This document shows, piece by piece, positions 1-64,000 of a stretch of DNA of 64,000 nucleotides. The stretch's first letter is position 1. Each line of letters opens with the position of its first letter. The notes below the pieces were generated by a model, which ran no database searches, was not told where the DNA came from, and saw only the letters and a list, made by a program, of their open reading frames with translations. The position numbers and the translations under genes are program-made. Location: positions 124,001 through 188,000 of the IMG/VR virus record IMGVR_UViG_3300049001_000044; one strand, 5' to 3'.

Positions 1-709
1 CTTTCTTGAAGTCACCCTTCTGAATGCATTCCAGCAGACCAAACTTCCAGTCAGCGGCATCAGCACTCACATCCTTCGCACTTTGCAGTTTCTTGTTCTG
101 CACATTTTGGGACAGGAGCTGGATAGTCTTGCGAATGTCAGGGTAGCCAACAGCCACGTAATCGCACAGGATCAGAGGATCATATTCCACCTTTTCCGTG
201 TCCAGCATTTCTGCCATTCGCAGCGCAACCTTCTCTTGGTCAGGGGCTTTGAACGACACCTCTTGGAATCGGCTACGCAGCGGAGGGATGACCTTGTTGA
301 CGTAGTTGCAGGTGGCGATGTAGCGGCAGTTCTCCGAGCTGTCTTCGATCAGCGAACGAAGCAGAGCTTGTGCATCGAGCGAGAGGTAGTCGAACTCTTC
401 CAACTGAATCACTTTGAACTTACCCAGTGGGAAGGTCATTGCGAAGCCAACCGCCTTGTCACGAAGGGCTTCGATCTTTTCGTCCGAACATTTCAGCCTT
501 AACACATCAGACGGATCAATTTGCAGATCGTTGATGAGGGCTTTGGAGATGGTGGTCTTTCCGGTGCCTTGCACGCCGAACAACAGGAGATTGGGAAGAT
601 CACCGCTTGCTACGATGTTCTTGAAGAAGTTCTCTTGCTTATCGTCCTGAAAGATTACTTCAGCGATAGTCTTCGGGCGATAGCGTTCAACCCACAGCGA
701 TGTTTTCAT
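1..709 (-). CDS. Clamp loader large subunit (T4 gp44 / RFC-like AAA+), runs off the window edge
   Basis: Not in ORF track; manual translation from ATG at 709: MKTSLWVERYRPKTIAEV...LLFGVQGTGKTT (Walker A)...IQLEEFD...ATCNYVNKVIPPLRSRFQ (sensor/SRC-like motif). Confidence 0.93.
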   Translation of the reverse strand, partial: MKTSLWVERYRPKTIAEVIFQDDKQENFFKNIVASGDLPNLLLFGVQGTGKTTISKALINDLQIDPSDVLRLKCSDEKIEALRDKAVGFAMTFPLGKFKVIQLEEFDYLSLDAQALLRSLIEDSSENCRYIATCNYVNKVIPPLRSRFQEVSFKAPDQEKVALRMAEMLDTEKVEYDPLILCDYVAVGYPDIRKTIQLLSQNVQNKKLQSAKDVSADAADWKFGLLECIQKGDFKK

Positions 710-745
710 TTTGATCCTTTAAGTGACAGCGATACCTACCGTACT

Positions 746-776
746 ATTGTAGTACGGAGGCAATCAACTTTAAACT
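746..776 (-). promoter_or_regulatory. Phage promoter AGTTT-N20-TACAAT upstream of clamp loader
   Basis: One of ten copies of the motif with near-fixed spacing. Confidence 0.7.
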
Positions 777-780
777 TCAG

Positions 781-1188
781 TCAGTCTTTGCAGTCTTCGC
801 TGATGCGAGTAGGAGGGGTAGTGCCGAAGAACTCAGGATGCTTCGCGTAGTGCGCAGCTCGTTCTTGGTGGTCTTGCTCGAGGTAGGCCTGCAGCGCATT
901 CACAACGTGCTGCGTCTCGTGAGGGGACATGTGGTAGAAGAGAGTGTCGAGAAGCTTCTTCGCCATCTCCTTTGCATCCTCGCATGTCGCACTGATGCCT
1001 TGTTCAGCAAGTTGTTCAGTGCGCCATAGCCCGGCAAAGGAGTGGGTGATTGACTCATGCGAAGCATGCTCCACGATAAGATGAAAGCGCTCATTCTCTG
1101 TCCGATAGATGAGGTACTCTTCCTTGCCACGCCATGTGGGATTACCGTTCTCTTCGGCAAACTTTTCTAACGGTTGAAGGTCTGTCAT
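781..1188 (-). CDS. Hypothetical protein (135 aa)
   Basis: ORF track; co-oriented, ATGA overlap with upstream micro-ORF. Confidence 0.75.
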   Translation of the reverse strand: MTDLQPLEKFAEENGNPTWRGKEEYLIYRTENERFHLIVEHASHESITHSFAGLWRTEQLAEQGISATCEDAKEMAKKLLDTLFYHMSPHETQHVVNALQAYLEQDHQERAAHYAKHPEFFGTTPPTRISEDCKD

Positions 1189-1265
1189 TTCTTCTTCGGT
1201 GGTTTTGGGAACAACGTGCAGAGGATCATCGCCAGCACCATGATCACCATGGGATGGGAGTTCAT
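1185..1265 (-). CDS. Small hydrophobic protein (26 aa)
   Basis: MNSHPMVIMVLAMILCTLFPKPPKKK; fills the gap exactly with ATGA overlaps at both ends. Confidence 0.55.
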   Translation of the reverse strand: MNSHPMVIMVLAMILCTLFPKPPKKK

Positions 1266-1600
1266 TGATAGGTCTTCAGCCAGCGATTCAGGATTTTCTT
1301 GCACTCTCTAGCTTCTTCGCCCTTCCACGCCTGCATGTTGTTGAGCATGTACATGACTTGAGATTGAACACCTCTGATGCCGAACAGCTCACCATCCTCT
1401 CCTCGACTTTGGAAGGATTTCGTCATTGCATGGGCGTAGGTCAGAGCATAGGTGTTAACGCTTGCATTCAGCATGGCGATTCGAAGGGCGTCGATGACTT
1501 CCTTGGGCACCTTCGCCTTCGCAAGTTGCACGGCAAGTTCGTCGCTCATCATTGGGCCAGGGCCTTTGTTCTTGCCCTCTAGTAGTTCATTCACTTTCAT
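1262..1600 (-). CDS. Hypothetical protein (112 aa) with MKVNELLE leader
   Basis: Start moved to ATG 1600 (GGAG RBS); LLE leader like other putative head proteins. Confidence 0.7.
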   Translation of the reverse strand: MKVNELLEGKNKGPGPMMSDELAVQLAKAKVPKEVIDALRIAMLNASVNTYALTYAHAMTKSFQSRGEDGELFGIRGVQSQVMYMLNNMQAWKGEEARECKKILNRWLKTYQ

Positions 1601-1601
1601 G

Positions 1602-1811
1602 TTAGCTCCAGCATAGTCTGAGTTTGCGCTTGACGATCTCCACTCCGGCGATTTCACGTGGATCGATCCAAGCAATGTTCTGTTGGTCTTTCTTTGGCCA
1701 CTTGATGTTGTAGCCCTCTTCACCGAACTTCCAGTCGCGGACGTTCTTAGTGACGATGGTGCCACCACCTTTCAGGATAATTCGTAGGTCGTGCAGCTCT
1801 TCAAACTTCAT
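1602..1811 (-). CDS. Hypothetical protein (69 aa)
   Basis: ORF track; abuts neighbours, GAGG RBS. Confidence 0.65.
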   Translation of the reverse strand: MKFEELHDLRIILKGGGTIVTKNVRDWKFGEEGYNIKWPKKDQQNIAWIDPREIAGVEIVKRKLRLCWS

Positions 1812-1820
1812 CTTGTCCTC

Positions 1821-3173
1821 TTATTTTGGATTGCCTACAACGACGGGATCAGCTTGAGCTGGCTCTTCGATGTAGTGGTTACGCAGTCTAACGGAATGGT
1901 TGGAAAGCGTGGTGTTGTCGGTAACGATGTCAGCATTGTAGGTGCTTACATCTTCAAGCGCACTACGTGGAGTGGACAGAGCGATGACATCGCGGCCGTC
2001 TTTCTCTTTCATAGTGATGCGAGGCGATGGAGTTGTCGGTTGTACAACTGCTTCTTCCTCGTGCGAGCTTTGGAGGTCTTCTTCCGGAGTGCACGCGTTG
2101 CATGGGACATAGACACCAGGGCCAACGTGGTGGTCACCATCACCGCCGCAGTAGGCGCAGTCTGGATCTTGTGCAGGTGTTTGAAGCTCCTCTACAGGAA
2201 CCAACTCCATCTGGTCAGCGGTGATTGTCGGCTTGATTTCGGCATAACCGTGTGGATTCTCAGCGATTGCTTCCTTCACTGCTTCAGCGCGCTTAGCTTC
2301 TTCATAGGCCTCTTGCTCAGCGACAAGCTCGCCTACGATGCGATCACGATCTTCCTTGGTGAAGCCGAAGTCTTCGTACACCTTGTCGATGTCTTTCTCT
2401 GAGTGAGTGTCGAACTCAGGCCCATAATTGAAGGTCTTGCCGCCCACATTGATATGCTCCATCATCTGGCTAGGCTGGGCTACTTGTTCCTTCTTCTTGC
2501 GATTCAGTTCAAGGAGAAAGTTACCTGCGATGAGTAGCGAGATAGCAAGAGGGTCGAACACAATCATGATGGTGAGGATGACCCACTTCACTGCTTCTTC
2601 AGGCGTGGTGTTGAAGGCCTTCGCAACATACATGATTGGACCGACGTGAAGCTCTTTGTCGATGTTCTTGATTTTGAGATCAGGCAGTTCCGTGTCGATC
2701 TCAGCCAACCGACCGTTCACACGATTGACTTCAGGGCCAAACTGCTTGATGAGCTGAGTACGACCACGAACGTTGTTGTCCGCGACCTTTGCAATCTGCG
2801 CGTCGATTTCTTCCTTGCGCTTTTGCAGTCTTCCCTTCTCTTCTTCAAGGGTTTGGATTTTGATGGCTTGTGTACCAGTGTCGGCGATCGCCTTTTGGAA
2901 TTCTCCTGATAGGAAGCCAAAAGCACCCGCCGATGTGATGCTTACGAGGACGATGGTGGCCAACGTCATGTACACCTTCATAGGCCACTTGATCGAAGAC
3001 CAGTGTTTGTACAGGAACGAAACGGCCATCACCTTCCCGTAATCAAGCGCAACGGATAGGACGATCACGACAGGGCTTGCTGCAAAGATTGCAGACAGGC
3101 CAACAACGGATACGTAAGTACCGATGCCTTCGATGCCGAAGGCGGCTAGGAATACGAGAAAGGCGAATAGCAT
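1821..3173 (-). CDS. Multi-pass membrane / coiled-coil protein with acidic C-terminal region
   Basis: N-terminal hydrophobic helices, heptad-rich segment, further TM, CAYC...CNAC motif. Confidence 0.8.
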   Translation of the reverse strand: MLFAFLVFLAAFGIEGIGTYVSVVGLSAIFAASPVVIVLSVALDYGKVMAVSFLYKHWSSIKWPMKVYMTLATIVLVSITSAGAFGFLSGEFQKAIADTGTQAIKIQTLEEEKGRLQKRKEEIDAQIAKVADNNVRGRTQLIKQFGPEVNRVNGRLAEIDTELPDLKIKNIDKELHVGPIMYVAKAFNTTPEEAVKWVILTIMIVFDPLAISLLIAGNFLLELNRKKKEQVAQPSQMMEHINVGGKTFNYGPEFDTHSEKDIDKVYEDFGFTKEDRDRIVGELVAEQEAYEEAKRAEAVKEAIAENPHGYAEIKPTITADQMELVPVEELQTPAQDPDCAYCGGDGDHHVGPGVYVPCNACTPEEDLQSSHEEEAVVQPTTPSPRITMKEKDGRDVIALSTPRSALEDVSTYNADIVTDNTTLSNHSVRLRNHYIEEPAQADPVVVGNPK

Positions 3174-3181
3174 ATATGTGA

Positions 3182-3499
3182 TTAGTAGGCGTAGGTATCT
3201 TCAACGCTTGCGCCAAGAGCGCAAACTTGCTTTTCATCTGACTTCCAAAGGCGTGTGCCACCTTCGTTGAAGCCAGTGGTCCACTTGCCCGCTTCGATCA
3301 GAACGTAATCACCAACGTTGAAGTCCTTGACGTCTGGACCTACAGCGAACACCTTACCCCAACGAGCGTACTGCCCTTGAGAAAGGATGTCTTGGTTGGT
3401 GAGGATGAAGCCAAACTTGCTCTTCTCGATGAATAGACCCTCAGCGGTGTCATTCACAAATTCGAACAAGAAGCTGTCATGTAGCGGATTAAGCGACAT
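3182..3499 (-). CDS. groES: GroES-like co-chaperonin
   Basis: LNPLHD...GKVFAVGPDV...VGDYVL, typical Cpn10 pattern. Confidence 0.88.
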   Translation of the reverse strand: MSLNPLHDSFLFEFVNDTAEGLFIEKSKFGFILTNQDILSQGQYARWGKVFAVGPDVKDFNVGDYVLIEAGKWTTGFNEGGTRLWKSDEKQVCALGASVEDTYAY

Positions 3500-3520
3500 T
3501 GTAACTCCTATGGGATGAAC

Positions 3521-3772
3521 TTATTCAGCGTCGACGCCGTCATCAAGAGCGGCTTCGGATTCTGCGATACCTTCCTGTGCTAGGAATAGTGCAGAGACAG
3601 CAGATGATTGTTGAGGTTGTACTTGCTTAGTGCGGATGCCATCCTTTTCATCGATGAAACGGCGGCGATCATCAACACCGACTGGTACTGGCGTGGTCGC
3701 CAGTTGCTGCTTGATTGCGAGGACGTCAAAGTCGACGAATTGGCCGCGTGCACTGCGTGCTTTTCTGCTCAT
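3521..3772 (-). CDS. Hypothetical protein (83 aa)
   Basis: Start moved to MSRKARSARG at 3772 (GGAGA RBS); late-promoter motif upstream. Confidence 0.7.
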   Translation of the reverse strand: MSRKARSARGQFVDFDVLAIKQQLATTPVPVGVDDRRRFIDEKDGIRTKQVQPQQSSAVSALFLAQEGIAESEAALDDGVDAE

Positions 3773-3837
3773 AAGTGAGTTCTCCGAAAAAGGGAATATG
3801 GGATAAATATATAGGTTGCGTTGCAACTCGACAACCG

Positions 3838-3845
3838 TATTTATC
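3838..3845 (-). promoter_or_regulatory. Late promoter motif GATAAATA
   Basis: Intergenic; resembles T4 late TATAAATA; recurs before late genes. Confidence 0.6.
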
Positions 3846-3874
3846 GCCACCCCGGCGAGACTCACTTTCAACAG

Positions 3875-4141
3875 TCAGGACAGAAGTTTCAATCCTTCTC
3901 TTTCGATCCAAAGGGCTAGATCGACGGCATTGTAGATGCGTTCGCCACTCGGAAGGATGATGACGAAGCCATGACCTGTAGGATTGAGCTTACCTCGTCC
4001 CATCTTCATCGTAGTATGTGCATCAACGTGCTCATCATACGGAATCATCTGGCTTTTCAGAAGGGCAGTGACCGCGATGTAATCGAAGTTCTCATTGCCC
4101 TCCTTCATGCTGAAGATGGTTGCTCTACGAGCGATGATCAT
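3875..4141 (-). CDS. Hypothetical protein (88 aa)
   Basis: Start moved to ATG 4141 (GGAGAGG upstream). Confidence 0.65.
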   Translation of the reverse strand: MIIARRATIFSMKEGNENFDYIAVTALLKSQMIPYDEHVDAHTTMKMGRGKLNPTGHGFVIILPSGERIYNAVDLALWIEREGLKLLS

Positions 4142-4224
4142 CGCGTCTTTCCTCTCCAAGGGCAGTTAGCAGGAGAGTGACCGTTGCCACCACATAAGGT
4201 GCACACATGGGTGTAATTAGTCAT
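4138..4224 (-). CDS. CCHC zinc-knuckle micro-protein (28 aa)
   Basis: MTNYTHVCTLCGGNGHSPANCPWRGKTR = C-x2-C-x4-H-x4-C; overlaps both neighbours. Confidence 0.6.
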   Translation of the reverse strand: MTNYTHVCTLCGGNGHSPANCPWRGKTR

Positions 4225-4729
4225 GGTAGAACTCCGATGCAGGAATTGCGTACTTAACAGGATCCACTTCGTGGACACCAATGAGGTGGAGAACAAGTGA
4301 GGCGCAAGAGGAACCCCTACCTACGCCCCACAGTTGGTTCTTGGAACGAAGAGTGTCGATGATGTAGATGAGTGTCTTGAAAATGCTGCCAAGACCGCGA
4401 GTGCGAATCTCCAGCAACTCTTCCATTGCCCTTATCACATACTTCTCACCCTTCTTATGAGCTCGATCCAAGATGTACTCATCCAAATCCATGGTCTGGT
4501 ACTTCATGGGGATATCCCATGCGAAGCTTAGCTCTTCGTTCGCCTGCTTACCTGCGTGAATCACTTCCTCAAAGTCGACCAGGTTGAACTGCTTCACGTC
4601 TTCATTCATGTGAGTGACGACGATCTGAGACGGAGAAACTCCGTGAAGCAGCAGTTCAGGCACCTTCTCAGGTTCTACTTCGTTGGCGCCGTCGAACCAC
4701 AGGGTTCGATCATTGAGGATTGTTTTCAT
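4217..4729 (-). CDS. DnaE (Pol III alpha)-like fragment, 170 aa
   Basis: WGVGRGSSCASLVLHLIGVHEVDPVKY matches the DnaE GRGS region; ends before the PDID catalytic motif. Confidence 0.8.
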   Translation of the reverse strand: MKTILNDRTLWFDGANEVEPEKVPELLLHGVSPSQIVVTHMNEDVKQFNLVDFEEVIHAGKQANEELSFAWDIPMKYQTMDLDEYILDRAHKKGEKYVIRAMEELLEIRTRGLGSIFKTLIYIIDTLRSKNQLWGVGRGSSCASLVLHLIGVHEVDPVKYAIPASEFYHD

Positions 4730-4904
4730 ACTTGATAGCGGAGGGATCGACGCAGTAGGATCGCTTGTTTCGCTGCATCATGATGCCATGCTTGGCATCA
4801 CATTTGGCTTTGAGCTCGGAGATTTTGGTGGCAGAATCCCATACACAATATGGGAGTGCCACCATCATCGCGGCTACTCCAAGAAGAAGCAGCTTGTCTT
4901 TCAT
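4710..4904 (-). CDS. Small protein with N-terminal membrane anchor
   Basis: ORF track; hydrophobic N-terminus, overlaps neighbours. Confidence 0.6.
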   Translation of the reverse strand: MKDKLLLLGVAAMMVALPYCVWDSATKISELKAKCDAKHGIMMQRNKRSYCVDPSAIKYENNPQ

Positions 4905-5137
4905 TTCATGCCAAGGGTGTGGGCTGCGAGCTTGGATAGCACCGTCGCTGGTACTTCGATATGCGGAGCTTCAGGGACGAACAAGACGTCGCCCCATTTG
5001 CCGGTCTCCAGGAAGGTCTTGACGGATTCGCGGTGTTTCTTATTGCGAGGATTGAAGATAACCCGGGTAGGCAGGGCCTTAGTCAGGATTTTAGCTTGCT
5101 TGGCAGTATCAAAGATTTGGTCAACGATGGTTTGCAT
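4901..5137 (-). CDS. Hypothetical protein (78 aa)
   Basis: ORF track; GGAG RBS, first gene after a promoter. Confidence 0.7.
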   Translation of the reverse strand: MQTIVDQIFDTAKQAKILTKALPTRVIFNPRNKKHRESVKTFLETGKWGDVLFVPEAPHIEVPATVLSKLAAHTLGMK

Positions 5138-5168
5138 ATTCAGCTCCAGTAAAATTCAACGTAAGGCT

Positions 5169-5199
5169 ATTTTACTACGTCAGACGAGCTTCAAAAACT
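5169..5199 (-). promoter_or_regulatory. Phage promoter AGTTT-N20-TAAAAT
   Basis: Motif copy with exact spacing. Confidence 0.7.
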
Positions 5200-5804
5200 C
5201 ACACGTTGAAGATAGTCGTCAGTCCCACGACGAGTCCTGCAGCAGCGCAGATACCGGCGGCGACATAGTTCGTGGTCACAATGTCATCATCGACTCGTGC
5301 ACTTTTCACGCGCTTACGCCTCCACGCATTGAATGGACCCTCCACATACTCGTACTCAACAGTACCGTACTTGTTCTTCAGAACCAGGTAGAGAGCCACG
5401 CTCAGGAAAGTCAGGAGCAAGAAGATGCCCACTACGAGGTGGATGATCGCACCGCCCATCACCTTGAAGATGACGATGCCCATAGTGATCTTGCCCAGCG
5501 GGGTCTGGACGAAGTCGTTTGCCGCCACACCGATCTCTTTCGCGGCAGATACTGCAGCCTTTCCCATGTTGGCGCCCAGTTCACCCCATGCGGTGGCTTC
5601 GTTGCGGACGGTGGCTGAGATATTGGTGGTGCTTGTTGCCTGTTTCTGCAGTTCGGTGGCTTGCGCCATCAGTTGGGTCTTCTGCTCGGGAGTCAGCTTG
5701 CTCACATCGATCGAGCTGATATCGGATGCGCTCACAGCAGGAACTGCAAAGGCGGGGGTTACGAATGTTGCCAGAAGTGCCAGGGCGGCGAGGAACTTTT
5801 TCAT
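5199..5804 (-). CDS. Exported/membrane protein (201 aa)
   Basis: Start moved to MKKFLAALALLATFVTPAFA (signal peptide); two further hydrophobic segments. Confidence 0.75.
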   Translation of the reverse strand: MKKFLAALALLATFVTPAFAVPAVSASDISSIDVSKLTPEQKTQLMAQATELQKQATSTTNISATVRNEATAWGELGANMGKAAVSAAKEIGVAANDFVQTPLGKITMGIVIFKVMGGAIIHLVVGIFLLLTFLSVALYLVLKNKYGTVEYEYVEGPFNAWRRKRVKSARVDDDIVTTNYVAAGICAAAGLVVGLTTIFNV

Positions 5805-5838
5805 GCTTTTCCTTTCAGGGTGGTTTGGAATGTTGTGC

Positions 5839-6123
5839 TTATCGGCCTGCTTTCGCTGCAGCTTGGCGAATGGCCTTGGCTTCCTTCTTGTTCGGCACGT
5901 GCTCACGGGTAGCGAGGATTGCTTTGACGCGATTACGGAGACCACCGATGATGTAGTTCTCATCCCGCTCTGCTTGGGTCAGCACCTCATCGCCGCAGTG
6001 GGATGGGCAGCCACAGCGGTTCATCCCACTGTAGGTGGAGTCGCGGAGGGTCATGAGAGCACGAGTCGTCAGACCTTCCAGTTCTTGGGTGCTCTTGTTC
6101 AGATATGCGTGTGCGTTTATCAT
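5839..6123 (-). CDS. Hypothetical protein (94 aa)
   Basis: ORF track; ATGA overlap with upstream lipoprotein gene. Confidence 0.65.
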   Translation of the reverse strand: MINAHAYLNKSTQELEGLTTRALMTLRDSTYSGMNRCGCPSHCGDEVLTQAERDENYIIGGLRNRVKAILATREHVPNKKEAKAIRQAAAKAGR

Positions 6124-6398
6124 TCGTTTTCGTCCTTATCTTTTTGGCAGGGGATGTTCTTACCCTCGATGTCTTGTTGAGGAGACAGATTATTTCCATG
6201 CTCCAGGTAGGTCACACCATCAATGCACTGCTTGAAGACGGTGTAGGCACCTGGGGCTTCGTAGTTCCTCGCAATGCGAAACATGAAGTCAGGATGATCA
6301 AGCTTACGCTGTTCCTCCTTCATCTTCACATACTCTTCTTGCGAGGGGCCACAGGCCGAGAGTGAGGCGGCCATTAAAACCAGTAGTGCGTACTTCAT
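6120..6398 (-). CDS. Putative lipoprotein
   Basis: Lipobox LSAC after a hydrophobic leader; CIDG...PC motif. Confidence 0.75.
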   Translation of the reverse strand: MKYALLVLMAASLSACGPSQEEYVKMKEEQRKLDHPDFMFRIARNYEAPGAYTVFKQCIDGVTYLEHGNNLSPQQDIEGKNIPCQKDKDENE

Positions 6399-6685
6399 TT
6401 GACTTCCGTGTTGGTGCAGGCGGTTGGCAGGCCAGTGGTTGGGTTCAGATGCTGGGTGATGTTCTCGCCAAAGGTGACGAATTGAGCACCATCAACACAG
6501 AGGATTCGAACCGAGACGTTCAGGAAATCATTGTCGCCCGAGAACATACGAGCAGTGACGTTGATCTTCTGTTTGCCAGCAGCGGTCACGGGATGATCGC
6601 CTTTCTTCGCAGTGTTGGGTTCCTTACTACTGCATGCGGCGAGGGCAACAGCAAGAAGGCTGAGGATGAGCAGGGACTTTTTCAT
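6395..6685 (-). CDS. Putative lipoprotein, paralogue of neighbour
   Basis: Lipobox LAAC; CVDG...AC motif. Confidence 0.75.
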   Translation of the reverse strand: MKKSLLILSLLAVALAACSSKEPNTAKKGDHPVTAAGKQKINVTARMFSGDNDFLNVSVRILCVDGAQFVTFGENITQHLNPTTGLPTACTNTEVK

Positions 6686-7212
6686 TTCTTCTCCGGGATG
6701 TGGTCAACTTTTACACCGTACTTTCGGAGCAGCTCGATGCCATCCTTGATACGGTATTCACGACGATAAACAACTCTTGTGATCTTGGCCTGCACGATCA
6801 GCTTGGCGCACTCAGGACATGGAGAGTCCGTCACGTAGAGGGTACCACCCTGTGCACCAATGCCACCATTTTCAGTGATCTTGAGGAGGGCGTTGGACTC
6901 GGCATGCAGCACGTCTGGCTTAGTCCTCAGCACTTTGCTTGGTGGACCACCTATACCATCTTGGCCATCATAGCCTTCTGGCATTGTGTAGTACTCGCAC
7001 ACATCATCAGCGGCTCCAGACGGCATGCCGTTGTAACCATCACTGATGATTTGCTTGTCCTTGACGATCAAGGCGCCGACCTGGAGACGATTTGCTTTCG
7101 AGCGATGAGCCCACACTTCAGCCATCTGAAGATAGGCCTCGTCTAAGTCGATGCGATTTGGATTGGTTGTGAGTTTGGTGTACATGAAGTATTGTACTTC
7201 ATGTACATTCAA
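6682..7212 (-). CDS. dCMP deaminase
   Basis: QVGALIV...GYNGMPSG, HAESNAL and SPCPECAKLI zinc motifs. Confidence 0.93.
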   Translation of the reverse strand: MNVHEVQYFMYTKLTTNPNRIDLDEAYLQMAEVWAHRSKANRLQVGALIVKDKQIISDGYNGMPSGAADDVCEYYTMPEGYDGQDGIGGPPSKVLRTKPDVLHAESNALLKITENGGIGAQGGTLYVTDSPCPECAKLIVQAKITRVVYRREYRIKDGIELLRKYGVKVDHIPEKK

Positions 7213-7225
7213 ATGAAATCTTCGT

Positions 7226-7564
7226 TCAGTGGTAAACCCTCGCGACCTTCACCTCTTCTTCGGGGTCAATGCCTCGATCGCTCTCGATCTCCCTAATCAC
7301 TTGACGAATGGCCTGGAAGAGTTCAGGTGAGCCCTGATCGAGCTTCTCGGTCAGGATATTGTAGAGGGCTTCTTGGATGATGCCGTGATCGCCAGCACAA
7401 TCGAAGTAGGTTTGGAAGTTTGTTGATTCGCCGTTCTCATCGAGAGGATCTGCGGCCGAGATCAAAAGTACAGCACGGTCTGTTTCAAAGTCCCCATCGA
7501 TTTCAGAAATGATGGGATCGACTGCTTCTTGCAGTTCTTGGAGGAGGGTATCGTCGGTGGTCAT
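7226..7564 (-). CDS. Acidic hypothetical protein (112 aa)
   Basis: Start moved to ATG 7564 (AGGAG RBS). Confidence 0.7.
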   Translation of the reverse strand: MTTDDTLLQELQEAVDPIISEIDGDFETDRAVLLISAADPLDENGESTNFQTYFDCAGDHGIIQEALYNILTEKLDQGSPELFQAIRQVIREIESDRGIDPEEEVKVARVYH

Positions 7565-7603
7565 GTGCTGCTCCTGAGATGAAGGTTGGACATTCATCTC
7601 TAT

Positions 7604-7765
7604 TTAACCCTCGCGAGGTGATCGGTAATGGAACGGGTTCGATGTTTTGTCCAGGATGCGCACACTTTGCTGCAGCTTCTCCACGTGCTGGGCTTGTTCT
7701 TGGATCAGCTCTTCCAGGGTTTCCACATTGTAGAACTTCTTCAGTTGTTCGATATCATGTTGCAC
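7604..7765 (-). CDS. Small coiled-coil protein (53 aa)
   Basis: GTG start with GGAGA RBS; MQHDIEQLKKFYNVETLEELIQEQAQHVEKLQ...PREG; not in ORF track. Confidence 0.65.
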   Translation of the reverse strand: MQHDIEQLKKFYNVETLEELIQEQAQHVEKLQQSVRILDKTSNPFHYRSPREG

Positions 7766-7794
7766 TTTGGTCTCCTAAGGTAAGTCAACGTACT

Positions 7795-7825
7795 ATTTTA
7801 CTTCAGGAAACATTCCTCATAAACT
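7795..7825 (-). promoter_or_regulatory. Phage promoter AGTTT-N20-TAAAAT
   Basis: Motif copy with exact spacing. Confidence 0.7.
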
Positions 7826-7862
7826 TCGACCAGTGCATGAAGGAGTTACTACTAGAACATAG

Positions 7863-7951
7863 TCTGGGACTTACCAGAGGTGCTCAGAGGTGTTCAATGT
7901 GTAGTGATGATAACTTCTATGTGCTTCTGTTAGAAGGTCTCTGAGCACCTC
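7863..7951. repeat. Dispersed intergenic element copy 1 (13-bp inverted arms, 49-nt spacer)
   Basis: GAGGTGCTCAGAG 7877-7889 and CTCTGAGCACCTC 7939-7951. Confidence 0.85.
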
Positions 7952-7962
7952 CAGAAAGCACG

Positions 7963-7983
7963 AAAGGCCCACGAGGGGCCTTT
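7963..7983. terminator. Probable intrinsic terminator hairpin
   Basis: AAAGGCCC-ACGAG-GGGCCTTT, intergenic. Confidence 0.6.
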
Positions 7984-8002
7984 GTTTGTATATAGCGGAG
8001 GA

Positions 8003-8284
8003 TTATTCCTTTGATGTCGCCAAGGTCTCCATGTAAGTGATGTCCAGACCGTCACCTTCCACATAGATGATGTCGGCAGTTCCTGTCCATCCATTTGATC
8101 GAGATCGGAATGGTAGACCCAATCCAAAGTAGTTCTTTAGGGACTGGATAATTTGGCTGGAGTTCTGCCCAAGCGAGACATAAAGTTCTGCCCTCGTCTT
8201 GTACGCTTGCATATCCACTGCGTTAGGAGTTGCGTTTGCCGTTCCCACGAAGAGGAGAGCGGCTAGGAATAAAGTTCGTTTCAT
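8003..8284 (-). CDS. Putative exported protein (93 aa)
   Basis: Start at MKRTLFLAALLFVGTANA (signal peptide), ATGA overlap. Confidence 0.7.
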   Translation of the reverse strand: MKRTLFLAALLFVGTANATPNAVDMQAYKTRAELYVSLGQNSSQIIQSLKNYFGLGLPFRSRSNGWTGTADIIYVEGDGLDITYMETLATSKE

Positions 8285-8511
8285 GGTCTGCGTTTTTTCC
8301 AATTGTAGGAGTCGTCCGTGACATCGACTCCGCGTTTACCGACTGACATGCTGTTCTCCGTAGAGATAGTTACGTGTTGATAACCAGCATTGCGAAGACG
8401 TTCTGCCTCTTTCAAGGACCTTCCCAGAACGTCTTCACCATCAACCATGGTCCCTTGCGCTTTACCTTCCTTGTCAAGGTAGTACACGATTGAGGTAATT
8501 TGTTGCATCAT
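8281..8511 (-). CDS. Hypothetical protein (76 aa)
   Basis: ORF track; overlaps neighbours by 4 nt. Confidence 0.7.
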   Translation of the reverse strand: MMQQITSIVYYLDKEGKAQGTMVDGEDVLGRSLKEAERLRNAGYQHVTISTENSMSVGKRGVDVTDDSYNWKKRRP

Positions 8512-8807
8512 GCGAGTTGAGCCCTCTCTTGAAGGATATCAATCAGTGCTGCTGAGTCTTTCATCCAACGAACGTACTCCACTTCAGTGAAGCCCAGGTA
8601 GTCGCGAAGGGTCAACCCACAGCCAGCTTCAGACTGATGCCACAGATCGACGAAGTTGTCGATGTTCTCTGCGAAGGCATCACCTTGCAGGCACTGTTCG
8701 ATAAAAGACGGATCGGTCTCGTAAGGTTTCAGCGCTGCGTCCAGCTCTGCGATCTTTTCCTCGGTCCATGGTTGATCCATGCCGATGAAGGGTGCGATCA
8801 AATTCAT
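8508..8807 (-). CDS. Hypothetical protein (99 aa)
   Basis: ORF track; 4-nt overlaps. Confidence 0.7.
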   Translation of the reverse strand: MNLIAPFIGMDQPWTEEKIAELDAALKPYETDPSFIEQCLQGDAFAENIDNFVDLWHQSEAGCGLTLRDYLGFTEVEYVRWMKDSAALIDILQERAQLA

Positions 8808-9592
8808 ACTTTGTCTCCAAACAGGAATTGATTAGGATTGACCAGCAGCTTGAGTTCAGGGAAAGTGGTTTCAGTACACGACCTCAGCACTGGGCCAGTA
8901 GGACGATGCGCCTCTGGGATTTTTGCCATCTGGTCAGAAGTCAGTTCGACTTCCTTCGTGACTCGATGAACGAAAGTACCATGCTTGAAGAAGGCAGGCA
9001 TGTCATCGAATGGATGTCCGATTTCTTCCAGCATTTTCTTCTTGCCTTCGCCATCCACACCATGCAGTTTGCGGCTGGAGAAGTGGGCCTGCGCTGCCAT
9101 CGAGATGGCATTCTTCACCGCGTCTTGCTGGCGCCATAGGTAGTTAAGGTATGCTTCGTTAAGGTCCTCAACTTGCCAAACGCGGCAGTCAAAGGTAGGG
9201 TAGGTGTGCTGCTTCTCAGGCAGGATGCCAGGTAGATTCTTCGTGAAGTAGCTGGTGGCGAGTGATGCCAGTACCGAGGTCAGCTTCTGGAATTTGCCAT
9301 CGAAGAGGTAGGTGCCAAGGTTGTCTTCTTCCACGTAGTAGCACAGCGAGATTTCGTCCGACTGAGTGTAGCCAACCAGAGCGTGGGTCTCTTCGACCAG
9401 GTACTTCGTGGTACCGATCATGAGGGCGCTCATGCGTTCGTCGTACGGACGGTTCAGACCCTTAGTGAAGGTGTGGAATGCCCGACCATCCAGACGAGCC
9501 ATGATCGGCTTACCCTTCACAGCTTTCCTTCCAGCTTCTGCCTGTTCGACTTCTTTCAGGCGATCACCCAGTGTGTCTTTGCTGTCGGTCAT
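8804..9592 (-). CDS. thg1: tRNA(His) guanylyltransferase Thg1-like 3'-5' polymerase
   Basis: ARLDGRAFHTFT, YTQSDEIS, FDGKFQKL, FDCRV, WRQQDAVKNAIS motifs. Confidence 0.93.
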   Translation of the reverse strand: MTDSKDTLGDRLKEVEQAEAGRKAVKGKPIMARLDGRAFHTFTKGLNRPYDERMSALMIGTTKYLVEETHALVGYTQSDEISLCYYVEEDNLGTYLFDGKFQKLTSVLASLATSYFTKNLPGILPEKQHTYPTFDCRVWQVEDLNEAYLNYLWRQQDAVKNAISMAAQAHFSSRKLHGVDGEGKKKMLEEIGHPFDDMPAFFKHGTFVHRVTKEVELTSDQMAKIPEAHRPTGPVLRSCTETTFPELKLLVNPNQFLFGDKV

Positions 9593-9726
9593 TTCGCCTC
9601 CACCACGCAGCCATGTTGTACCTTCGCCAGTTGCAGTTCATGTTTCAGGTATTTGTCGTATGCTTCGTTACCACCCAGCACCAACAAGATGCCGATGATC
9701 ATGATTGCGCCCCATTTATGTTCCAT
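9589..9726 (-). CDS. Small membrane-anchored protein (45 aa)
   Basis: MEHKWGAIMIIGILLVLGG...; ATGA overlap with thg1; not in ORF track. Confidence 0.55.
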   Translation of the reverse strand: MEHKWGAIMIIGILLVLGGNEAYDKYLKHELQLAKVQHGCVVEAK

Positions 9727-9898
9727 GTTTCATATCTCCTTCAAGTTGTTCACGTAGTTGTTTTGCTTCTGCTCTCGCTATATCACGATCATCTATTACG
9801 TGACTCCAGCTACCAGCGGTGAAGTAGGGATTCTCAGTAAGTTCAGGACCAGGCTTCCAATCGTCTGGCACCTTCAAGATCATGGTGAAGTACTTCAT
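9716..9898 (-). CDS. Hypothetical protein (60 aa)
   Basis: ORF track; ATGA overlap with acb1-like gene. Confidence 0.6.
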   Translation of the reverse strand: MKYFTMILKVPDDWKPGPELTENPYFTAGSWSHVIDDRDIARAEAKQLREQLEGDMKHGT

Positions 9899-10380
9899 TT
9901 GTTTTCCCAGTCCAGATCCAAATCCTCACCATACTCTGCTCCCAACAGAACTACTTCGTTGAACGGAGGTAGGATGCCAACGTCGAAGTTGTAGGGGATT
10001 TTGTAAGAGAGGGTGATGTGCGGCTTGTAGGTTGGAAAGTCGTAAGTCGCTGGGTGTTCTCTCATCAGCTGCTCATGGCGAGCAGATAGGGTTGGCGCAT
10101 TCAACTTCATCACCAAACATTTGGTCGAATCCGCTTTACCAGGCTTTGTGTCGAACAGCTCGTATCCTTGGAAGGACGCGTAGTGCATGAAGTCGGGCTC
10201 TGCAACGTAGTCAGGTAAGTGAGTACGGCTGTAGAGTAGGGTGACATGGCGCCGATGTTCCTTCGAGTTGAGGGTGGTTGGGATGCCATGGAACTTCAGG
10301 AACTCGCTCAGCTTTTTGTTGGTAGGCTCAAGCACGCGAACAGCCGCGTACGTCCCTACTTTGGGGTCGTTGAGTTTCAT
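9895..10380 (-). CDS. acb1: 2H phosphoesterase, Acb1 (T4 57B)-like anti-CBASS nuclease
   Basis: HVTLLYSR and PHITLSY motifs, ATYDFPTY, C-terminal EYGEDLDLDW like T4 Acb1 as recalled. Confidence 0.82.
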   Translation of the reverse strand: MKLNDPKVGTYAAVRVLEPTNKKLSEFLKFHGIPTTLNSKEHRRHVTLLYSRTHLPDYVAEPDFMHYASFQGYELFDTKPGKADSTKCLVMKLNAPTLSARHEQLMREHPATYDFPTYKPHITLSYKIPYNFDVGILPPFNEVVLLGAEYGEDLDLDWENK

Positions 10381-10407
10381 GTGGGAGGGATTTTGTAGAA
10401 GTGTATT

Positions 10408-10438
10408 ATTGTAGCATTTGGTGGATCACGTTAAAACT
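10408..10438 (-). promoter_or_regulatory. Phage promoter AGTTT-N20-TACAAT
   Basis: Motif copy upstream of acb1-like gene. Confidence 0.7.
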
Positions 10439-10445
10439 GGGTTCA

Positions 10446-10453
10446 GATAAATA
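10446..10453 (+). promoter_or_regulatory. Late promoter motif GATAAATA
   Basis: 21 nt before the plus-strand ORF at 10475. Confidence 0.65.
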
Positions 10454-10474
10454 CCCATTTTATAGGATCACCAA

Positions 10475-11080
10475 ATGAATCTCCTACAACTACTCGAGGC
10501 CTCTGACGAGGCGAAGAAGTACGTAGACAAGGATGGAAAAACCGTCTATCGTCTACCACGAAAAGAACAACCTCCCAATGAGGATGATCTGACTGCGCCA
10601 AGGATGAAGGCAACGAGACGTCCTCGACCCGGCGAATCTAACCTATCTCCTGAAGCTCTTGAGCTGCGCAGGTCAATGGCAACTCCGTCGAAGGACGACC
10701 TGTATGGACATACTGGCTACGACCCACGAGTCAAGCGCTTGAAGAAGGGTGAGAGAGTGGATCCAGACTTCATCGGTTCGTTGCTTCGCTTTGCACACGA
10801 ACGCAAGGGCAAGCTCTACTACATGGGCAGGGATGGTGAACGCGATCCTACTCCAATGGCAGACGTTGTTGAAGTTGGTTACACCTACAAGCAGAACCCA
10901 ATGTGGGGTACTTGGCACAAGGCGCAGACTCTGGAACTTCGCTTCCACAATGGTACAATCGTTCCTGCGACTAGACTTGGTCCGTCGCACGTGATCGTTC
11001 AAGACTACCGCTTCAAGGCTTACATGCCATCAGGTGTTGCAAAGTTTTGGAGCATCATCAGAGACCACAACAATCGCTAA
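10475..11080 (+). CDS. Hypothetical late protein (201 aa) with MNLLQLLE leader
   Basis: Fills the gap between minus genes; own late promoter, AGGA RBS and terminator. Confidence 0.8.
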   Translation: MNLLQLLEASDEAKKYVDKDGKTVYRLPRKEQPPNEDDLTAPRMKATRRPRPGESNLSPEALELRRSMATPSKDDLYGHTGYDPRVKRLKKGERVDPDFIGSLLRFAHERKGKLYYMGRDGERDPTPMADVVEVGYTYKQNPMWGTWHKAQTLELRFHNGTIVPATRLGPSHVIVQDYRFKAYMPSGVAKFWSIIRDHNNR

Positions 11081-11086
11081 GAAGAA

Positions 11087-11123
11087 AGGCCCCTAACACT
11101 GCGCGGGATGGTGTTAGGGGCCT
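11087..11123. terminator. Bidirectional terminator between convergent genes
   Basis: 13-bp inverted repeat AGGCCCCTAACAC / GTGTTAGGGGCCT with A/T-rich flanks. Confidence 0.75.
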
Positions 11124-11127
11124 TCTT

Positions 11128-11523
11128 TTACTCCGGTGTTTTAGGTGCAGGTGGAGTTGTGCGGTCTATACTGTCTTGCGTCTTGTATGCATCACCTGGT
11201 GCGCCGTACTTGGCAAGGACTAGCTTGCTAAATCCATCAATCGAAGCAACGTAGCCGAGATAGATGGCGAACAAATCCCAGTTGAGGGTGTTGTTGAGTG
11301 TCATTTGGATCATGATCCAAGTTCCGACGATACCACCTACGAGCTGGAGAACTTTCGTCGCGCTGACTTTGTTCCCATCCCTGGTGATCATGTCGGTCCA
11401 GTTGAGGTGGCCCCTTTTGTTCGCACGCCAGAAAGCACCCGCCAAAAATAGCAGGAGACCACCAATGATGGCGCCATACAGGTTGAAGGTGAAGCCCATT
11501 ATCGTAACCATAGAAGTACTCAT
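11128..11523 (-). CDS. Three-TM membrane protein, possible holin
   Basis: Three hydrophobic segments and own late promoter; holin role is inference. Confidence 0.55.
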   Translation of the reverse strand: MSTSMVTIMGFTFNLYGAIIGGLLLFLAGAFWRANKRGHLNWTDMITRDGNKVSATKVLQLVGGIVGTWIMIQMTLNNTLNWDLFAIYLGYVASIDGFSKLVLAKYGAPGDAYKTQDSIDRTTPPAPKTPE

Positions 11524-11552
11524 TCTGCAATATGTGGGTATTCAAGATTGAG

Positions 11553-11560
11553 TATTTATC
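11553..11560 (-). promoter_or_regulatory. Late promoter motif GATAAATA
   Basis: Upstream of TM gene, just after a UUCG terminator. Confidence 0.65.
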
Positions 11561-11580
11561 CTGATGGCCGGATCCGGAGC

Positions 11581-11607
11581 AAAAAGAAAGGAGTCCGAAG
11601 ACTCCTT
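11581..11607 (-). terminator. cUUCGg intrinsic terminator
   Basis: AAAGGAGTC-TTCG-GACTCCTTT followed by CTTTT on the minus strand. Confidence 0.8.
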
Positions 11608-11613
11608 TTGGAT

Positions 11614-11772
11614 TCAAAACCCGTCGTCAATCAGCCACCATCCCTCTTCGAAATGGTTGTAAGCTTCGCTACCAACTTCGTACGGGCAATCCTCTAGAGG
11701 AAGAGGATGGTGGTCAATACCTTCATTGAACCACCTAAGCTGGTCTTCGCTCAGATCACTGAGCCAGCCCAT
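11614..11772 (-). CDS. Small acidic protein with CPY...EGW motif (52 aa)
   Basis: MGWLSDLSEDQLRWFNEGID...DCPYEVGSEAYNHFEEGWW; TAATG overlap with glutaredoxin; not in track. Confidence 0.6.
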   Translation of the reverse strand: MGWLSDLSEDQLRWFNEGIDHHPLPLEDCPYEVGSEAYNHFEEGWWLIDDGF

Positions 11773-12023
11773 TATGTGCCGATCAGTTTTTGCAGATCAG
11801 GGAAGCCACCAATCACTGTACCATCCAGCACGATCTGTGGGACGCTCTTCGCAGTAGGGATTTTCGCTTTCAGTTCTGGCGCGGTGATGTAGGTGACACC
11901 TTCGACTTTCTCTTGGCCGACATCCACGATCACCTCATCGTATTGGATGCCTTTCTTGTTAAGCAGGTCTTTTGCTTTGTCACATTGTGGGCAGGAAGGT
12001 TTGGAGTAGACAGTAAATTTCAT
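11772..12023 (-). CDS. Glutaredoxin (83 aa)
   Basis: Start moved to MKFTVYSKPSCPQC; SVPQI and IGGF motifs; follows nrdB. Confidence 0.92.
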   Translation of the reverse strand: MKFTVYSKPSCPQCDKAKDLLNKKGIQYDEVIVDVGQEKVEGVTYITAPELKAKIPTAKSVPQIVLDGTVIGGFPDLQKLIGT

Positions 12024-12025
12024 GA

Positions 12026-13162
12026 TTAGAATTCCGGGAGTTCGTTGTAGTTGATTTCGTTGGTCATGGAGCCGATGACATAAGCGACGGACTCGTTTTC
12101 TTGCAGTGCAGTTTGCTTCTTGTTGGAGTTCATGTGCTTGTTGAACCATGGTGCTGGAGTGGACTTGACGCCTGCATCATACTTAAGACCGATTTCTTTC
12201 AGTCGACCTTGGGCAGTCCAATCAACCAGTCCTACCATCACGCGCTCATTCATACCAATGACGCTGCCTTCTTTGAAGAGGTACTTGGCCCAGCCCTTCT
12301 CTTCGTCGATAACGGAGAGCAGCATGTCCAGGCATTCCTTCTTCGTCTCTTGAGCGACTTGAGCGAAGCGTGGATCGTCTTTGACGAGGGTGTTGAGAAT
12401 GTAGGATGTCCAGTCCACGTGCAGCATTTCATCAGAGAGAATCAGTGCGATCTCGTTTCCGTTGCCGATGAAGATCTTGTTCTCAACCATTGCCAATGAG
12501 GTAGCAAAGCTGACGGTAAAGCGGATAGCTTCCAAACCGTACGAAGCAACCATCGCCAGCCAAATTGCCTTGATGTGCTCGTGCTCACTCACGTACAGAG
12601 CCTTCTCGATGTCTGCGCTGAGTTGGATCTTCTGCGTCTTCAGCTGCTTCAGCGTTTCCTTGCGGCAGTTCAGCTGATGCAGGTCTTCGTAGTAGTCGCC
12701 AATGGAACTAACCATCGACATGATTTCGCTGTTGTCGTGAATCTTGTTGAACTCGTCCTTAGGAACGTTGTAGATGTTCCTGATGATGTGCGAGTAAGCA
12801 CGCGAGTGGATCTGTTCAAACCAAGTCCAAGTAGTGACCATTGCTTCCAGTTCTGGAACAGAACAGACTGGCGCAAAGATCGCAACGGGTGCACGACCTT
12901 GAATGGAGTCGAGTGTGGTCTGACGCAGGAGGTTGGAGGTGAAGATGTGGCGGACAGCTTTCGATGCTTCCTTGAAGTCGATCTTGTCCTTAGTAAGGGT
13001 GATCTCTTCAGGTACCCAGAATGCACCACGTTGGGTCTCGTCGAACTTTGCAATCTTGGGATAAGCGTAGTCGTCAAATCGTTGGGTGGTAACTTGACCA
13101 GCAGGGTCAAGGAACATTTGACGCTTGGAGTATTCAGGAACTTTAGTAAAATCTCGATTCAT
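12026..13162 (-). CDS. nrdB: Ribonucleotide reductase class Ia beta subunit
   Basis: FWVPEEITL, EQIHSRAY, LEAIRF, DEMLH diiron ligands; C-terminal QENE...Y. Confidence 0.96.
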   Translation of the reverse strand: MNRDFTKVPEYSKRQMFLDPAGQVTTQRFDDYAYPKIAKFDETQRGAFWVPEEITLTKDKIDFKEASKAVRHIFTSNLLRQTTLDSIQGRAPVAIFAPVCSVPELEAMVTTWTWFEQIHSRAYSHIIRNIYNVPKDEFNKIHDNSEIMSMVSSIGDYYEDLHQLNCRKETLKQLKTQKIQLSADIEKALYVSEHEHIKAIWLAMVASYGLEAIRFTVSFATSLAMVENKIFIGNGNEIALILSDEMLHVDWTSYILNTLVKDDPRFAQVAQETKKECLDMLLSVIDEEKGWAKYLFKEGSVIGMNERVMVGLVDWTAQGRLKEIGLKYDAGVKSTPAPWFNKHMNSNKKQTALQENESVAYVIGSMTNEINYNELPEF

Positions 13163-13205
13163 ATTCGTCTTTGAGTTAGGAGAGGGCTTTCACCCTCTCC
13201 ATTAT

Positions 13206-15536
13206 TTACAACACGCAGCTTTCGCAGTAGCCTTCGTCTTCTTCAAGCTCTTCTACGACTTGAGCTTGAGGAGTATCCTGCAGCATTTCCTTCGCACCTT
13301 GCTTATCGACCAGGTGGTAGTAGTGGGACTTGACTCCCCACTTGTGCGCTCGCATCAAGTTACCCAGAACCAGAGTCACAGGAATCTTACCTTCAGGGAA
13401 CCACTTAGGCGAGTAGTAGGTGTCAGACGAGATGCCTTGGTCAACATAGACTTGCAGAACTGCTGTGGTCTTGATGTACTCGATGCAGTCTTTCTGGTCC
13501 CACAAAAGCTGGTAGTGATTCTTCAGCTTGCGATATTCTGGAACGACTTGAGCGAATGCGCCCGCTTTGGATTCCTTGATGATGATTAGCTGCTTGACGA
13601 GGTTGATACCGTTCGTCGAGTTGATAACCACCGAAGACGATTCGACTGGAGCAATGGCCATCAGCGTTGCGTTGCGGATGCCGTACATCTTCAGCTTCTC
13701 ACGCAGACCTTCCCAATCCAGATCTTCCGAAGGAGTGAAGTCAGTCAGTTCGTTGACGCCTTCAGCGCGCAGCTCCCATGGGAAGATGCCTTGGCCGTAG
13801 CGAGTCTTCGAAGACATTTCGCAAGGACCTTTCTCCTTAGCCAGCATCACAGATGCTTCGGTCAGATAGAAGGCCTGGTGTTCCATCCAACGCTTGACTT
13901 CAGCCAGTGCGTCTGCATCACCATATTTCATCTTGCGCTTGGCGTGCCAGTAAGCAAGGTTGGTAATGCCGATGCCCAGCGGTTCGAACTCTTTGTTGTG
14001 GAGTTCAGAATGGACGGACAGAAAGTCTTGGTACTGCAGAAGGTTGTGCAGCGCACGATGCAATACAACTGCTGGACGTTTGATGTCTTCTGGATTACGG
14101 AAGCAACCCCAGTTCAAACTGCCTAGCGTGCAAAGAGCGATACGACCGTCTGGATCATCAATCGTCTGGAAAGGACGAGTGTGCTGCATGATCTCAGTGC
14201 AGAGATTGGTCATGTACACTGGGTGGATCGACGGAACAAACGGACCCTGCTTTGCCACGTTGTCCACGTTCAAGACGTAGTAGCGACCAGTGTCGCTGCG
14301 CTCTTTGTTAAAGAGGTCTTTAACGTAGGTCTCTGCAGGAATCTGCTTGACCTTGATGTCCTTGCGCTGCTCGTACTCTTCGTACAGATGCTCGAAGTAG
14401 TCGTAGTCGCGGTAGTAGGCTTCGTACAGATCGGGTACTTCGTTCGGGTCAAACAGAGAGATGACGCCTTGACGGTAGAATCGCTTCCACATCAGAGCGG
14501 AGACACCAACGCAGTAGTCCAGGTGACGAACGCGGGTCTCGTCAGTACCTTGGTTGTTCTTCAGCACCAGAAGGTCTTCAACTTGTGCGTGCCAGAATGG
14601 GAAGTTCGTAGTTGCGGATGCGTTACGAATACCGCCTTGTGAACACGAGCGAAGGTCAGCGAACCATTTCTTCAGGAACGGAACCATGCCTGTGTGTTTG
14701 ACTTCACCACCGCGGATAGGCGCGCCCAGCGGACGGAGACGACCGATATCCAAACCAATACCTGCTCGCTTTGCAGCGTAGTCAGCCATGATTTGGCCAG
14801 ATGCGAAGATCGACTTCAGCGTGTCATCTGACTTGATAAGAACGCAAGAGGAGAATTGCTTCGTCTTGGTACCCAGGCCAGCCAGAACTGGCGTAGCCAA
14901 GGTGAAGAGGCCGTCACTGGAGGAGTTGTAGAAGTCACGCACCCAACGAAGACGATCCTTTGTCTCTGCGTGGAATGCAGTTGCGGCCGCAACTGCATAG
15001 CGGACTTGTGGGGTCTCAACTACAGAGCCAGACTTAGTGCGATCTTGAACAAGATACTTTTCAATGAGTTGGTCAACTGCTGCGTAAGGGAGGTTTTCGT
15101 CTTTGTCATGGTCAACGAATTTCTCAATTTGATCCCATTCTGCTTCAGTGTACCAGGTGAGTAGTTCAGGGGTGTAGAAGCCATTTTCAACGTTCTTCTT
15201 TACGATGTCATACAGGCGTGGGGGAGTGTAGGTACCGTAAACGTCCTTGCGCAGCATTGAGATTCGCTGCTTACCAGCGGCGTACTGGTAATTGACGTTG
15301 CCGATTTCGGGGTGCTCTTCTTCATCGATGAGGTCAATCATAGCACGAAGTGCCATTTGATCGAGCTCGCGAGTTGGCATACCATCATAGAAGTTCGCCT
15401 TGGCGGCGATCTCAATCATCGAGGTGGATACACCATCAATGCCTTCGCAAACTTTTGCGATTTGTGCTGACCATTTTTCGTGTTCGAGAAGTTCCCTTTC
15501 TCCATTTCGCTTGATGACGTACATTGCTTGCGTCAT
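13206..15536 (-). CDS. nrdA: Ribonucleotide reductase class Ia alpha subunit
   Basis: N-terminal ATP cone, TPVLAG, FSSCVL, TNLCTEI, LCTLGS, C-terminal CESC. Confidence 0.97.
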   Translation of the reverse strand: MTQAMYVIKRNGERELLEHEKWSAQIAKVCEGIDGVSTSMIEIAAKANFYDGMPTRELDQMALRAMIDLIDEEEHPEIGNVNYQYAAGKQRISMLRKDVYGTYTPPRLYDIVKKNVENGFYTPELLTWYTEAEWDQIEKFVDHDKDENLPYAAVDQLIEKYLVQDRTKSGSVVETPQVRYAVAAATAFHAETKDRLRWVRDFYNSSSDGLFTLATPVLAGLGTKTKQFSSCVLIKSDDTLKSIFASGQIMADYAAKRAGIGLDIGRLRPLGAPIRGGEVKHTGMVPFLKKWFADLRSCSQGGIRNASATTNFPFWHAQVEDLLVLKNNQGTDETRVRHLDYCVGVSALMWKRFYRQGVISLFDPNEVPDLYEAYYRDYDYFEHLYEEYEQRKDIKVKQIPAETYVKDLFNKERSDTGRYYVLNVDNVAKQGPFVPSIHPVYMTNLCTEIMQHTRPFQTIDDPDGRIALCTLGSLNWGCFRNPEDIKRPAVVLHRALHNLLQYQDFLSVHSELHNKEFEPLGIGITNLAYWHAKRKMKYGDADALAEVKRWMEHQAFYLTEASVMLAKEKGPCEMSSKTRYGQGIFPWELRAEGVNELTDFTPSEDLDWEGLREKLKMYGIRNATLMAIAPVESSSVVINSTNGINLVKQLIIIKESKAGAFAQVVPEYRKLKNHYQLLWDQKDCIEYIKTTAVLQVYVDQGISSDTYYSPKWFPEGKIPVTLVLGNLMRAHKWGVKSHYYHLVDKQGAKEMLQDTPQAQVVEELEEDEGYCESCVL

Positions 15537-15569
15537 GTGTGTTGTTCTCCAATTATTTTGCTACATGAA

Positions 15570-15600
15570 ATTATACTATTTCGACCCAGCTAAATTAACT
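15570..15600 (-). promoter_or_regulatory. Phage promoter AGTTA-N20-TATAAT upstream of nrdA
   Basis: One-mismatch variant, exact spacing. Confidence 0.62.
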
Positions 15601-15657
15601 TCAACCAGGGAAAACGAGGGCCGCAAGGGCGATTTTGGGTCGCCCCTTGACGTAGAA

Positions 15658-16236
15658 TTACAGGGATTTGAGTGTGAAGTCGGTTACTTCGTTAATTCGC
15701 CGAGTCCATCCAACCAAGAACATCTTCTGGGATGGGTCTCGCTCTACAATAGAGTTGTAGAAGGCCGATCTGTATTGCGAAATCTTGGTGATCATGTCGC
15801 GTTGATTACCATTCGCTATTGCACGCAGGGTGTTGGGTCCAATTTGACCATCTTCGACTGCCCCGACGGAGCGCTGGAGGAACTTGTTGGCACGACCAAT
15901 TCCATGATTGACGCAGCCATCGAAATGGATCAACGCCAATGGATATGGAAGAGCATCGCATTTGCCACGCATCCAGTAGTTGGTGAAGTAAACCTGCATT
16001 GCACCATCCAAGTTCAATGCATTGACGTTGACGTCGGTGTTAGCCTTCTGCGCTACACCATACTTCGTCTCACCGCCGCGGTCATTTGGAATGTTCACAT
16101 AACCAACCTTCTGTCGCTGCTCTCGAGTTGAGATACGACCAGCGACTACGTCAGGATCAGCTGGGTTAAAGAAAGCCCCAATCTCGTAAAGCATCGCATG
16201 ATTAAATGCTTTGACGAATCCTTCTGGATACTTCAT
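15658..16236 (-). CDS. GH108-family lysozyme (endolysin) with C-terminal peptidoglycan-binding part
   Basis: NDRGGETKYGV, FDGCVNHG, DGQIGPNTL, FLVGWTRR. Confidence 0.88.
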   Translation of the reverse strand: MKYPEGFVKAFNHAMLYEIGAFFNPADPDVVAGRISTREQRQKVGYVNIPNDRGGETKYGVAQKANTDVNVNALNLDGAMQVYFTNYWMRGKCDALPYPLALIHFDGCVNHGIGRANKFLQRSVGAVEDGQIGPNTLRAIANGNQRDMITKISQYRSAFYNSIVERDPSQKMFLVGWTRRINEVTDFTLKSL

Positions 16237-16263
16237 CTTGTTCTCTCCTTATTCTTGATAGGG

Positions 16264-16271
16264 TATTTATC
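16264..16271 (-). promoter_or_regulatory. Late promoter motif GATAAATA upstream of lysin
   Basis: Motif match in intergenic gap. Confidence 0.65.
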
Positions 16272-16310
16272 ATGACCCCGGAGAGAACTCGATGAATGAA
16301 GTATCCTACA

Positions 16311-16820
16311 CTAGCCCGTAATGTCGCCTACGACTTTGTTGGTGAGGTGCTTGTAGAGGTCGTGCGGACCAATCACAACCGACAATTGGAGGGTCTTGCC
16401 AACGCCTTGACCTGGACCAACAGGATGGACCAATGCTTGACCTTTGTTGATCATTGGATGGACAAGGGAGATGTCTTCAACGTAATCAACCACGTCGATG
16501 TCGAGGGTACGAAGGTTCATTTCATCTGGCGCGAACACGAAGGCGATATGCTTCGAGCTACTGCATGCTTGAACCGAAACGGTGTCGAGCTGGTAGGTGT
16601 CGCGATCAGTGACTAGGATCTGCCAAGTAGCAGGGACCCAGAATTCGGAGTTGTTCACACGCAGCTTCACCGCAGCACCCGTCGTTTCCTCAAGGTAGGT
16701 GATGTGTTGCAGCATGAAGTCGGTGATTTGAGCGTTGAAGATCCAGTGATGACGAATCACCACCGGAGCAGTCAGACTGTCGATCACGTACGGTTTGCCG
16801 TAGTCAGCCAATACCAGCAT
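16311..16820 (-). CDS. Hypothetical protein (169 aa)
   Basis: ORF track; abuts the MazG-like gene. Confidence 0.75.
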   Translation of the reverse strand: MLVLADYGKPYVIDSLTAPVVIRHHWIFNAQITDFMLQHITYLEETTGAAVKLRVNNSEFWVPATWQILVTDRDTYQLDTVSVQACSSSKHIAFVFAPDEMNLRTLDIDVVDYVEDISLVHPMINKGQALVHPVGPGQGVGKTLQLSVVIGPHDLYKHLTNKVVGDITG

Positions 16821-17555
16821 TTAGTTGCTTCCTTCCGCGTCAGGCGTAATTTCGTAGTTCGCGGTGAAACGAACCAGCTTGATCTCTGCTGGATTGCTGC
16901 TCACGTTACCAAAGTAAACGCGCTTCATGTCATCGGTGCAGAGGTTCTCGTTGATGACACCGTGGCTTTCGAAGTAGCGACGATCGTAACCAGCTTCGGT
17001 TAGAATGCGCAGACCATTCGGTGCTTGCCAACCTTCTGGTTTGACGACGTCGAATGCGTGACCGCGTTTTGTGATGCCACGTTCCTTGGAGATGTTAGCG
17101 CGTTGTACGTCATCCCATAGCTTCTCCCACGGCAGACCCATGATAACGGCAGTGCCCTTGGCGAAATAGACTAAGTCGATCAGTGCGTCCGCCTGCTCAG
17201 CGAAGTCTTGGCTTTCGATGGCCATCTTGAATTCGTCCAGCTCTTCTTGCAGACATTCTGCTCGCTCACGCAGCTTACGCTTAGTGACCATGACAGGTAT
17301 ACGTCCGCTGTCGATGAAGCCAAACTTCTGATGGAAAGCGCGAACGTCTTCCAGCTCTTTGTCGGTCGCAGGGACTTCGACTTCTTTGTATTGATCCATT
17401 TCTTTCCAGTGTTGGGTTAAGAGGCGATTGAGGATGGCTTCAGCTCCTTTGCGGTAGATGACGTAGCCATACGGGTCTTCAATCTCTAAAGGGTCCCACT
17501 CCACGATTCGATAGTCGTAGAGAAGCGCAATGTTTTCTTTCTCTTTCTTGTTCAT
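16821..17555 (-). CDS. MazG/PRA-PH-like NTP pyrophosphohydrolase (start uncertain, GTG 17594 possible)
   Basis: LQEELDEF...EQADALIDLVYF...WDDVQRANISK...VVKPEGW. Confidence 0.83.
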   Translation of the reverse strand: MNKKEKENIALLYDYRIVEWDPLEIEDPYGYVIYRKGAEAILNRLLTQHWKEMDQYKEVEVPATDKELEDVRAFHQKFGFIDSGRIPVMVTKRKLRERAECLQEELDEFKMAIESQDFAEQADALIDLVYFAKGTAVIMGLPWEKLWDDVQRANISKERGITKRGHAFDVVKPEGWQAPNGLRILTEAGYDRRYFESHGVINENLCTDDMKRVYFGNVSSNPAEIKLVRFTANYEITPDAEGSN

Positions 17556-17653
17556 AGCAGTAGCCCAGCCAAAATGGCTGAAGTTGAGTCTCACGTATTG
17601 GAGTTGCCGTGAAGCCGATAGGCTACGGCTGAGGAAGGAGTTACTACATGAAT

Positions 17654-17684
17654 ATTATACCCCTTCCTCAATCGAAGAAAAACT
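17654..17684 (-). promoter_or_regulatory. Phage promoter AGTTT-N20-TATAAT
   Basis: Exact motif copy. Confidence 0.72.
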
Positions 17685-17694
17685 GGAACCTTAC

Positions 17695-18033
17695 TTATAG
17701 CAGCGATTGCACATCGTTGGAGTCTGAACACGGAGGAACCAACCAATAAACTGCCTTTCCATGTTCTTGCGCATACTCGATTTCACTCCGTGTTGAGTCA
17801 CCATAATAGCCGTCCCTGTTCAAAATAACAACGACATCAGAGGCGGCTATCTTACGCTTATGCGCCACGTCAAGCGCAATTTTTGTTTCGTCACTGTACC
17901 AACATTTCACCCCATTTTTATCACTGGGATAAACTGCTAACGAAAATACTGTATGCCCTGCCAACGTCAGCACTTCATTCCAGTGTTTAAAATCGGATTC
18001 AAATTTGGCACTACCGCATAGTGTGATAATCAT
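17695..18033 (-). CDS. Nucleoside deoxyribosyltransferase/hydrolase-like (flavodoxin-type) protein
   Basis: ITLCGS...KIAASDVVVILNRDGYYGDSTRSEIEYAQEHGKAV; AT-rich relative to flanks. Confidence 0.65.
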   Translation of the reverse strand: MIITLCGSAKFESDFKHWNEVLTLAGHTVFSLAVYPSDKNGVKCWYSDETKIALDVAHKRKIAASDVVVILNRDGYYGDSTRSEIEYAQEHGKAVYWLVPPCSDSNDVQSLL

Positions 18034-19499
18034 TGTTTCACCTTCATTGAAATTTTCTTGAGGACCGGATACTGCGCTTCCTTGTAGTACTTGTCCCGTT
18101 CTTTTGCGTGCTTCTTACTCCACTTCAGCTTGGAGTAGATGTCCACTGCTTTCAGATTCTTCTTGTCGTCTGCCATACGGAGACCACGGCCGATAGACTG
18201 AATGGCTCGAATGAACGACTTGCCCGCATCAACGAGGACTAGGCAGAAGACACGGTCAATGGAGATACCAGTCGATGCGATACCCGAGGATGCGATGACG
18301 ATGAGGTCGTCATGCTCTTCGAACATGTCGTAGTGCTCCTTACGCAGGTCCTTTGGTGATTCACCATAGAGGAAGACTGCGCCCTTAATGAGGGAGGCCA
18401 GCTTCTCACCGAATGGGATGCTATTCACCAGCACAAGGGTGTTGCCGTTGGTAGCGCACTGTGAGATGATGATGTCGGCGATCTTCTCCATTCGAGCTGG
18501 AGACTTGGTGAGGAAGGCACGCTCGGACGAGTAGTCAGGGAACTCTTCGTCGATGTAGGTCTCATCCAACTCCACTGGCTGAATCTCAACCTTTGCAAGG
18601 TAGCCATTATCCATCAACCACTTAGCAGGGATTTCCTTCAGCACTGGACCAATCGAGCTAAACAAGCTCCATTGATCGGCCTCACCCTTAGGCAGAGTAC
18701 CAGTCACACCAAAGCGGAAGGCGATGTTCTTGCCATGCTCGTTGATTAGCTTTTGAGCGACCGACGCTTTGATGCCGTGCGCTTCATCCCAGATCAGAAC
18801 GTCAAAGTTCTCCATGATCTCTGGGTTGTATTGAAGGGCCTGCCACGTAGCAACGACGTGCGTCTTATTGATGTTCTTGTCGGTGCCAGAGTACACGCCT
18901 ACGTCCATGCCCAGCAGCTCGTACCACGAAGCGGTTTGATCAACTAGGTCAGAGGAAGGAACAATCGTGATGACGCGATATCCCATCTCACCATAGATGT
19001 GGGAGATACCAGCTGTGATGGAGGTCTTGCCTGCACCAGTACCCGCGATGATGAAGCCACTGCCCGCTTCCACCGCCTTCATCACACACTCATGCTGATA
19101 AGGACGCAGCTTAAATTGGACACCCGGCTTAACCTCAACTAATCCCATGATGTCGCCACCTTCGGCCTGCGTGCAGATGCCGATGTTATCGAAGCTAACC
19201 AGCTTACCAGGAACGGTTGGGTGCTTAACAGGCCTACGGTTGTCGACTAGGTTGACATCGTATCCCCACTTGTCAATGAAGGGAAGGATCTTGTCCAGCA
19301 GTCGTACGTAGGTCTTGCCTGTGCGCTCGAAGAAGTGGATCTTACCATCCCACCGACCAAGTTTGTACAGGGGCATGAAGAAGTAGCCATCAACAAAGAC
19401 GCCGAATTCTTTGAAGAGGGATTCAATATGTTCAGGGGCGAGACCGGAGAAGTAGCACCAGACCTCGTCCTTAACGGTGAGGGTACACGTTTTAGTCAT
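18030..19499 (-). CDS. uvsW: UvsW-like SF2 DNA helicase
   Basis: LRPYQ, GTGAGKT, DEAH, TGT, QSIGRGLR. Confidence 0.93.
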   Translation of the reverse strand: MTKTCTLTVKDEVWCYFSGLAPEHIESLFKEFGVFVDGYFFMPLYKLGRWDGKIHFFERTGKTYVRLLDKILPFIDKWGYDVNLVDNRRPVKHPTVPGKLVSFDNIGICTQAEGGDIMGLVEVKPGVQFKLRPYQHECVMKAVEAGSGFIIAGTGAGKTSITAGISHIYGEMGYRVITIVPSSDLVDQTASWYELLGMDVGVYSGTDKNINKTHVVATWQALQYNPEIMENFDVLIWDEAHGIKASVAQKLINEHGKNIAFRFGVTGTLPKGEADQWSLFSSIGPVLKEIPAKWLMDNGYLAKVEIQPVELDETYIDEEFPDYSSERAFLTKSPARMEKIADIIISQCATNGNTLVLVNSIPFGEKLASLIKGAVFLYGESPKDLRKEHYDMFEEHDDLIVIASSGIASTGISIDRVFCLVLVDAGKSFIRAIQSIGRGLRMADDKKNLKAVDIYSKLKWSKKHAKERDKYYKEAQYPVLKKISMKVKQ

Positions 19500-19558
19500 G
19501 TAGATTCAAAATTAAACGTTCAAACGAAAACTGCCAACCCGAAGATTGGCAGCCAAAA

Positions 19559-20020
19559 TTACAGCACGGTCTCTTGCAGCTCAGACACACGCAGCTTTGT
19601 GATGTGTCCAACCATCCATCCCATGTTCCTCAAGTTCTCCGTAATTTCGTACAGATGGTTCTTAGTGAGGTCAACTTCGATGATGATTTGGTTCAACTCA
19701 ACGATCACTTTCTCTCCAGCAATGTACGCTTGGATGTCGCGAGTGCTTAGCTGTTTTGGATAGCCTTCAACGTACTTTTTCCAGAGCTTTGCTGTCTCTT
19801 TCTCTTTGACGTTCTGCAGCCATTCAGCAAGTGCTTTCATTTCCTGATAAGCACGACCGTAGTTTTGTTGGTGATGCGGGAGAGTACGAGCGATCTCTTC
19901 AAGCTTACGACCTTCCAGCTCAAAGACGACTTCTGCATCTTTCACTTTTTGTTCATACTTGGGAAGGATCTCGAGGATCTGCTCGAGCTTGTCCATTTCC
20001 AATGTGAGGATGAAACTCAT
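19559..20020 (-). CDS. uvsY: UvsY-like recombination mediator
   Basis: Helical 153 aa, YVEGYPKQLSTRDIQAYIAGE; lies between uvsX and uvsW. Confidence 0.68.
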   Translation of the reverse strand: MSFILTLEMDKLEQILEILPKYEQKVKDAEVVFELEGRKLEEIARTLPHHQQNYGRAYQEMKALAEWLQNVKEKETAKLWKKYVEGYPKQLSTRDIQAYIAGEKVIVELNQIIIEVDLTKNHLYEITENLRNMGWMVGHITKLRVSELQETVL

Positions 20021-20289
20021 GCGTCTCTCTTAATGATGAATTCTTGGGTGTCGAAATCGAAGTCAATGGATGACTCCGTTCCTAACCGCTTGTATGTTGC
20101 TGCGTCAGCATAAATTCGCGGGTACATCTCCAAGAACACCCAGTCTCCCTTAGGCGCATCGTCTAAGAAGAGGATTTCAAGGGATCCAAGTGGGGGTGTC
20201 TTGAAGATTACTGCTCGCTTCTCGCCTCCTAAGAGGCTGAGAAGTTTTGCTCTAGCGCAGTATGTGACGGCTCTACGGTTACTCGCCAT
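20017..20289 (-). CDS. Hypothetical protein (90 aa)
   Basis: Start moved to MASNRR at 20289; 4-nt overlap with uvsY. Confidence 0.55.
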   Translation of the reverse strand: MASNRRAVTYCARAKLLSLLGGEKRAVIFKTPPLGSLEILFLDDAPKGDWVFLEMYPRIYADAATYKRLGTESSIDFDFDTQEFIIKRDA

Positions 20290-20455
20290 CCTTAGCTTCG
20301 GTACCGGCGTAGCCGTCCAGCAGCTCTTTGACACGCTTCGTCAGTTTTGACTGCGAGGTGAAGACTTCACGTTGGATGTCGTATGAATCGCCTTTAGCTT
20401 CAGTGTAGGAAAGCAGGAAGCCGCCAGTTACTACTTCGATAGTCAGATGTTGCAT
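20279..20455 (-). CDS. Hypothetical protein (58 aa)
   Basis: MQHLTIEVVTGGFLLSY...; TAATG overlap with uvsX; not in track. Confidence 0.6.
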   Translation of the reverse strand: MQHLTIEVVTGGFLLSYTEAKGDSYDIQREVFTSQSKLTKRVKELLDGYAGTEAKDGE

Positions 20456-21537
20456 TATTCTTCGTCCTTGTCAGAGGCCAGCAGTTTGGCCAGTTCGTCT
20501 TCTTCGCCTGAATCCATAGAGTAGCAGGCGGCTTTCGGGTGTTTGAAGAGCTTAGCAGCATCTTCGTGAGTCATTTCGTTCGGACGGAAGAAGTAGACTT
20601 CACCGTCGATCGGGCCGTTGGACATCATCCAACCTTGCTTCTTACCAGGGACATCGGACTTGACGATGACGCCCAGATTTTCCAGCAGATCAACCAGGCC
20701 GGTGAAGGGGCTCATACCCTTGCCATATGGAACTTCCAGCTCGATCTTGCCGCTTGCTTTGGTGAAGCGCGACTTGTAAGCTTCAACTCGCATACGAACA
20801 CCAACAACCTCAGTGCCCTCTTTCAGCTTCAGCTTAGTGACGAGGCCGATGATCGAAGGGAAGAACTTAACCGAGTTGGTGATAGCCCATGCTCCGTCGC
20901 CCATCATAACGTCTTGGTTGTAGACGTGGTCGGTGAAGACGAACGAGATAGGCAGCATAGCCAGTTGGCCGTGAATCAGCTTCAGCATTGCCTTACGACG
21001 TTTTGCCAGCTGACCTTGGTCACCCTTAATCACGCCACCACCTTCGTAGTTCTCCATCTCAGTGGTCGAAGCCAGCATTGCGAGGGAGTCAAGGATGATG
21101 AGGATACGAGGAGAGTCAGGGTTGTCTTTGCCGTAAGCTTTGACGTAGCCTTTGAAGAACTCAGCGCAGACCGAGTTGACGTCTTCAATGGTGGTGACCT
21201 TTGCATAGGTTAGGCTGTCTTCGTCAACTTTGGCGCCGATCTTACCGAGGTAGTCCATGTCCAGAGCATTCTCGGAGTCGAGAGCGAGGACGTGATAACC
21301 AGCAAGTTGTGCGTGCTTAATGGCGTTCGACGTAAGGAAGGATTTACCAGAGCCTGAAGGACCGACGAAAGCCACCGAACGACCCAGCGGAATGCCGCGG
21401 TTCCAATCACCAGTGAGGATGTAATTGAGCGCGTAGTTACCGGTGGTGAGCCATTCTTGCGGACGACCAATGCCTACCAGTACCGAGTCGAGTTTGTTTA
21501 CCGCCTTCTTAAAATCTTTTAGAAAGGAAAGTGTCAT
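20455..21537 (-). CDS. uvsX: UvsX / RecA-like recombinase
   Basis: GPSGSGKS, LDSENALD, ILDSLAML, FTDHVY. Confidence 0.93.
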   Translation of the reverse strand: MTLSFLKDFKKAVNKLDSVLVGIGRPQEWLTTGNYALNYILTGDWNRGIPLGRSVAFVGPSGSGKSFLTSNAIKHAQLAGYHVLALDSENALDMDYLGKIGAKVDEDSLTYAKVTTIEDVNSVCAEFFKGYVKAYGKDNPDSPRILIILDSLAMLASTTEMENYEGGGVIKGDQGQLAKRRKAMLKLIHGQLAMLPISFVFTDHVYNQDVMMGDGAWAITNSVKFFPSIIGLVTKLKLKEGTEVVGVRMRVEAYKSRFTKASGKIELEVPYGKGMSPFTGLVDLLENLGVIVKSDVPGKKQGWMMSNGPIDGEVYFFRPNEMTHEDAAKLFKHPKAACYSMDSGEEDELAKLLASDKDEE

Positions 21538-21605
21538 GTATGGATTGTCTCAAAACTATGGGAGGGAATGGAGGAGTAGAGAACCTACTCCTCCTACGGT
21601 CTTAA

Positions 21606-22475
21606 TTAACCGTTCTGCTGAGCACGTGCTCGTGCACGCAGAGCTTCGAGGACAGAGGACTTGCTAGCGCCGCCTTCTGCAGGAGCTTCAGATGCCGGTG
21701 CATCTTCAGCTTCGACCTTCGGTGCAGCTTTCGGTGCAGCCTTAGGAGCAGGAGCCGGAGTGTCGTCACCATCGCTTTCGCGGAAGGCTTGACCCGTTTG
21801 ATCAGCGATCAGCATCGCTTCGACAGTTGCACGATCGACGTACTTCGTGCGGTAGTCCTTCAGCGTGTACAGCGTCATTGCTTCGATGACTTCGTCGTCG
21901 AGGTCAGACTGCTTCGGTGCGAAGGAGGAAGTACCGTAGTCGGCGTATTGACCGGACTTGGTCTTCTTGATACGGAAGTTGTAGCCACCTTTCAGTTCGA
22001 ACGGTGCTTCTTCCAGGTCACCCGACTGGAAAGCCGACTGGATCTGCTTGAAGATCTTCGGACCAAACTCGATGAGTTTCACCAGAGCGTTTTGGTCATG
22101 ATCGATTGGCGACTCAACCACGATGACTTGACCGATGTACGACTTCTTGCGGTAGTACTTCTTACCCAGTTCTTCGTTCTTCTCATCGTAGTACTTACGC
22201 GAGAGATCGCATACAGGGCAGTGCTCGTTGTGCATCGACAGGCAAGGAACTTTCTTGCGTTCGCCGTTGATAGTCAGTTCGTGTTGGAGGTTTTCGACGA
22301 GGAAGCCCAGGGAGTTGGACTCGTCAAGGTCAGGCAGGAAACGTACGACTGCGATCGAGTCGTCAGGCATCTTCCAGAACGGATAGAACAGTTTCCAGGT
22401 TTGGTCGCCACCGCCGCCACCTGCGGCTTTTTGCGAGAATGCGGATTTCAGAGCGTCGAGATTAAACTTAGCCAT
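21606..22475 (-). CDS. gp32-like single-stranded DNA-binding protein
   Basis: Start moved to MAKFNLD (AGGAG RBS); RFLP, CLS...CPVC, GYNFRIKKT, acidic tail. Confidence 0.9.
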   Translation of the reverse strand: MAKFNLDALKSAFSQKAAGGGGGDQTWKLFYPFWKMPDDSIAVVRFLPDLDESNSLGFLVENLQHELTINGERKKVPCLSMHNEHCPVCDLSRKYYDEKNEELGKKYYRKKSYIGQVIVVESPIDHDQNALVKLIEFGPKIFKQIQSAFQSGDLEEAPFELKGGYNFRIKKTKSGQYADYGTSSFAPKQSDLDDEVIEAMTLYTLKDYRTKYVDRATVEAMLIADQTGQAFRESDGDDTPAPAPKAAPKAAPKVEAEDAPASEAPAEGGASKSSVLEALRARARAQQNG

Positions 22476-22525
22476 TTGTAAAACTCCTAAAAGGTATAAA
22501 CGAGAAAATGAAACAGTCAAAGGTC

Positions 22526-22556
22526 GTACGAAGTGCTTCGTACAAGACTATTTATA
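22526..22556 (-). promoter_or_regulatory. TATAAATA late promoter plus leader hairpin of SSB gene
   Basis: TATAAATA 22549-22556; GTACGAA-GCAC-TTCGTAC hairpin 22526-22543. Confidence 0.65.
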
Positions 22557-22643
22557 TGGGACTTACAACAGGCATCGATCAGGGAGATCGATATGGCATC
22601 GGAAGGGAAAAGATATGCAACTCGTTGTAGAGTTGATGGAGTA

Positions 22644-22674
22644 ATTATACTCCAACGAGTTGCTTAGAAAAACT
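22644..22674 (-). promoter_or_regulatory. Phage promoter AGTTT-N20-TATAAT
   Basis: Exact motif copy; -10 lies inside an 11-bp inverted repeat. Confidence 0.72.
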
Positions 22675-22682
22675 GTTGGGAT

Positions 22683-23114
22683 TTACTGTTCGACGATGTA
22701 AAGGTTGTTTCCCCAATTCATCGTCCAAGCCCTCCAATCTTCCATGTTGATTGGTACTCGCTTGAGTAGAACGCGCTTTCCAGAAGAAGTTCTGCGTGCT
22801 AATACAGGTTGTTTCTTACGTCGCGATCGCTGCTTCTTCGCTTCGTTTTTGTTAGAAGGCATTATACCATACCCGCCATAGTAATGAAACTTCACTCCAT
22901 CGCGGATCAACACTTCCAACATTGCCCATTCCTTCTTGTCATTTCGACGAGGAGCGCGGAAGGCAGAGCCCGCGTACAACATTTTCCTGCGGCAAGTCGT
23001 ACACTCATGATCCTTCGTGTTGTGATGAGGACGATGGAAACAGAGTCGACAGTTGAAGCACACATACTTCCCTGAAGAGGTGAGTGGTTGGTAGAGTCGA
23101 ATTCCTGTCCTCAT
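22683..23114 (-). CDS. Zinc-ribbon protein (143 aa)
   Basis: CFNC...CTTC; start moved to MRTGIR (ATGA overlap). Confidence 0.7.
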   Translation of the reverse strand: MRTGIRLYQPLTSSGKYVCFNCRLCFHRPHHNTKDHECTTCRRKMLYAGSAFRAPRRNDKKEWAMLEVLIRDGVKFHYYGGYGIMPSNKNEAKKQRSRRKKQPVLARRTSSGKRVLLKRVPINMEDWRAWTMNWGNNLYIVEQ

Positions 23115-23296
23115 ATTAGAGACACCAAGAATTTGCCAACAGACCACAGACCAACGCCCACTAACCCAAGCAGCGTGAGAAGAATGGTGTAGCCTAGGAT
23201 TGCGTTGTTGCGTTCGCCGATGCGCTCCTCTTCAGTTGCAGGGCGAGTCAGCTTCTCAAAGAAGCCACGAGACTTCAAAGTGAAGGGGTTGATCAT
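23111..23296 (-). CDS. Small membrane protein (61 aa)
   Basis: C-terminal TM; AGGAG RBS at ATG 23296. Confidence 0.65.
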   Translation of the reverse strand: MINPFTLKSRGFFEKLTRPATEEERIGERNNAILGYTILLTLLGLVGVGLWSVGKFLVSLI

Positions 23297-23472
23297 GCTG
23301 GATCTCCTGGGCGTCGATTCCATTTCGTGATTGCTTCGTCATCGCTATCACCAGCAGCTGTCGCAGTCCCGCATCCACCATTTAGGTAGTTGCAGATAAC
23401 GCGGCGCTCACCGGGATAGTTGGTATGCGAGATGATTTGCTTGTTCTCGCCGCATGTTGGGCATGGTAGCAT
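23293..23472 (-). CDS. Lar (restriction alleviation)-like zinc protein (59 aa)
   Basis: MLPCPTCG...C...GCG...DEAITKWNRR; GGAG RBS; not in track. Confidence 0.7.
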   Translation of the reverse strand: MLPCPTCGENKQIISHTNYPGERRVICNYLNGGCGTATAAGDSDDEAITKWNRRPGDPA

Positions 23473-23487
23473 TTGCGTTCTTACTCC

Positions 23488-23925
23488 TCAAAAGACGGTT
23501 TTGATTACGCCATTGCCAGTGTCAATCGAGATCTCTAACTGAATGGACATCTTGTTGTATTCGAACATGCGATAGTCATACCCAGCTTCCCACTCAACTG
23601 CCTGCTTGGTTGGAGGGCCTGCATGCCCATCAGGGTAGGTCCATGGCGAAGTGGGTTGGTAAGGGCAGTGGGTGAAGTCGTTATGGGTGTCGTCATGTTC
23701 TGCAGCCTTAAACCCTTCCAACCATTCCTTACTCTTGGGAGGTGGAGGAAGTGGCATCCAATGCGTGACCTCATCCCGCTCGAACCATCCACCGTTCGAG
23801 TCAAACGTTCTGTTCTTGGCGTCCCATTTAGCAGGCCAGACAGTAGGATGGTTTTGTGGATCAAACACCACTACCAACATCCCATCCTTTGTGGGGTACC
23901 CGTCCTTAACGTCGATCCAGTTCAT
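23488..23925 (-). CDS. DUF551-like N-terminus plus CPY...EAGY C-terminal module
   Basis: MNWIDVKDGYP...VTHWMPLPPPP, then EWLEGFKAA...CPY...EWEAGY. Confidence 0.7.
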   Translation of the reverse strand: MNWIDVKDGYPTKDGMLVVVFDPQNHPTVWPAKWDAKNRTFDSNGGWFERDEVTHWMPLPPPPKSKEWLEGFKAAEHDDTHNDFTHCPYQPTSPWTYPDGHAGPPTKQAVEWEAGYDYRMFEYNKMSIQLEISIDTGNGVIKTVF

Positions 23926-24422
23926 TTGACTTTTGCTTTCAGTGCTTTCAGCGCGGCCTTAGGCAGGTACTTCTTCGCCACCTTTTCCCAACCATTGATC
24001 TTGACCATACCACGGATCATCGAGCTGGACACGGCGACGAGGTCTGGAGGTGGCATGACGAAGACAGTCGAAACCTCTGGCTCAATGGCAAAGTTTACCA
24101 TCTGCTGCCCATGCTCATACTCAAAGTCCACAACATTTCGCAGACCGCGAACAATAACGTCCGCGCCGAATTGCTTTGCGACGTTGGCAGTGAATGTGTT
24201 CTCTGGCAAGAAAGCAATGGTAATACCAGTCAGCCCAAGCTGTTCATTGATGCTATCCACCACTAAGTCGTAGCGCTCGTCATGATCGAAGAAGTACTTC
24301 TTGTCAGGGTTGTCAGCCACCAAGACGATAACCTCATGCGCCATCTTCTGAGCTTCCTTGATAACGTGAATGTGGCCTAGTGTGATGGGATCAAACGACC
24401 CACTAACTACTGCGATGCTCAT
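23922..24422 (-). CDS. coaD: Phosphopantetheine adenylyltransferase
   Basis: SGSFDPITLGHIHVI, VRGLRNVVDFEYE, VSSSMIR. Confidence 0.9.
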   Translation of the reverse strand: MSIAVVSGSFDPITLGHIHVIKEAQKMAHEVIVLVADNPDKKYFFDHDERYDLVVDSINEQLGLTGITIAFLPENTFTANVAKQFGADVIVRGLRNVVDFEYEHGQQMVNFAIEPEVSTVFVMPPPDLVAVSSSMIRGMVKINGWEKVAKKYLPKAALKALKAKVK

Positions 24423-24991
24423 TCGTGTTCTCCCACAAGGTATTCGTAGATCGCGTCACTAATTTCTTCGGCACATTCTTCTGGAGTGGATGAGGTGGTG
24501 TCGACGGTAATGTCGGCCATCTCCATCTTCTTCTCTTCGCTCATCTGGTTTGCGATAACAGACATGGCTTCTACCCTGCTCTTCTTACCCCGTGCGACCA
24601 CGCGATCAACGCGGGTGTCGAATGACGCAGTGATGTGGACGACCAAGTCAAACTCACCTTGCATGTTGGTTTCAAAGAGTAACGGGAACTCGACGAAGTT
24701 CATTCCCTCCATCGACAGCGCCTTACCCAACTTCATGCCAATCTTAAGTGAGGACTGGAGATTAACCATGTTGCGAATCTCGCGATCACTGAAGACCAAC
24801 TTACTGACGATTTCTCGATCAGTGGTTTGAAACTTTTCGTACAGCCAGTCCAACCATCCCTGCTCCGTGTACAGTTCATCTACGAACTTGTCCATTGAGT
24901 AGAAGTTGGCTCCTTCATAGAGTTGTTCCAGTTGCTTGACGATGGTGGATTTGCCTGCGCCAATCCCACCAGTGATCGCGATGTTCATCAT
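24419..24991 (-). CDS. coaE: Dephospho-CoA kinase
   Basis: IAITGGIGAGKST, DR...KLVFSD, EFPLLFE, QMSEEKK...ADI. Confidence 0.88.
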   Translation of the reverse strand: MMNIAITGGIGAGKSTIVKQLEQLYEGANFYSMDKFVDELYTEQGWLDWLYEKFQTTDREIVSKLVFSDREIRNMVNLQSSLKIGMKLGKALSMEGMNFVEFPLLFETNMQGEFDLVVHITASFDTRVDRVVARGKKSRVEAMSVIANQMSEEKKMEMADITVDTTSSTPEECAEEISDAIYEYLVGEHE

Positions 24992-25329
24992 TCTCCGAAT
25001 TCCTTTTTCAGTCGTTCGTATTCTGCCTTGTCCCTTGCTACCCGCTCAGCCTTACGCTTCGCTTCCTTTGTAAGACGGGTCGCGAACTCTTGGTCCGTCT
25101 CTTCCCTCTTGACGTAGATTCGAGCGTAGGCGTAGTAGTGATCAGAATACGCCTCGCACTCTCTGTCGATGTCAAGGGTGGCGTCCTCACCATGCTCCTC
25201 GATGAGGGTTTGGATTTCCTTTAGAGCATCTTTCAGCTTGCCGTTGAGTGCGTACTTGACGTCATCGCGCGCAATGACGTCAATCATTTTCTTAGTCACG
25301 TCTCTTTCTCCAGTCAAAAGGGCGGACAC
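24988..25329 (-). CDS. Hypothetical protein (113 aa)
   Basis: ORF track; 4-nt overlap with coaE. Confidence 0.65.
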   Translation of the reverse strand: MSALLTGERDVTKKMIDVIARDDVKYALNGKLKDALKEIQTLIEEHGEDATLDIDRECEAYSDHYYAYARIYVKREETDQEFATRLTKEAKRKAERVARDKAEYERLKKEFGE

Positions 25330-25534
25330 CTGGCATCGCGTTCATTCTCGTCGCCAGCATGTGAGCATATTGTAACGCTTGTTCGTGGCAAGCAAAATCT
25401 CCGTTCACGACTAACGCTACGTCGTGAGCAAAGTCATGTGATTGAAGGACGACCAGTGGACCTTCTAGTCTGCGCCAGACGTCCACCTGCCACGGTCCTT
25501 GATCGTCTTCTACGTCCTCATGGTGATCACACAT
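25292..25534 (-). CDS. Hypothetical protein (80 aa)
   Basis: ORF track; TAATG overlap with the kinase gene. Confidence 0.55.
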   Translation of the reverse strand: MCDHHEDVEDDQGPWQVDVWRRLEGPLVVLQSHDFAHDVALVVNGDFACHEQALQYAHMLATRMNAMPGVRPFDWRKRRD

Positions 25535-26217
25535 TACTTCTTCTCCTTGTTCTGCTGGTCGTTGACGTACTTATTCCACTTCATCAGGGCAAGCGTCATG
25601 ATGCCAGGCAGATACTCGGCGTCAGGGACGGTGTTGATAACGCGAACTTCATCACACTCACTACCCAACAGGGCGGCTTCTTGGCGGAAGTACTGAGTGG
25701 TCAGCGCGCTGAATGGGATACTCTTGTCAGCGCGAGTAGCTTGGCGATCGTTGAGGATGCGCAGAGGAGTTTGGAACTCTGCTGCTACGATGTGGAAGCC
25801 GAACTGACCAGCAGTTCGGGCGTTCCTCAGATCGTTTACCCAACGAGTGCGCGATTTGCGGGTGACGTTCGTATTGTCCACGATCACCACGTCGTTGTTA
25901 TCACGGACTTGCAGCCACGAGGTAGTAACGAAATTGGAGAAGTCAGCACCCGCCTCATTGCAGAAGTCGAACGCCTTGCGGTAAAAGTCCACCGCTTCTT
26001 CGCGGCCAGTCGGGAAGTCGAACTTCATGTAGCGGAGATCGGGACCTCCGCACATCACACCATGTTCAGTGGCATGGAAGGCGTAGTAGGCAAGACGGCA
26101 GGTGTCCAACGAAAACACACCAACGTCTTGACCCGCATGATCAACCTTCAGCTGTTCGATGAAGGAGGATTTGCCGGAGCCCGAAGGGCCGATCAACAGG
26201 TAGGCTACTTTATTCAT
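25534..26217 (-). CDS. P-loop kinase (AAA_33 / polynucleotide kinase-like)
   Basis: LIGPSGSGKSS, VIVDNTNVTRKSR, RQATRADKSIP. Confidence 0.82.
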   Translation of the reverse strand: MNKVAYLLIGPSGSGKSSFIEQLKVDHAGQDVGVFSLDTCRLAYYAFHATEHGVMCGGPDLRYMKFDFPTGREEAVDFYRKAFDFCNEAGADFSNFVTTSWLQVRDNNDVVIVDNTNVTRKSRTRWVNDLRNARTAGQFGFHIVAAEFQTPLRILNDRQATRADKSIPFSALTTQYFRQEAALLGSECDEVRVINTVPDAEYLPGIMTLALMKWNKYVNDQQNKEKK

Positions 26218-26473
26218 TGTCTTTCCTATCTACGTTACCACGCACGCCTTGGTTCCAAAGTTCGCGCGTATTCACACCCACACCGCTTACGCTCTCATCG
26301 CAGTCTTCGCAGCCAACCATTGAGAACATTGCTTCGCCGAAACCCCTAGCGTTGCCGCCGCATTTGGTGCACTTGTTGTAGCCGATGATGGCGCACGAAT
26401 CACAAAGCCAGAACTTGTCATAGCCTTGGACAGTGCCGCCATGTTCTTCGCAGAACTTACCAGACTTTCTCAT
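26210..26473 (-). CDS. Cys-rich zinc-finger protein (87 aa)
   Basis: CEEH, CDSC, CTKC, CEDC; start moved to 26473 (ATGA overlap). Confidence 0.65.
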   Translation of the reverse strand: MRKSGKFCEEHGGTVQGYDKFWLCDSCAIIGYNKCTKCGGNARGFGEAMFSMVGCEDCDESVSGVGVNTRELWNQGVRGNVDRKDNE

Positions 26474-27096
26474 TGCCATTCGACCAGCTCCCATTCCTTC
26501 ATCCACTCGTCGACACGAGCCAACTTCTCTGCTTGATCATCACTGACTCGACCGTGTTGATCGCTCAACAGCAAGTCCAACCAGGCACGATGGCCAACTT
26601 CACCCAGGCGTTGCATGAGGGCGGTCTTCAGAGCACGACGCTTGTCCTTGTTCTTCAGATCGAAGGGGACGTGATACTCGATCATCATCGCGATATTCGA
26701 GACATCTTGCAACGTGAAGCCCAGCAGCTCCTTCACCAACTCCATGTTCTGAGTTGCGTAGTCCACCCAGACACGAGCCGAAATCTGCTCATGACCATGG
26801 TAGGCACGATAGTTACCGCGTGCTTCGGAATACTTCTGGATTTCAGAAGGCGGTTTGCCCACGTCATGGAAGGTGTTTGCGACCAAGGTCAGCAGGCGTT
26901 GGCGATCCGAACGGTGGATGGCCAGATTTTCCATGTACCAGCGATTCAGCATTTTGGTGTGGACAGCGACGTTCGCTTCACGATGCCATGGCGAGTTCTC
27001 AACCGTGGCCTTCATGTTGGCCCACAGATCCGTCTCCTTGAACTTCGAGAAGAAGGATTCGAACCTTCGAACTGCCTCAGTGTAGGGTTGTGTCAT
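26470..27096 (-). CDS. HD-domain phosphohydrolase (CCA-enzyme / HD-Pnk-type HD)
   Basis: PWHRE..V..HT, FHDVGKP, YHGHEQISA, IEYH, SDQHGR. Confidence 0.85.
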   Translation of the reverse strand: MTQPYTEAVRRFESFFSKFKETDLWANMKATVENSPWHREANVAVHTKMLNRWYMENLAIHRSDRQRLLTLVANTFHDVGKPPSEIQKYSEARGNYRAYHGHEQISARVWVDYATQNMELVKELLGFTLQDVSNIAMMIEYHVPFDLKNKDKRRALKTALMQRLGEVGHRAWLDLLLSDQHGRVSDDQAEKLARVDEWMKEWELVEWQ

Positions 27097-27108
27097 TCTT
27101 ATTCTCCT

Positions 27109-27567
27109 TTAGTACGTGTACCGGGCGAAGTGACCATCCAGCTCATTGCCGTAGAAGCGAGTGAGCTTGTCGCCCATGTCTTCGTCAGCGCTGATGATGT
27201 CTTCCACTTCCTCGATCACGACTGGTTTCAGTGCGATGATGTGCTCGATCATCTTGCGATATTGCACTTCATCGGTGATGAACCGTACTGAGTGATCATC
27301 ACCTTCACGACCAGCGTTTTGGACGATCATCACTGGCGAACCCTCGAACCACACGGTGGACAGACGCCAGATCCTGCGGTAGTCGAAGTCGAAATCAAAG
27401 ATGTTTCGAACCTCGACGAGAGGCGATGCCATCTCATTCAGTTCGTAGCTTTCCAAGCCAACTTCAGGGATGAAGTTGTAGTAGCAGCCCACAAGAGTGT
27501 GGAGCGGCAGATACTTGGTGGTCTTGTCCGATGTTGAGCGGGCGTAGAGTTCATTTGCAGTAGTCAT
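27109..27567 (-). CDS. Hypothetical protein (152 aa)
   Basis: ORF track; first gene after a promoter. Confidence 0.7.
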   Translation of the reverse strand: MTTANELYARSTSDKTTKYLPLHTLVGCYYNFIPEVGLESYELNEMASPLVEVRNIFDFDFDYRRIWRLSTVWFEGSPVMIVQNAGREGDDHSVRFITDEVQYRKMIEHIIALKPVVIEEVEDIISADEDMGDKLTRFYGNELDGHFARYTY

Positions 27568-27572
27568 GTTGT

Positions 27573-27604
27573 ATTGTAGCTCTTCTATGTGCGTTAAGAA
27601 ACTT
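27573..27604 (-). promoter_or_regulatory. Phage promoter AGTTT-N21-TACAAT
   Basis: Motif copy with one extra spacer base. Confidence 0.6.
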
Positions 27605-28049
27605 TGACCTGGTCTTCACCGCAAATTTTGCCAGTGATTCGCTTCACAAGGACTTCCTGCTGCGAATAGGCTTCCAACTCCCATGGGCGATCCACGTAGA
27701 GAAGGCCCTCCGTTTTGAAGACCTCACCTTTCCAGATGAAGATGTCCTTGCCATCATCCCGCTCTACCTTCAGCGTTCCCTCGAGGAGTTGCTTGACGTG
27801 GACCATCTCATGAGCAAGGGTGGACATCGTTCGCTCAAAGCCCAGCTTTGAATCCAGACCAACACCACACGTCCCATTCAGCAGCCCTGAAACACCAGCG
27901 TATCCTCGATCCTTGCGAAGGTCTTTCTTGACGTAGATGATCACCTTATTGTCGAAGTGGTCGATCTCCAACTCTATGGCCAACATGTGGGCGAAGCCAT
28001 GGAGGAACTTGCGCTTGGCCGCGCTGCTGCCTTCCATTGTGATGATCAT
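27594..28049 (-). CDS. HExxH zinc metallopeptidase-like protein
   Basis: TLAHEMVHVKQ...PWELEAY. Confidence 0.78.
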   Translation of the reverse strand: MIITMEGSSAAKRKFLHGFAHMLAIELEIDHFDNKVIIYVKKDLRKDRGYAGVSGLLNGTCGVGLDSKLGFERTMSTLAHEMVHVKQLLEGTLKVERDDGKDIFIWKGEVFKTEGLLYVDRPWELEAYSQQEVLVKRITGKICGEDQVKVS

Positions 28050-28642
28050 GCTTCACCATACTGGGCAAGTTCCCACTTGATGTTTTCCTTCGCCAGCACT
28101 TCCATCTTTTCGAATTCCTTTGTGATGAAAATCCTGGACTGCAGTGCAGCTTGAAGGAAGGTGCAACGACCGTCGACGTAGGCATCATTGTTGAACTGGA
28201 TAAACTCACGGCGAATTTCGTTCTTGTAGTTCTCGTATCGTGCGGGCTTCGCAGCCAAGATCGCCATGTCCAAGTCCAGAACCAGCTCGGATTCTTGGAT
28301 GGTGGCTTTGTGGGTCTTGGTGTCTAAGATGATCTGTTCGATGGCGTTGATGTTGGTATTTGGGAACAGATCGTTGAAGTCATCTTCGTTCTGGGCGACG
28401 TGGGTCTTCATCAACATCACCGACAACTCTTCGTTCAGTGTAGTCCCTGGAATGTACACGATGTCGTGGTACATGAGGGCTAGAACTTGTTCGTCTGACA
28501 GCGGTAGGTTCATGTTCTGCGCCATGCAGAAGATGTCCTGGATATGACGCTCGTTGTGGTAGGCCCGGTGACACTCGCGATAGTGGTGGCCAACATGGGT
28601 AGCGTACCACTTGAAGTGTCGAGCTTTCTGGAACATGATCAT
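28046..28642 (-). CDS. HD-superfamily metal-dependent hydrolase
   Basis: RAYHNERHI, YHDIVY, NEELS, LDLDMAILA. Confidence 0.82.
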   Translation of the reverse strand: MIMFQKARHFKWYATHVGHHYRECHRAYHNERHIQDIFCMAQNMNLPLSDEQVLALMYHDIVYIPGTTLNEELSVMLMKTHVAQNEDDFNDLFPNTNINAIEQIILDTKTHKATIQESELVLDLDMAILAAKPARYENYKNEIRREFIQFNNDAYVDGRCTFLQAALQSRIFITKEFEKMEVLAKENIKWELAQYGEA

Positions 28643-28666
28643 TTCCTAAAAGAAATTAGAAATGAT

Positions 28667-28697
28667 ATTGTAGCGCACCAGAGGTGCTCAGAAAACT
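28667..28697 (-). promoter_or_regulatory. Phage promoter AGTTT-N20-TACAAT overlapped by the repeat element
   Basis: Exact spacing; the spacer contains GAGGTGCTCAGA (28681-28692). Confidence 0.72.
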
Positions 28698-28755
28698 TCG
28701 ACCTGATGAATGTGTATGTTTATGTGATTGTCGTACGGAGGTCTCTGAGCACCTC
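28681..28755. repeat. Dispersed intergenic element copy 2
   Basis: GAGGTGCTCAGA 28681-28692 / TCTGAGCACCTC 28744-28755, 51-nt spacer. Confidence 0.85.
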
Positions 28756-28827
28756 AGGAGGGCCCAGAAGATGCGCAGGAGCCTATCTCACTAGGCTCCT
28801 GTAAGAGGATCCAACAGTTGATACAGG

Positions 28828-28947
28828 TCAATCAGTAAGGAAGTGACCTTTCCGTGGTTTAGTAGGAGGCGGACACTTTCCTCGTAGCCAGTCAAGCAGC
28901 CATAGAAGTCCACCAAATACACAGAGGAAGCCGACAAAAAATTCCAT
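28828..28947 (-). CDS. Small membrane peptide (39 aa)
   Basis: MEFFVGFLCVFGGLLWLLDWLRGK...; not in track. Confidence 0.45.
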   Translation of the reverse strand: MEFFVGFLCVFGGLLWLLDWLRGKCPPPTKPRKGHFLTD

Positions 28948-28948
28948 G

Positions 28949-29053
28949 TCAGTCCTTTGCAGGTGCAGGTGGAGTTGGCAGCCACATCAGCGTCAGCAGG
29001 GCAAGGGGGCCAAACATCACGAGCATGAGGGGCATAGGATCGTAGTACTTCAT
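28949..29053 (-). CDS. Small membrane peptide (34 aa)
   Basis: MKYYDPMPLMLVMFGPLALLTLMWLP...; GGAGG RBS; not in track. Confidence 0.5.
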   Translation of the reverse strand: MKYYDPMPLMLVMFGPLALLTLMWLPTPPAPAKD

Positions 29054-29065
29054 GATTTCCTCCAT

Positions 29066-29362
29066 TCACGGATAATATTTCGAGACAATCGTCTCGATTA
29101 CTGCAGCGAGTATAAACAGCGAGATGCCCACCACTAACAGTGCGTTGGCTATCCTTGGCTTGGGCTTTGATGGCAACCACAGGAGCAACGCGATGAGTAG
29201 AAAATCGAGGTGGTGGAGGAAGCGAAAACCCCAGCCACCAACGTACTGAAAATGCCACTTAGTCTGCAACCCCCATTGCAGTAAGCCATTCAGGTAGTCG
29301 AGACTAGCGATGATGCTAAGAGCACCGCCTAGCACCGCCGCCAAATTGAGTAGCCTCCTCAT
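29066..29362 (-). CDS. Three-TM membrane protein, candidate immunity protein
   Basis: Hydrophobic 98 aa; ATGA-coupled to the hydrolase gene. Confidence 0.65.
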   Translation of the reverse strand: MRRLLNLAAVLGGALSIIASLDYLNGLLQWGLQTKWHFQYVGGWGFRFLHHLDFLLIALLLWLPSKPKPRIANALLVVGISLFILAAVIETIVSKYYP

Positions 29363-30048
29363 CGCAGCCCCTGCTCGTACAGGTACTTGGCGAGCTCCCT
29401 TCGCCGCTGGCGTCCGAGTCGAGTGTTCGGTCTGTAGTAGAAGTGGCCGAAGCCGGCAATGTCTTGCGACAGCTTGTTCTCGTCTTCGAGCTGGCCTTTA
29501 GAGAGCCAGAGCTTCCACAGGGGCATACCCGCATAAATCGGATCGCCATGATGCGTTAGGTTGAGGACGATGACGCGCCGTATGTTGCCGTTGTTCTGCA
29601 ACTTCCCTAGGAAGTCTTTGCTGATCGGAGAAGCGATCAGCACCAGGTGGTCCACGATGTGGTGAAAACGGGAGTACGCCATCGCTGTATGCGCAGCCAT
29701 CAACGAGCCATAGGAGTAGCCGATCAGGTTAAATTGGTCCGCATCCACCTGCTCCAACCCTTCAATCATCCACGTTTTCTCGTTGCCAGCGGTGTTGAGG
29801 CGCAAGTCTAAGGCAGAGCGAATGGCATCCCGTATCTGACCTTGCGTGCGTTTGCCGACCCACACATGCTTGATGCCAGCTTCCTGTAACGATGCAACCT
29901 GATCGGCGATGTACGAGCCGTTCAACCCGGCACCGCCCCAGTACACGGTACCACGCGGCCTTCCAACTTTGATCTTGATTGGTGTCTTGTCTGACTTGGG
30001 CGTAAGCTCAGCCTTTACGACCACGGGTTCAAACAGAGGGGTGGCCAT
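29359..30048 (-). CDS. Alpha/beta hydrolase (lipase-like, GxSxG)
   Basis: NLIGYSYGS nucleophile elbow, VLIASP, GDPIY, GFGHFYY. Confidence 0.8.
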   Translation of the reverse strand: MATPLFEPVVVKAELTPKSDKTPIKIKVGRPRGTVYWGGAGLNGSYIADQVASLQEAGIKHVWVGKRTQGQIRDAIRSALDLRLNTAGNEKTWMIEGLEQVDADQFNLIGYSYGSLMAAHTAMAYSRFHHIVDHLVLIASPISKDFLGKLQNNGNIRRVIVLNLTHHGDPIYAGMPLWKLWLSKGQLEDENKLSQDIAGFGHFYYRPNTRLGRQRRRELAKYLYEQGLR

Positions 30049-30049
30049 G

Positions 30050-30565
30050 TTAGGCCCCTTCCGGCATGATGGTGATCTTGATATTGGCCGGATCGCTCAT
30101 CTCGATCCTCTCCGTCTTGCCTTCGCCGTCAGTCCTGCCCTCGATGACCCTGCCTTCGCACTCGATGCTGTACCCACGATGCATGAGTATGTCGCCTGTT
30201 GCTTCGTCATGGAGAACGAATTGCTGATCGAAACCCTCGTTCGTCTTGCCTACCCACTGGCCGTTCTCCTCCACGAAGCGGATCGGTACTTCCTCGCCTG
30301 ATGTATTGGTTACACCGTCCTTGTCGTTCAGCGTAGAGATGAGCGGGCAACCACAGCTCGTCTTCATACCGTGCAGAACTTTGGCAACGCCGTTCACCTT
30401 CGAACGCTCGTATCCCTCTGCGATAACGCAGCCTTTCGAGCAGGATATCTTCGCGCCAACCACGGCGACTGGCCTACCCATACTCTTTACAAACTCGACG
30501 CCTTCCAGTACAGTTGCGCCACAAGCGGCGAAATCATCCTTACGAATCCAACCAATGATACGCAT
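30050..30565 (-). CDS. PAAR-domain protein with C-terminal extension
   Basis: DFAACGATVLEG, GRPVAVVGAKISC, GVAKVLHGMKTSCGCPLI, then FDQQFVL...IEGRTDGEGKT. Confidence 0.88.
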   Translation of the reverse strand: MRIIGWIRKDDFAACGATVLEGVEFVKSMGRPVAVVGAKISCSKGCVIAEGYERSKVNGVAKVLHGMKTSCGCPLISTLNDKDGVTNTSGEEVPIRFVEENGQWVGKTNEGFDQQFVLHDEATGDILMHRGYSIECEGRVIEGRTDGEGKTERIEMSDPANIKITIMPEGA

Positions 30566-30636
30566 GGATCGTTTCCTTTCAATTTGACTTCGATCAAAAC
30601 CTCGGTTATTGTTGAGGTTAGTTCAATAATATCTCA

Positions 30637-30714
30637 GAGGTGACCCAAGGCGTTGCTAATGATCATATAGTACGCACAATACGGAGGTCTCTGAGCACCT
30701 CTGGTAAGCCCAGA
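30637..30714. repeat. Dispersed intergenic element copy 3 (left arm degenerate)
   Basis: TACGGAGGTCTCTGAGCACCTC 30680-30701 identical to 28734-28755; 30689-30708 is the reverse complement of 7870-7889. Confidence 0.85.
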
Positions 30715-30718
30715 ATGC

Positions 30719-30748
30719 AATAGAGGACACCATCGAAGGTCCTCTATT
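30719..30748. terminator. Hairpin, probable terminator
   Basis: 10-bp inverted repeat AATAGAGGAC / GTCCTCTATT. Confidence 0.55.
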
Positions 30749-31086
30749 AGAACATCTTTTCTACCAGATGTTCGCCCATTGCGTAGATGATATGGGCCAT
30801 TGCACGACCGTCCACCATTTGGCAATGATCCAGCACTGCAATGGCCAGAACTACTGACACGATGGGGAGGATAAATCCGCGCACGATCAATAAGCCTTGT
30901 GGGATACTTGGGCTTTGGCTTGGACCGAGATTCCTTGCGTGTACAACACAATGCCAAATGCGAGGAAGGACAACAAGATTATTCGGTTCATGTTCATGTT
31001 CACCTCCGAGATTTAGAATAATTTGATTGTATTACTCCTAGGAAATTTGGTGTTGACACCCATCAAACACGGAACTTGCGAACGAA

Positions 31087-31112
31087 AAAGGACTTCCCTA
31101 GGAAAGTCCTTT
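31087..31112 (-). terminator. Intrinsic terminator
   Basis: AAAGGACTT / AAGTCCTTT arms, U-run on minus strand. Confidence 0.65.
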
Positions 31113-31122
31113 GCTCGAGGGG

Positions 31123-31845
31123 TTACTTCTTGGCTTTTTCCTGTTGAGCCCAGTACTCCCGCAGGAGTTTGAGATTCCACTCGTACTTGATGGGGTAGCC
31201 CTCCTTCTTGACCTCGCCGTCATTCCACTTTGGGGGTTTTCCCATCGTCATCCCCACCTTCAGGTTATTCGACAGGCAATCCGCAAAGGGAGACTTCGGG
31301 CCGACCCACGTCTTGGCGAGCTTGCCTTTCTTGTTGACCCTGCCCAGCCACAAGATGACGTCGTCGATCCCCTTGAGTTGGGCGCGGTAGCAGGGCTCGA
31401 CCGCCTTGGAGTAGAGTTTTGTCAGATGCTCCTCATAGTCCGCAGCACCCATAAGCGGCATAGGTCCCACTCGCGCCATGTACTCCCAATGGTTGGGTTC
31501 ATTGGGGTCGATCTTACGTGGGTGCAAGTCCTGGTCGCGGCGCTCGGGCCTGTCGATGATGGCACTTTGACACTCCATCTTCTTCATGAGAACGCCCTTG
31601 TAGCAGTACGTTGCCTTCTCACGATTGTTCGTCAGCTCCATGTACGTGGTCAAACTGTCGGGCTGTTTGTTCGTGCACACATAGGGTGTGCCCTTGCAGA
31701 CGACGGAAAACATCTCGCTATTGGCATCCTCCTGGGCCGCCTGTTGAAACACCTGGGGCGGAATTTGGCGGGCTTTGACGACACTGACGAGAGACGGCTG
31801 CGCTTGGGCGACGCCGACCACGAAGAGCAATGCGAGGGCTTTCAT
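31123..31845 (-). CDS. Exported Cys-containing protein (240 aa)
   Basis: Signal peptide MKALALLFVVGVAQA; GGAG RBS. Confidence 0.75.
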   Translation of the reverse strand: MKALALLFVVGVAQAQPSLVSVVKARQIPPQVFQQAAQEDANSEMFSVVCKGTPYVCTNKQPDSLTTYMELTNNREKATYCYKGVLMKKMECQSAIIDRPERRDQDLHPRKIDPNEPNHWEYMARVGPMPLMGAADYEEHLTKLYSKAVEPCYRAQLKGIDDVILWLGRVNKKGKLAKTWVGPKSPFADCLSNNLKVGMTMGKPPKWNDGEVKKEGYPIKYEWNLKLLREYWAQQEKAKK

Positions 31846-31921
31846 GACGTTCTCCTTGAAGTAAGAGGTGCTGTTTTTATTTTACTTCAAAGAAACCTTT
31901 GCGCATTGACGAGAAACAAAA

Positions 31922-31943
31922 GGGGCCCCCAGGTGGGGGCCCC
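31922..31943 (-). terminator. Intrinsic terminator
   Basis: GGGGCCCCC / GGGGGCCCC stem then TTTTG on minus strand. Confidence 0.65.
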
Positions 31944-31956
31944 ACATCAAATCAAA

Positions 31957-32256
31957 CTACTGCACCACACCATCTTTAAAGGTCGTATTGTTACCTACGC
32001 GTACCCAAATACCCTTGTTCAAGTCGAGCAGCTCAATGCGACGTTTGTCAGATCGAATAGGCGCGACACTGGAGCCAAGGTTTTTAGTCCACATATTTTT
32101 GGCAACGGACCCGAAACAATTCCTACACGCTATCTCTGCGTTTTCGCATTTGGTGCTCATCCTTATGACACCATTCTGTTTTGGACCCTTGCGATAATTG
32201 TCGCCTTCGTCGCCCCATACGACAGCCCAATAAAATTGGCTCATGTTTTTCCCCAA
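31957..32256 (-). CDS. Hypothetical protein (about 99 aa)
   Basis: ORF track; bounded by terminators. Confidence 0.6.
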   Translation of the reverse strand: MGKNMSQFYWAVVWGDEGDNYRKGPKQNGVIRMSTKCENAEIACRNCFGSVAKNMWTKNLGSSVAPIRSDKRRIELLDLNKGIWVRVGNNTTFKDGVVQ

Positions 32257-32260
32257 AAAG

Positions 32261-32284
32261 GGGCCTCCCTTTTACAGGAGGCCC
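32261..32284 (-). terminator. Intrinsic terminator
   Basis: GGGCCTCC / GGAGGCCC stem then CTTTTT on minus strand. Confidence 0.6.
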
Positions 32285-32312
32285 AAGGCACGAACAACTA
32301 GGGGAGGTGGGA

Positions 32313-32711
32313 TTATCTGCCGCCGTTCCCGCTTGCGGAGTGGCCGGCGCGGCGTGCTCCGCCCGGATCGCCAGGGCGAAGTTCTTCATTCCCCTTCAAG
32401 CGACTGTCAGATTCGGGGTGGTTGACCTGGCCACGGCCGTCAGTCGCGCGAGGTCCGTTCCTCCGGACGTTTGCATTGTAGCGGACGTTGCGGCCAAAGA
32501 AGCGCGAGAGCTGGTCGATATCGGAAGGATTCAGCGTGCGCTCCTGGATGCCATCGCCGGTAACTTTGACGACTTCCTGCCCCTGGAAGTCGCCTTCACC
32601 CTGCATGGTCTCGTAGGTGACTTCGCCCACGCTGATTTTGCGGCTCACATGTTGCTCGACGATCACTGCCGGTTGCTGTTGACCCTGATCCTTGTCTTTC
32701 TGAGTTGCCAT
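32313..32711 (-). CDS. Hypothetical protein with disordered Arg/Gly-rich tail (132 aa)
   Basis: ORF track; AGGAG RBS. Confidence 0.7.
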   Translation of the reverse strand: MATQKDKDQGQQQPAVIVEQHVSRKISVGEVTYETMQGEGDFQGQEVVKVTGDGIQERTLNPSDIDQLSRFFGRNVRYNANVRRNGPRATDGRGQVNHPESDSRLKGNEELRPGDPGGARRAGHSASGNGGR

Positions 32712-32917
32712 GATATTTCTCCTGAAAAATTAAAGGAAGGAAATTTCAACTTCGTCGTTGTCGACAGTTTAATTTTACTATAGATGCGAGCAAAAGTGTG
32801 TTATGCACATAACATAGACGCACATTTTTTTGAAGCAACATTTTCTAGAAGTAATTGCACCCACGTTAATGTTGATTCCCCTGGGGGAGTGCGGTGATTT
32901 CTCAGAAACAACACAAA

Positions 32918-32937
32918 AAGGGAGCCTAGGCTCCCTT
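32918..32937 (-). terminator. Intrinsic terminator
   Basis: AAGGGAGC-CTAG-GCTCCCTT then TTT on minus strand. Confidence 0.7.
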
Positions 32938-32957
32938 AGTTTTTGGTGCGGTGGGTT

Positions 32958-33032
32958 TTAGCGTGAGGCGAGAATGCCCACAACGAGCGCGAGTGCGATG
33001 ATGATCAGCGGCGCGGCGTACTTCCAGTTCAT
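32958..33032 (-). CDS. Small membrane peptide (24 aa)
   Basis: MNWKYAAPLIIIALALVVGILASR; ATGA overlap; not in track. Confidence 0.5.
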   Translation of the reverse strand: MNWKYAAPLIIIALALVVGILASR

Positions 33033-33304
33033 GCACCCTCCGGCTTTGTGAAGTGAACCCTCATGCATGGGCGGCCCTCGGCTTCAGGCACCAGCCCGCC
33101 CCATGCCCACATGTGATCCAAGTTGTAGATGAGGCGACGACGCTGGTACTGGTCGTCGCCAATGCCGAGCATGGGGTTGTTCACGTCCACGAACACGGTA
33201 GGGGAATCGCCCCTCTCGACATGGCCCAGGCGGTTCAACTCCACCCACGGGCCTTCAGGATTTTTGGGTGGTTCACCATCGGTGACGAAGATAAGATGCG
33301 TCAT
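33029..33304 (-). CDS. Hypothetical protein (91 aa)
   Basis: ORF track; coupled to neighbours. Confidence 0.7.
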   Translation of the reverse strand: MTHLIFVTDGEPPKNPEGPWVELNRLGHVERGDSPTVFVDVNNPMLGIGDDQYQRRRLIYNLDHMWAWGGLVPEAEGRPCMRVHFTKPEGA

Positions 33305-33609
33305 TAATCATCCTCTACATGTAGTGGGAATACTTCAATTGCGTTGCGAACTTCTTGCATGGCCTCGCGAACGGCCTGGCTCATGTTCATGAAGTTCTGG
33401 GCAGCCTTCCAGCAGGCGTGGAGGTAGTGGGTCTTCTCGAGCATTGACCGTTCAGGGATGACGTTCTCGAACAGGTCCTTCTTGGCCAGGCGGAGTTCGT
33501 TCGCCGCACCATTGCAGATGACTGCCCGGAATTCCACCGGCACGGGGATGATGGCGCCAGGGGTAGGGATTGCAACAGCTTGGGCCATACGGATAGGTTT
33601 CGCTTCCAT
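33304..33609 (-). CDS. Hypothetical protein (101 aa)
   Basis: ORF track; GGAGG RBS. Confidence 0.7.
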   Translation of the reverse strand: MEAKPIRMAQAVAIPTPGAIIPVPVEFRAVICNGAANELRLAKKDLFENVIPERSMLEKTHYLHACWKAAQNFMNMSQAVREAMQEVRNAIEVFPLHVEDD

Positions 33610-33710
33610 GCTTCCTCCAACGTTTGTGTTTCGATAAGGCTATCGTATCACAACCTGGTAGAAAGTACACAGAAAGAATTGTAACAGGTGTTTGTTACTT
33701 AGAAGAAACA

Positions 33711-33728
33711 AAGGGCCCGAAGGCCCTT
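33711..33728 (-). terminator. cUUCGg intrinsic terminator
   Basis: AAGGGCC-TTCG-GGCCCTT then TGTTTCTT. Confidence 0.7.
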
Positions 33729-33748
33729 ATAATAGAAGTTGTTTGGGA

Positions 33749-34087
33749 TTATTTCCGCTTGCTGTGTCTTCGGGCGGATTCTTCGAGGAGGGGAGTAACT
33801 GCATATCGGTTTTCGAAGTCGCGAGGGTTTCGTTTGTAGGTCGTGTTGACCTCGCCTGTACCCATGGTGAACACGCAAACCGCATGGACGATGTGGGGAG
33901 AATCCTTTTCAAAAATTTCAGCTCTGACGGCATATCCCTTCTTGGGATCATACACGTGTTGATTCGCGAGATAACCACTGGCCCTTTCGGCGGCTGGGTT
34001 AGGATGAATACAAGGTACCTTCTTGATGACCTCAAGTCTTTCATTCATGTACGCGATGACGATGTTCCGTTCTTTCCGCTCTACCAT
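33749..34087 (-). CDS. Hypothetical protein (112 aa)
   Basis: Start moved to MVERKERN at 34087 (GGAAGG RBS). Confidence 0.65.
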   Translation of the reverse strand: MVERKERNIVIAYMNERLEVIKKVPCIHPNPAAERASGYLANQHVYDPKKGYAVRAEIFEKDSPHIVHAVCVFTMGTGEVNTTYKRNPRDFENRYAVTPLLEESARRHSKRK

Positions 34088-34097
34088 ATTTTCCTTC

Positions 34098-34589
34098 CTA
34101 CCTTGCAAACGTGAAGCCCAACATAATGAGCATGAGATCACACCAATGCTTTGCATGGGCATCTTGTTCGTTGAGTACAGGGAAGCCACGAGCAACCCAA
34201 TTAAGCTGATCTACGGATTCGGGGTCGGCTTCAGGATTCATGCCAGGCAGCCACGTGTTGAACATCCGCACCCTCACGCGCGGCACGGTGTCGATGTACG
34301 CAACCAAATCCTTCATGCGATTCGGATTACCGCCCTGGACAATCAAGCAATGGTTCCCCACCGCATCTCGTGTCCACTCGGGATCGATGATTACGGTGTC
34401 TAGGCGCGATGGGGTACAGAAGATCCGCCGAGGAACACCCAAAACATCTGCGGTGTTCTTGGCATCCATTAGCCCCTTCATCCATTCCTTCGCGTCGGCC
34501 GTTTCCTCTTGGTAGAACTTCTCCACGTCAAGAGGATTATACCCGTCGAAGTAGGCCTGTTGGCCGGCTATGTAAGCCGGCGTTTTCAC
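34098..34589 (-). CDS. Hypothetical protein (163 aa)
   Basis: ORF track; GGAGG RBS, overlap with upstream gene. Confidence 0.7.
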   Translation of the reverse strand: MKTPAYIAGQQAYFDGYNPLDVEKFYQEETADAKEWMKGLMDAKNTADVLGVPRRIFCTPSRLDTVIIDPEWTRDAVGNHCLIVQGGNPNRMKDLVAYIDTVPRVRVRMFNTWLPGMNPEADPESVDQLNWVARGFPVLNEQDAHAKHWCDLMLIMLGFTFAR

Positions 34590-34804
34590 TTGACCACCTC
34601 CGCAACCCGCACGACCTCACCGACGGACAGGTAGTGGAAGTTCAGGGTGCTGGTTTCGCGGCACAGGCGGGAGACGCATGCGGCGGGGTATCCAGTGTGG
34701 CGATCCCGATCGTGCTCGACTACCTTCCAATCGGGATGGTTGTTTATGAAGGTTTCCCGCACAACCTCGAAGTCACCCTCGTTACGGAATCCGAAGATCT
34801 GCAT
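34586..34804 (-). CDS. Hypothetical protein (72 aa)
   Basis: ORF track; GGAG RBS. Confidence 0.65.
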   Translation of the reverse strand: MQIFGFRNEGDFEVVRETFINNHPDWKVVEHDRDRHTGYPAACVSRLCRETSTLNFHYLSVGEVVRVAEVVK

Positions 34805-34812
34805 GTTGCTCC

Positions 34813-35130
34813 TTACACGGTGGGTTCGAAAGCGAAGAACACGTGATGGACGTCTTCACGACCGCGAACGATCATGTAGTCGTCGTACTTGTAAACCGCA
34901 GGACCTTCCGTGTTGAACACGTCGCCGCACAGACCATTGATTTGGGGATGACGATTATCACCCACATCCACCCGCTCCCACGATCCCTCAATCGACGATA
35001 CCGCATTGATGTCGATGTCAAAGTAGGCGCAGAGGTCCGTGGGGGTCTGGGGAATTTCGTCAATATCCGGGTTACCACTATCCACGATGTCCTCGAGTTC
35101 GGACACCACACTATCTATAAGCGAAGCCAT
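34813..35130 (-). CDS. Acidic hypothetical protein (105 aa)
   Basis: ORF track; GGAGG RBS, TATAAT at 35160-35165. Confidence 0.7.
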   Translation of the reverse strand: MASLIDSVVSELEDIVDSGNPDIDEIPQTPTDLCAYFDIDINAVSSIEGSWERVDVGDNRHPQINGLCGDVFNTEGPAVYKYDDYMIVRGREDVHHVFFAFEPTV

Positions 35131-35201
35131 TAATCCTCCAATTGTTCAGGTCACTTGTAATTATACTGTACCACAAGCACAATTGAATGTACACAAGAAA
35201 A

Positions 35202-35245
35202 TTGTAACAGAGAGATCAAGGGAATTTCTTCCCTCTCTGTTACAA
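35202..35245 (-). terminator. Terminator downstream of terL
   Basis: 13-bp inverted repeat TTGTAACAGAGAG / CTCTCTGTTACAA then TTTTCTT on minus strand. Confidence 0.65.
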
Positions 35246-35258
35246 CTCGTTACAGATT

Positions 35259-36827
35259 TTAGAGAATTGAGAAAGGCACAGGATCACCGCCGAAGTGGTC
35301 AAAGTTCGGTTCGGTTTCGTCTGCGTCAGGAGCCATCGTTTCGTACACGAGCTCTCTGGCCTTTTCATCGTAGTGGGAAAGGCGATGCATTAGCTTCATG
35401 ACCACTGCCATTGCCATGATGGTATCGTCAGTCGCGCCGATCTTCGCCTCATACGATCCACCTTTGGCCACGAAGTTCTTCAGTTCGAAGAGTAAGATGT
35501 CGGAGTTGATCTTCAAACCGTTGTTAATTCTCTCAACCAAGTTTTTCATCTGCATGCAGGTGACGAGCTTAGATTTACCGGTCGTGTAGGTACCGAACTT
35601 GCCTGGTGTTTCGTCGTACCGCTCTACGCCATCCAAGTAGGTACCACCGTCTGGGCTATCATCGTTTTGGATCATGGCGACTAGCGCTTCACCCACACCG
35701 TTTCGCTCAAAAGACCACACAACTTCAGCGCGCCGACGATTTTGATCTGGCTTTCTCAGCTCTTTCAACAGCCACTTGATCTTAGCATAGATGAGAGGGA
35801 TGTTGACGTTATTCAGTCTCAGCTCAGCGACTTGTTCCAAGCTTGGGAACTCCACAACCTGAATTGCAGTGAAGTCTTTTCCGTTACCTGTGGCCGGATC
35901 AACGCCGACGAGATAAGTTTTGTTTGCTCCACCGACGTCTTTCCAGAACCTGAAACCCATCTCTTCACGGATGTGCGGCTTAGCACGCATCGCATGCAGG
36001 CAACGTGAGTCAATGAGCAACGCCTCGCTAGAAAGGAATTCGCAGTCAAGTTCTTGGCGGGCCTTAACCGGACCAAGTTTGCCGATCATTTCGTCGTAGT
36101 ACTTTTGCTCCCGGTCTGGGTGCTGATACCACATCGCCCTGATAGGTTTGAAACTGTTTTGACCACTGTTTGCGCCTCGCCACAGCTGCGCGAAGAGGTC
36201 AGAGTCGCCGTTAGGGGTCGAGGTTAGAACGAACTTACCACCAGTCGATAGAGACGGTGCAAGCGATGCCCACATCTCGTCTTGAATACGACGAGATAGG
36301 AACGCGATCTCGTCAATGAAGAGGAAGGATGGCGAGCTACCACGACCTGTCTTTTCCGAAGTTGCTTCGCACTTGATCTTGGCGTTGTTGTCGAACTCGA
36401 TAGAAGTACGTGAGTAGTATTTGCAGCCTGGCTTGATCCACTCTGGCAATTCCTCATACGCAAACTTGATACGAGACATAATTTCGGTTGCGTGAGCCAT
36501 TGCTTTCGACGCAATGATGCAGAGTTTGGGTTCGTCTTTGTTGGCAAAGCAGGTGAGCCAGATAACGTACATCGCAACGACGGTGGTTTTACCCATCTGA
36601 CGTGAGGCAAGAATGATCGTGTCCTTATTGTTGTGGATGGACGTGATCATCTCTTTCTGGTACTCATAGAGGATCATTGGCACGGCGCCCTTTACAGGGT
36701 CAACGACCATGATGTAGTTTTCGATGAAGTAGATTGGGTCGCGCTGACACCGCACGAGCTCTTGGATGAGCTCAGGCGTGTACTCGTTGGTAGAGTTTGG
36801 GCGCTTAATCGCTGGATTAGCGGGCAT
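35259..36827 (-). CDS. terL: Terminase large subunit (T4 gp17-like)
   Basis: ASRQMGKTT, GRG, FIDEIAF, TSTPNG, GVDPATG..DF, FERNGVG, DDTIMA. Confidence 0.96.
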   Translation of the reverse strand: MPANPAIKRPNSTNEYTPELIQELVRCQRDPIYFIENYIMVVDPVKGAVPMILYEYQKEMITSIHNNKDTIILASRQMGKTTVVAMYVIWLTCFANKDEPKLCIIASKAMAHATEIMSRIKFAYEELPEWIKPGCKYYSRTSIEFDNNAKIKCEATSEKTGRGSSPSFLFIDEIAFLSRRIQDEMWASLAPSLSTGGKFVLTSTPNGDSDLFAQLWRGANSGQNSFKPIRAMWYQHPDREQKYYDEMIGKLGPVKARQELDCEFLSSEALLIDSRCLHAMRAKPHIREEMGFRFWKDVGGANKTYLVGVDPATGNGKDFTAIQVVEFPSLEQVAELRLNNVNIPLIYAKIKWLLKELRKPDQNRRRAEVVWSFERNGVGEALVAMIQNDDSPDGGTYLDGVERYDETPGKFGTYTTGKSKLVTCMQMKNLVERINNGLKINSDILLFELKNFVAKGGSYEAKIGATDDTIMAMAVVMKLMHRLSHYDEKARELVYETMAPDADETEPNFDHFGGDPVPFSIL

Positions 36828-36886
36828 GTAGTTCTCCTAAGTTAGATATGCAGGGATAACGTGTGACGTTTTGGAAACCCTGCAGA

Positions 36887-36894
36887 TATTTATT
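36887..36894 (-). promoter_or_regulatory. Late promoter motif AATAAATA upstream of terL
   Basis: Motif match; leader contains a hairpin. Confidence 0.62.
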
Positions 36895-36913
36895 AGGAGA
36901 ACCTGTGCGTCAG

Positions 36914-37372
36914 TTAGTTGTGACCGTAATCGATCTTGCTCTTCAAGATCATTTCAAGAGCCGTATGCAGTTCCATTCCTGACAGATTCTTCTTCAACCA
37001 TTTCGTTGCGAGCTGGTTAGTGAGCTTCTCGTTCTGATATATTTTGCCTGGCGACTTGACCGTCATCCATGCGTGATACGCTTCGTGAGCTGCTTGAGCC
37101 ACATCCGCTGCATCTCGACTTTGAAGATTGATAAGGTAAATGGTTCCCGGGGTATCAGCTGCGGTTAACCCCAGCTCAGCCATCCAATCCTCTACTTTCC
37201 CCTTCAGCGGAGGAGTAAAACCTGGCTCATCGCCCTGTTTAACCATGTATGCGCCGGCCTTCATGTCATCAGTATCGGTCACGACTTTATCCTGGCCCAG
37301 AATATCTTTTACGACATCTAGGGCGGTGAAGCGTGTGGGCGTTCTAGCCTCGAAAAGTTCGTGTAGTTTCAT
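36914..37372 (-). CDS. HExxH-containing protein with MKLHELFE leader
   Basis: AAHEAYHA motif. Confidence 0.7.
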   Translation of the reverse strand: MKLHELFEARTPTRFTALDVVKDILGQDKVVTDTDDMKAGAYMVKQGDEPGFTPPLKGKVEDWMAELGLTAADTPGTIYLINLQSRDAADVAQAAHEAYHAWMTVKSPGKIYQNEKLTNQLATKWLKKNLSGMELHTALEMILKSKIDYGHN

Positions 37373-37400
37373 TTTAGGAGCTCACGTAATTTCATTTTCT

Positions 37401-37673
37401 TTATCCGAATAGTTTGTTGCCGCCCTTCTTGATCCGTAGCTTCTGTGCGGTTTCAAGGTCACGACGGATGGTTGCATATCGAGTGGCTTCCTTCTTGAAG
37501 AAGTCAATTTGGTCCTGTGTGGGAGTGAACCCATCCTCCGTCTGACAACGAGCGACTTCCTGCTTAGCCAAATACTCGATGAAGTCTGAGTAGTGGTTGA
37601 CGCGCTCGTTGCTGACGAAGAAAGCCGTTCTTACCGGCTTTCCACTATCATCATGGATTTTGATCTCGTCCAT
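37401..37673 (-). CDS. Hypothetical protein (90 aa)
   Basis: ORF track; TAATG coupling. Confidence 0.7.
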   Translation of the reverse strand: MDEIKIHDDSGKPVRTAFFVSNERVNHYSDFIEYLAKQEVARCQTEDGFTPTQDQIDFFKKEATRYATIRRDLETAQKLRIKKGGNKLFG

Positions 37674-38329
37674 TACGCTTTGCGTTTGAGGATATCCTTA
37701 TCCTCGTTCTTGATGCGCTGCTCGAGGTCGGTCCAATTCATGCGACCATGATCGTGCTTTTCAATCTCTTCCAACTTAGCACGAACTTCGGCGCCGAGGG
37801 TATCGAAGATTTCGAAGAATGCGTATTTGTAGCGGTTGCCTGCCAACTTGTTGCGCTTCGCCTTCATGCGCTCACGCTTCGTAAAGATGTTCATGAAGAA
37901 CACCGCATCTGGGGCTGAGAGGTTATCGGCGAACTCATGGTCAGAAAGCCTGTCGTCGACTTCTTTATCAGTCATGAGATCATGAGGAATGTCAGATGCG
38001 TTGCCAAAGTCTGCACGACCTGCAGTTGCACCAGTCACAGTGCTCTTACGCTTATCCGGACGAACCCAACCTGGACGACCACCTTCACGGACGACACCTT
38101 CACCCAGCACTTCACCTTCTTCGTCGTCCATGTCATACACACCATACGCGCGGTCTTCGCCTGGGATGTGTGCCCAGAACATGTGCTTACCATCTTCGAC
38201 ACCGCCCTTGAAGCGAATCTTGTCGGCCTTATCAGGGTAGGCCTTCTTCACGGCATCCATCCATTCATCGCGGTCTTTGATTGTCGCCTTTTCACTGACG
38301 ATGTTTTGGAGTTCACGTAGTAGTTTCAT
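37673..38329 (-). CDS. Hypothetical protein (218 aa), probable processed head protein
   Basis: MKLLRELQNIVSE leader and internal VLGE/VVRE sites; GTAAATA motif upstream. Confidence 0.7.
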   Translation of the reverse strand: MKLLRELQNIVSEKATIKDRDEWMDAVKKAYPDKADKIRFKGGVEDGKHMFWAHIPGEDRAYGVYDMDDEEGEVLGEGVVREGGRPGWVRPDKRKSTVTGATAGRADFGNASDIPHDLMTDKEVDDRLSDHEFADNLSAPDAVFFMNIFTKRERMKAKRNKLAGNRYKYAFFEIFDTLGAEVRAKLEEIEKHDHGRMNWTDLEQRIKNEDKDILKRKA

Positions 38330-38372
38330 ATTCTTTCCTAAGATTGTTGCGGCCTATCGGCACATCCCTTAT

Positions 38373-38984
38373 TTACTTCAAGCTCTTGATAAAGGGCTCT
38401 ACCTGATCCATGAAGGTACTTTCGTTTTTGTTGAAGATGTAGAACTTTTCGCACTTGATCATGATTTCGCTGTTCGATTTCAAGCACTCTTGGAAGTGAT
38501 CGTTGTGGAACCATGCAGCGTTGTTCATGTCCTGCATTACCAGCGTGATGGCCTTCTCTGTGGCCACATCATAGTCCTGTTCACCATCGCGATTTCTTAC
38601 AACGTCGCGGTGCATCTCCATGTTGCCGGTCAGATCATGGAAGTCCGGGCTGCACAACCATTCAAACTTACCGATCGGAAAAACCACCCCTAGCTGATCA
38701 CCATAAAGTAGAGCGTTGTTGGCGCTGCCAGAAGTGAAGAGACCGTTGCGGAATGGGAACCCAAATTCCTTCTTGAAGAATTCATTGGCGCGATCATGAA
38801 GATCAGTTGGACTGTCACGAGGGCCAGTGCGCTCACGGAACGGGATGATGGCATGGTCAGGTACGTGCTGCGCTGCATGGTGAAGATACCTATCTCCCTT
38901 CAGAGAGAAGTAGTAGGCGCAGTCCTTCTTGAACTGTTCTAAGTTAAGCGGCGCGGACTCTTGGAGGTATTGCTTGAATCTCAT
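38373..38984 (-). CDS. ART-like protein, subfamily B (first Arg motif degenerate)
   Basis: MRFKQYLQE leader; PRDS...FTSGSANNALLYG...FP.G.F...SEIMI. Confidence 0.6.
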   Translation of the reverse strand: MRFKQYLQESAPLNLEQFKKDCAYYFSLKGDRYLHHAAQHVPDHAIIPFRERTGPRDSPTDLHDRANEFFKKEFGFPFRNGLFTSGSANNALLYGDQLGVVFPIGKFEWLCSPDFHDLTGNMEMHRDVVRNRDGEQDYDVATEKAITLVMQDMNNAAWFHNDHFQECLKSNSEIMIKCEKFYIFNKNESTFMDQVEPFIKSLK

Positions 38985-39700
38985 TTGTACCACCCATCGA
39001 TCTTGTGCTTGATAACGTCCGCATCCATTACATCGGAAAGGTACTTCGATTTCTGGCTGCGAATTTTTTCTGCCATGCGCTTGCCAATCGGGTTAGCGAT
39101 TGGAGCGTCGTAGAAATTGGTCATCGATGCGAACGCCTTTCTAAGCACCGCATCGGTTAGCTCACCCTCGTCATTCTTGATCTCGGCGAAGAATGAGCTG
39201 AATTCCTGCTTAAAGAATTCCTTGTTCTCCGCTGACCGCTTGTAGACTTGCTGAATGAATTCGGGATCCACATCGCGCTCTTGACGAGTTGCTGCGCGCT
39301 TAAGCGCCGTTTCAAGTGGTGTGTCAACGAACACCATGCCTACGTCATAGCCCAGCGACTTCAAAATACCAGCACGCTGAAGGATGTTTTCTGCACTGTT
39401 CGATGTACCATCAATAAGCAGTGGCAGCATACCATTCAGATAGTTGCCCAACATGCCTTTCGTGATGCGATGGGTCTGATCTTGGAATGCAATCCAGTTC
39501 ATGCTGTTGACGCGACGACCAGTCTTGAGTGTGAGGTACTCGGTGGCGATGTCGGTGTTGATGACGCGAGGTTGGATCGCACCACTGATTTTCTTCCCAG
39601 TGTACGACTTACCAGAGCCCGGAATGCCGACGACGAAGACAGCTTTGAAAATTCCGCGATCTTCGATTGATTCTGAAATGAACTCTTTGAATGAAACCAT
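38981..39700 (-). CDS. P-loop kinase (zeta-toxin / AAA_33-like) with head-targeting-like leader
   Basis: MVSFKEFISE; VGIPGSGKS, LLIDGT, ALKRAATRQER. Confidence 0.8.
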   Translation of the reverse strand: MVSFKEFISESIEDRGIFKAVFVVGIPGSGKSYTGKKISGAIQPRVINTDIATEYLTLKTGRRVNSMNWIAFQDQTHRITKGMLGNYLNGMLPLLIDGTSNSAENILQRAGILKSLGYDVGMVFVDTPLETALKRAATRQERDVDPEFIQQVYKRSAENKEFFKQEFSSFFAEIKNDEGELTDAVLRKAFASMTNFYDAPIANPIGKRMAEKIRSQKSKYLSDVMDADVIKHKIDGWYK

Positions 39701-39733
39701 GATGTTCTTTTATGATTGGGATACAGGCTCTAT

Positions 39734-41059
39734 TTACTTCATGTGAGACTGAATGTACTCAAGAGCGTCGTCAGTTAGTTCACCCATATTCAGCGAAGGC
39801 CACCGATGGAAGAAGTCTACGAACGCATTCTCAACCTTCCTGTGAACTGCATGGCCGCCCTGTCGAAGAGCATGAACAACGCCCGCAAATAGACGTGCAT
39901 CGATCGCAACACATGGACCGCTGAACCAACACTCAACATTCGTTGGTAGCTTCCGTCCGAACTCAACCATCTTTAAGTTCAGGGTGTCAGGGTGGAACAT
40001 AACAGCGGCAAGAGCTTGAAGTCCCCTTCCCTTATTCTTGCTGAGGATGTCCATCAATTCTTTCTTCGGCGTTTCTTCAAATGCATCGCACCATCTTTCA
40101 GCGAAATCGTCGGTGTTGCTGTCGATGAAGTCGTTGATAGCACTGACGCTGGCCATAGTCATTTGTTTCCCATCGCCAAGTTCCAGCCCGATATCCTCTA
40201 AGAGGTGCTCGAACTCGTCAGAGAACAAATCGACATCAATACCATCAGACCAAGACGTGACGATATCGTTGTGAATGAAGTCATCCACATTACTCACCAC
40301 CACTTTGGTGCCATCGAATGGAACGATGACCATCGGCATACCATAGCTCGCCGCTTCAGCAATGTTAGAAGAGCAGATAAGTGACTTGCTTCGCGATGGA
40401 AAATCCTTCATGCTATCAGAAATGTCCATCATCAACTGGTAGATGTTGTTCGTATCTCTTGAGGTGCGCTCGCCCTGCGATGCGTCGATCGTCATAACTG
40501 CGACGTCATGCTTGAATCCGCGGAAGAGCAGACCACCAGTCGAAATTGCTTGAAGGCCGCGTGAGCAGTGCTTGTTGAGAAGGTCAACAGCTTTCTTCAC
40601 ATCGACATACTCGACGGCCCATGGCTTGACGACCGCCTCAGTGATTGGCTTTGGCTCGCGCTCCATGATGTCGCCTGTGATCTTCTTGAAGCCATTGCGT
40701 TGGTACCATGCCTTGAGCTGTGTCTTGGTTAGATTCTTCCCCTCCCTTCCGCCTGCGTTCTTAAGCGGCTTAACAGTGAGGTCCATCTTCACCTGATGCT
40801 TGTCAGCCAGGTCGGTCAGCCACTTCATGAACTCACGAGCGTTGCCTTGGTTCTTCTCAATCGACATGATGCTACTGATGTGGATCATGCCTTGCCACTT
40901 GCTAATCTCCGCCATCATTTTGTCCTGCCAGATGGCCATACGTGGACTCCAAGGATGCGGGGTCGTTTGTTCATGATACTCTTTCATGAACGCATCGAGG
41001 CCTGGGTTCGCCTTCAAACTTATGCGAACTACCTCTGATAGGAACTGTTTGAATCTCAT
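39734..41059 (-). CDS. GNAT acetyltransferase fused to an ART-like domain
   Basis: QGNAREFM...LKAWYQRNGF (GNAT); LFRG...FPSRSKSLICSS...A..YG...VECWFSG. Confidence 0.7.
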   Translation of the reverse strand: MRFKQFLSEVVRISLKANPGLDAFMKEYHEQTTPHPWSPRMAIWQDKMMAEISKWQGMIHISSIMSIEKNQGNAREFMKWLTDLADKHQVKMDLTVKPLKNAGGREGKNLTKTQLKAWYQRNGFKKITGDIMEREPKPITEAVVKPWAVEYVDVKKAVDLLNKHCSRGLQAISTGGLLFRGFKHDVAVMTIDASQGERTSRDTNNIYQLMMDISDSMKDFPSRSKSLICSSNIAEAASYGMPMVIVPFDGTKVVVSNVDDFIHNDIVTSWSDGIDVDLFSDEFEHLLEDIGLELGDGKQMTMASVSAINDFIDSNTDDFAERWCDAFEETPKKELMDILSKNKGRGLQALAAVMFHPDTLNLKMVEFGRKLPTNVECWFSGPCVAIDARLFAGVVHALRQGGHAVHRKVENAFVDFFHRWPSLNMGELTDDALEYIQSHMK

Positions 41060-41529
41060 TTGATCTCTTTCGTCTGCGAGTCGATGGTGATCATCTTCAA
41101 GATGTCGTTACGGTCGGCGACGACGATGTTGTTGGTCGTCTTACCACCATTCGCGTAAGGAATGAACTGGTTAACCTTCTTTCTTTCCACCTTGATCTTC
41201 GCCTTCGAGGTAGCAGCGGCGAGTGCGATGTTTAGATAGGTAGCAGCGACCTCAGCGTTACGTGCGGCGTAGCGAGGCTCGATAATCTCGGTGTAGGCGA
41301 TCTGATTCTGGAAAGTGCTAATTGCGGAGTTGTACACCTCGTCAATCTTCTTCTCAGTCTCAATGTCATCCGCGTCCTTCACGTCTGGCTGCGGCTCAGT
41401 AGGTTGAACGTTGCTAGGTTGGGTGACATCAGTCATTCCATACTCTTGCTCAATATCGAACTCAACACCGCTCGTTGGGTTGAATGAACCTTCTTCGATG
41501 TTGAAGACGTCTTCTAGTGGGTGTTTCAT
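41056..41529 (-). CDS. Probable terminase small subunit (gp16-like)
   Basis: Helical core, EVAATYL, C-terminal TTNNIVVADRNDILKMI. Confidence 0.55.
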   Translation of the reverse strand: MKHPLEDVFNIEEGSFNPTSGVEFDIEQEYGMTDVTQPSNVQPTEPQPDVKDADDIETEKKIDEVYNSAISTFQNQIAYTEIIEPRYAARNAEVAATYLNIALAAATSKAKIKVERKKVNQFIPYANGGKTTNNIVVADRNDILKMITIDSQTKEIK

Positions 41530-41540
41530 TTTCTGCTCTC

Positions 41541-42797
41541 TTATTCAAATGGCCATGGGCCCGGTTTTTCGCCGGTTTTTCTCTGTGCTTGGAACTTGGC
41601 GATCTTTTTCTTGATCATTTCCTTGGTGTTCCACAGATCGAAATTTCCTGCTGCGTATCTTGCGAACAGCGCCATGATCTTTTCAAAGGTCTCGTCGCCA
41701 CGTTTGTTGGACATAACCAACTTGTAGTACTTCTTTCGATACTCTTCAACCTCAGCCTTGTTGTCGATGGCCAATGCATATGCTTGCGCGCATCTAGATA
41801 CGGCGTTGATGACCTTGTCTTCCATGGACAGATAGTCACTACCAACGGATCTAAACTCGACGTGACTGCGCTTTAGATTGACTGAGACGTATTTACCCAG
41901 ATCGCGTCTTGATTGTAGCTGGTCAGCGGCGATTCGAGTCACGCCATTACGCATCAACCTCAGTTGCTTCTCAACGAACTCTGGATCGCGGCTAAGTGCG
42001 TCCTTCATGTTCCGGTACATTGACTCGCAGTACCTATTCGTCTCACGACCAAATTCAGCAAGTAGGTGTTCGTCACCCAGGAACAGCACCAGCTTTACCA
42101 TGTCAAGTTTGTTATGACCTTCGCCACTCACGTTAATGTGGAGCCCGCATGACGCGTTCGTCTCTGCGCCATTCTCTTTTAACCACGCGAAGACGTTCTT
42201 CAGAGCAGTTAATCCTTCGCTGATTGAGCTGTAAACAGGGCTAACCATCTCAATGCCAAAGTTGGCCTTTATGCTGTCGTCAGGTTCAAACGTCCACTTG
42301 GTCGATACCTTCGTCGCTTCGTTGTGCTCACCGAAAACAGTTGGCTCTTCTACGTTTAGGTCTTTTGCGAACTTAGCCGCAATCGCTTTAGCAGTGTTGA
42401 TGAACTCAAGGTAGGGGTCATCTGACGCTTCATCGTAACCGTGGGGCAGATCGTACCCGTAAACCTCAGCAAAGTCAGAGAATGAGAAGATGGATTTGCT
42501 GGTCATGTAGGATAAGAAGGTGGTACTAATCTGACCGCGGCTTCCCGCAAGGGATTTCCATCTTTGATAGTCATCATCTAACTTATCGAAGGCGTCATCG
42601 GACATGCTGAAGAAGTTAGCGATGACGTTTGGTGTAATGTCGTAATCAAAGCGCACACCCTTTTTACCAGTGAGTTTCTCAACGTCATCGAAGAATACTT
42701 CCAGTTCGAATCCCACTTGTAGAGGAGATGATGATGCGAAGCTCTTGAGCGCGCTAGGGCTCATCCTAACCTCGTTAAGATAATCTTTGAATTTCAT
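41541..42797 (-). CDS. Putative amidoligase (COOH-NH2 ligase type 2) with head-targeting-like leader
   Basis: GFELE, PDDSI, GIEMVSP, TNASCGLHINVS, KYVSVN, VEFR. Confidence 0.83.
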   Translation of the reverse strand: MKFKDYLNEVRMSPSALKSFASSSPLQVGFELEVFFDDVEKLTGKKGVRFDYDITPNVIANFFSMSDDAFDKLDDDYQRWKSLAGSRGQISTTFLSYMTSKSIFSFSDFAEVYGYDLPHGYDEASDDPYLEFINTAKAIAAKFAKDLNVEEPTVFGEHNEATKVSTKWTFEPDDSIKANFGIEMVSPVYSSISEGLTALKNVFAWLKENGAETNASCGLHINVSGEGHNKLDMVKLVLFLGDEHLLAEFGRETNRYCESMYRNMKDALSRDPEFVEKQLRLMRNGVTRIAADQLQSRRDLGKYVSVNLKRSHVEFRSVGSDYLSMEDKVINAVSRCAQAYALAIDNKAEVEEYRKKYYKLVMSNKRGDETFEKIMALFARYAAGNFDLWNTKEMIKKKIAKFQAQRKTGEKPGPWPFE

Positions 42798-43321
42798 TTC
42801 TTCGCGCCTCTTGTAGTACCGGTAGTCTTTCTAGTACCTGCTGGTTTTTTCGCCTGTTTCGCCTGTTTCTTTGGACCCTGCTTGAAGAGGGACTGTTCAG
42901 TGATGACGCGGAACTTCATGCCGTTCTGACGACAGAAGACCTCAGCGGCTTTCCACTTGGCGATATTTACTGCCAGCGCCATCTTGTCACGATCGCTCTT
43001 TGCCTTTTCAGCCAGCGTCTCTTTCAACGGCTTGACTTCCAACACTTCTTTCTGAATGTTGCCGTCCTTATCCTGATAGACCACGACGAAGTCAGGGAAG
43101 TATCTGGCCGGTTTGAAGCCTGGACGTCCAGTCACAGGGTCAATGACCGGTTTGAGATAAGGAATGACAAGCTCTTCACTACCCCACTTGATGACAGCCT
43201 GTGAACTATCCAGGAACTTCATCATAGCAATTTCCCACGATGAACGGAACATGATGTTCGTTGCATCACCTGCGTATTTCTGCGGATTCTTTGGAACGAA
43301 TCTTCCTTGTGCGAAACCCAT
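42794..43321 (-). CDS. Head completion nuclease (T4 gp4-like)
   Basis: GRFVPKNPQKY, RSSWE, WGSEELVIPY, YFPDF, EVKP. Confidence 0.9.
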   Translation of the reverse strand: MGFAQGRFVPKNPQKYAGDATNIMFRSSWEIAMMKFLDSSQAVIKWGSEELVIPYLKPVIDPVTGRPGFKPARYFPDFVVVYQDKDGNIQKEVLEVKPLKETLAEKAKSDRDKMALAVNIAKWKAAEVFCRQNGMKFRVITEQSLFKQGPKKQAKQAKKPAGTRKTTGTTRGAKK

Positions 43322-44484
43322 TATGCGTATTCTCCATCGTCGCTAGACTCTTGACTTGCCAGCGATTCGACCACGCTTGGTGAGGTGGTGTTGTCAGCTA
43401 AGAAGTTCGTCGATGGTCGAGCGAATGATTGATTTGTTTTTCCTAGTGGATTGACTTTGTTTCCAACCACTGTGTCCTGTACAGAAGATGCACCACCGTC
43501 TGAGATGGTAGTGAAGTTAGGAGTCGCGTAGTCGCGGTACCCCTGATTCAGTGCGCTACCATTTGCGCCACCTTGTGCAGAGCTCCCACCATTACCGTCC
43601 ATCGGAATATCGCCGCCCATAAACAGTGGACCGCCTGTCTCAGTGGTGAAGGCGTTGACGTGATCCATGAAGACAGAGTCGAAGTCAACTGACATCGTGA
43701 TGATGTTGAAGTTGCCGCCGTTCTCATGGTCCATATCGTCGATATCGATGTTGGTGAACTTTGGGTTCATGAAGATGAAGTTCACAACCTTCACCCACGC
43801 CGAAGGAGTCTTTACGTCGCTGTTCCTCTCAACGAAGATTTGGTGGACGGTCATTTCTTCCAAGATGTTCTTCGCATCATTTGGGAGTGGTCCACGCCAT
43901 GCGGTGTTGTTGTCGCTGCCATAATCGAAGCCATAGTCTTCATGCGTCATCGAAGGCATGAACTGTCTGCGAGAGATCGGTTGAATGAGCTGACGGTACA
44001 TGTTGACGAAGCCCAATCCATTATTGCCAACGTCGTCGAAGAATGTCAAGCTAACTTCTCGGTTGCGGATGGACTTCAACACCTTAGTGCGGAAGTTGTA
44101 GAGGTTTACTTCCTCATAGTCGAAGTCGTGTTTAGGACGATCAACGTGGCGAACGATGAAAGTGAGATTCTCTTGGAGCTGCTTCACCGGATAACCCATC
44201 GACTCGGCGTAGGCGATGATAGCTGGGTTGAACTTGAAGCTCACCTTGAACATGAACTTCAGCTTAGGATTGAATGCTACGTTGTTCTTGATCAGATCAT
44301 GAGCGTAGTCAGACGAAATCCATTCCGAAGGAGCGCCTTCTGATTGTGATGCGGTGGATGCTTTGGAGGTCGAGCCAAAAGACATCTTCTTGTCTTGCCC
44401 GCTAACAGCGGCGCCGAATTTGTCAAGCGCGTTCTTCTCCAAATTGACACCCGATGGGATCATTTTTGAAATATCTTTTGGCAC
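43321..44484 (-). CDS. Tail-tube-like baseplate protein (gp48/gp54-like)
   Basis: VDRPK...VNLYNFR...VSLTFFDD tube-fold pattern; late promoter; beside tail tube gene. Confidence 0.55.
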   Translation of the reverse strand: MPKDISKMIPSGVNLEKNALDKFGAAVSGQDKKMSFGSTSKASTASQSEGAPSEWISSDYAHDLIKNNVAFNPKLKFMFKVSFKFNPAIIAYAESMGYPVKQLQENLTFIVRHVDRPKHDFDYEEVNLYNFRTKVLKSIRNREVSLTFFDDVGNNGLGFVNMYRQLIQPISRRQFMPSMTHEDYGFDYGSDNNTAWRGPLPNDAKNILEEMTVHQIFVERNSDVKTPSAWVKVVNFIFMNPKFTNIDIDDMDHENGGNFNIITMSVDFDSVFMDHVNAFTTETGGPLFMGGDIPMDGNGGSSAQGGANGSALNQGYRDYATPNFTTISDGGASSVQDTVVGNKVNPLGKTNQSFARPSTNFLADNTTSPSVVESLASQESSDDGEYA

Positions 44485-44511
44485 GATTATTGTCCAGGTG
44501 GTTGTACGGTT

Positions 44512-44519
44512 TATTTATG
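44512..44519 (-). promoter_or_regulatory. Late promoter motif CATAAATA
   Basis: Directly after a UUCG terminator. Confidence 0.65.
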
Positions 44520-44535
44520 AAGCCGGACGGCGCGC

Positions 44536-44561
44536 AAAAGAAAGGGAGCCCGAAGGCTCCC
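44536..44561 (-). terminator. cUUCGg intrinsic terminator
   Basis: GGGAGCC-TTCG-GGCTCCC then TTTCTTTT. Confidence 0.8.
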
Positions 44562-44579
44562 ACGTTCAGCTAGCTTGTA

Positions 44580-44837
44580 TTAAGCTGCTTCGTCGGTCTT
44601 TGGTGCGTCTTCAGCTGGAGCTGGAGTTTCGACAGGCGCTTCCACCTTCTCTTCAACTACGGGCTCAACTACTGCTTCGACTTCCTTAACGACTTCTTCT
44701 ACCTTTTCGACAACTTCGTCGACGACGTGCTTCACTTCTTCAGCGACGTGTTGAACAGCGTGAGCTGCCTCCACGACGAAGTCAAGCTTGACGCCTGGCA
44801 GAGAGGCTAACATGCGGAGGTAATCTGCTTGCTTCAT
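44580..44837 (-). CDS. Acidic low-complexity protein (85 aa)
   Basis: V/E-rich VVxEV repeats; follows the tail tube gene by 1 nt. Confidence 0.65.
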   Translation of the reverse strand: MKQADYLRMLASLPGVKLDFVVEAAHAVQHVAEEVKHVVDEVVEKVEEVVKEVEAVVEPVVEEKVEAPVETPAPAEDAPKTDEAA

Positions 44838-44838
44838 A

Positions 44839-45429
44839 TTACAGGTTACCGTTCAGTGCAGTGCCGTATCCAGCACCCATCAGTTCTTGACGTGCGTGGT
44901 CGTAGCGGATGGAAAGGGTGATAGTTGCTGCGTCAGAAGCCGAGTAGTCCAGATCACCGTAGTCCGCAGACACGATGAAGCAGCCTTCAAGACGCCATTC
45001 TTCAACAACACCTTCGTTACCGTCCAGCTGTTGCAGGATAGTACCGAATTTGTAATCAGAACCAGTAGCACCAGCATTCAGCCAGTCGCCTGGAAGATCG
45101 CCACCGATCAGGCGCTGCTGAGTTTCAAGTTGACCTTGAACTGCAGCCGAGGCCAGACCAGTAATGTCGTCTTCGAGGGTCAGAGAGACTGGATCCCAAG
45201 TGTGCTTACCAGCAATGTACGCCACCGAGTTGTAGCGGTGGATTGGAACTTCTTCAAACGAAAGATTCGGGCGAGTGATAGTCGTGGCCTGACGAGTCAG
45301 TTCACGCGAGCTCGCCGATGGAACGAGGCGTGCGAGACCAACGAAGGTCACCTGCCAGCGGTGCTTTTGCTTTGGATGCAGGATACCAAATCCCGCTCCA
45401 GGAATACCCATCTGCGATAGAGTAGCCAT
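44839..45429 (-). CDS. Tail tube protein (gp19-like)
   Basis: RPNLSFEEV...IAGKHTWDPVSLTLED...WRLEGCF...DLDYS...ITLSIRYD. Confidence 0.88.
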   Translation of the reverse strand: MATLSQMGIPGAGFGILHPKQKHRWQVTFVGLARLVPSASSRELTRQATTITRPNLSFEEVPIHRYNSVAYIAGKHTWDPVSLTLEDDITGLASAAVQGQLETQQRLIGGDLPGDWLNAGATGSDYKFGTILQQLDGNEGVVEEWRLEGCFIVSADYGDLDYSASDAATITLSIRYDHARQELMGAGYGTALNGNL

Positions 45430-45486
45430 GTTTTCTCCTTAGTACTAACTAAAAGTGGTGTCAGGTCACCGGTTGTCTACGAGACT

Positions 45487-45494
45487 TATTTATT
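45487..45494 (-). promoter_or_regulatory. Late promoter motif AATAAATA
   Basis: Upstream of tail tube gene. Confidence 0.65.
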
Positions 45495-45531
45495 CAACCC
45501 CGCAGTTTACCGGTGCCGGTTCTTGTGTTAC

Positions 45532-46392
45532 CTAAATCTCATCTGCGCTCTTGATCTGTTTCATCAACCAATCATAGCGCTCTTGACGGTTGAAGTGCGT
45601 ACCTTTCAACCCAGCCTTTTCCATCTCTTCCTGCACCATTGAATATGGGACCATGTAGTATCCGTCAGTGCGATAGAAGAGGATCTCATGACCGCTCTTC
45701 ACAGCTGCTTCCAAGTCTTCATTGTCTAGGTAGAGGGTGTCAAAGGCGTTGTGGAGAGATTGGACCAATTTGCCATAGGCGTTCTTTACCTGAGACCACA
45801 TTGCTGCGGGTGGTTGGTTGGAGATCGTCTGTAGCGTCATATCCTCACCCGCGTCATTACGATTTGCAACCCATGTTGCGGGTGTCATCTCATACGAGAT
45901 GTCTTGGAAAAGTTGACCTATGCTCCCTGCATCGGGCTTTGGAGCGTCATTCATCCTTTTAAACTCTGCCCCGATCTGTTGCATGATCTGTCCTTCTTCA
46001 TCATAGGAGTCAGTGATGTCCGTTGACCATCCATATTTGAAGTCGCCTACTGGGAAAAAGAATCCTAACTCTCCATACTCTGATGTCATGGCGGCGTTGC
46101 CTGACGCGAACACAGTTCTAGTACGCACAGATGGGACCTTGCGGGCAAGCTGATATCCTGCGTTGAAGACAAAGTTGAATGCCTTGCCAGAGTCACGAGG
46201 TGGTCGCTCAGTGGGATGAGGGGTGAACCCTGCTCTCATGTACCGTGCAGACACTCCACGAAAAATTGGAGCAGTGGGGTTGGCGTGCAAGTAGGGCTTG
46301 CATCGATACTTGATGTCCTCGCACACTTGTCGGAAGTTCAGTCCAAGTGCTGGACGATCGTCTTGTTCTAAGATGAAGTCTTTGAATCTCAT
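45532..46392 (-). CDS. ART-like protein, subfamily B
   Basis: MRFKDFILE; IFRG...PRDS...VFASG...YG...FPVGDF...HEIL. Confidence 0.65.
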   Translation of the reverse strand: MRFKDFILEQDDRPALGLNFRQVCEDIKYRCKPYLHANPTAPIFRGVSARYMRAGFTPHPTERPPRDSGKAFNFVFNAGYQLARKVPSVRTRTVFASGNAAMTSEYGELGFFFPVGDFKYGWSTDITDSYDEEGQIMQQIGAEFKRMNDAPKPDAGSIGQLFQDISYEMTPATWVANRNDAGEDMTLQTISNQPPAAMWSQVKNAYGKLVQSLHNAFDTLYLDNEDLEAAVKSGHEILFYRTDGYYMVPYSMVQEEMEKAGLKGTHFNRQERYDWLMKQIKSADEI

Positions 46393-47168
46393 TGGAATAG
46401 CATGCCTTTCAAAGCATTGAATTTGTCTAATGCGGTTTTGCCTGGGATGTCTGACGCTGGAATCATGTAGTAGCCGTCTGACTTGGTGATCATGATCTCG
46501 TTTCCTGATTCGATAGCCCTACCTAGATCATCATTTCGGTAGTAGTCTTGGAATGTTTCCTTACAAGCAGCCACCAGAGCCTCACTGGTCACTCCCAACT
46601 CTTTCTGAATAGTTGCATTAGCCTTACCATTGAGAATGTCTCTGGACCACACTCCCTTGACCCAGAGCTTTTGCCAGACCTCTCGACCCATTCGAATGTC
46701 GTCATTGTCTGTTGGATGTTCCACGTCTGGCTTGAAGCCATGCTGTATCAGATTTCTAACGATGCTGCGGTAGAAGTAGTAGTCAAAATCCAGCACATCG
46801 CCAATAGTGCGTGACCAGTAGAATTCGAACTCACCCTTAGGAAATACGAAGGATAGATCCCCATAGACGCGTGCATTCTTTTCATCACCAGTTGCAAAGA
46901 CCGTCTTAGTCCGAACATCTTGTATGCCGAAGGCAGCAATGAACCCTACGTCAAACATGAAGTTGAAAAGTGGGGTAGTGTCTCTAGGATGGCGATTTGT
47001 TGGGCGCTCATAGTAACCGCGTTGCGCTCCGTGAAAACCACGCATCATACCTTTTCGCTCATGCTCGATTTGAGAGAGGTATGGTTGGCAATCTTTCTTA
47101 ATCTCTGCGACAATCTCTTCCAGGTTTCGGAAGGTTTGGTTCTCTTGTAGGAATGTTTTGAATCTCAT
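46389..47168 (-). CDS. ART-like protein, subfamily B
   Basis: Start moved to MRFKTFLQE; MMRG...PRDT...VFATG...YG...FPKGEF...NEIM. Confidence 0.65.
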   Translation of the reverse strand: MRFKTFLQENQTFRNLEEIVAEIKKDCQPYLSQIEHERKGMMRGFHGAQRGYYERPTNRHPRDTTPLFNFMFDVGFIAAFGIQDVRTKTVFATGDEKNARVYGDLSFVFPKGEFEFYWSRTIGDVLDFDYYFYRSIVRNLIQHGFKPDVEHPTDNDDIRMGREVWQKLWVKGVWSRDILNGKANATIQKELGVTSEALVAACKETFQDYYRNDDLGRAIESGNEIMITKSDGYYMIPASDIPGKTALDKFNALKGMLFQ

Positions 47169-47189
47169 TATGTGCTCCATGCGATGGGG

Positions 47190-47197
47190 TATTTATG
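47190..47197 (-). promoter_or_regulatory. Late promoter motif CATAAATA
   Basis: Drives the subfamily-B pair; after a UUCG terminator. Confidence 0.65.
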
Positions 47198-47217
47198 TGA
47201 TCGCCCGGGCGCCGCGC

Positions 47218-47245
47218 AAAAGAAAGGAGCCCGAAGGCTCCTTTC
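47218..47245 (-). terminator. cUUCGg terminator after the sheath gene
   Basis: GAAAGGAGCC-TTCG-GGCTCCTTTC then TTTT. Confidence 0.8.
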
Positions 47246-47261
47246 AGCTTCAAAACTTTGA

Positions 47262-49121
47262 TTACTTCATCGATGCGCCGGTAGACAGCACGCGCATTGG
47301 GATGTAGATGAATTCAGCCGCTTTGACTGGCTTGATTGCAACGTCCAGGTACAGCTCGTTGTTCTCAATGCGTTGTGGGGTGTTGTTCGACTCATCGCAC
47401 AGGGTGACGAAGTCGTACAGACCGCGCTTAGCCAACACGTCGTTCAGCAAACCATCCGCTGCCGACTTGAGGTTGTCACGAGTGATCTTGTCGTTAGGTT
47501 CGAAGACGAATGGGAATGCGCCTTTACGCAATGCGCGCTTCAGGTACATAACCAGACGAACAACGTTCACGCGGTCCAGAGCCGAAGCGCCTGGTGCGGA
47601 AGTCTTCTGACCCCAGATCAACAGACCTTGTCCTGGGAAGAACACGATCGGGTTGACGTTCTTACCGAACTCATACAGGTTATCGCGCTGACCCTGGGAG
47701 AGATTGCTCTCAACGAAGGTGGTTGCGGTACCGAGGGTGCCAGATACGAAGCCAACGGTTTGGATGCCAGTTACGACACCGCGACGTGCACCTGCTGGAG
47801 CGAACCATACGTACGACTGGTTGTCGCTGTAAGCGTAAGTGCGGAGTGCGATACCCGAAGGTGCGCAGACAACGTTACGGCCATCGAGGTTGGAAGCCAG
47901 ACCCCATGGGAAGTAGTACGCGACGTCATTCGACGAGACACGCTCAGAGGTCATCGACCAAACTGCGGTCTGCTCAGGGGTCTTGTTGACTGGAGTGTCA
48001 GCGATTACGAATGCTTCTTCGTTCACGTCTACGGACAGAGCGACGAGGTCATCAACAACTTCTGGGAAGCCAGGAGCAACGATGAGGTTGTACTCGTACA
48101 TTTCCGAACGTACTTCGGTGTTCGAATTGATTTCTGCTGCAAGAGCAGTTGCGATTGCTACACGCTTAGCTGCATCGTTCGCGCCCAGTGGGTTGAACAG
48201 ATTCACAGGCTGCAGGGTGAAGCGGAACATATCACCAGCTGCGAAAGCGACATCGCCCGCATTGATGAGGAAGTTCACGTAGTTGTTGTCGTAAGGAACA
48301 CCAACCAGACCATTCGAGGTTTGACCAGATGCCGAACCGCTGACTTCGTAATCAGTGTCAGAGATAAAGGTGATAGTCCAAGTCTCGTTTGCAACAGGCG
48401 AGGAAGCCAGGAGCGAAGAGTCAGGAAGGATGTTGACCATCTTACCGTTACCAATGCGCTCGAGTTCTTCGGAGGTGTACACCAGATCGAACTGGAAGTA
48501 GTCGTCCTCGTTGAATGGAACCGAACCTTCAGTGATGGTGAAGTTGACCTTCGTCGAAATGAAGTCTGCGTCAAGGCTGCCGGTACCGATGATACCCGAA
48601 ACAGAACCAACGACGGTGTAATTCGTGGAGCTAGTGAATACAACGCTGATTGTTTCTGGACGAACGAATGCCGATGCTGCGACGATGTGACCGATCGTAC
48701 CATTGCCGATACCGAACAGAACTGCATCGGACGCAACAGGGGTACCAACGCCGACGAACTGTTCAGTTGCATCAGTGAGGTCCACGTTTGCGCGAACGAC
48801 GTATGCACGGTTACCAACGCTAATGAACTGATTCAGAGCCATCAAACCGTATTCATTGCGAGCATCACCGTGGAACTCGTTGCCACCGGAGTCTTTCCAG
48901 AAGTAAGGAACACCGTAGAGCGATACCGACTGACCAAGAGAGGTCACGGTTCGGACTACCGAGTGTTCGTTTGTGCCAGCCGCAGGTGTTACACCATTTG
49001 GCTGAAGCTTGCCCTTACGGGTTGCCACGAAAAAAAGTGGCACGGTTGGGGCTGATGCTGGGATGTAGAACGAATCGTCTACGACGGTTACGCTTACACC
49101 TGCGCTAACTAGCGAAGCCAT
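47262..49121 (-). CDS. Contractile tail sheath protein (gp18-like)
   Basis: LVSAGVSVTVVD, YFPW, APSG, WFAPAG..RG, NPIVFFPG, WGQKT, DRVNVVRL, FEPND. Confidence 0.95.
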   Translation of the reverse strand: MASLVSAGVSVTVVDDSFYIPASAPTVPLFFVATRKGKLQPNGVTPAAGTNEHSVVRTVTSLGQSVSLYGVPYFWKDSGGNEFHGDARNEYGLMALNQFISVGNRAYVVRANVDLTDATEQFVGVGTPVASDAVLFGIGNGTIGHIVAASAFVRPETISVVFTSSTNYTVVGSVSGIIGTGSLDADFISTKVNFTITEGSVPFNEDDYFQFDLVYTSEELERIGNGKMVNILPDSSLLASSPVANETWTITFISDTDYEVSGSASGQTSNGLVGVPYDNNYVNFLINAGDVAFAAGDMFRFTLQPVNLFNPLGANDAAKRVAIATALAAEINSNTEVRSEMYEYNLIVAPGFPEVVDDLVALSVDVNEEAFVIADTPVNKTPEQTAVWSMTSERVSSNDVAYYFPWGLASNLDGRNVVCAPSGIALRTYAYSDNQSYVWFAPAGARRGVVTGIQTVGFVSGTLGTATTFVESNLSQGQRDNLYEFGKNVNPIVFFPGQGLLIWGQKTSAPGASALDRVNVVRLVMYLKRALRKGAFPFVFEPNDKITRDNLKSAADGLLNDVLAKRGLYDFVTLCDESNNTPQRIENNELYLDVAIKPVKAAEFIYIPMRVLSTGASMK

Positions 49122-49182
49122 GTTATTCTCCTTGTCTTAAATTTTGCCGGTTCTATCATGTCACGCCGGCTGATGACCTACC

Positions 49183-49190
49183 TATTTATG
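49183..49190 (-). promoter_or_regulatory. Late promoter motif CATAAATA
   Basis: Upstream of sheath gene. Confidence 0.65.
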
Positions 49191-49233
49191 AGATGGTCGG
49201 GTTCCAGTTGCAGAAAAATCAAAGTTTGGACAC

Positions 49234-49983
49234 TCATTCCTTCGTCCCATCGATTACGGTCTGGCCATATTTAGTCGTGAACGGGATCATGTCGCCGTTT
49301 TCGTCGAACTCACCAACGCTAAATCCTGCGAGGTCACCAATCGTGATGAAGATCTTCTTCACCATGTCTTCCTTCACGTCGACAGGGCCAGCAATGAAGA
49401 TAGGGATTTCGAAGGAGAGGGTCCACGAAATGACGCGACGGTCGGTACCGGATGGATAGTTCTCTTCATTCGACAATCCTATCAGCTCGACACGAGTCAG
49501 CTTGGTCCAGTCGAATGCTGCGTCAGACGTTTGGATCTGCAAGTCAGGATCGAACAGCATCAGGATCTGTTCAAGGATCTGATGGCTTTGCTGCGTGTTA
49601 CTTGCACAGATAGTTAGGTCGACTGCCATCACATACTGGATTGGCATGACCCTAGTCACTACCTTCAAGTCTTGCGGGTAGACACCACCGGCTGGTAGGA
49701 AGGTCTTCTTGTCGACGACGCCGATACCCTTACGCACCGGCGAAAGAGACAGGCCTGTCATGTTCGCAGCCATTGCAGGAAGCGAGAAGGGTTTGTTCTG
49801 AGTGTTGCCTGCATTGATCGCAGCAACGACTCTGTCTCTGCTACCGATCACGATAGGGACAGTGATGAATTCTGGCTCGTCGCACTCACCCTTACCAGTC
49901 TGCACCTTCATACCAGCGAAGATGTTGCAGAATTGTAGGAGGTAGGAGCGGAGTTGTCCGTCGTAATAATAGAAATCCATCAT
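49234..49983 (-). CDS. Tail terminator / sheath stabiliser (gp15-like)
   Basis: YYYDGQLRSYLLQF...VPIVIGSRDR...LPAMA...EQILMLFDP. Confidence 0.75.
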   Translation of the reverse strand: MMDFYYYDGQLRSYLLQFCNIFAGMKVQTGKGECDEPEFITVPIVIGSRDRVVAAINAGNTQNKPFSLPAMAANMTGLSLSPVRKGIGVVDKKTFLPAGGVYPQDLKVVTRVMPIQYVMAVDLTICASNTQQSHQILEQILMLFDPDLQIQTSDAAFDWTKLTRVELIGLSNEENYPSGTDRRVISWTLSFEIPIFIAGPVDVKEDMVKKIFITIGDLAGFSVGEFDENGDMIPFTTKYGQTVIDGTKE

Positions 49984-50546
49984 GATGAAGCGACCTCTCT
50001 TAATTCTTGAAGTGAAATTACCGATTTTCTTCCCTTCGAGACGTTGTCAAACTTGGGAATAAATCGAAGATTAAAAATGTGGGCTAGTATTTCTGGCTCA
50101 ACACCGTTATCAAATCCGTGCTTGATAGAGTACTTATGATCAAGCTCGTAGCCCTGTCCCCATTTATCATAGTCAGGAAGAGCTGAAAGATCATTCTTTC
50201 TTGAGAGAAATGCAACCCGATTCCTATACTGAATCAACTGTTGTTTGTACTCTTCCGAGGTTTGATATTTCTCACGGAGAGCTTTGCTGATGGCCTGACC
50301 TCTCTTATTTAGATCAACCGATTTGGCAATCTTGCGGCCCCGCTTTTGCAAGCCGCTTACCCCATTCTCGTCGACAGCGGATAAGGTCTCAATGATTTTC
50401 TTCCCATGTTCTTTGAAGTAGTCAGGATTCTTAGCAAGCTTAGCCGCCTTGATCGCCTGACCTCTTCTTTGAAAACCTGTGAGACCGTCTTCTCCAACCT
50501 GAGACATCTTAGCATGCCAGTTAGCTTTGGCCGCAGGGGTTCTCAT
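49980..50546 (-). mobile_element. Free-standing HNH homing-endonuclease-like gene
   Basis: YELDHKYSIKHGF...NLRFIPKFDNVSKG HNH-type C-terminus; basic repeated N-terminus; inside the structural operon. Confidence 0.65.
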
Positions 50547-51058
50547 TTTGGCATCATCCGTTTAATAGTTGGAAGCAGTGATTGCAGGGCGTGGTGAATG
50601 TCGTAGCGATATTTGGTGAAGCGAGACAGACTGTCTTGCCCAGTAGGCCACTTCTGTTCATCACTCCACTTCTTCAGGACCTTCATACCGTCGATGTAGT
50701 CTTCAACGGCCTTTAACACCACCTCACCGTGCTTGTCCATGAACTGTTTCGCCAAGTCGTAGTGCTCATCACGTGGATCATTGTTGAAGTAGATTAGATC
50801 CGGGATCGTAGTGTTGGCTTGGTACTCCTTTGCAATAGGAGCGAGCTCAAGGCGATACCGCTTAAGTGAGTCGTTCATCTTAGCACGCAAGACCACGAGT
50901 TGATCGTCAACGTACTTCTCCAACTCTTCCTGCTTCTGGAAGGCGTTAGGGAGATCATCAGCGATTGACTGAATCTTCTTTCTGAAGTCATCACTGCGCT
51001 TCTTCTTGAAGTCATCGTCTGCGTCGATGACATTCTCAATGAATGGTTTGAATCGCAT
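50543..51058 (-). CDS. Helical protein with MRFKPFIE leader
   Basis: Start moved to ATG 51058; paralogue of next gene (YRLELAP). Confidence 0.72.
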   Translation of the reverse strand: MRFKPFIENVIDADDDFKKKRSDDFRKKIQSIADDLPNAFQKQEELEKYVDDQLVVLRAKMNDSLKRYRLELAPIAKEYQANTTIPDLIYFNNDPRDEHYDLAKQFMDKHGEVVLKAVEDYIDGMKVLKKWSDEQKWPTGQDSLSRFTKYRYDIHHALQSLLPTIKRMMPK

Positions 51059-51579
51059 CACGCACCTCTCATGTCGTTGATTGCACGCTTGACTTGATTG
51101 CGCAGCTCTCTTCTTGCGTGCTTCACCGCATCAAGCCCATGGCGTTCCTTTAAGGTCTGCAGCCAATTGAACAGGTCGTTTAGGCCTTTCTCGTACTCAT
51201 CGACTGCGGCTTTGACTTCAACATAGTGATCCTTCACGAACTTCGTCACGTCTTTATTAGGTGAACCGCTACGATGGGAGTTGTGTGCGATAAGCTGCAT
51301 GATGGTTACGTCAGAATGGAATCCACTGATGACAGGTGCCAGCTCCAACCTATACTTTTTCAGTTTCTTTTCAAACGCGACTTGGAGTTGCTCAATGCGA
51401 TCCTTGACCTTTCCGCGTTCGCGCTGTGCGTGACCGTTAGCGTGAGCTTTTTCCCGCTCTAGCTGTTGAAGGTATCCTTCCGTGTCGAAGTTCCTATCTT
51501 GAGTAGCCTTGGCACGACGCGCCTGGAATTTGTCGCGGGCGTCGATTACCGCCTCTTGAATGAAATCTTTGAATCTCAT
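51058..51579 (-). CDS. Helical protein with MRFKDFIQE leader
   Basis: VIDARDKF...KKYRLELAP shared with the downstream paralogue. Confidence 0.72.
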   Translation of the reverse strand: MRFKDFIQEAVIDARDKFQARRAKATQDRNFDTEGYLQQLEREKAHANGHAQRERGKVKDRIEQLQVAFEKKLKKYRLELAPVISGFHSDVTIMQLIAHNSHRSGSPNKDVTKFVKDHYVEVKAAVDEYEKGLNDLFNWLQTLKERHGLDAVKHARRELRNQVKRAINDMRGA

Positions 51580-53438
51580 ATTGTTTTCTTCCCAATGCTT
51601 TGCTTGGTGGAGGAGTTTAGAATCTGATGCATGGTCGGTTTAGCCGAAGTGTACTCAGTGCGACGATCTTGCTCAATGAAGATCCAACGGTTCTTCACAG
51701 CGCTGAAGCGGTGCAGTCGTGGAGCAATCTTCGTATCAGTTGGATAGTAGAGACGGAAGTATTCACCATCCTTCGACTTCGTTGGGTCAGGGAGTTGGTA
51801 GCCTTCGACGTACGGTTCACCATTCTTTGGTAGACCATCTTCGACATAGGTAGGCGCCCTTGCTTTCATCTTCACTGGCGCTGGTTGACCCTTCGCGTTT
51901 CCAGTAGGAACAGGCGGAGTCATGTGCACCATTTCAATGCTCAGTCCATCATCTGATCCGCGTTCAGGAACCGCTTTCGCTGCCGCCTTCATCGTCTCTT
52001 CGGTTACTTCCAACACAGACTCATCAATGTGACCAGCACCATCAGCAAGGATCGTGTCAGCGGTGAGATACTTCTGAGTGTCGAACGTGCCGAAGATGTC
52101 TCTCGTTTCTTGCGACGGGATTGCCTCTTGAGCTTGGAAGCGGTAGAGCACTGGCTTCCATCCAGTTGTGTAGCCAACAGACGCCCATCCAGTGTCGGTA
52201 ACTTCCAAGAACTTCTTCACAGGACGAAGGTTATGATCGTACTGCATTTCAGGAATGACCTCGATGATGTCACCGGTAACGATAGGGCGACCCATCAGTT
52301 GGACCATCACGGCATATGATACAGTGAACGAGTACTGATCGAGAATGTTCAGACCGAATTTTGACAGATCGGAGATACTGTCGTTCGTGCTATACTGCGC
52401 CTTGATTCGCAGTGGCTGCTTCGCGTAGTCACGGTCCCTGTTCTCTTGGAAGAACAAGTCTTGCACGTTATTGATGTCAGTTGGTGGGCTATCAAGAATG
52501 TCCAGCTCAAGCACTTCCCAGCTATCGGTTCCAGTGAACATCGTTGGTACGACACGAATCGCTTTCACCAACAACTCCGTCTGTAAATTCATCGTGACAG
52601 GAGATACAGACTGGACTAGGTTGAACACGCCCACTCGCTTCCAAACGTAGTTGATTGGGAAGCTAAACATGTCGCCTGTCATAAAGTCCACACCGCCACC
52701 AATCAACGTGAAGTTGACGATTGTGGAGACAAACTGTGAATTTACCGTTGCGACGCCAAGTTGCTTCATAGCACCCACGACCGGCTTCCACATAACTTGG
52801 AAGGACGTTGAGTTGATTGCCACGAGCGTCACTACGCCTGCGACCGGGTTCTGTCCTATTGCTGTTGGTGTGAGCGTGCCATTGCCAAGACCACTGAAAG
52901 TAACCTCACCAAATTCTACCTTACCATCTGCGATCTCAACTCTAACTTGCTTCGCAAAATTGAAGGCAGTGTTACCTTGCTTGATGACGACGGCGCCCAC
53001 CTTTACCCAGTTAGGTTTTGCAGGGCTATTTTCTGGCTCGTTGCCAGGCCGAGCAGTGACGATACCAAAGTCAACACCTACATAGGCTTTTCCTGCTACG
53101 TCACTACCTGCTTGGAAGCTTCGCCATGCACCGTTGTTGATGTTGGAAATTGGGAAGCCAGGTGCTGGGGTCGATGACATCAGCGTGCCTTTAGACAGCA
53201 CACTACCATCACCTTGCTCATGCACACCTAGCAGCTTGTAGATGTTGAGTGGGGCACCATTGATGTTGAGATTCTCTGCAGCGTAGGACTCCTGCAGCGC
53301 TGTTTCATTGCGAGCGCAGAGGTCTTCCTCACCAGAGATTTCCCACTCGCCCATACAAGGATTAGTGGGAACGTACGAAGGTGTATCGTCGTGTTGGGTG
53401 TTTAGGCTACCAGCCGCGTCTTCGCAAGGGTAAGTCAT
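51576..53438 (-). CDS. Neck protein (gp14-like) with large inserted domains
   Basis: N-terminal AENLNINGAPLNIYKLLG; DLFFQENRDRDY, LSKFGL, GDII, FLEVTD. Confidence 0.6.
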   Translation of the reverse strand: MTYPCEDAAGSLNTQHDDTPSYVPTNPCMGEWEISGEEDLCARNETALQESYAAENLNINGAPLNIYKLLGVHEQGDGSVLSKGTLMSSTPAPGFPISNINNGAWRSFQAGSDVAGKAYVGVDFGIVTARPGNEPENSPAKPNWVKVGAVVIKQGNTAFNFAKQVRVEIADGKVEFGEVTFSGLGNGTLTPTAIGQNPVAGVVTLVAINSTSFQVMWKPVVGAMKQLGVATVNSQFVSTIVNFTLIGGGVDFMTGDMFSFPINYVWKRVGVFNLVQSVSPVTMNLQTELLVKAIRVVPTMFTGTDSWEVLELDILDSPPTDINNVQDLFFQENRDRDYAKQPLRIKAQYSTNDSISDLSKFGLNILDQYSFTVSYAVMVQLMGRPIVTGDIIEVIPEMQYDHNLRPVKKFLEVTDTGWASVGYTTGWKPVLYRFQAQEAIPSQETRDIFGTFDTQKYLTADTILADGAGHIDESVLEVTEETMKAAAKAVPERGSDDGLSIEMVHMTPPVPTGNAKGQPAPVKMKARAPTYVEDGLPKNGEPYVEGYQLPDPTKSKDGEYFRLYYPTDTKIAPRLHRFSAVKNRWIFIEQDRRTEYTSAKPTMHQILNSSTKQSIGKKTI

Positions 53439-54277
53439 TTGTATTGCTCTAGGAATTCTTTGAATACGTCTTCACGAATGAAGAGCGCTTTACCTTCTAT
53501 CCAAGCTTCAACGCCTGGCTTCTCAGGGACGGTTGCTTTTGCAGCGATTGCCGTCGTGAGGTTATTTATCGAAGGATCAAGACAGTACTCCAGCAATTCT
53601 TCAAAGTTCGAAAACCCTTTCTTCGCCATCGTGCGAACTGCTGCTTCAATTGACACCACGTCCTGGTGACTGATTTTGACCTTGCCCGCATCGGCCTTCT
53701 CGACTAAGTCGTAAAGCATCTTCATCGTCCATCCACGAAGAGTGCCACGAATTGCTTCAGCGTCGGTGTCAGGGACGATTCCACGGTTAATCAGCTTCAT
53801 CAAGCTCATTAGGAGGCCATTGAGGGAGTTTAGTCCTGGCAAGCCAATCGATTCCTCCAGCACTGGGAATGATTTCCAGATATCGTGCGAGTTGCACTTA
53901 CCAACCTTCGCGTCATCAGCTGGGATCACGTAGAAGATGTCGCCATATCCAGACGCAATGCGATCGGTCGACGCACAAATGTAGGCGCTCTCACGGCTAG
54001 GATATGCTTCCCATTTCTTAGAAGTGGCGATGAACTTCGTGTAGTAGTTGTGAGTGTTCTTACTCACACGTTTGAAGGAGGTGGAGTCACCCAATTGGTA
54101 CTCGCCCTTGGTGCCGTCGACACCGCGCACCAAGTTTAGCTTACCATCTTTTACCCTCTTCATAACCTTAGACGCATTCGCTTTAACCCACTCCACTGCC
54201 TCATTGTAGCTGACAGCTTTTGATGATGGGACTTTTGGAAGAGCAACCTCTTCCATGATGTAGTCTTTAAACCGCAT
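53435..54277 (-). CDS. ART-like protein, subfamily A, tandem copy 6
   Basis: MRFKDYIME; LVRG...YPSRESAYICAS...YG...IPADD...VEAWIEG. Confidence 0.68.
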   Translation of the reverse strand: MRFKDYIMEEVALPKVPSSKAVSYNEAVEWVKANASKVMKRVKDGKLNLVRGVDGTKGEYQLGDSTSFKRVSKNTHNYYTKFIATSKKWEAYPSRESAYICASTDRIASGYGDIFYVIPADDAKVGKCNSHDIWKSFPVLEESIGLPGLNSLNGLLMSLMKLINRGIVPDTDAEAIRGTLRGWTMKMLYDLVEKADAGKVKISHQDVVSIEAAVRTMAKKGFSNFEELLEYCLDPSINNLTTAIAAKATVPEKPGVEAWIEGKALFIREDVFKEFLEQYK

Positions 54278-55109
54278 AGAGTTCTTCTTTCAATTGGTTG
54301 ATTAGTTTATGGGTGTGCGAACCCATGCGATCACTTTCGATGCGGATAAACACGCACTCACCGCGAATCCAAATTTCTCTAGCCTCGTTCACGCCACCGT
54401 AATCACTCGCATCAGTGTGTAAAAACTTGTTCAGGGTAGGGTCGAAAATTCGTTCGAAGAAGGCCTGAAGATCAGAGTCCTTCTTACCCCTCATGTTAAC
54501 GATGACGGCGCGAATCGTGTCTGCTTCATAATCCTGCAAAGTTCCTACCATTTCCCGTAACATGTCGGCAGTAATTTCGCTTAGCTCATTCCTGAACTGG
54601 TCAATGTTGTCAGGGTCCAGCTTGTACTTGTGGTTGGAGAGCAGTCTCACCCATCCAAAGAACTGGTTCAGATCACCAATGTCAGGGAACCCAGTGCCGC
54701 GAAGACCCTCTCTAAAGCTGTACCAGAAATCACCGTCAGGACAAATACCCATGTGTGCGTTGTCGGATGGAATGACGAGGAAGGCCTTACCATACTGCCA
54801 CGCAGTCTGCTCAAACGATGAGCAGATCCATGCTTGATCGCGACGGGGATAATCGCTCCAACGTGGTGATGAAGAGACGAGAGCGTTCGTCTCATTCGAA
54901 GTGAAGGCGGCCTTACGTTTGAACTTGCTGCTGTCGCCGACAGCATAGTCCTGTTGCAGTGGCATGCCACGGAAGATTGCGACGTCAGGATTATCGAATA
55001 GGGCGTTAGTGTACCACTTCGAGTTCTTCCTAATCCAATCGTACGCTTCCTCTTTCGAGATGGCGGTGGATTGAGGTCCACCCTCAGCAAGGTATGCTTT
55101 GAATCTCAC
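54267..55109 (-). CDS. ART-like protein, subfamily A, tandem copy 5
   Basis: MRFKAYLAE; IFRG...YPRRDQAWICSS...YG...DFW...REIWIRG. Confidence 0.68.
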   Translation of the reverse strand: MRFKAYLAEGGPQSTAISKEEAYDWIRKNSKWYTNALFDNPDVAIFRGMPLQQDYAVGDSSKFKRKAAFTSNETNALVSSSPRWSDYPRRDQAWICSSFEQTAWQYGKAFLVIPSDNAHMGICPDGDFWYSFREGLRGTGFPDIGDLNQFFGWVRLLSNHKYKLDPDNIDQFRNELSEITADMLREMVGTLQDYEADTIRAVIVNMRGKKDSDLQAFFERIFDPTLNKFLHTDASDYGGVNEAREIWIRGECVFIRIESDRMGSHTHKLINQLKEELYAV

Positions 55110-55969
55110 AGCTCCAACTCCTTACGCAGGAATTCGATGATGTCGCGATCGCTGTTGCCAGTGACCTTGATGAACGCGGCTTTACCGTTGATCCATACTT
55201 CTCGTCTGCTGTCGACGCCACGATAGTCTTCGCCCTTTGTGTGGATGAATCCATTTGCATTTGGATCGAGTGCTTTTTCCAACCATTCGTCCATGTTGTC
55301 AGCGTGCATTTTCTTCATCGACTCTACAAGAGGTCTAACAATGCGAATGTCTTGCATCGACTCCTTCAACTCTTGCTCGTTATACTTGCTGAGCGAGTGA
55401 CGAAGCTTTGTAGGATTATTCTCTGGCATCGGAGTGGAAGGGGTGTTGAGCTTGTCAATGAATCGATTAACGTCATCGACGTCAAAGAAGCCAGACCCTT
55501 TCAAACCTACCTTGTCAAAGCATGCCCAGAAGTCATACGATGGACAGACACCGATTCGTGCTGTGTCCGCAGGAATGACAAAGTACAGACTACCTTCTGC
55601 ATCAGGATCCTTTGAACTATACCCACGAAATGCATAGAGGTCTGCGCCCGACAGGGAGGTGGAGCAGATGTACGCGCTCTCACGTGGTGGGAACGACTGC
55701 CATTCAGGATAGGTTGGGATGAGCGAGTGAATGTGATTGCTGGTGTTTGCGGCTCTCCTTCTGAAGAGGCGTGAATCACCGATAGCAAAGTCATCAAAGG
55801 AATCACGCATGCCGCGATAGATTCGATTGTTGGTTTTGCTATCATCCAAAATGCTGTGGATTCCTTCCGCTGCATTCTTTTGAATCCAATCTACTATCTC
55901 TGCTGCGTGAGACGTAACGGTGAATGGCTTACGGTATTCTTGCTCTTGTAGGTATGACTTAAACCGCAT
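55106..55969 (-). CDS. ART-like protein, subfamily A, tandem copy 4
   Basis: MRFKSYLQE; IYRG...FPPRESAYICST...DFW...REVWING. Confidence 0.68.
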   Translation of the reverse strand: MRFKSYLQEQEYRKPFTVTSHAAEIVDWIQKNAAEGIHSILDDSKTNNRIYRGMRDSFDDFAIGDSRLFRRRAANTSNHIHSLIPTYPEWQSFPPRESAYICSTSLSGADLYAFRGYSSKDPDAEGSLYFVIPADTARIGVCPSYDFWACFDKVGLKGSGFFDVDDVNRFIDKLNTPSTPMPENNPTKLRHSLSKYNEQELKESMQDIRIVRPLVESMKKMHADNMDEWLEKALDPNANGFIHTKGEDYRGVDSRREVWINGKAAFIKVTGNSDRDIIEFLRKELEL

Positions 55970-56792
55970 CTTTCAAAGTCCTGATAATTTTTTCGATGTT
56001 GTGACCGTCGACCTTGATGAATGCGGCTCTACCTGCAACCCACACTTCACGATCACCAGTACGTTTGTGATAATTAGACGCCGTGGTCTGTGAGAACTTA
56101 TTTAGCTCGGGGCCAAGGACGATCTCAAGCAGGTCGTCCATGTTATCGACATCCAGATTATTCATCGCATCAACGACGGCAGTGTGGTAGACTTTCTTCA
56201 TCACATCCTTCGTCCATGATCGAAGCACATCATGCAGCTTCTCTGAATCGGTCTCAGGAAGATGGACATTCAGAGTTTCAGCGGTGGTGGTGAGGAAGGT
56301 GTTCAGGTCTGCAACGTCATTGATGTTCCAAAGGTCAGCATGAGCTAGACCTCTTTCGAACGATGGCCAGAAGTCATCACGTGGGCAGATGCCGATGTGG
56401 GCGTTATCTGCTGGGATGACTAGGAATGGATCGTAGCGTGATGAGTATTTAGCAGCAGTGTGCAAGTTGTCGGCGCAGATGTATGCGCTCTCACGACTAG
56501 GATAGTTCTTCCATCGTGGCGAAGTGGCAATGAATGAGTTGACGAAGTTTTTGGTGTTAGCCGACTTCCTCTTGAACATAGCCGAGTTACCCACTGCATA
56601 TTGAGTATCAGACGGCACGCCTCTCACGATGTAGTTGTCAGCACTTAACACATTCGTGATGTAGTGGGAGGCATGACGCTTGCACCACTCCCTAAATGGG
56701 CCGATAGGGATAGGAGCGATGACTGGTTTGTCGCTCATCCCGGCTCCTAGCACGTGGAAGTCCGACTCATTAATGAATTGCTTAAAGCGCAT
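55959..56792 (-). CDS. ART-like protein, subfamily A, tandem copy 3
   Basis: MRFKQFINE; IVRG...YPSRESAYICAD...DFW...REVWVAG. Confidence 0.68.
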   Translation of the reverse strand: MRFKQFINESDFHVLGAGMSDKPVIAPIPIGPFREWCKRHASHYITNVLSADNYIVRGVPSDTQYAVGNSAMFKRKSANTKNFVNSFIATSPRWKNYPSRESAYICADNLHTAAKYSSRYDPFLVIPADNAHIGICPRDDFWPSFERGLAHADLWNINDVADLNTFLTTTAETLNVHLPETDSEKLHDVLRSWTKDVMKKVYHTAVVDAMNNLDVDNMDDLLEIVLGPELNKFSQTTASNYHKRTGDREVWVAGRAAFIKVDGHNIEKIIRTLKDAV

Positions 56793-57687
56793 TCAGCCAC
56801 TCCCTTACTTTTTTCTCTGCTGATTCGTAATCATATTCGTCGACAAATTCACTGATCGAGATGAACGCACATGTGCCGCCAATCCATACTTCATGATCAC
56901 CTTCCACATGGAAGGTCTCGCCCTTAGTGTGAGTGAAACCAGAAGCGGCTGGATCCAGTAGGCCTTCTAAGAACGTTAGCATGGACTCACGATAGTCCAT
57001 CTTCTCGGCGATCATCTTAATCCTTCTACTGTACTCGTTATGGAAGTCGACATGAATCTTGTCCGACATGTCATGAAAGTCTTTGTTAGTATCAGGGTGA
57101 TCACCAATCATGTCTTCCAAGTCTTCACGCCAAATGCTTCTCAAAATCCTGGTAAGTTCTGCGTAGTCAGTGCTGTTGTCAATTGGTTCACCAAATCGTT
57201 GGCATATGGCGCTCAAGACTTCGTTCATCATCTCAACACCGCCACCTTTGAACATTTTATCGAACTCTTTGAAGCCGCACCAGAAGTCGAAAGCTGGAAC
57301 AACGCCAATTCCCGCATCGTCAGCAGGAATTACCAGGTAGGGGTCACCAAAGTTGTTCGCGTTATCTAGGTCAGTAGTGCATATGTAGGCGCTCTCACGC
57401 TTAGGATAGTCTTTCCATTTAGAAGAGCGGGAAACCAACAAGTTGATGAAGTTGGAAGTGTTTGCCGCCTTTCGAACGAATTTGCTCGTATCGCCTAGAC
57501 CGTATGGGTGATCTTCCCTACCCATTGAAAGACCACGCCAAATAATTGGACCACCACGAAGCAGACCAGCAACATGCGCCTTGCTATGCTGCTTAATCCA
57601 CTCAACCACTTCTTCCTTTGATGTTGGAGAAGCATGCGGGTAGCTGTACTTCTCCTCTTGTTCCTTTAGGTAATCTTTGAATCTCAT
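56782..57687 (-). CDS. ART-like protein, subfamily A, tandem copy 2
   Basis: MRFKDYLKE; IWRG...YPKRESAYICTT...FG...DFW...HEVWIGG. Confidence 0.68.
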   Translation of the reverse strand: MRFKDYLKEQEEKYSYPHASPTSKEEVVEWIKQHSKAHVAGLLRGGPIIWRGLSMGREDHPYGLGDTSKFVRKAANTSNFINLLVSRSSKWKDYPKRESAYICTTDLDNANNFGDPYLVIPADDAGIGVVPAFDFWCGFKEFDKMFKGGGVEMMNEVLSAICQRFGEPIDNSTDYAELTRILRSIWREDLEDMIGDHPDTNKDFHDMSDKIHVDFHNEYSRRIKMIAEKMDYRESMLTFLEGLLDPAASGFTHTKGETFHVEGDHEVWIGGTCAFISISEFVDEYDYESAEKKVREWLNAL

Positions 57688-58589
57688 TCTAACTCTTCTA
57701 CCCAGTCAAGTGGGTTATCGGCGTGGCCGATAACTGCTACCTCACCATGCACCCACACCTCATGGTCTCCATGAATGTCGAACTCTCTTCCATTTAAGAC
57801 TTGGAATTTGTTCGTGTATGGATCCATCGACTTGGACAGCCATTCATACAGGCTGTCTCCCATGTTCGGGCTCTGCAGGATGGTTTCACGGATGATTTTC
57901 GCCCAACGCTGGTTGTAATCGCGGGTGTGGTCAGGATGGTCGTTGTCGAACCCTTCCAACTGATTTACGAAATCGTGAAGCTTCTCGGTGGTCACATCGC
58001 TCAACACCCTTCTCATCTCGTCAAAGGTCATCTTCTGCTCATCTAACTTCAGATTCATTTCTTCTTTGATGAACTCCAGCATCGTGTTGATGGAGTCGAC
58101 GTTCTTGTGTCTGCGCTTTAGGAACGAAAAGCTGTCCCAAAAATCTGACTCAGTGCAGATTCCGATTTGCGCGCTGTCGGCAGGAATGATTAGTGCAAGG
58201 TCACCATACTGTTCCGCCTTGTGCTCGTTCGTCGTGCAGATGTATGAAGACGAACGAGGTGGGAACCGCTTCCATGCTGCGTCATTGCTCACCAACAAGT
58301 TGATGTAATTGGCAGTATAGGCTGCACGACGCTTGAGCGATCTCGAATCACCAATCAAGTACGGTGCCTCTGCCGTGAATCCACGATAGATCGGTGATGC
58401 GCTGCCATCCTTCAGCTTCTGAATGTAGCGAGAGGCGTTCTTCTTAATCCACTCCTTAACCTCATGCTCTTCGACCCGCCGCATGTTTTGAAAGTTTGGG
58501 GTGGAGATCGTCTCCTCATCGTCGTCCCATGGAAAAGTCGGTTCACCGTTGTTTCGATATTGCTCTTTGATGTAGTCTTTGAATCTCAT
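57684..58589 (-). CDS. ART-like protein, subfamily A, tandem copy 1
   Basis: MRFKDYIKE; IYRG...FPPRSSSYICTT...YG...DFW...HEVWVHG. Confidence 0.68.
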   Translation of the reverse strand: MRFKDYIKEQYRNNGEPTFPWDDDEETISTPNFQNMRRVEEHEVKEWIKKNASRYIQKLKDGSASPIYRGFTAEAPYLIGDSRSLKRRAAYTANYINLLVSNDAAWKRFPPRSSSYICTTNEHKAEQYGDLALIIPADSAQIGICTESDFWDSFSFLKRRHKNVDSINTMLEFIKEEMNLKLDEQKMTFDEMRRVLSDVTTEKLHDFVNQLEGFDNDHPDHTRDYNQRWAKIIRETILQSPNMGDSLYEWLSKSMDPYTNKFQVLNGREFDIHGDHEVWVHGEVAVIGHADNPLDWVEELE

Positions 58590-58591
58590 TT

Positions 58592-60445
58592 TTAACCGAT
58601 GAAGAATGCTGTGTTGCCGAAGTTGACGCCACCGTTACCAGCTTCGTAGTCAGTGATTTGACGAAGCAGCTCAGCGAAGTCTTGGTTCGCTTCTGAGATA
58701 AGCATGTCGCCGTTCAACGTCAATCCGCCGTTAGGACCTGCAACAGAGCCGTATTTAGAGCGGATCATACCCAACGTGTACTTCAGTTCGGCTTCAGCCC
58801 AGCCTTGAATCCACTGCTTAGCCCAACGGTCATTGATCAACTCTTGTTCAGTTCTTTCAATCACGACTTCCAACACCACACGTTCAGATCTGGTTTGAAT
58901 GTCGCGATATAGAGTGAGCTGTCGAGAGGCTTCATCCCAAGTGTACATGATGTTGCCAGCGAAAATCTTCTCAAACATCTCAGCCATCTGCGACACAAGG
59001 TGGATGGAAACCAAGTCGATGTTTTGGCCGTTGTAGAACTGCTCAATGAATGGCTGCGAGTAGATGTTAGAACCACCGAATGCGTTCATCGAGGACTGTG
59101 AAACACGGTGAATCTTCAGTATGTTGACGATCTTGTCAGTGCCTAGGCGCGGATCATTGAGGTAGTAGGTGGACTGATTGTTCTTCACCGTGAAGAGAAT
59201 GTGGCGATGCTGATACGCGTTGTCAGCACGACGACGGAACTCGTCAAGAGCATTATCGATTGCGACGTTGAACTGTTCTTCAGCCAACTCAATGCAGATC
59301 TTTGGCCAACCCATCTGGTTCTTCAGAGTCTTGATGAGGCGCAGGCGCTCATCATAGCTACCGTCGGTGCCAATACCGATCTTGTCAGACGTTGCAGAGC
59401 CTTCGCTGTCAGTATCAGCCTTGTTCCATTTGTCACCATCCCATACCAGCAAATCTCTACCCACGGTCTGATAGAAGAAGTCGCCAATAGTTGGAGGAGC
59501 AGGAGGTTGGTAGTCGCAAACTGTATCGCCGGTAATTGCGGTGGTCCACTCACCCGGGCCTGTCTGGAATTGGAAGAGATTGCCAGTGAATGGCAGCCAC
59601 TGCCCCAATGTGAAGACGTACATCTGAGGGGTTGGCATTGCACCAAGCGGGTCTTGCCCCATGTTGTAAGAGATGTCGCCTGGTTGCGCATCGCTTGGGG
59701 TCTCACGAAGGAACCTACCAAGAGGTACGTAACCTGAACCGAACTTAACACGGGTATTCGATGCATTGCAGTCCACCCACATACCACCTACGAAGAAGAC
59801 AAGCTTGTTGTATGTGATGTCGTAGAAGATATGATTTGGTCCGACAGGTGGCGCCGTACCAACAGGAACAGTATCAGTCGAAGTCTCAAGCCAAGTGCTA
59901 GTAGCGGCGTTCCACACCAGCACTTTGTTCGAGGCATGGTCATAGTACGCTTGACCATTCGATGGGTTGCTTGGAGGAATAGACTGAGCTGGGATAGAGC
60001 CGGCGTAAGTGTCAACACTGCGCTCATTCACCGTGGTTTCGATCGCGTAGGATTGAACGCCAATGGTGAAGTACTGCAGGATGTTGGATGCGGCATGGAT
60101 GGACGCGTAGTAGACCTTGTTAGGATCCACATTCGAGACGTCAACGGACACGATGGTTAGATCATCGTTGAAGTATCCATACGAAGCGGCGATTACTTGA
60201 GCAGTGCCGATCTTGTCAGCAGGTGCTGCGAAATTGGTAGATGGCGTGTAGCGCTTGCCATCCTCTGGGTATTCATCACCAGAGAATCTGCTTTCTGAAA
60301 GCAGGACGACTGCGCCGTCAATCACATCAGAGATTGGATAGGTCCAAGTAACTCTCAGCGAGTTGTTTGGGATTTGCTGGACTTTGACGGTCATCTTGCG
60401 ACCGTCAATCCATAGATCATGAGCGTTGTTTTGGAGGTCAGACAT
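58592..60445 (-). CDS. Neck protein (gp13-like) with long N-terminal extension
   Basis: C-terminal QMGWPKICIELAEEQFNVAIDNAL...WIQGWAEAELK..LG.IRSKY...GGLTLNG. Confidence 0.8.
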   Translation of the reverse strand: MSDLQNNAHDLWIDGRKMTVKVQQIPNNSLRVTWTYPISDVIDGAVVLLSESRFSGDEYPEDGKRYTPSTNFAAPADKIGTAQVIAASYGYFNDDLTIVSVDVSNVDPNKVYYASIHAASNILQYFTIGVQSYAIETTVNERSVDTYAGSIPAQSIPPSNPSNGQAYYDHASNKVLVWNAATSTWLETSTDTVPVGTAPPVGPNHIFYDITYNKLVFFVGGMWVDCNASNTRVKFGSGYVPLGRFLRETPSDAQPGDISYNMGQDPLGAMPTPQMYVFTLGQWLPFTGNLFQFQTGPGEWTTAITGDTVCDYQPPAPPTIGDFFYQTVGRDLLVWDGDKWNKADTDSEGSATSDKIGIGTDGSYDERLRLIKTLKNQMGWPKICIELAEEQFNVAIDNALDEFRRRADNAYQHRHILFTVKNNQSTYYLNDPRLGTDKIVNILKIHRVSQSSMNAFGGSNIYSQPFIEQFYNGQNIDLVSIHLVSQMAEMFEKIFAGNIMYTWDEASRQLTLYRDIQTRSERVVLEVVIERTEQELINDRWAKQWIQGWAEAELKYTLGMIRSKYGSVAGPNGGLTLNGDMLISEANQDFAELLRQITDYEAGNGGVNFGNTAFFIG

Positions 60446-60475
60446 TGGAAGCCCTGTCGATATTGTACGATCAGG

Positions 60476-60483
60476 TATTTATC
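60476..60483 (-). promoter_or_regulatory. Late promoter motif GATAAATA
   Basis: Upstream of the gp13 / ART / gp14 / gp15 operon. Confidence 0.65.
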
Positions 60484-61321
60484 GATCGCTGGGGTAACCG
60501 TTAGCCTTCCATTCTCTTATGTAGTCAAGCACTTTAATTTTTGGTTCCCAACCACTGGGACGCAGGAACTGATTGGCGCAGGTATAGGGAGGATCGCCTG
60601 GCCTAGCGGCACGATATTCGATGTCAAGTGAGGTGTCACGTTGGAACTCTTCAACGATCTCTTTCACCGTGACTGATGCTTCACCACTGCCAAGTTCGTA
60701 AAGATTCCAACCAGGACGAAGCGCCATGTGGTCCATCACCTGAACGAGTCCTTCACAGACATCATCAACGTGCGTATAGTCTCTAATGATCGAACCATCG
60801 CCTTCGATGAAGAAGCCGCGACACGTTGTCAATCCTATCTTGCACTGCTTGACGAGGGTAGTGTAGGAGTAGGCGAACGCTTCACCAGGCCCATACACGT
60901 TGAAAAGACGAACTGAGCATGCGTGAACCTTGTAGGTGTCACGGTATAAGTCCACAAGTTGCTCACCCATTGCTTTCGACAACGCATACGGATTGCGAGC
61001 GAGATTTGCGAACTTAGCAGACGACGATGAGATGAAGATCAGCTTCGTAGTTGGATTCTTACGACAGTACTCCAGCACCTTCGTCAGCGATGTGATGTTG
61101 TTCTCAATGCTACCCGCTGGATCAACAAGTGAGATGCCGAGTCGTGGGGTTGCGGCAAGATGGAAGATGAAGTCCAACTCACCAAACTGGCCCAAGTCTG
61201 TGTCTTGCACCAACTGACCATCAACCTTGTCAATGATGAAGACGTCTTCAGTAATTTCCGAAAGATGGTTAACGAGGCGTGTGCCGATGAAGCCACGCCC
61301 ACCAGTGACTAGGATTCTCAT
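60479..61321 (-). CDS. NAD-dependent epimerase/dehydratase (extended SDR)
   Basis: Start moved to MRILVTGGRGFIG; FHLAA, ISSSS, YALSK, RLFNVYGP, RDYTHVDD. Confidence 0.92.
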   Translation of the reverse strand: MRILVTGGRGFIGTRLVNHLSEITEDVFIIDKVDGQLVQDTDLGQFGELDFIFHLAATPRLGISLVDPAGSIENNITSLTKVLEYCRKNPTTKLIFISSSSAKFANLARNPYALSKAMGEQLVDLYRDTYKVHACSVRLFNVYGPGEAFAYSYTTLVKQCKIGLTTCRGFFIEGDGSIIRDYTHVDDVCEGLVQVMDHMALRPGWNLYELGSGEASVTVKEIVEEFQRDTSLDIEYRAARPGDPPYTCANQFLRPSGWEPKIKVLDYIREWKANGYPSDR

Positions 61322-61782
61322 GAAAATATTACCGTCCCACGTGTTGCAGCAGTGCATGGCAAGATGCCTGCTAGGGTGTCATCGCTAGGCGTGCCATCAA
61401 AACAGAGTGTGGAGATGGAGTGACCTTTACCTGCGTTTGGCCCGCTCAGGAACTTGACTAGACTTCCATCACTGAACTCATACCTTTCTTTCGTCCTACT
61501 ACGAAGGAGTCCGATGTAGAGATCGGAAGGTAGGCTGTCCAGCATCTTACCAAATTCTGCAGCGCGTTCACGCCGGCTTTGAACATTGGTCGATACTACG
61601 AGATGGGTGCGAAGAGGTTGGAAGATTGCTTGCCACAGAATGTAGGCGAGGGATTGCTCCACGCCTGCTTCATTCTGTTCACCTTGCTTGATAGTAGGTG
61701 GTGTGATGCCTAGTTGGGATTCGCAGAAGTACTCAAACGAATCTCTGCAATGGATGAGGGTGAGGAGTTGGGATGGTGACAT
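61318..61782 (-). CDS. Degenerate terminase-ATPase-like protein (154 aa)
   Basis: Colinear with TerL N-domain (CRDSFEYFCE, YILW, YEFSDGS, GKG.S, LCFDG) but no Walker A and no Walker B Glu. Confidence 0.6.
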   Translation of the reverse strand: MSPSQLLTLIHCRDSFEYFCESQLGITPPTIKQGEQNEAGVEQSLAYILWQAIFQPLRTHLVVSTNVQSRRERAAEFGKMLDSLPSDLYIGLLRSRTKERYEFSDGSLVKFLSGPNAGKGHSISTLCFDGTPSDDTLAGILPCTAATRGTVIFS

Positions 61783-61789
61783 GGAATTT

Positions 61790-61816
61790 CTAAATAGTCG
61801 TTTGAGACTTATTTAG
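61790..61816. promoter_or_regulatory. Overlapping divergent CTAAATA motifs
   Basis: CTAAATA on plus 61790-61796 and on minus 61810-61816, between divergent genes. Confidence 0.5.
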
Positions 61817-61824
61817 GATTCACC

Positions 61825-62052
61825 ATGATCAAGGTTCGTGCACGTGCTTGGCCGCACATGTTCAAAGCGGGAGAAACGGTCGAGGCAGTGATTAAGAAGG
61901 TCAACTGCCACGACGTTATGGGAGAGGAGTTGGCGGAGCTTCTACAGAAGTACCACGAAATCAATGGGAGTCATGTTCCAAGGGCGGCAACACAAGCGTT
62001 AATTCCTGTGTTGGTCCGCCATCAGACGAAGGTGTTTGGCAAGAAGCGTTAA
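61825..62052 (+). CDS. Hypothetical protein (75 aa)
   Basis: Fills the gap between minus genes; AGGA RBS; late-type motif upstream. Confidence 0.6.
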   Translation: MIKVRARAWPHMFKAGETVEAVIKKVNCHDVMGEELAELLQKYHEINGSHVPRAATQALIPVLVRHQTKVFGKKR

Positions 62053-62474
62053 TTGCCTGGCATCAGGGTGATGAGGCCAGAGATTTCACGGTCTTCCTTC
62101 ACCACATTCGGTGCTGGCCAGCTCGACTTGGTTTTGGCTTCCTTCGCCGCATGCTTGATGCGGGCTTTTTCCGCCTTCTCGCGGTCCTTCAATGAACCGA
62201 AGACTGCACGGAAACGGTAGGAGATTTTCAGCACGTCGTCATCGACGGACTCCAACGTGTAGTAGATGTTCTCGAGGGCGTAAAGGGTGGGGTCTTGCGC
62301 CTTGGTTACGCCATGGAATTGTGCGATGATGTTATGGATCTTCTGAAGATCCGGGCCTTTGGCCGACATGACGTTCGCTGCGAGATTTGCGAGATTCGAA
62401 ATGCCCAGCTCCATGTCTTCCCACTTGCTGCCGAGTTTAACTTGGAAGGATTGGCGTTCGATAACTGCAGTCAT
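62049..62474 (-). CDS. Hypothetical protein (141 aa)
   Basis: ORF track; AGGAG RBS; AGTTT promoter upstream. Confidence 0.72.
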   Translation of the reverse strand: MTAVIERQSFQVKLGSKWEDMELGISNLANLAANVMSAKGPDLQKIHNIIAQFHGVTKAQDPTLYALENIYYTLESVDDDVLKISYRFRAVFGSLKDREKAEKARIKHAAKEAKTKSSWPAPNVVKEDREISGLITLMPGN

Positions 62475-62510
62475 ACTTGCTCCTTAGAGGATGTGTCAAC
62501 GTGATGAGTA

Positions 62511-62541
62511 ATTATACGTCATTGTGAGGAGCTGAAAAACT
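62511..62541 (-). promoter_or_regulatory. Phage promoter AGTTT-N20-TATAAT
   Basis: Exact motif copy. Confidence 0.72.
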
Positions 62542-62569
62542 AGCTGTCTACAATACGACACAGACATAT

Positions 62570-62648
62570 TCTGAGACTTACTAGAGGGGCCCAGTGATGA
62601 CAAAAGAGCTTCGATGCTATTACTAACATCGAAGCTCTAGAGGTGCTC
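62570..62648. repeat. Dispersed intergenic element copy 4 (degenerate) around a terminator
   Basis: 62570-62594 matches 7863-7887 at 21/25 positions; AGAGGTGCTC at 62639-62648; 12-bp hairpin 62605-62638. Confidence 0.7.
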
Positions 62649-62662
62649 TGGGAGGTCCTGAC

Positions 62663-63442
62663 TTACACGATGATCAGAGACGTTCCGCATTCACTGCAGA
62701 ATTTAGCCGTCGCTTTGTTCATGTGATGACAGGTCGTGCATTTTGGTTTTGCTTTGACTGTGATCGGCTGCTCAACCTTGCCATTCTCTGTCTCGCCAAG
62801 CAGTTTCAGTACCATGACTTCCTTAACACCATCTCCAGTAAAGCTGGTAGTGTGGAACTTCTGATCACTGACAGATCCTTTTACGGTGATGCCAACATCA
62901 TTCTGTGGCATAGGAGCAGAATAGGAAGTAGCAGATGCCGAAGCAGAGCAGGAGAGAGTGGAGTTGCCTCTGGCAATTAGATCACTGCCACCGTAGGAGG
63001 TGTTGGAAAGCCAGGTGGTGGAGACAGCATCAGCAGATTTGCTAATAGCACCCCTAAACATTGCGCTGTCCCAGTTGATCTGCGGAAGCATCTGCTCGTA
63101 TTCGAACTCGATTCGAACCAGGCCGTCTTCTACGAAGATACCCCTTGCTCGTTCGACGTTGTTGGTGCGTTCGATGAACTTGAACTTGTTACCGCTTTCG
63201 AGATTACCGTTGTCGATGAAGCGTTCCAAGTCAATGCTTTGGTTCGCACGAACAACCAGGCCGTCGCCAGTCACTCGTACACCATCAATGTCGATGTGCA
63301 CAATAGCTCTGCGAGAGTTTAGGTTCTTGAGGGAGATTTGGTATTCAGAATTGAATGGGACGTAGACTTTGTCACCATCGAACTCGCGGAGGACGCGATT
63401 GTTTACCTTGATGGCTGCGGCCATTTTGTTGGAGTACATCAA
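62663..63442 (-). CDS. Hypothetical beta-rich protein with C-terminal zinc ribbon
   Basis: CTTC...FCSECG at the C-terminus. Confidence 0.78.
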   Translation of the reverse strand: MMYSNKMAAAIKVNNRVLREFDGDKVYVPFNSEYQISLKNLNSRRAIVHIDIDGVRVTGDGLVVRANQSIDLERFIDNGNLESGNKFKFIERTNNVERARGIFVEDGLVRIEFEYEQMLPQINWDSAMFRGAISKSADAVSTTWLSNTSYGGSDLIARGNSTLSCSASASATSYSAPMPQNDVGITVKGSVSDQKFHTTSFTGDGVKEVMVLKLLGETENGKVEQPITVKAKPKCTTCHHMNKATAKFCSECGTSLIIV

Positions 63443-63499
63443 TTTATTTCCTTCTGACGATTCTTAAACCGCTCACAGACTAGGGAGCGCAAAATTAAA

Positions 63500-63541
63500 G
63501 TCTGTTGACGTCGATACGGATATTTATCTTCGTCAACAGAC
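63500..63541 (-). promoter_or_regulatory. Late promoter motif GATAAATA inside an 11-bp inverted repeat
   Basis: GTCTGTTGACG / CGTCAACAGAC flank 63521-63528. Confidence 0.6.
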
Positions 63542-63546
63542 CTGTG

Positions 63547-63768
63547 TCAGGCGATAGGAGTGAGGGTGCCGAAGTCGTCGATGATCGCCTTTGGATAACT
63601 GATGAACTTCTCGTTCTCAGATGCCCAGTAGCGACCATTGAAGGTGACCTTGCCGTCACGTTCGTGCGTATTATGGAGGGTAGTAGCGAAGCATCGCCAG
63701 AAGGAACCCACTTTCATAACCCACGCGTACGATGATTCACCACTTACGATGATCATGTCGCTGATCAT
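63547..63768 (-). CDS. Hypothetical protein (73 aa)
   Basis: Start moved to MISDMII (ATGA overlap with upstream gene). Confidence 0.55.
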   Translation of the reverse strand: MISDMIIVSGESSYAWVMKVGSFWRCFATTLHNTHERDGKVTFNGRYWASENEKFISYPKAIIDDFGTLTPIA

Positions 63769-64000
63769 ACTGCGAAAGCGATCAGTGCTGCGTAGATGAT
63801 CTTGCAGGCGAAGTGGATAGCTTGATCCGTGTTCAACGTGATTTTGTTCTCGCACTTCAGGAAGTCAGTGAAGCCATGAGCGATGAGTTCGACCGCTGCG
63901 AAAATCAACCCGATGTTTTGGCTACCAGTTGCGAGAGCGGTGACAATGCCGACGAAGCCTGCATGGATAAAGGAGTGGGCGAAGAGTGCGTGCTTCCAAA
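63765..64000 (-). CDS. DUF3307-like membrane protein, 5' part outside the window
   Basis: LFAHSFIHAG...ELIAHGFTDFLK...DQAIH; not in track. Confidence 0.72.
   Translation of the reverse strand, partial: WKHALFAHSFIHAGFVGIVTALATGSQNIGLIFAAVELIAHGFTDFLKCENKITLNTDQAIHFACKIIYAALIAFAV

What the first reader, a model, noticed from the sequence alone, without database searches (positions are those of the whole stretch)
61318..61782. Catalytically dead mini-paralogue of the terminase ATPase domain
Seen: aligns by eye with TerL of this window (CRDSFEYFCE vs CQRDPIYFIE; AYILW vs MYVIW; YEFSDGS vs IEFDNNA; GKGHS vs GRGSS; LCFDG vs LFIDE; GTVIFS vs GKFVLTS), but Walker A is deleted, the Walker B Glu is lost and there is no nuclease domain. 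Inference: a packaging regulator, or a decoy for defences that sense terminase (Avs-type sensors are known to recognise TerL).
Basis: partly seen in the sequence, partly recalled or inferred. Interest (0 to 1): 0.6.

Follow-up and report, generated by a model that had tools for sequence, protein, structure and literature searches.

The report
Conserved dead mini-copy of terminase ATPase
A soil jumbo phage carries a small, well-conserved gene that is a stripped-down, enzymatically dead copy of the ATPase core of its DNA-packaging enzyme; it belongs to a little-studied lineage of "truncated terminase" genes in giant phages whose job is still unknown.

Summary
The ORF at 61318..61782 (-) encodes 154 aa homologous to the ATPase core of the large terminase (TerL). 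Evidence: hhalign 98.5%, E 3e-15, and an AF2 model (pLDDT 94) that superposes on T4 gp17 residues 102-285 at Z 15.3, rmsd 2.3 A. The adenine-binding Q-motif and P-loop are deleted, the Walker B Glu is Gly, and the protein stops at the C-motif. There is no lid subdomain and no nuclease domain.

It is not a decaying fragment. Five metagenomic homologues of 152-166 aa (24-73% identity) form one clade. They keep the same gene order: 141-aa gene, mini, epimerase (4-bp overlap), T4 gp13-like neck gene. In the closest pair pN is 0.18 against a saturated pS of 0.77.

It is not a recent copy of this window's TerL. It groups with 190-265-aa TerL-like proteins that sit directly upstream of TerL in jumbo phages. 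These are the "truncated terminase" already noted in Rak2-like phages. All 21 paralogues lack the catalytic Glu, and all keep a basic residue at the presumed trans-finger position.

Function was not tested. My best guess (about 0.4) is a non-catalytic accessory of the packaging motor. The decoy idea is disfavoured. I rate it a new variant of a known, uncharacterised kind, of moderate interest.

The parts
61318..61782 (-). Mini-TerL gene, 154 aa: a non-catalytic paralogue of the TerL ATPase core, equivalent to T4 gp17 residues 102-285.
   Evidence: ORF; PHROG TerL hit; hhalign; AF2 model; Foldseek and VIA-align; purifying selection.
61720..61749 (-). Residues 12-21 (CRDSFEYFCE): the N-terminal helix motif shared with TerL (C-x-x-D-P-x-Y-F).
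   Evidence: Alignments; F19 is nearly invariant in the family.
61660..61704 (-). Residues 27-41: the site where the Q-motif and beta1 segment (about 25 aa) is missing and the P-loop is obliterated (QNEAGVE in place of RQMGKTT).
   Evidence: Alignments. In the AF2 model strand 36-38 runs almost directly into helix 41-54.
61621..61647 (-). Residues 46-54 (AYILWQAIF): the helix that follows the former P-loop and the best-conserved block. Y47 and W50 are nearly invariant.
61420..61434 (-). Residues 117-121 (AGKGH): the G-R/K-G loop before the Walker B strand, at the presumed trans-acting finger position. G120 is invariant. A basic residue is kept in all 21 paralogues.
   Evidence: table. The position 'between alpha2 and beta3', as for P74-26 R139, comes from PMC5727402. 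Mapping it onto this protein is my inference.
61393..61407 (-). Residues 126-130 (LCFDG): the Walker B vestige. The Asp is kept and the catalytic Glu is replaced by Gly.
   Evidence: none of the 21 paralogues has D-E here, against all 12 TerLs.
61318..61321 (-). ATGA overlap between the stop of the mini gene and the start of the epimerase gene, which implies translational coupling.
   Evidence: Sequence. The same 4-bp overlap occurs in L009, L011, L012, L024 and L025.
60479..61321 (-). NAD-dependent nucleotide-sugar epimerase gene, the downstream neighbour. It starts at the MRILVTGG methionine.
   Evidence: Pfam Epimerase, E 1e-36; phrog_540.
58592..60445 (-). T4 gp13-like neck (head-tail adaptor) protein, 617 aa, the conserved downstream anchor of the module.
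   Evidence: phrog_211 'adaptor Ad2'. The orthologue in L024 carries PF26809 Phage_T4_gp13. Identity to orthologues is 66-72%.
62049..62474 (-). 141-aa protein of unknown function, the conserved upstream neighbour of the mini gene.
   Evidence: Orthologues lie directly upstream of the mini in L010, L011 and L024. No Pfam, PHROG or Atlas hit.
35259..36827 (-). The genome's full-length TerL (522 aa), with intact Q-motif, Walker A (GKTT), Walker B (DE), C-motif and nuclease domain. It lies 24.5 kb from the mini gene.
   Evidence: Pfam Terminase_6N, E 5e-15; 43% identity to Ralstonia phage RsoM2USA TerL; motifs.

Best explanation
Shown: the gene encodes a conserved, folded pseudo-enzyme. It is the RecA-like core of a T4-type TerL ATPase with the nucleotide-binding and catalytic elements removed. 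It belongs to an old paralogue lineage of jumbo phages, the 'truncated terminase' lineage.

Inferred: it acts as a non-catalytic accessory or regulatory subunit of the DNA-packaging motor. It would dock on TerL through the ATPase-ATPase ring interface. It keeps the one family-wide conserved functional element, the G-R/K-G loop at the presumed trans-finger position. It cannot bind or hydrolyse ATP itself, and it cannot accept a neighbour in the normal way. It could therefore tune TerL ATPase or nuclease activity or ring assembly. In phages with no detectable T4 gp16-type small terminase, it may cover part of that role.

My confidence in the identity is about 0.95. My confidence in this mechanism is about 0.4.
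For: Identity.

Not a pseudogene:
- A homologue with 73% aa identity and identical length has pN 0.18 against a saturated pS of 0.77 (pN/pS 0.24, bootstrap 0.17-0.32).
- Six proteins of 152-166 aa form a 100/100-supported clade.
- The gene order is conserved.

Link to packaging:
- The 190-265-aa relatives sit immediately upstream of TerL, often overlapping it, in the slot that T4 gives to TerS. Examples are Xoo-sp13 gp242, XaC1_353, Serratia BF gp272, P0016, P0021 and P0019.
- The mini clade groups with such forms in the tree (82/90).
- The window's genome has the mini as its only TerL paralogue.
- The genome has no PF11053 (gp16) match.
- RaK2 is reported to lack T4 gene 16 (PMC3622015).

Motif pattern:
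- The catalytic Glu is lost in all 21 paralogues and kept in all 12 TerLs.
- The basic residue of the G-R-G loop is kept in all 21 paralogues.
- In P74-26 the finger R139, at the equivalent fold position, is needed for hydrolysis and for subunit contacts (10.1101/080440; PMC5727402).
Against: - The mini gene is 24.5 kb from TerL, in a neck-gene block, not beside TerL.
- It lacks the lid subdomain, which also contributes to TerL ring contacts in P74-26 (R235; 10.1101/080440).
- The finger residue is Lys rather than Arg in this copy.
- The finger position has not been verified experimentally for T4-type TerLs (PMC5727402).
- A divergent small terminase could exist undetected, because only PF11053 was searched genome-wide.
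- The closest cultured relative by TerL, RsoM2USA, has no paralogue at all, so the function is dispensable in some lineages.
- No interaction evidence was obtained.
Confidence: 0.4

Rival explanations
1. It is a neck or head-completion factor. On this reading the TerL-core fold has been re-used for a post-packaging step, for example handing the filled head from terminase to the gp13-like neck protein, independently of TerL activity.
For: The synteny is strictly conserved: 141-aa gene, mini, (epimerase), gp13-like gene, then an array of about 280-aa paralogues. It holds from 73% down to 24-28% identity. A promoter-like site and a terminator-like hairpin bracket the start of this block.
Against: The parts of TerL implicated in portal contact (N-subdomain II or the C-terminal arm, from the literature; PMC5727402 for the arm) are absent. 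Gene order in phage structural modules is a weak indicator of function. No interaction data exist.
Confidence: 0.2
2. It is an anti-defence decoy or sponge for host sensors that recognise TerL (Avs1-3, Upx).
For: It has a TerL-like fold. One of the top structural matches is the PhiV-1 terminase in the Avs3 complex. Its protein sequence changes 2-5 times faster than flanking genes against L010 and L024 (dN 0.67-0.95 against 0.13-0.57), as expected for arms-race genes. Upx is modelled to bind an unfolded ATPase core by beta-augmentation (PMC13601566).
Against: Avs3 reads active-site residues, bound ATP and the nuclease domain. Avs2 reads the ATP-loaded ATPase domain with a bridging ATP (PMC13601566). 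The mini has no P-loop and no nuclease domain. Target binding activates these sensors, so a mimic would have to bind without triggering oligomerisation. The gene lies in a structural gene block. The faster rate could equally reflect relaxed constraint.
Confidence: 0.1
3. It is a partner or chaperone of the adjacent nucleotide-sugar epimerase, for example a scaffold for virion or DNA glycosylation.
For: A 4-bp ATGA overlap with the epimerase gene occurs in the window and in L009, L011, L012, L024 and L025.
Against: L010 keeps the mini directly upstream of the gp13-like gene with no epimerase. The rates of the two genes are uncoupled: against L009 the mini is 73% identical and the epimerase 59%. 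There is no precedent that I know of.
Confidence: 0.1
4. It is a neutrally decaying remnant of a TerL duplication with no function.
For: All catalytic motifs are lost, and the protein evolves fast relative to its neighbours.
Against: The reading frame stays open and the length stays at 152-166 aa across homologues of 24-73% identity. In the closest pair pN/pS is 0.24 with synonymous sites saturated. The fold is predicted confidently (pLDDT 94). Conserved core residues and conserved synteny also argue against decay.
Confidence: 0.02

Closest known systems
'Truncated large terminase' / 'terminase-like protein' of Rak2-like and other jumbo phages (CBB_274, Serratia BF gp272, Erwinia Eneladusvirus phages, Xoo-sp13 gp242, XaC1_353)
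   Same: Both derive from the TerL ATPase domain only and have no nuclease domain. Both have lost the catalytic Glu and kept the G-R/K-G loop. They are related in sequence (BLASTP 3e-9 to 9e-8 in a small set; phmmer 1e-7 to 1e-4 in the big library). They group together in the tree. The feature is noted in PMC5259590 and PMC7760394. Function is unknown for both.
   Different: The known forms are 190-265 aa. They keep the Q-motif segment and an R-Q-x-G-x-T/S P-loop vestige, extend past the C-motif position, and lie directly upstream of TerL. The window's protein is 154 aa, has that segment and the P-loop deleted, stops at the C-motif, and lies 24.5 kb from TerL, upstream of an epimerase and a gp13-like neck gene.
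T4 gp17 (TerL) ATPase N-subdomain I (PDB 2o0h, 2o0j, 3cpe)
   Same: Same fold and topology over the whole mini: Z 15.3, rmsd 2.3 A, 153 residues on gp17 102-285. The family profile matches gp17 at E 1.6e-29.
   Different: There is no adenine-binding motif, Walker A, catalytic Glu, C-motif, subdomain II (lid) or nuclease domain. It cannot be an ATPase or a nuclease. No Pfam terminase model is matched.
Inactive subunits of ring ATPases that still complete a neighbour's active site, such as the delta-prime subunit of the E. coli clamp loader (analogy from general knowledge, not tested here)
   Same: Both are paralogues of the active subunit that have lost nucleotide binding yet keep the trans-acting basic residue and the fold needed to sit next to an active subunit.
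   Different: This is a mechanistic analogy only. The ATPase clade differs (AAA+ against the TerL/ASCE type). No heteromeric terminase ring has been demonstrated for any phage.
Small terminase TerS (T4 gp16, PF11053)
   Same: The size is similar (about 150-165 aa). The long-form relatives occupy the TerS gene slot, and one is annotated 'terminase small subunit' in Xoo-sp13. No gp16-type gene was found in this genome.
   Different: The fold and sequence are unrelated, and there is no evidence of DNA recognition or of the oligomeric TerS architecture.

Membership tests
Large terminase ATPase domain (T4 gp17 type, Pfam Terminase_6N) | RecA-like ASCE fold of TerL N-subdomain I | tested here: met
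   AF2 pLDDT 94.2. The top 15 Foldseek hits are all TerL. VIA-align Z 15.3 against gp17. hhalign 98.5%.
Large terminase ATPase domain (T4 gp17 type, Pfam Terminase_6N) | Passes the curated Pfam family threshold | tested here: not met
   No Pfam hit even at E 10. Only PHROG 5989 matched, at E 3.5e-6.
Large terminase ATPase domain (T4 gp17 type, Pfam Terminase_6N) | Adenine-binding Q-motif and Walker A P-loop (R-Q-x-G-K-T/S) | tested here: not met
   The segment is deleted and EQNEAGVE stands at the Walker A columns. The loop is about 2 residues long in the model.
Large terminase ATPase domain (T4 gp17 type, Pfam Terminase_6N) | Walker B Asp followed by the catalytic Glu | tested here: not met
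   The sequence is CFDG. The Glu is absent in all 21 paralogues and present in all 12 TerLs.
Large terminase ATPase domain (T4 gp17 type, Pfam Terminase_6N) | C-motif (coupling motif), lid subdomain and C-terminal RNase H-like nuclease | tested here: not met
   The protein ends at the residue aligned to gp17 285 and to TerL column 202.
Truncated terminase-like paralogues of jumbo phages (CBB_274 type) | TerL ATPase-domain homologue without a nuclease domain, encoded in addition to a full TerL | tested here: met
   The full TerL is at 35259..36827.
Truncated terminase-like paralogues of jumbo phages (CBB_274 type) | Groups phylogenetically with these paralogues rather than with the TerLs | tested here: inconclusive
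   The mini clade joins P0006, P0019, P0011 and P0017 at 82/90, apart from the jumbo-phage TerL cluster (91/71). Branches are long and the deep nodes are unresolved.
Truncated terminase-like paralogues of jumbo phages (CBB_274 type) | Gene lies immediately upstream of TerL | tested here: not met
   The mini is 24.5 kb from TerL. All six mini-type loci place it upstream of an epimerase or gp13-like gene. Long forms are adjacent to TerL.
Truncated terminase-like paralogues of jumbo phages (CBB_274 type) | Length about 190-265 aa with the Q-motif segment and P-loop vestige retained | tested here: not met
   The protein is 154 aa with that segment deleted.
Small terminase (T4 gp16, PF11053) | Sequence match to the family model | tested here: not met
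   No PF11053 match anywhere in the 343-kb genome. The mini has a TerL fold.
TerL mimic or decoy for Avs-type sensors (hypothetical class) | Presents the features read by the sensors: ATP-loaded active site and, for Avs3, the nuclease domain | tested here: not met
   The P-loop and nuclease domain are absent. The recognition features are taken from PMC13601566.
TerL mimic or decoy for Avs-type sensors (hypothetical class) | Binds or neutralises a host sensor | not testable with these tools
   This needs co-expression toxicity or protection assays.

The most novel reading that the evidence does not exclude
A large group of jumbo phages without a T4-type small terminase may run a heteromeric packaging motor. 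In it, a TerL-derived, catalytically dead subunit (the long form beside TerL, or the mini form in this phage's clade) docks on TerL, contributes its conserved basic finger to TerL's ATP site, and takes over the regulatory role of TerS.
Probability: 0.2. Interest if true: 0.75.

Novelty: new variant of a known kind. Interest (0 to 1): 0.45.

Why it matters
Terminase motors are described as homomeric TerL rings regulated by an unrelated small subunit. Here there is a conserved family of dead TerL-core paralogues. In many jumbo phages they sit in the small-terminase slot. In this clade the paralogue is shrunk to a bare 154-aa core and moved into the neck module. This suggests an unstudied component of packaging or head completion in giant phages.

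The motif pattern gives a concrete hypothesis that can be tested with cultured phages carrying the long form (Serratia BF, CBB, Xoo-sp13): catalytic Glu always lost, basic finger always kept. The finding also matters for annotation. These proteins are currently labelled variously as large terminase, small terminase or hypothetical. They can also confuse TerL-based phylogenies.

Tried and rejected
- Pfam scan of the mini: nothing, even at E 10.
- phmmer of the mini against PDB: only chance hits.
- Profile of the six mini-type proteins alone against PDB: nothing. The link to TerL needs PHROGs, the long-form intermediates, hhalign or structure.
- phmmer of the mini against all ORFs of its own genome: no TerL hit.
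- BLASTP against its own TerL: E 0.087.
- Single-sequence AF2: pLDDT 39.8, unusable. It was repeated with a 24-row alignment.
- Word-index search: only one homologue. That is why I used the costly exhaustive search.
- IMG/VR scans with the protein and with the mini profile: no further mini-type loci, only full TerLs.
- Complex prediction of TerL 1-300 + ATP + mini: after five refusals by a busy machine it returned 'no answer' (score 0.00, controls not run). This is neither support for binding nor evidence against it.
- Proper dN/dS: not obtainable, because synonymous sites are saturated in every available pair.
- Atlas search for the 141-aa neighbour: nothing.
- RNA evidence: the only run holding the stretch is the soil metagenome that is probably its source, with no RNA run.
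- By-eye idea that the 75-aa divergent ORF is LysM-like: not supported by Pfam.
- Idea that the mini is an exon or fragment of a split TerL, as in Atu_ph07 gp110/gp109 or intein-bearing TerLs (P0012; P0018, whose sequence after Walker B reads like an intein start by eye): rejected. The window's TerL is complete and the mini forms its own conserved clade.
Full report
**Setting**

The window is bases 124001-188000 of a 343,229-bp viral record with direct terminal repeats. The only sequencing run that holds the stretch is a soil metagenome, probably its source.

Its TerL lies at 35259..36827 (-) and is 522 aa. It matches Pfam Terminase_6N at E 5e-15. It is most similar to TerL of jumbo myoviruses: Ralstonia RsoM2USA (43%), Agrobacterium Atu_ph07, Xanthomonas XacN1 and Xoo-sp13, and Pseudomonas PA5oct-like phages. 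This is therefore a jumbo phage of that broad T4-related assemblage.

**The observation**

The ORF at 61318..61782 (-) encodes 154 aa. Its TGA overlaps the ATG of the next gene in an ATGA. That next gene is an NAD-dependent nucleotide-sugar epimerase (Pfam E 1e-36).

They fall in the same alignment columns in MAFFT and hhalign.

Taken alone, the pairwise similarity to the window's own TerL is not significant: BLASTP E 0.087, and phmmer finds no hit. Homology is nevertheless firmly established by other evidence:
- PHROG 5989 'terminase large subunit', E 3.5e-6.
- Single-sequence phmmer against 1.8 billion representatives reaches a genuine intein-containing TerL (P0012) at E 6.7e-5.
- tblastn and phmmer hits to TerLs of Xanthomonas jumbo phages.
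- hhalign of the mini subfamily against a TerL alignment gives 98.5% probability and E 3.1e-15, covering mini residues 1-150 and TerL residues 15-198.
- A profile of the wider paralogue family hits T4 gp17 at E 1.6e-29.
- With a 24-row alignment, AF2 gives pLDDT 94.2 and pTM 0.90.
- The best Foldseek matches are all TerL ATPase domains: T4 gp17 at E 3.5e-8 and TMq 0.74-0.78, then P74-26, PhiV-1, T7, HK97 and Sf6.
- VIA-align places 153 of 154 residues on gp17 102-285 with Z 15.3 and rmsd 2.3 A.

**Anatomy**

What is kept:
- The N-terminal helix motif (C-R-D-x-F-x-Y-F).
- The helix after the P-loop (AYILWQAIF; Y47 and W50 nearly invariant).
- Strand beta2, helix alpha2 and the beta-hairpin (YEFSDGSLVKF).
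- The G-R/K-G loop (AGKGH; G120 invariant).
- The Walker B strand with its Asp, and the following helix and strand.

What is missing:
- About 25 residues carrying the adenine-binding Y-Q motif and the strand before the P-loop.
- The P-loop itself. EQNEAGVE stands at the SRQMGKTT columns, and the model leaves about two residues between strand and helix.
- The catalytic Glu (FIDE has become CFDG).
- Everything from the C-motif onward. The protein ends at the residue aligned to gp17 285, where T4's C-motif begins.
- Hence also the lid subdomain (subdomain II) and the nuclease domain.

The protein cannot bind or hydrolyse ATP in the TerL manner.

**It is a gene, not a remnant**

The word-index search found one homologue of 154 aa with 73% identity. 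The exhaustive search added P0003, P0004, P0005 and P0009, of 152-166 aa and 24-41% identity. These six proteins form a 100/100-supported clade.

For the window against L009, pN is 0.18 while pS is 0.77 (saturated). The ratio pN/pS is 0.24, with a bootstrap interval of 0.17-0.32.

Gene order is conserved down to about 24-28% identity. The order is: Zn-ribbon protein, 139-146-aa protein, mini, epimerase (4-bp overlap), 617-620-aa T4 gp13-like neck protein, then an array of about 280-aa paralogues. L010 lacks the epimerase but keeps the mini directly before the gp13-like gene.

Over deeper comparisons the mini changes 2-5 times faster at the protein level than its neighbours. Against L010, dN is 0.67 for the mini and 0.13-0.22 for the flanking genes. 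Against L024, dN is 0.95 for the mini and 0.26-0.57 for the flanking genes. Against L009 the mini is more conserved than the epimerase, which suggests mosaicism. A true dN/dS cannot be given because dS is saturated in every pair.

**Where it comes from**

The next-best relatives in the exhaustive search are proteins of 190-265 aa. Wherever context is available, their genes lie immediately upstream of a full TerL, often overlapping it. Metagenomic examples are P0016, P0021 and P0019. Among cultured phages the same holds for Xoo-sp13 gp242 (annotated 'terminase small subunit'), XaC1_353 and Serratia BF gp272.

[quoted passage not shown] It is also noted for Eneladusvirus Erwinia phages (PMC7760394). 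I found no functional study in the searched library.

In a tree of the shared region, the mini clade joins four such forms at 82/90 support. The jumbo-phage TerLs, including the window's, cluster apart. Deep nodes are unresolved and branches are long. The mini is thus not a recent duplicate of this window's TerL. It is a shortened, relocated branch of an older paralogue lineage.

The window's genome holds no long form. RsoM2USA and PA5oct hold no paralogue, and XacN1 shows none by the profile. Atu_ph07 has a possible distal one.

**Family-wide motif pattern**

- All 12 TerLs have D-E at Walker B. None of the 21 paralogues does.
- G-K-S/T is present in 9 of 12 TerLs. Three environmental TerLs use R-Q-x-G-x-S/T-T without the Lys, so loss of the Lys alone does not prove inactivity.
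- G-K-S/T is present in only 1 of 15 long forms and in none of the 6 minis.
- The basic residue of the G-R-G loop is kept in all 21 paralogues (15 Arg, 5 Lys, 1 His).

This loop lies between alpha2 and the Walker B strand. In P74-26 TerL that is the position of the experimentally confirmed trans-acting arginine finger R139, and T4 also has an Arg there (PMC5727402). R139 is needed for hydrolysis and for subunit contacts (10.1101/080440). Mapping this onto the present family is my inference, and the position is unverified for T4-type enzymes.

**How it most likely works**

Shown: a stable TerL-core fold is conserved under selection, it is catalytically incompetent, and its lineage is genomically tied to TerL in many phages.

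Inferred: it is a non-catalytic partner of the packaging motor that contacts TerL through the ring interface. It could donate or mimic the trans finger, and so modulate ATPase or nuclease activity or ring assembly. It may cover the regulatory role of the small terminase. No gp16-type small terminase is detectable in this genome, and T4 gene 16 is reported missing from RaK2 (PMC3622015). The clamp-loader delta-prime subunit is a mechanistic analogy drawn from general knowledge.

I put this at about 0.4. The main counter-arguments are:
- The mini's location in the neck module, 24.5 kb from TerL.
- The absence of the lid subdomain.
- Lys instead of Arg at the finger position in this copy.
- The absence of any paralogue in RsoM2USA.
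- The lack of interaction data. The one complex prediction gave no verdict.

Rivals:
- A neck or head-completion role suggested by synteny (0.2).
- An anti-defence decoy (0.1). The fast evolution and TerL-like fold favour it. However, Avs2 and Avs3 read the ATP-loaded site, Avs3 also reads the nuclease domain (PMC13601566), and the mini lacks these. Binding also normally activates such sensors.
- An epimerase partner (0.1). The translational coupling favours it, but the gene persists without the epimerase in L010.
- Neutral decay (0.02), effectively refuted.

**Novelty and verdict**

The class (TerL-derived truncated paralogues in jumbo phages) is already recorded, though only as an annotation remark. 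The present protein is a distinct variant. It is a 152-166-aa subfamily with the nucleotide-binding segment excised. It is cut at the C-motif and relocated next to the gp13-like neck gene. It is known so far only from this genome and a handful of metagenomic contigs.

As far as I could find in the searched library, the family-wide signature (Glu always lost, finger always kept) has not been pointed out before. It makes the function testable.

Interest is moderate (0.45). The most exciting reading, a heteromeric terminase motor or TerS replacement, is unproven.

- The exhaustive protein search was used because the word search left one relative only and the family scans left the protein open.
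- Proteins known only from annotated GenBank loci were kept out of jobs that forbid them.

Noticed in passing
window 61825..62052 (+): A 75-aa ORF on the opposite strand lies between the 141-aa gene and the mini gene and is transcribed divergently from the mini. It is conserved in L024/L025 (51% identity, tblastn E 2.5e-20) and L012 (44%), and absent from L010 and L011. It looked LysM-like by eye, but Pfam gives no support. Its function is unknown.
   Followed up: partly
window 53435..58589 (-): Six tandem paralogous genes of 277-301 aa (phrog_12810 / phrog_11975, unknown function) lie directly downstream of the gp13-like neck gene. The same array, with three copies visible, is present in L024.
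   Followed up: partly
L018 (Agrobacterium phage Atu_ph07, NC_042013.1) 2501-4692; record 440052-440372: TerL of Atu_ph07 is annotated as two consecutive ORFs (gp110 of 123 aa and gp109 of 602 aa) that together cover the window's TerL. A third, distal TerL-N-like ORF of 247 aa matches the paralogue profile weakly (E 4e-4).
   Followed up: no
L003 2037-2732 (Xoo-sp13 gp242); L002 2821-3540 (XaC1_353); L020 1507-2217 (Serratia BF gp272): The same paralogue family is annotated inconsistently in GenBank as 'terminase small subunit', 'large terminase protein' and 'terminase DNA packaging enzyme large subunit'. All three lack the catalytic Glu.
   Followed up: yes
P0012, P0022, P0024 (environmental full-length TerLs): These TerLs keep Walker B D-E and the C-motif, but their Walker A reads R-Q-x-G-x-S/T-T without the canonical Lys. 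Lys loss alone is therefore not a safe marker of an inactive terminase in this group. P0012 also carries a LAGLIDADG intein after Walker B.
   Followed up: partly
window 62505..62640 (-): A strong terminator-like hairpin (15-bp stem, 62638-62605) is followed by a promoter-like site (62538-62511). Both lie upstream of the 141-aa gene. This suggests that the block from the 141-aa gene through the mini, epimerase and gp13-like gene starts a transcription unit. The evidence is consensus matches only.
   Followed up: no
window 60479..61321 (-) versus L009, L011, L024: The epimerase is about 59-61% identical to all three orthologues, whereas the mini ranges from 28% to 73% and gp13 from 66% to 72%. 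The rates are uncoupled, which suggests recombination or mosaicism within this module.
   Followed up: partly
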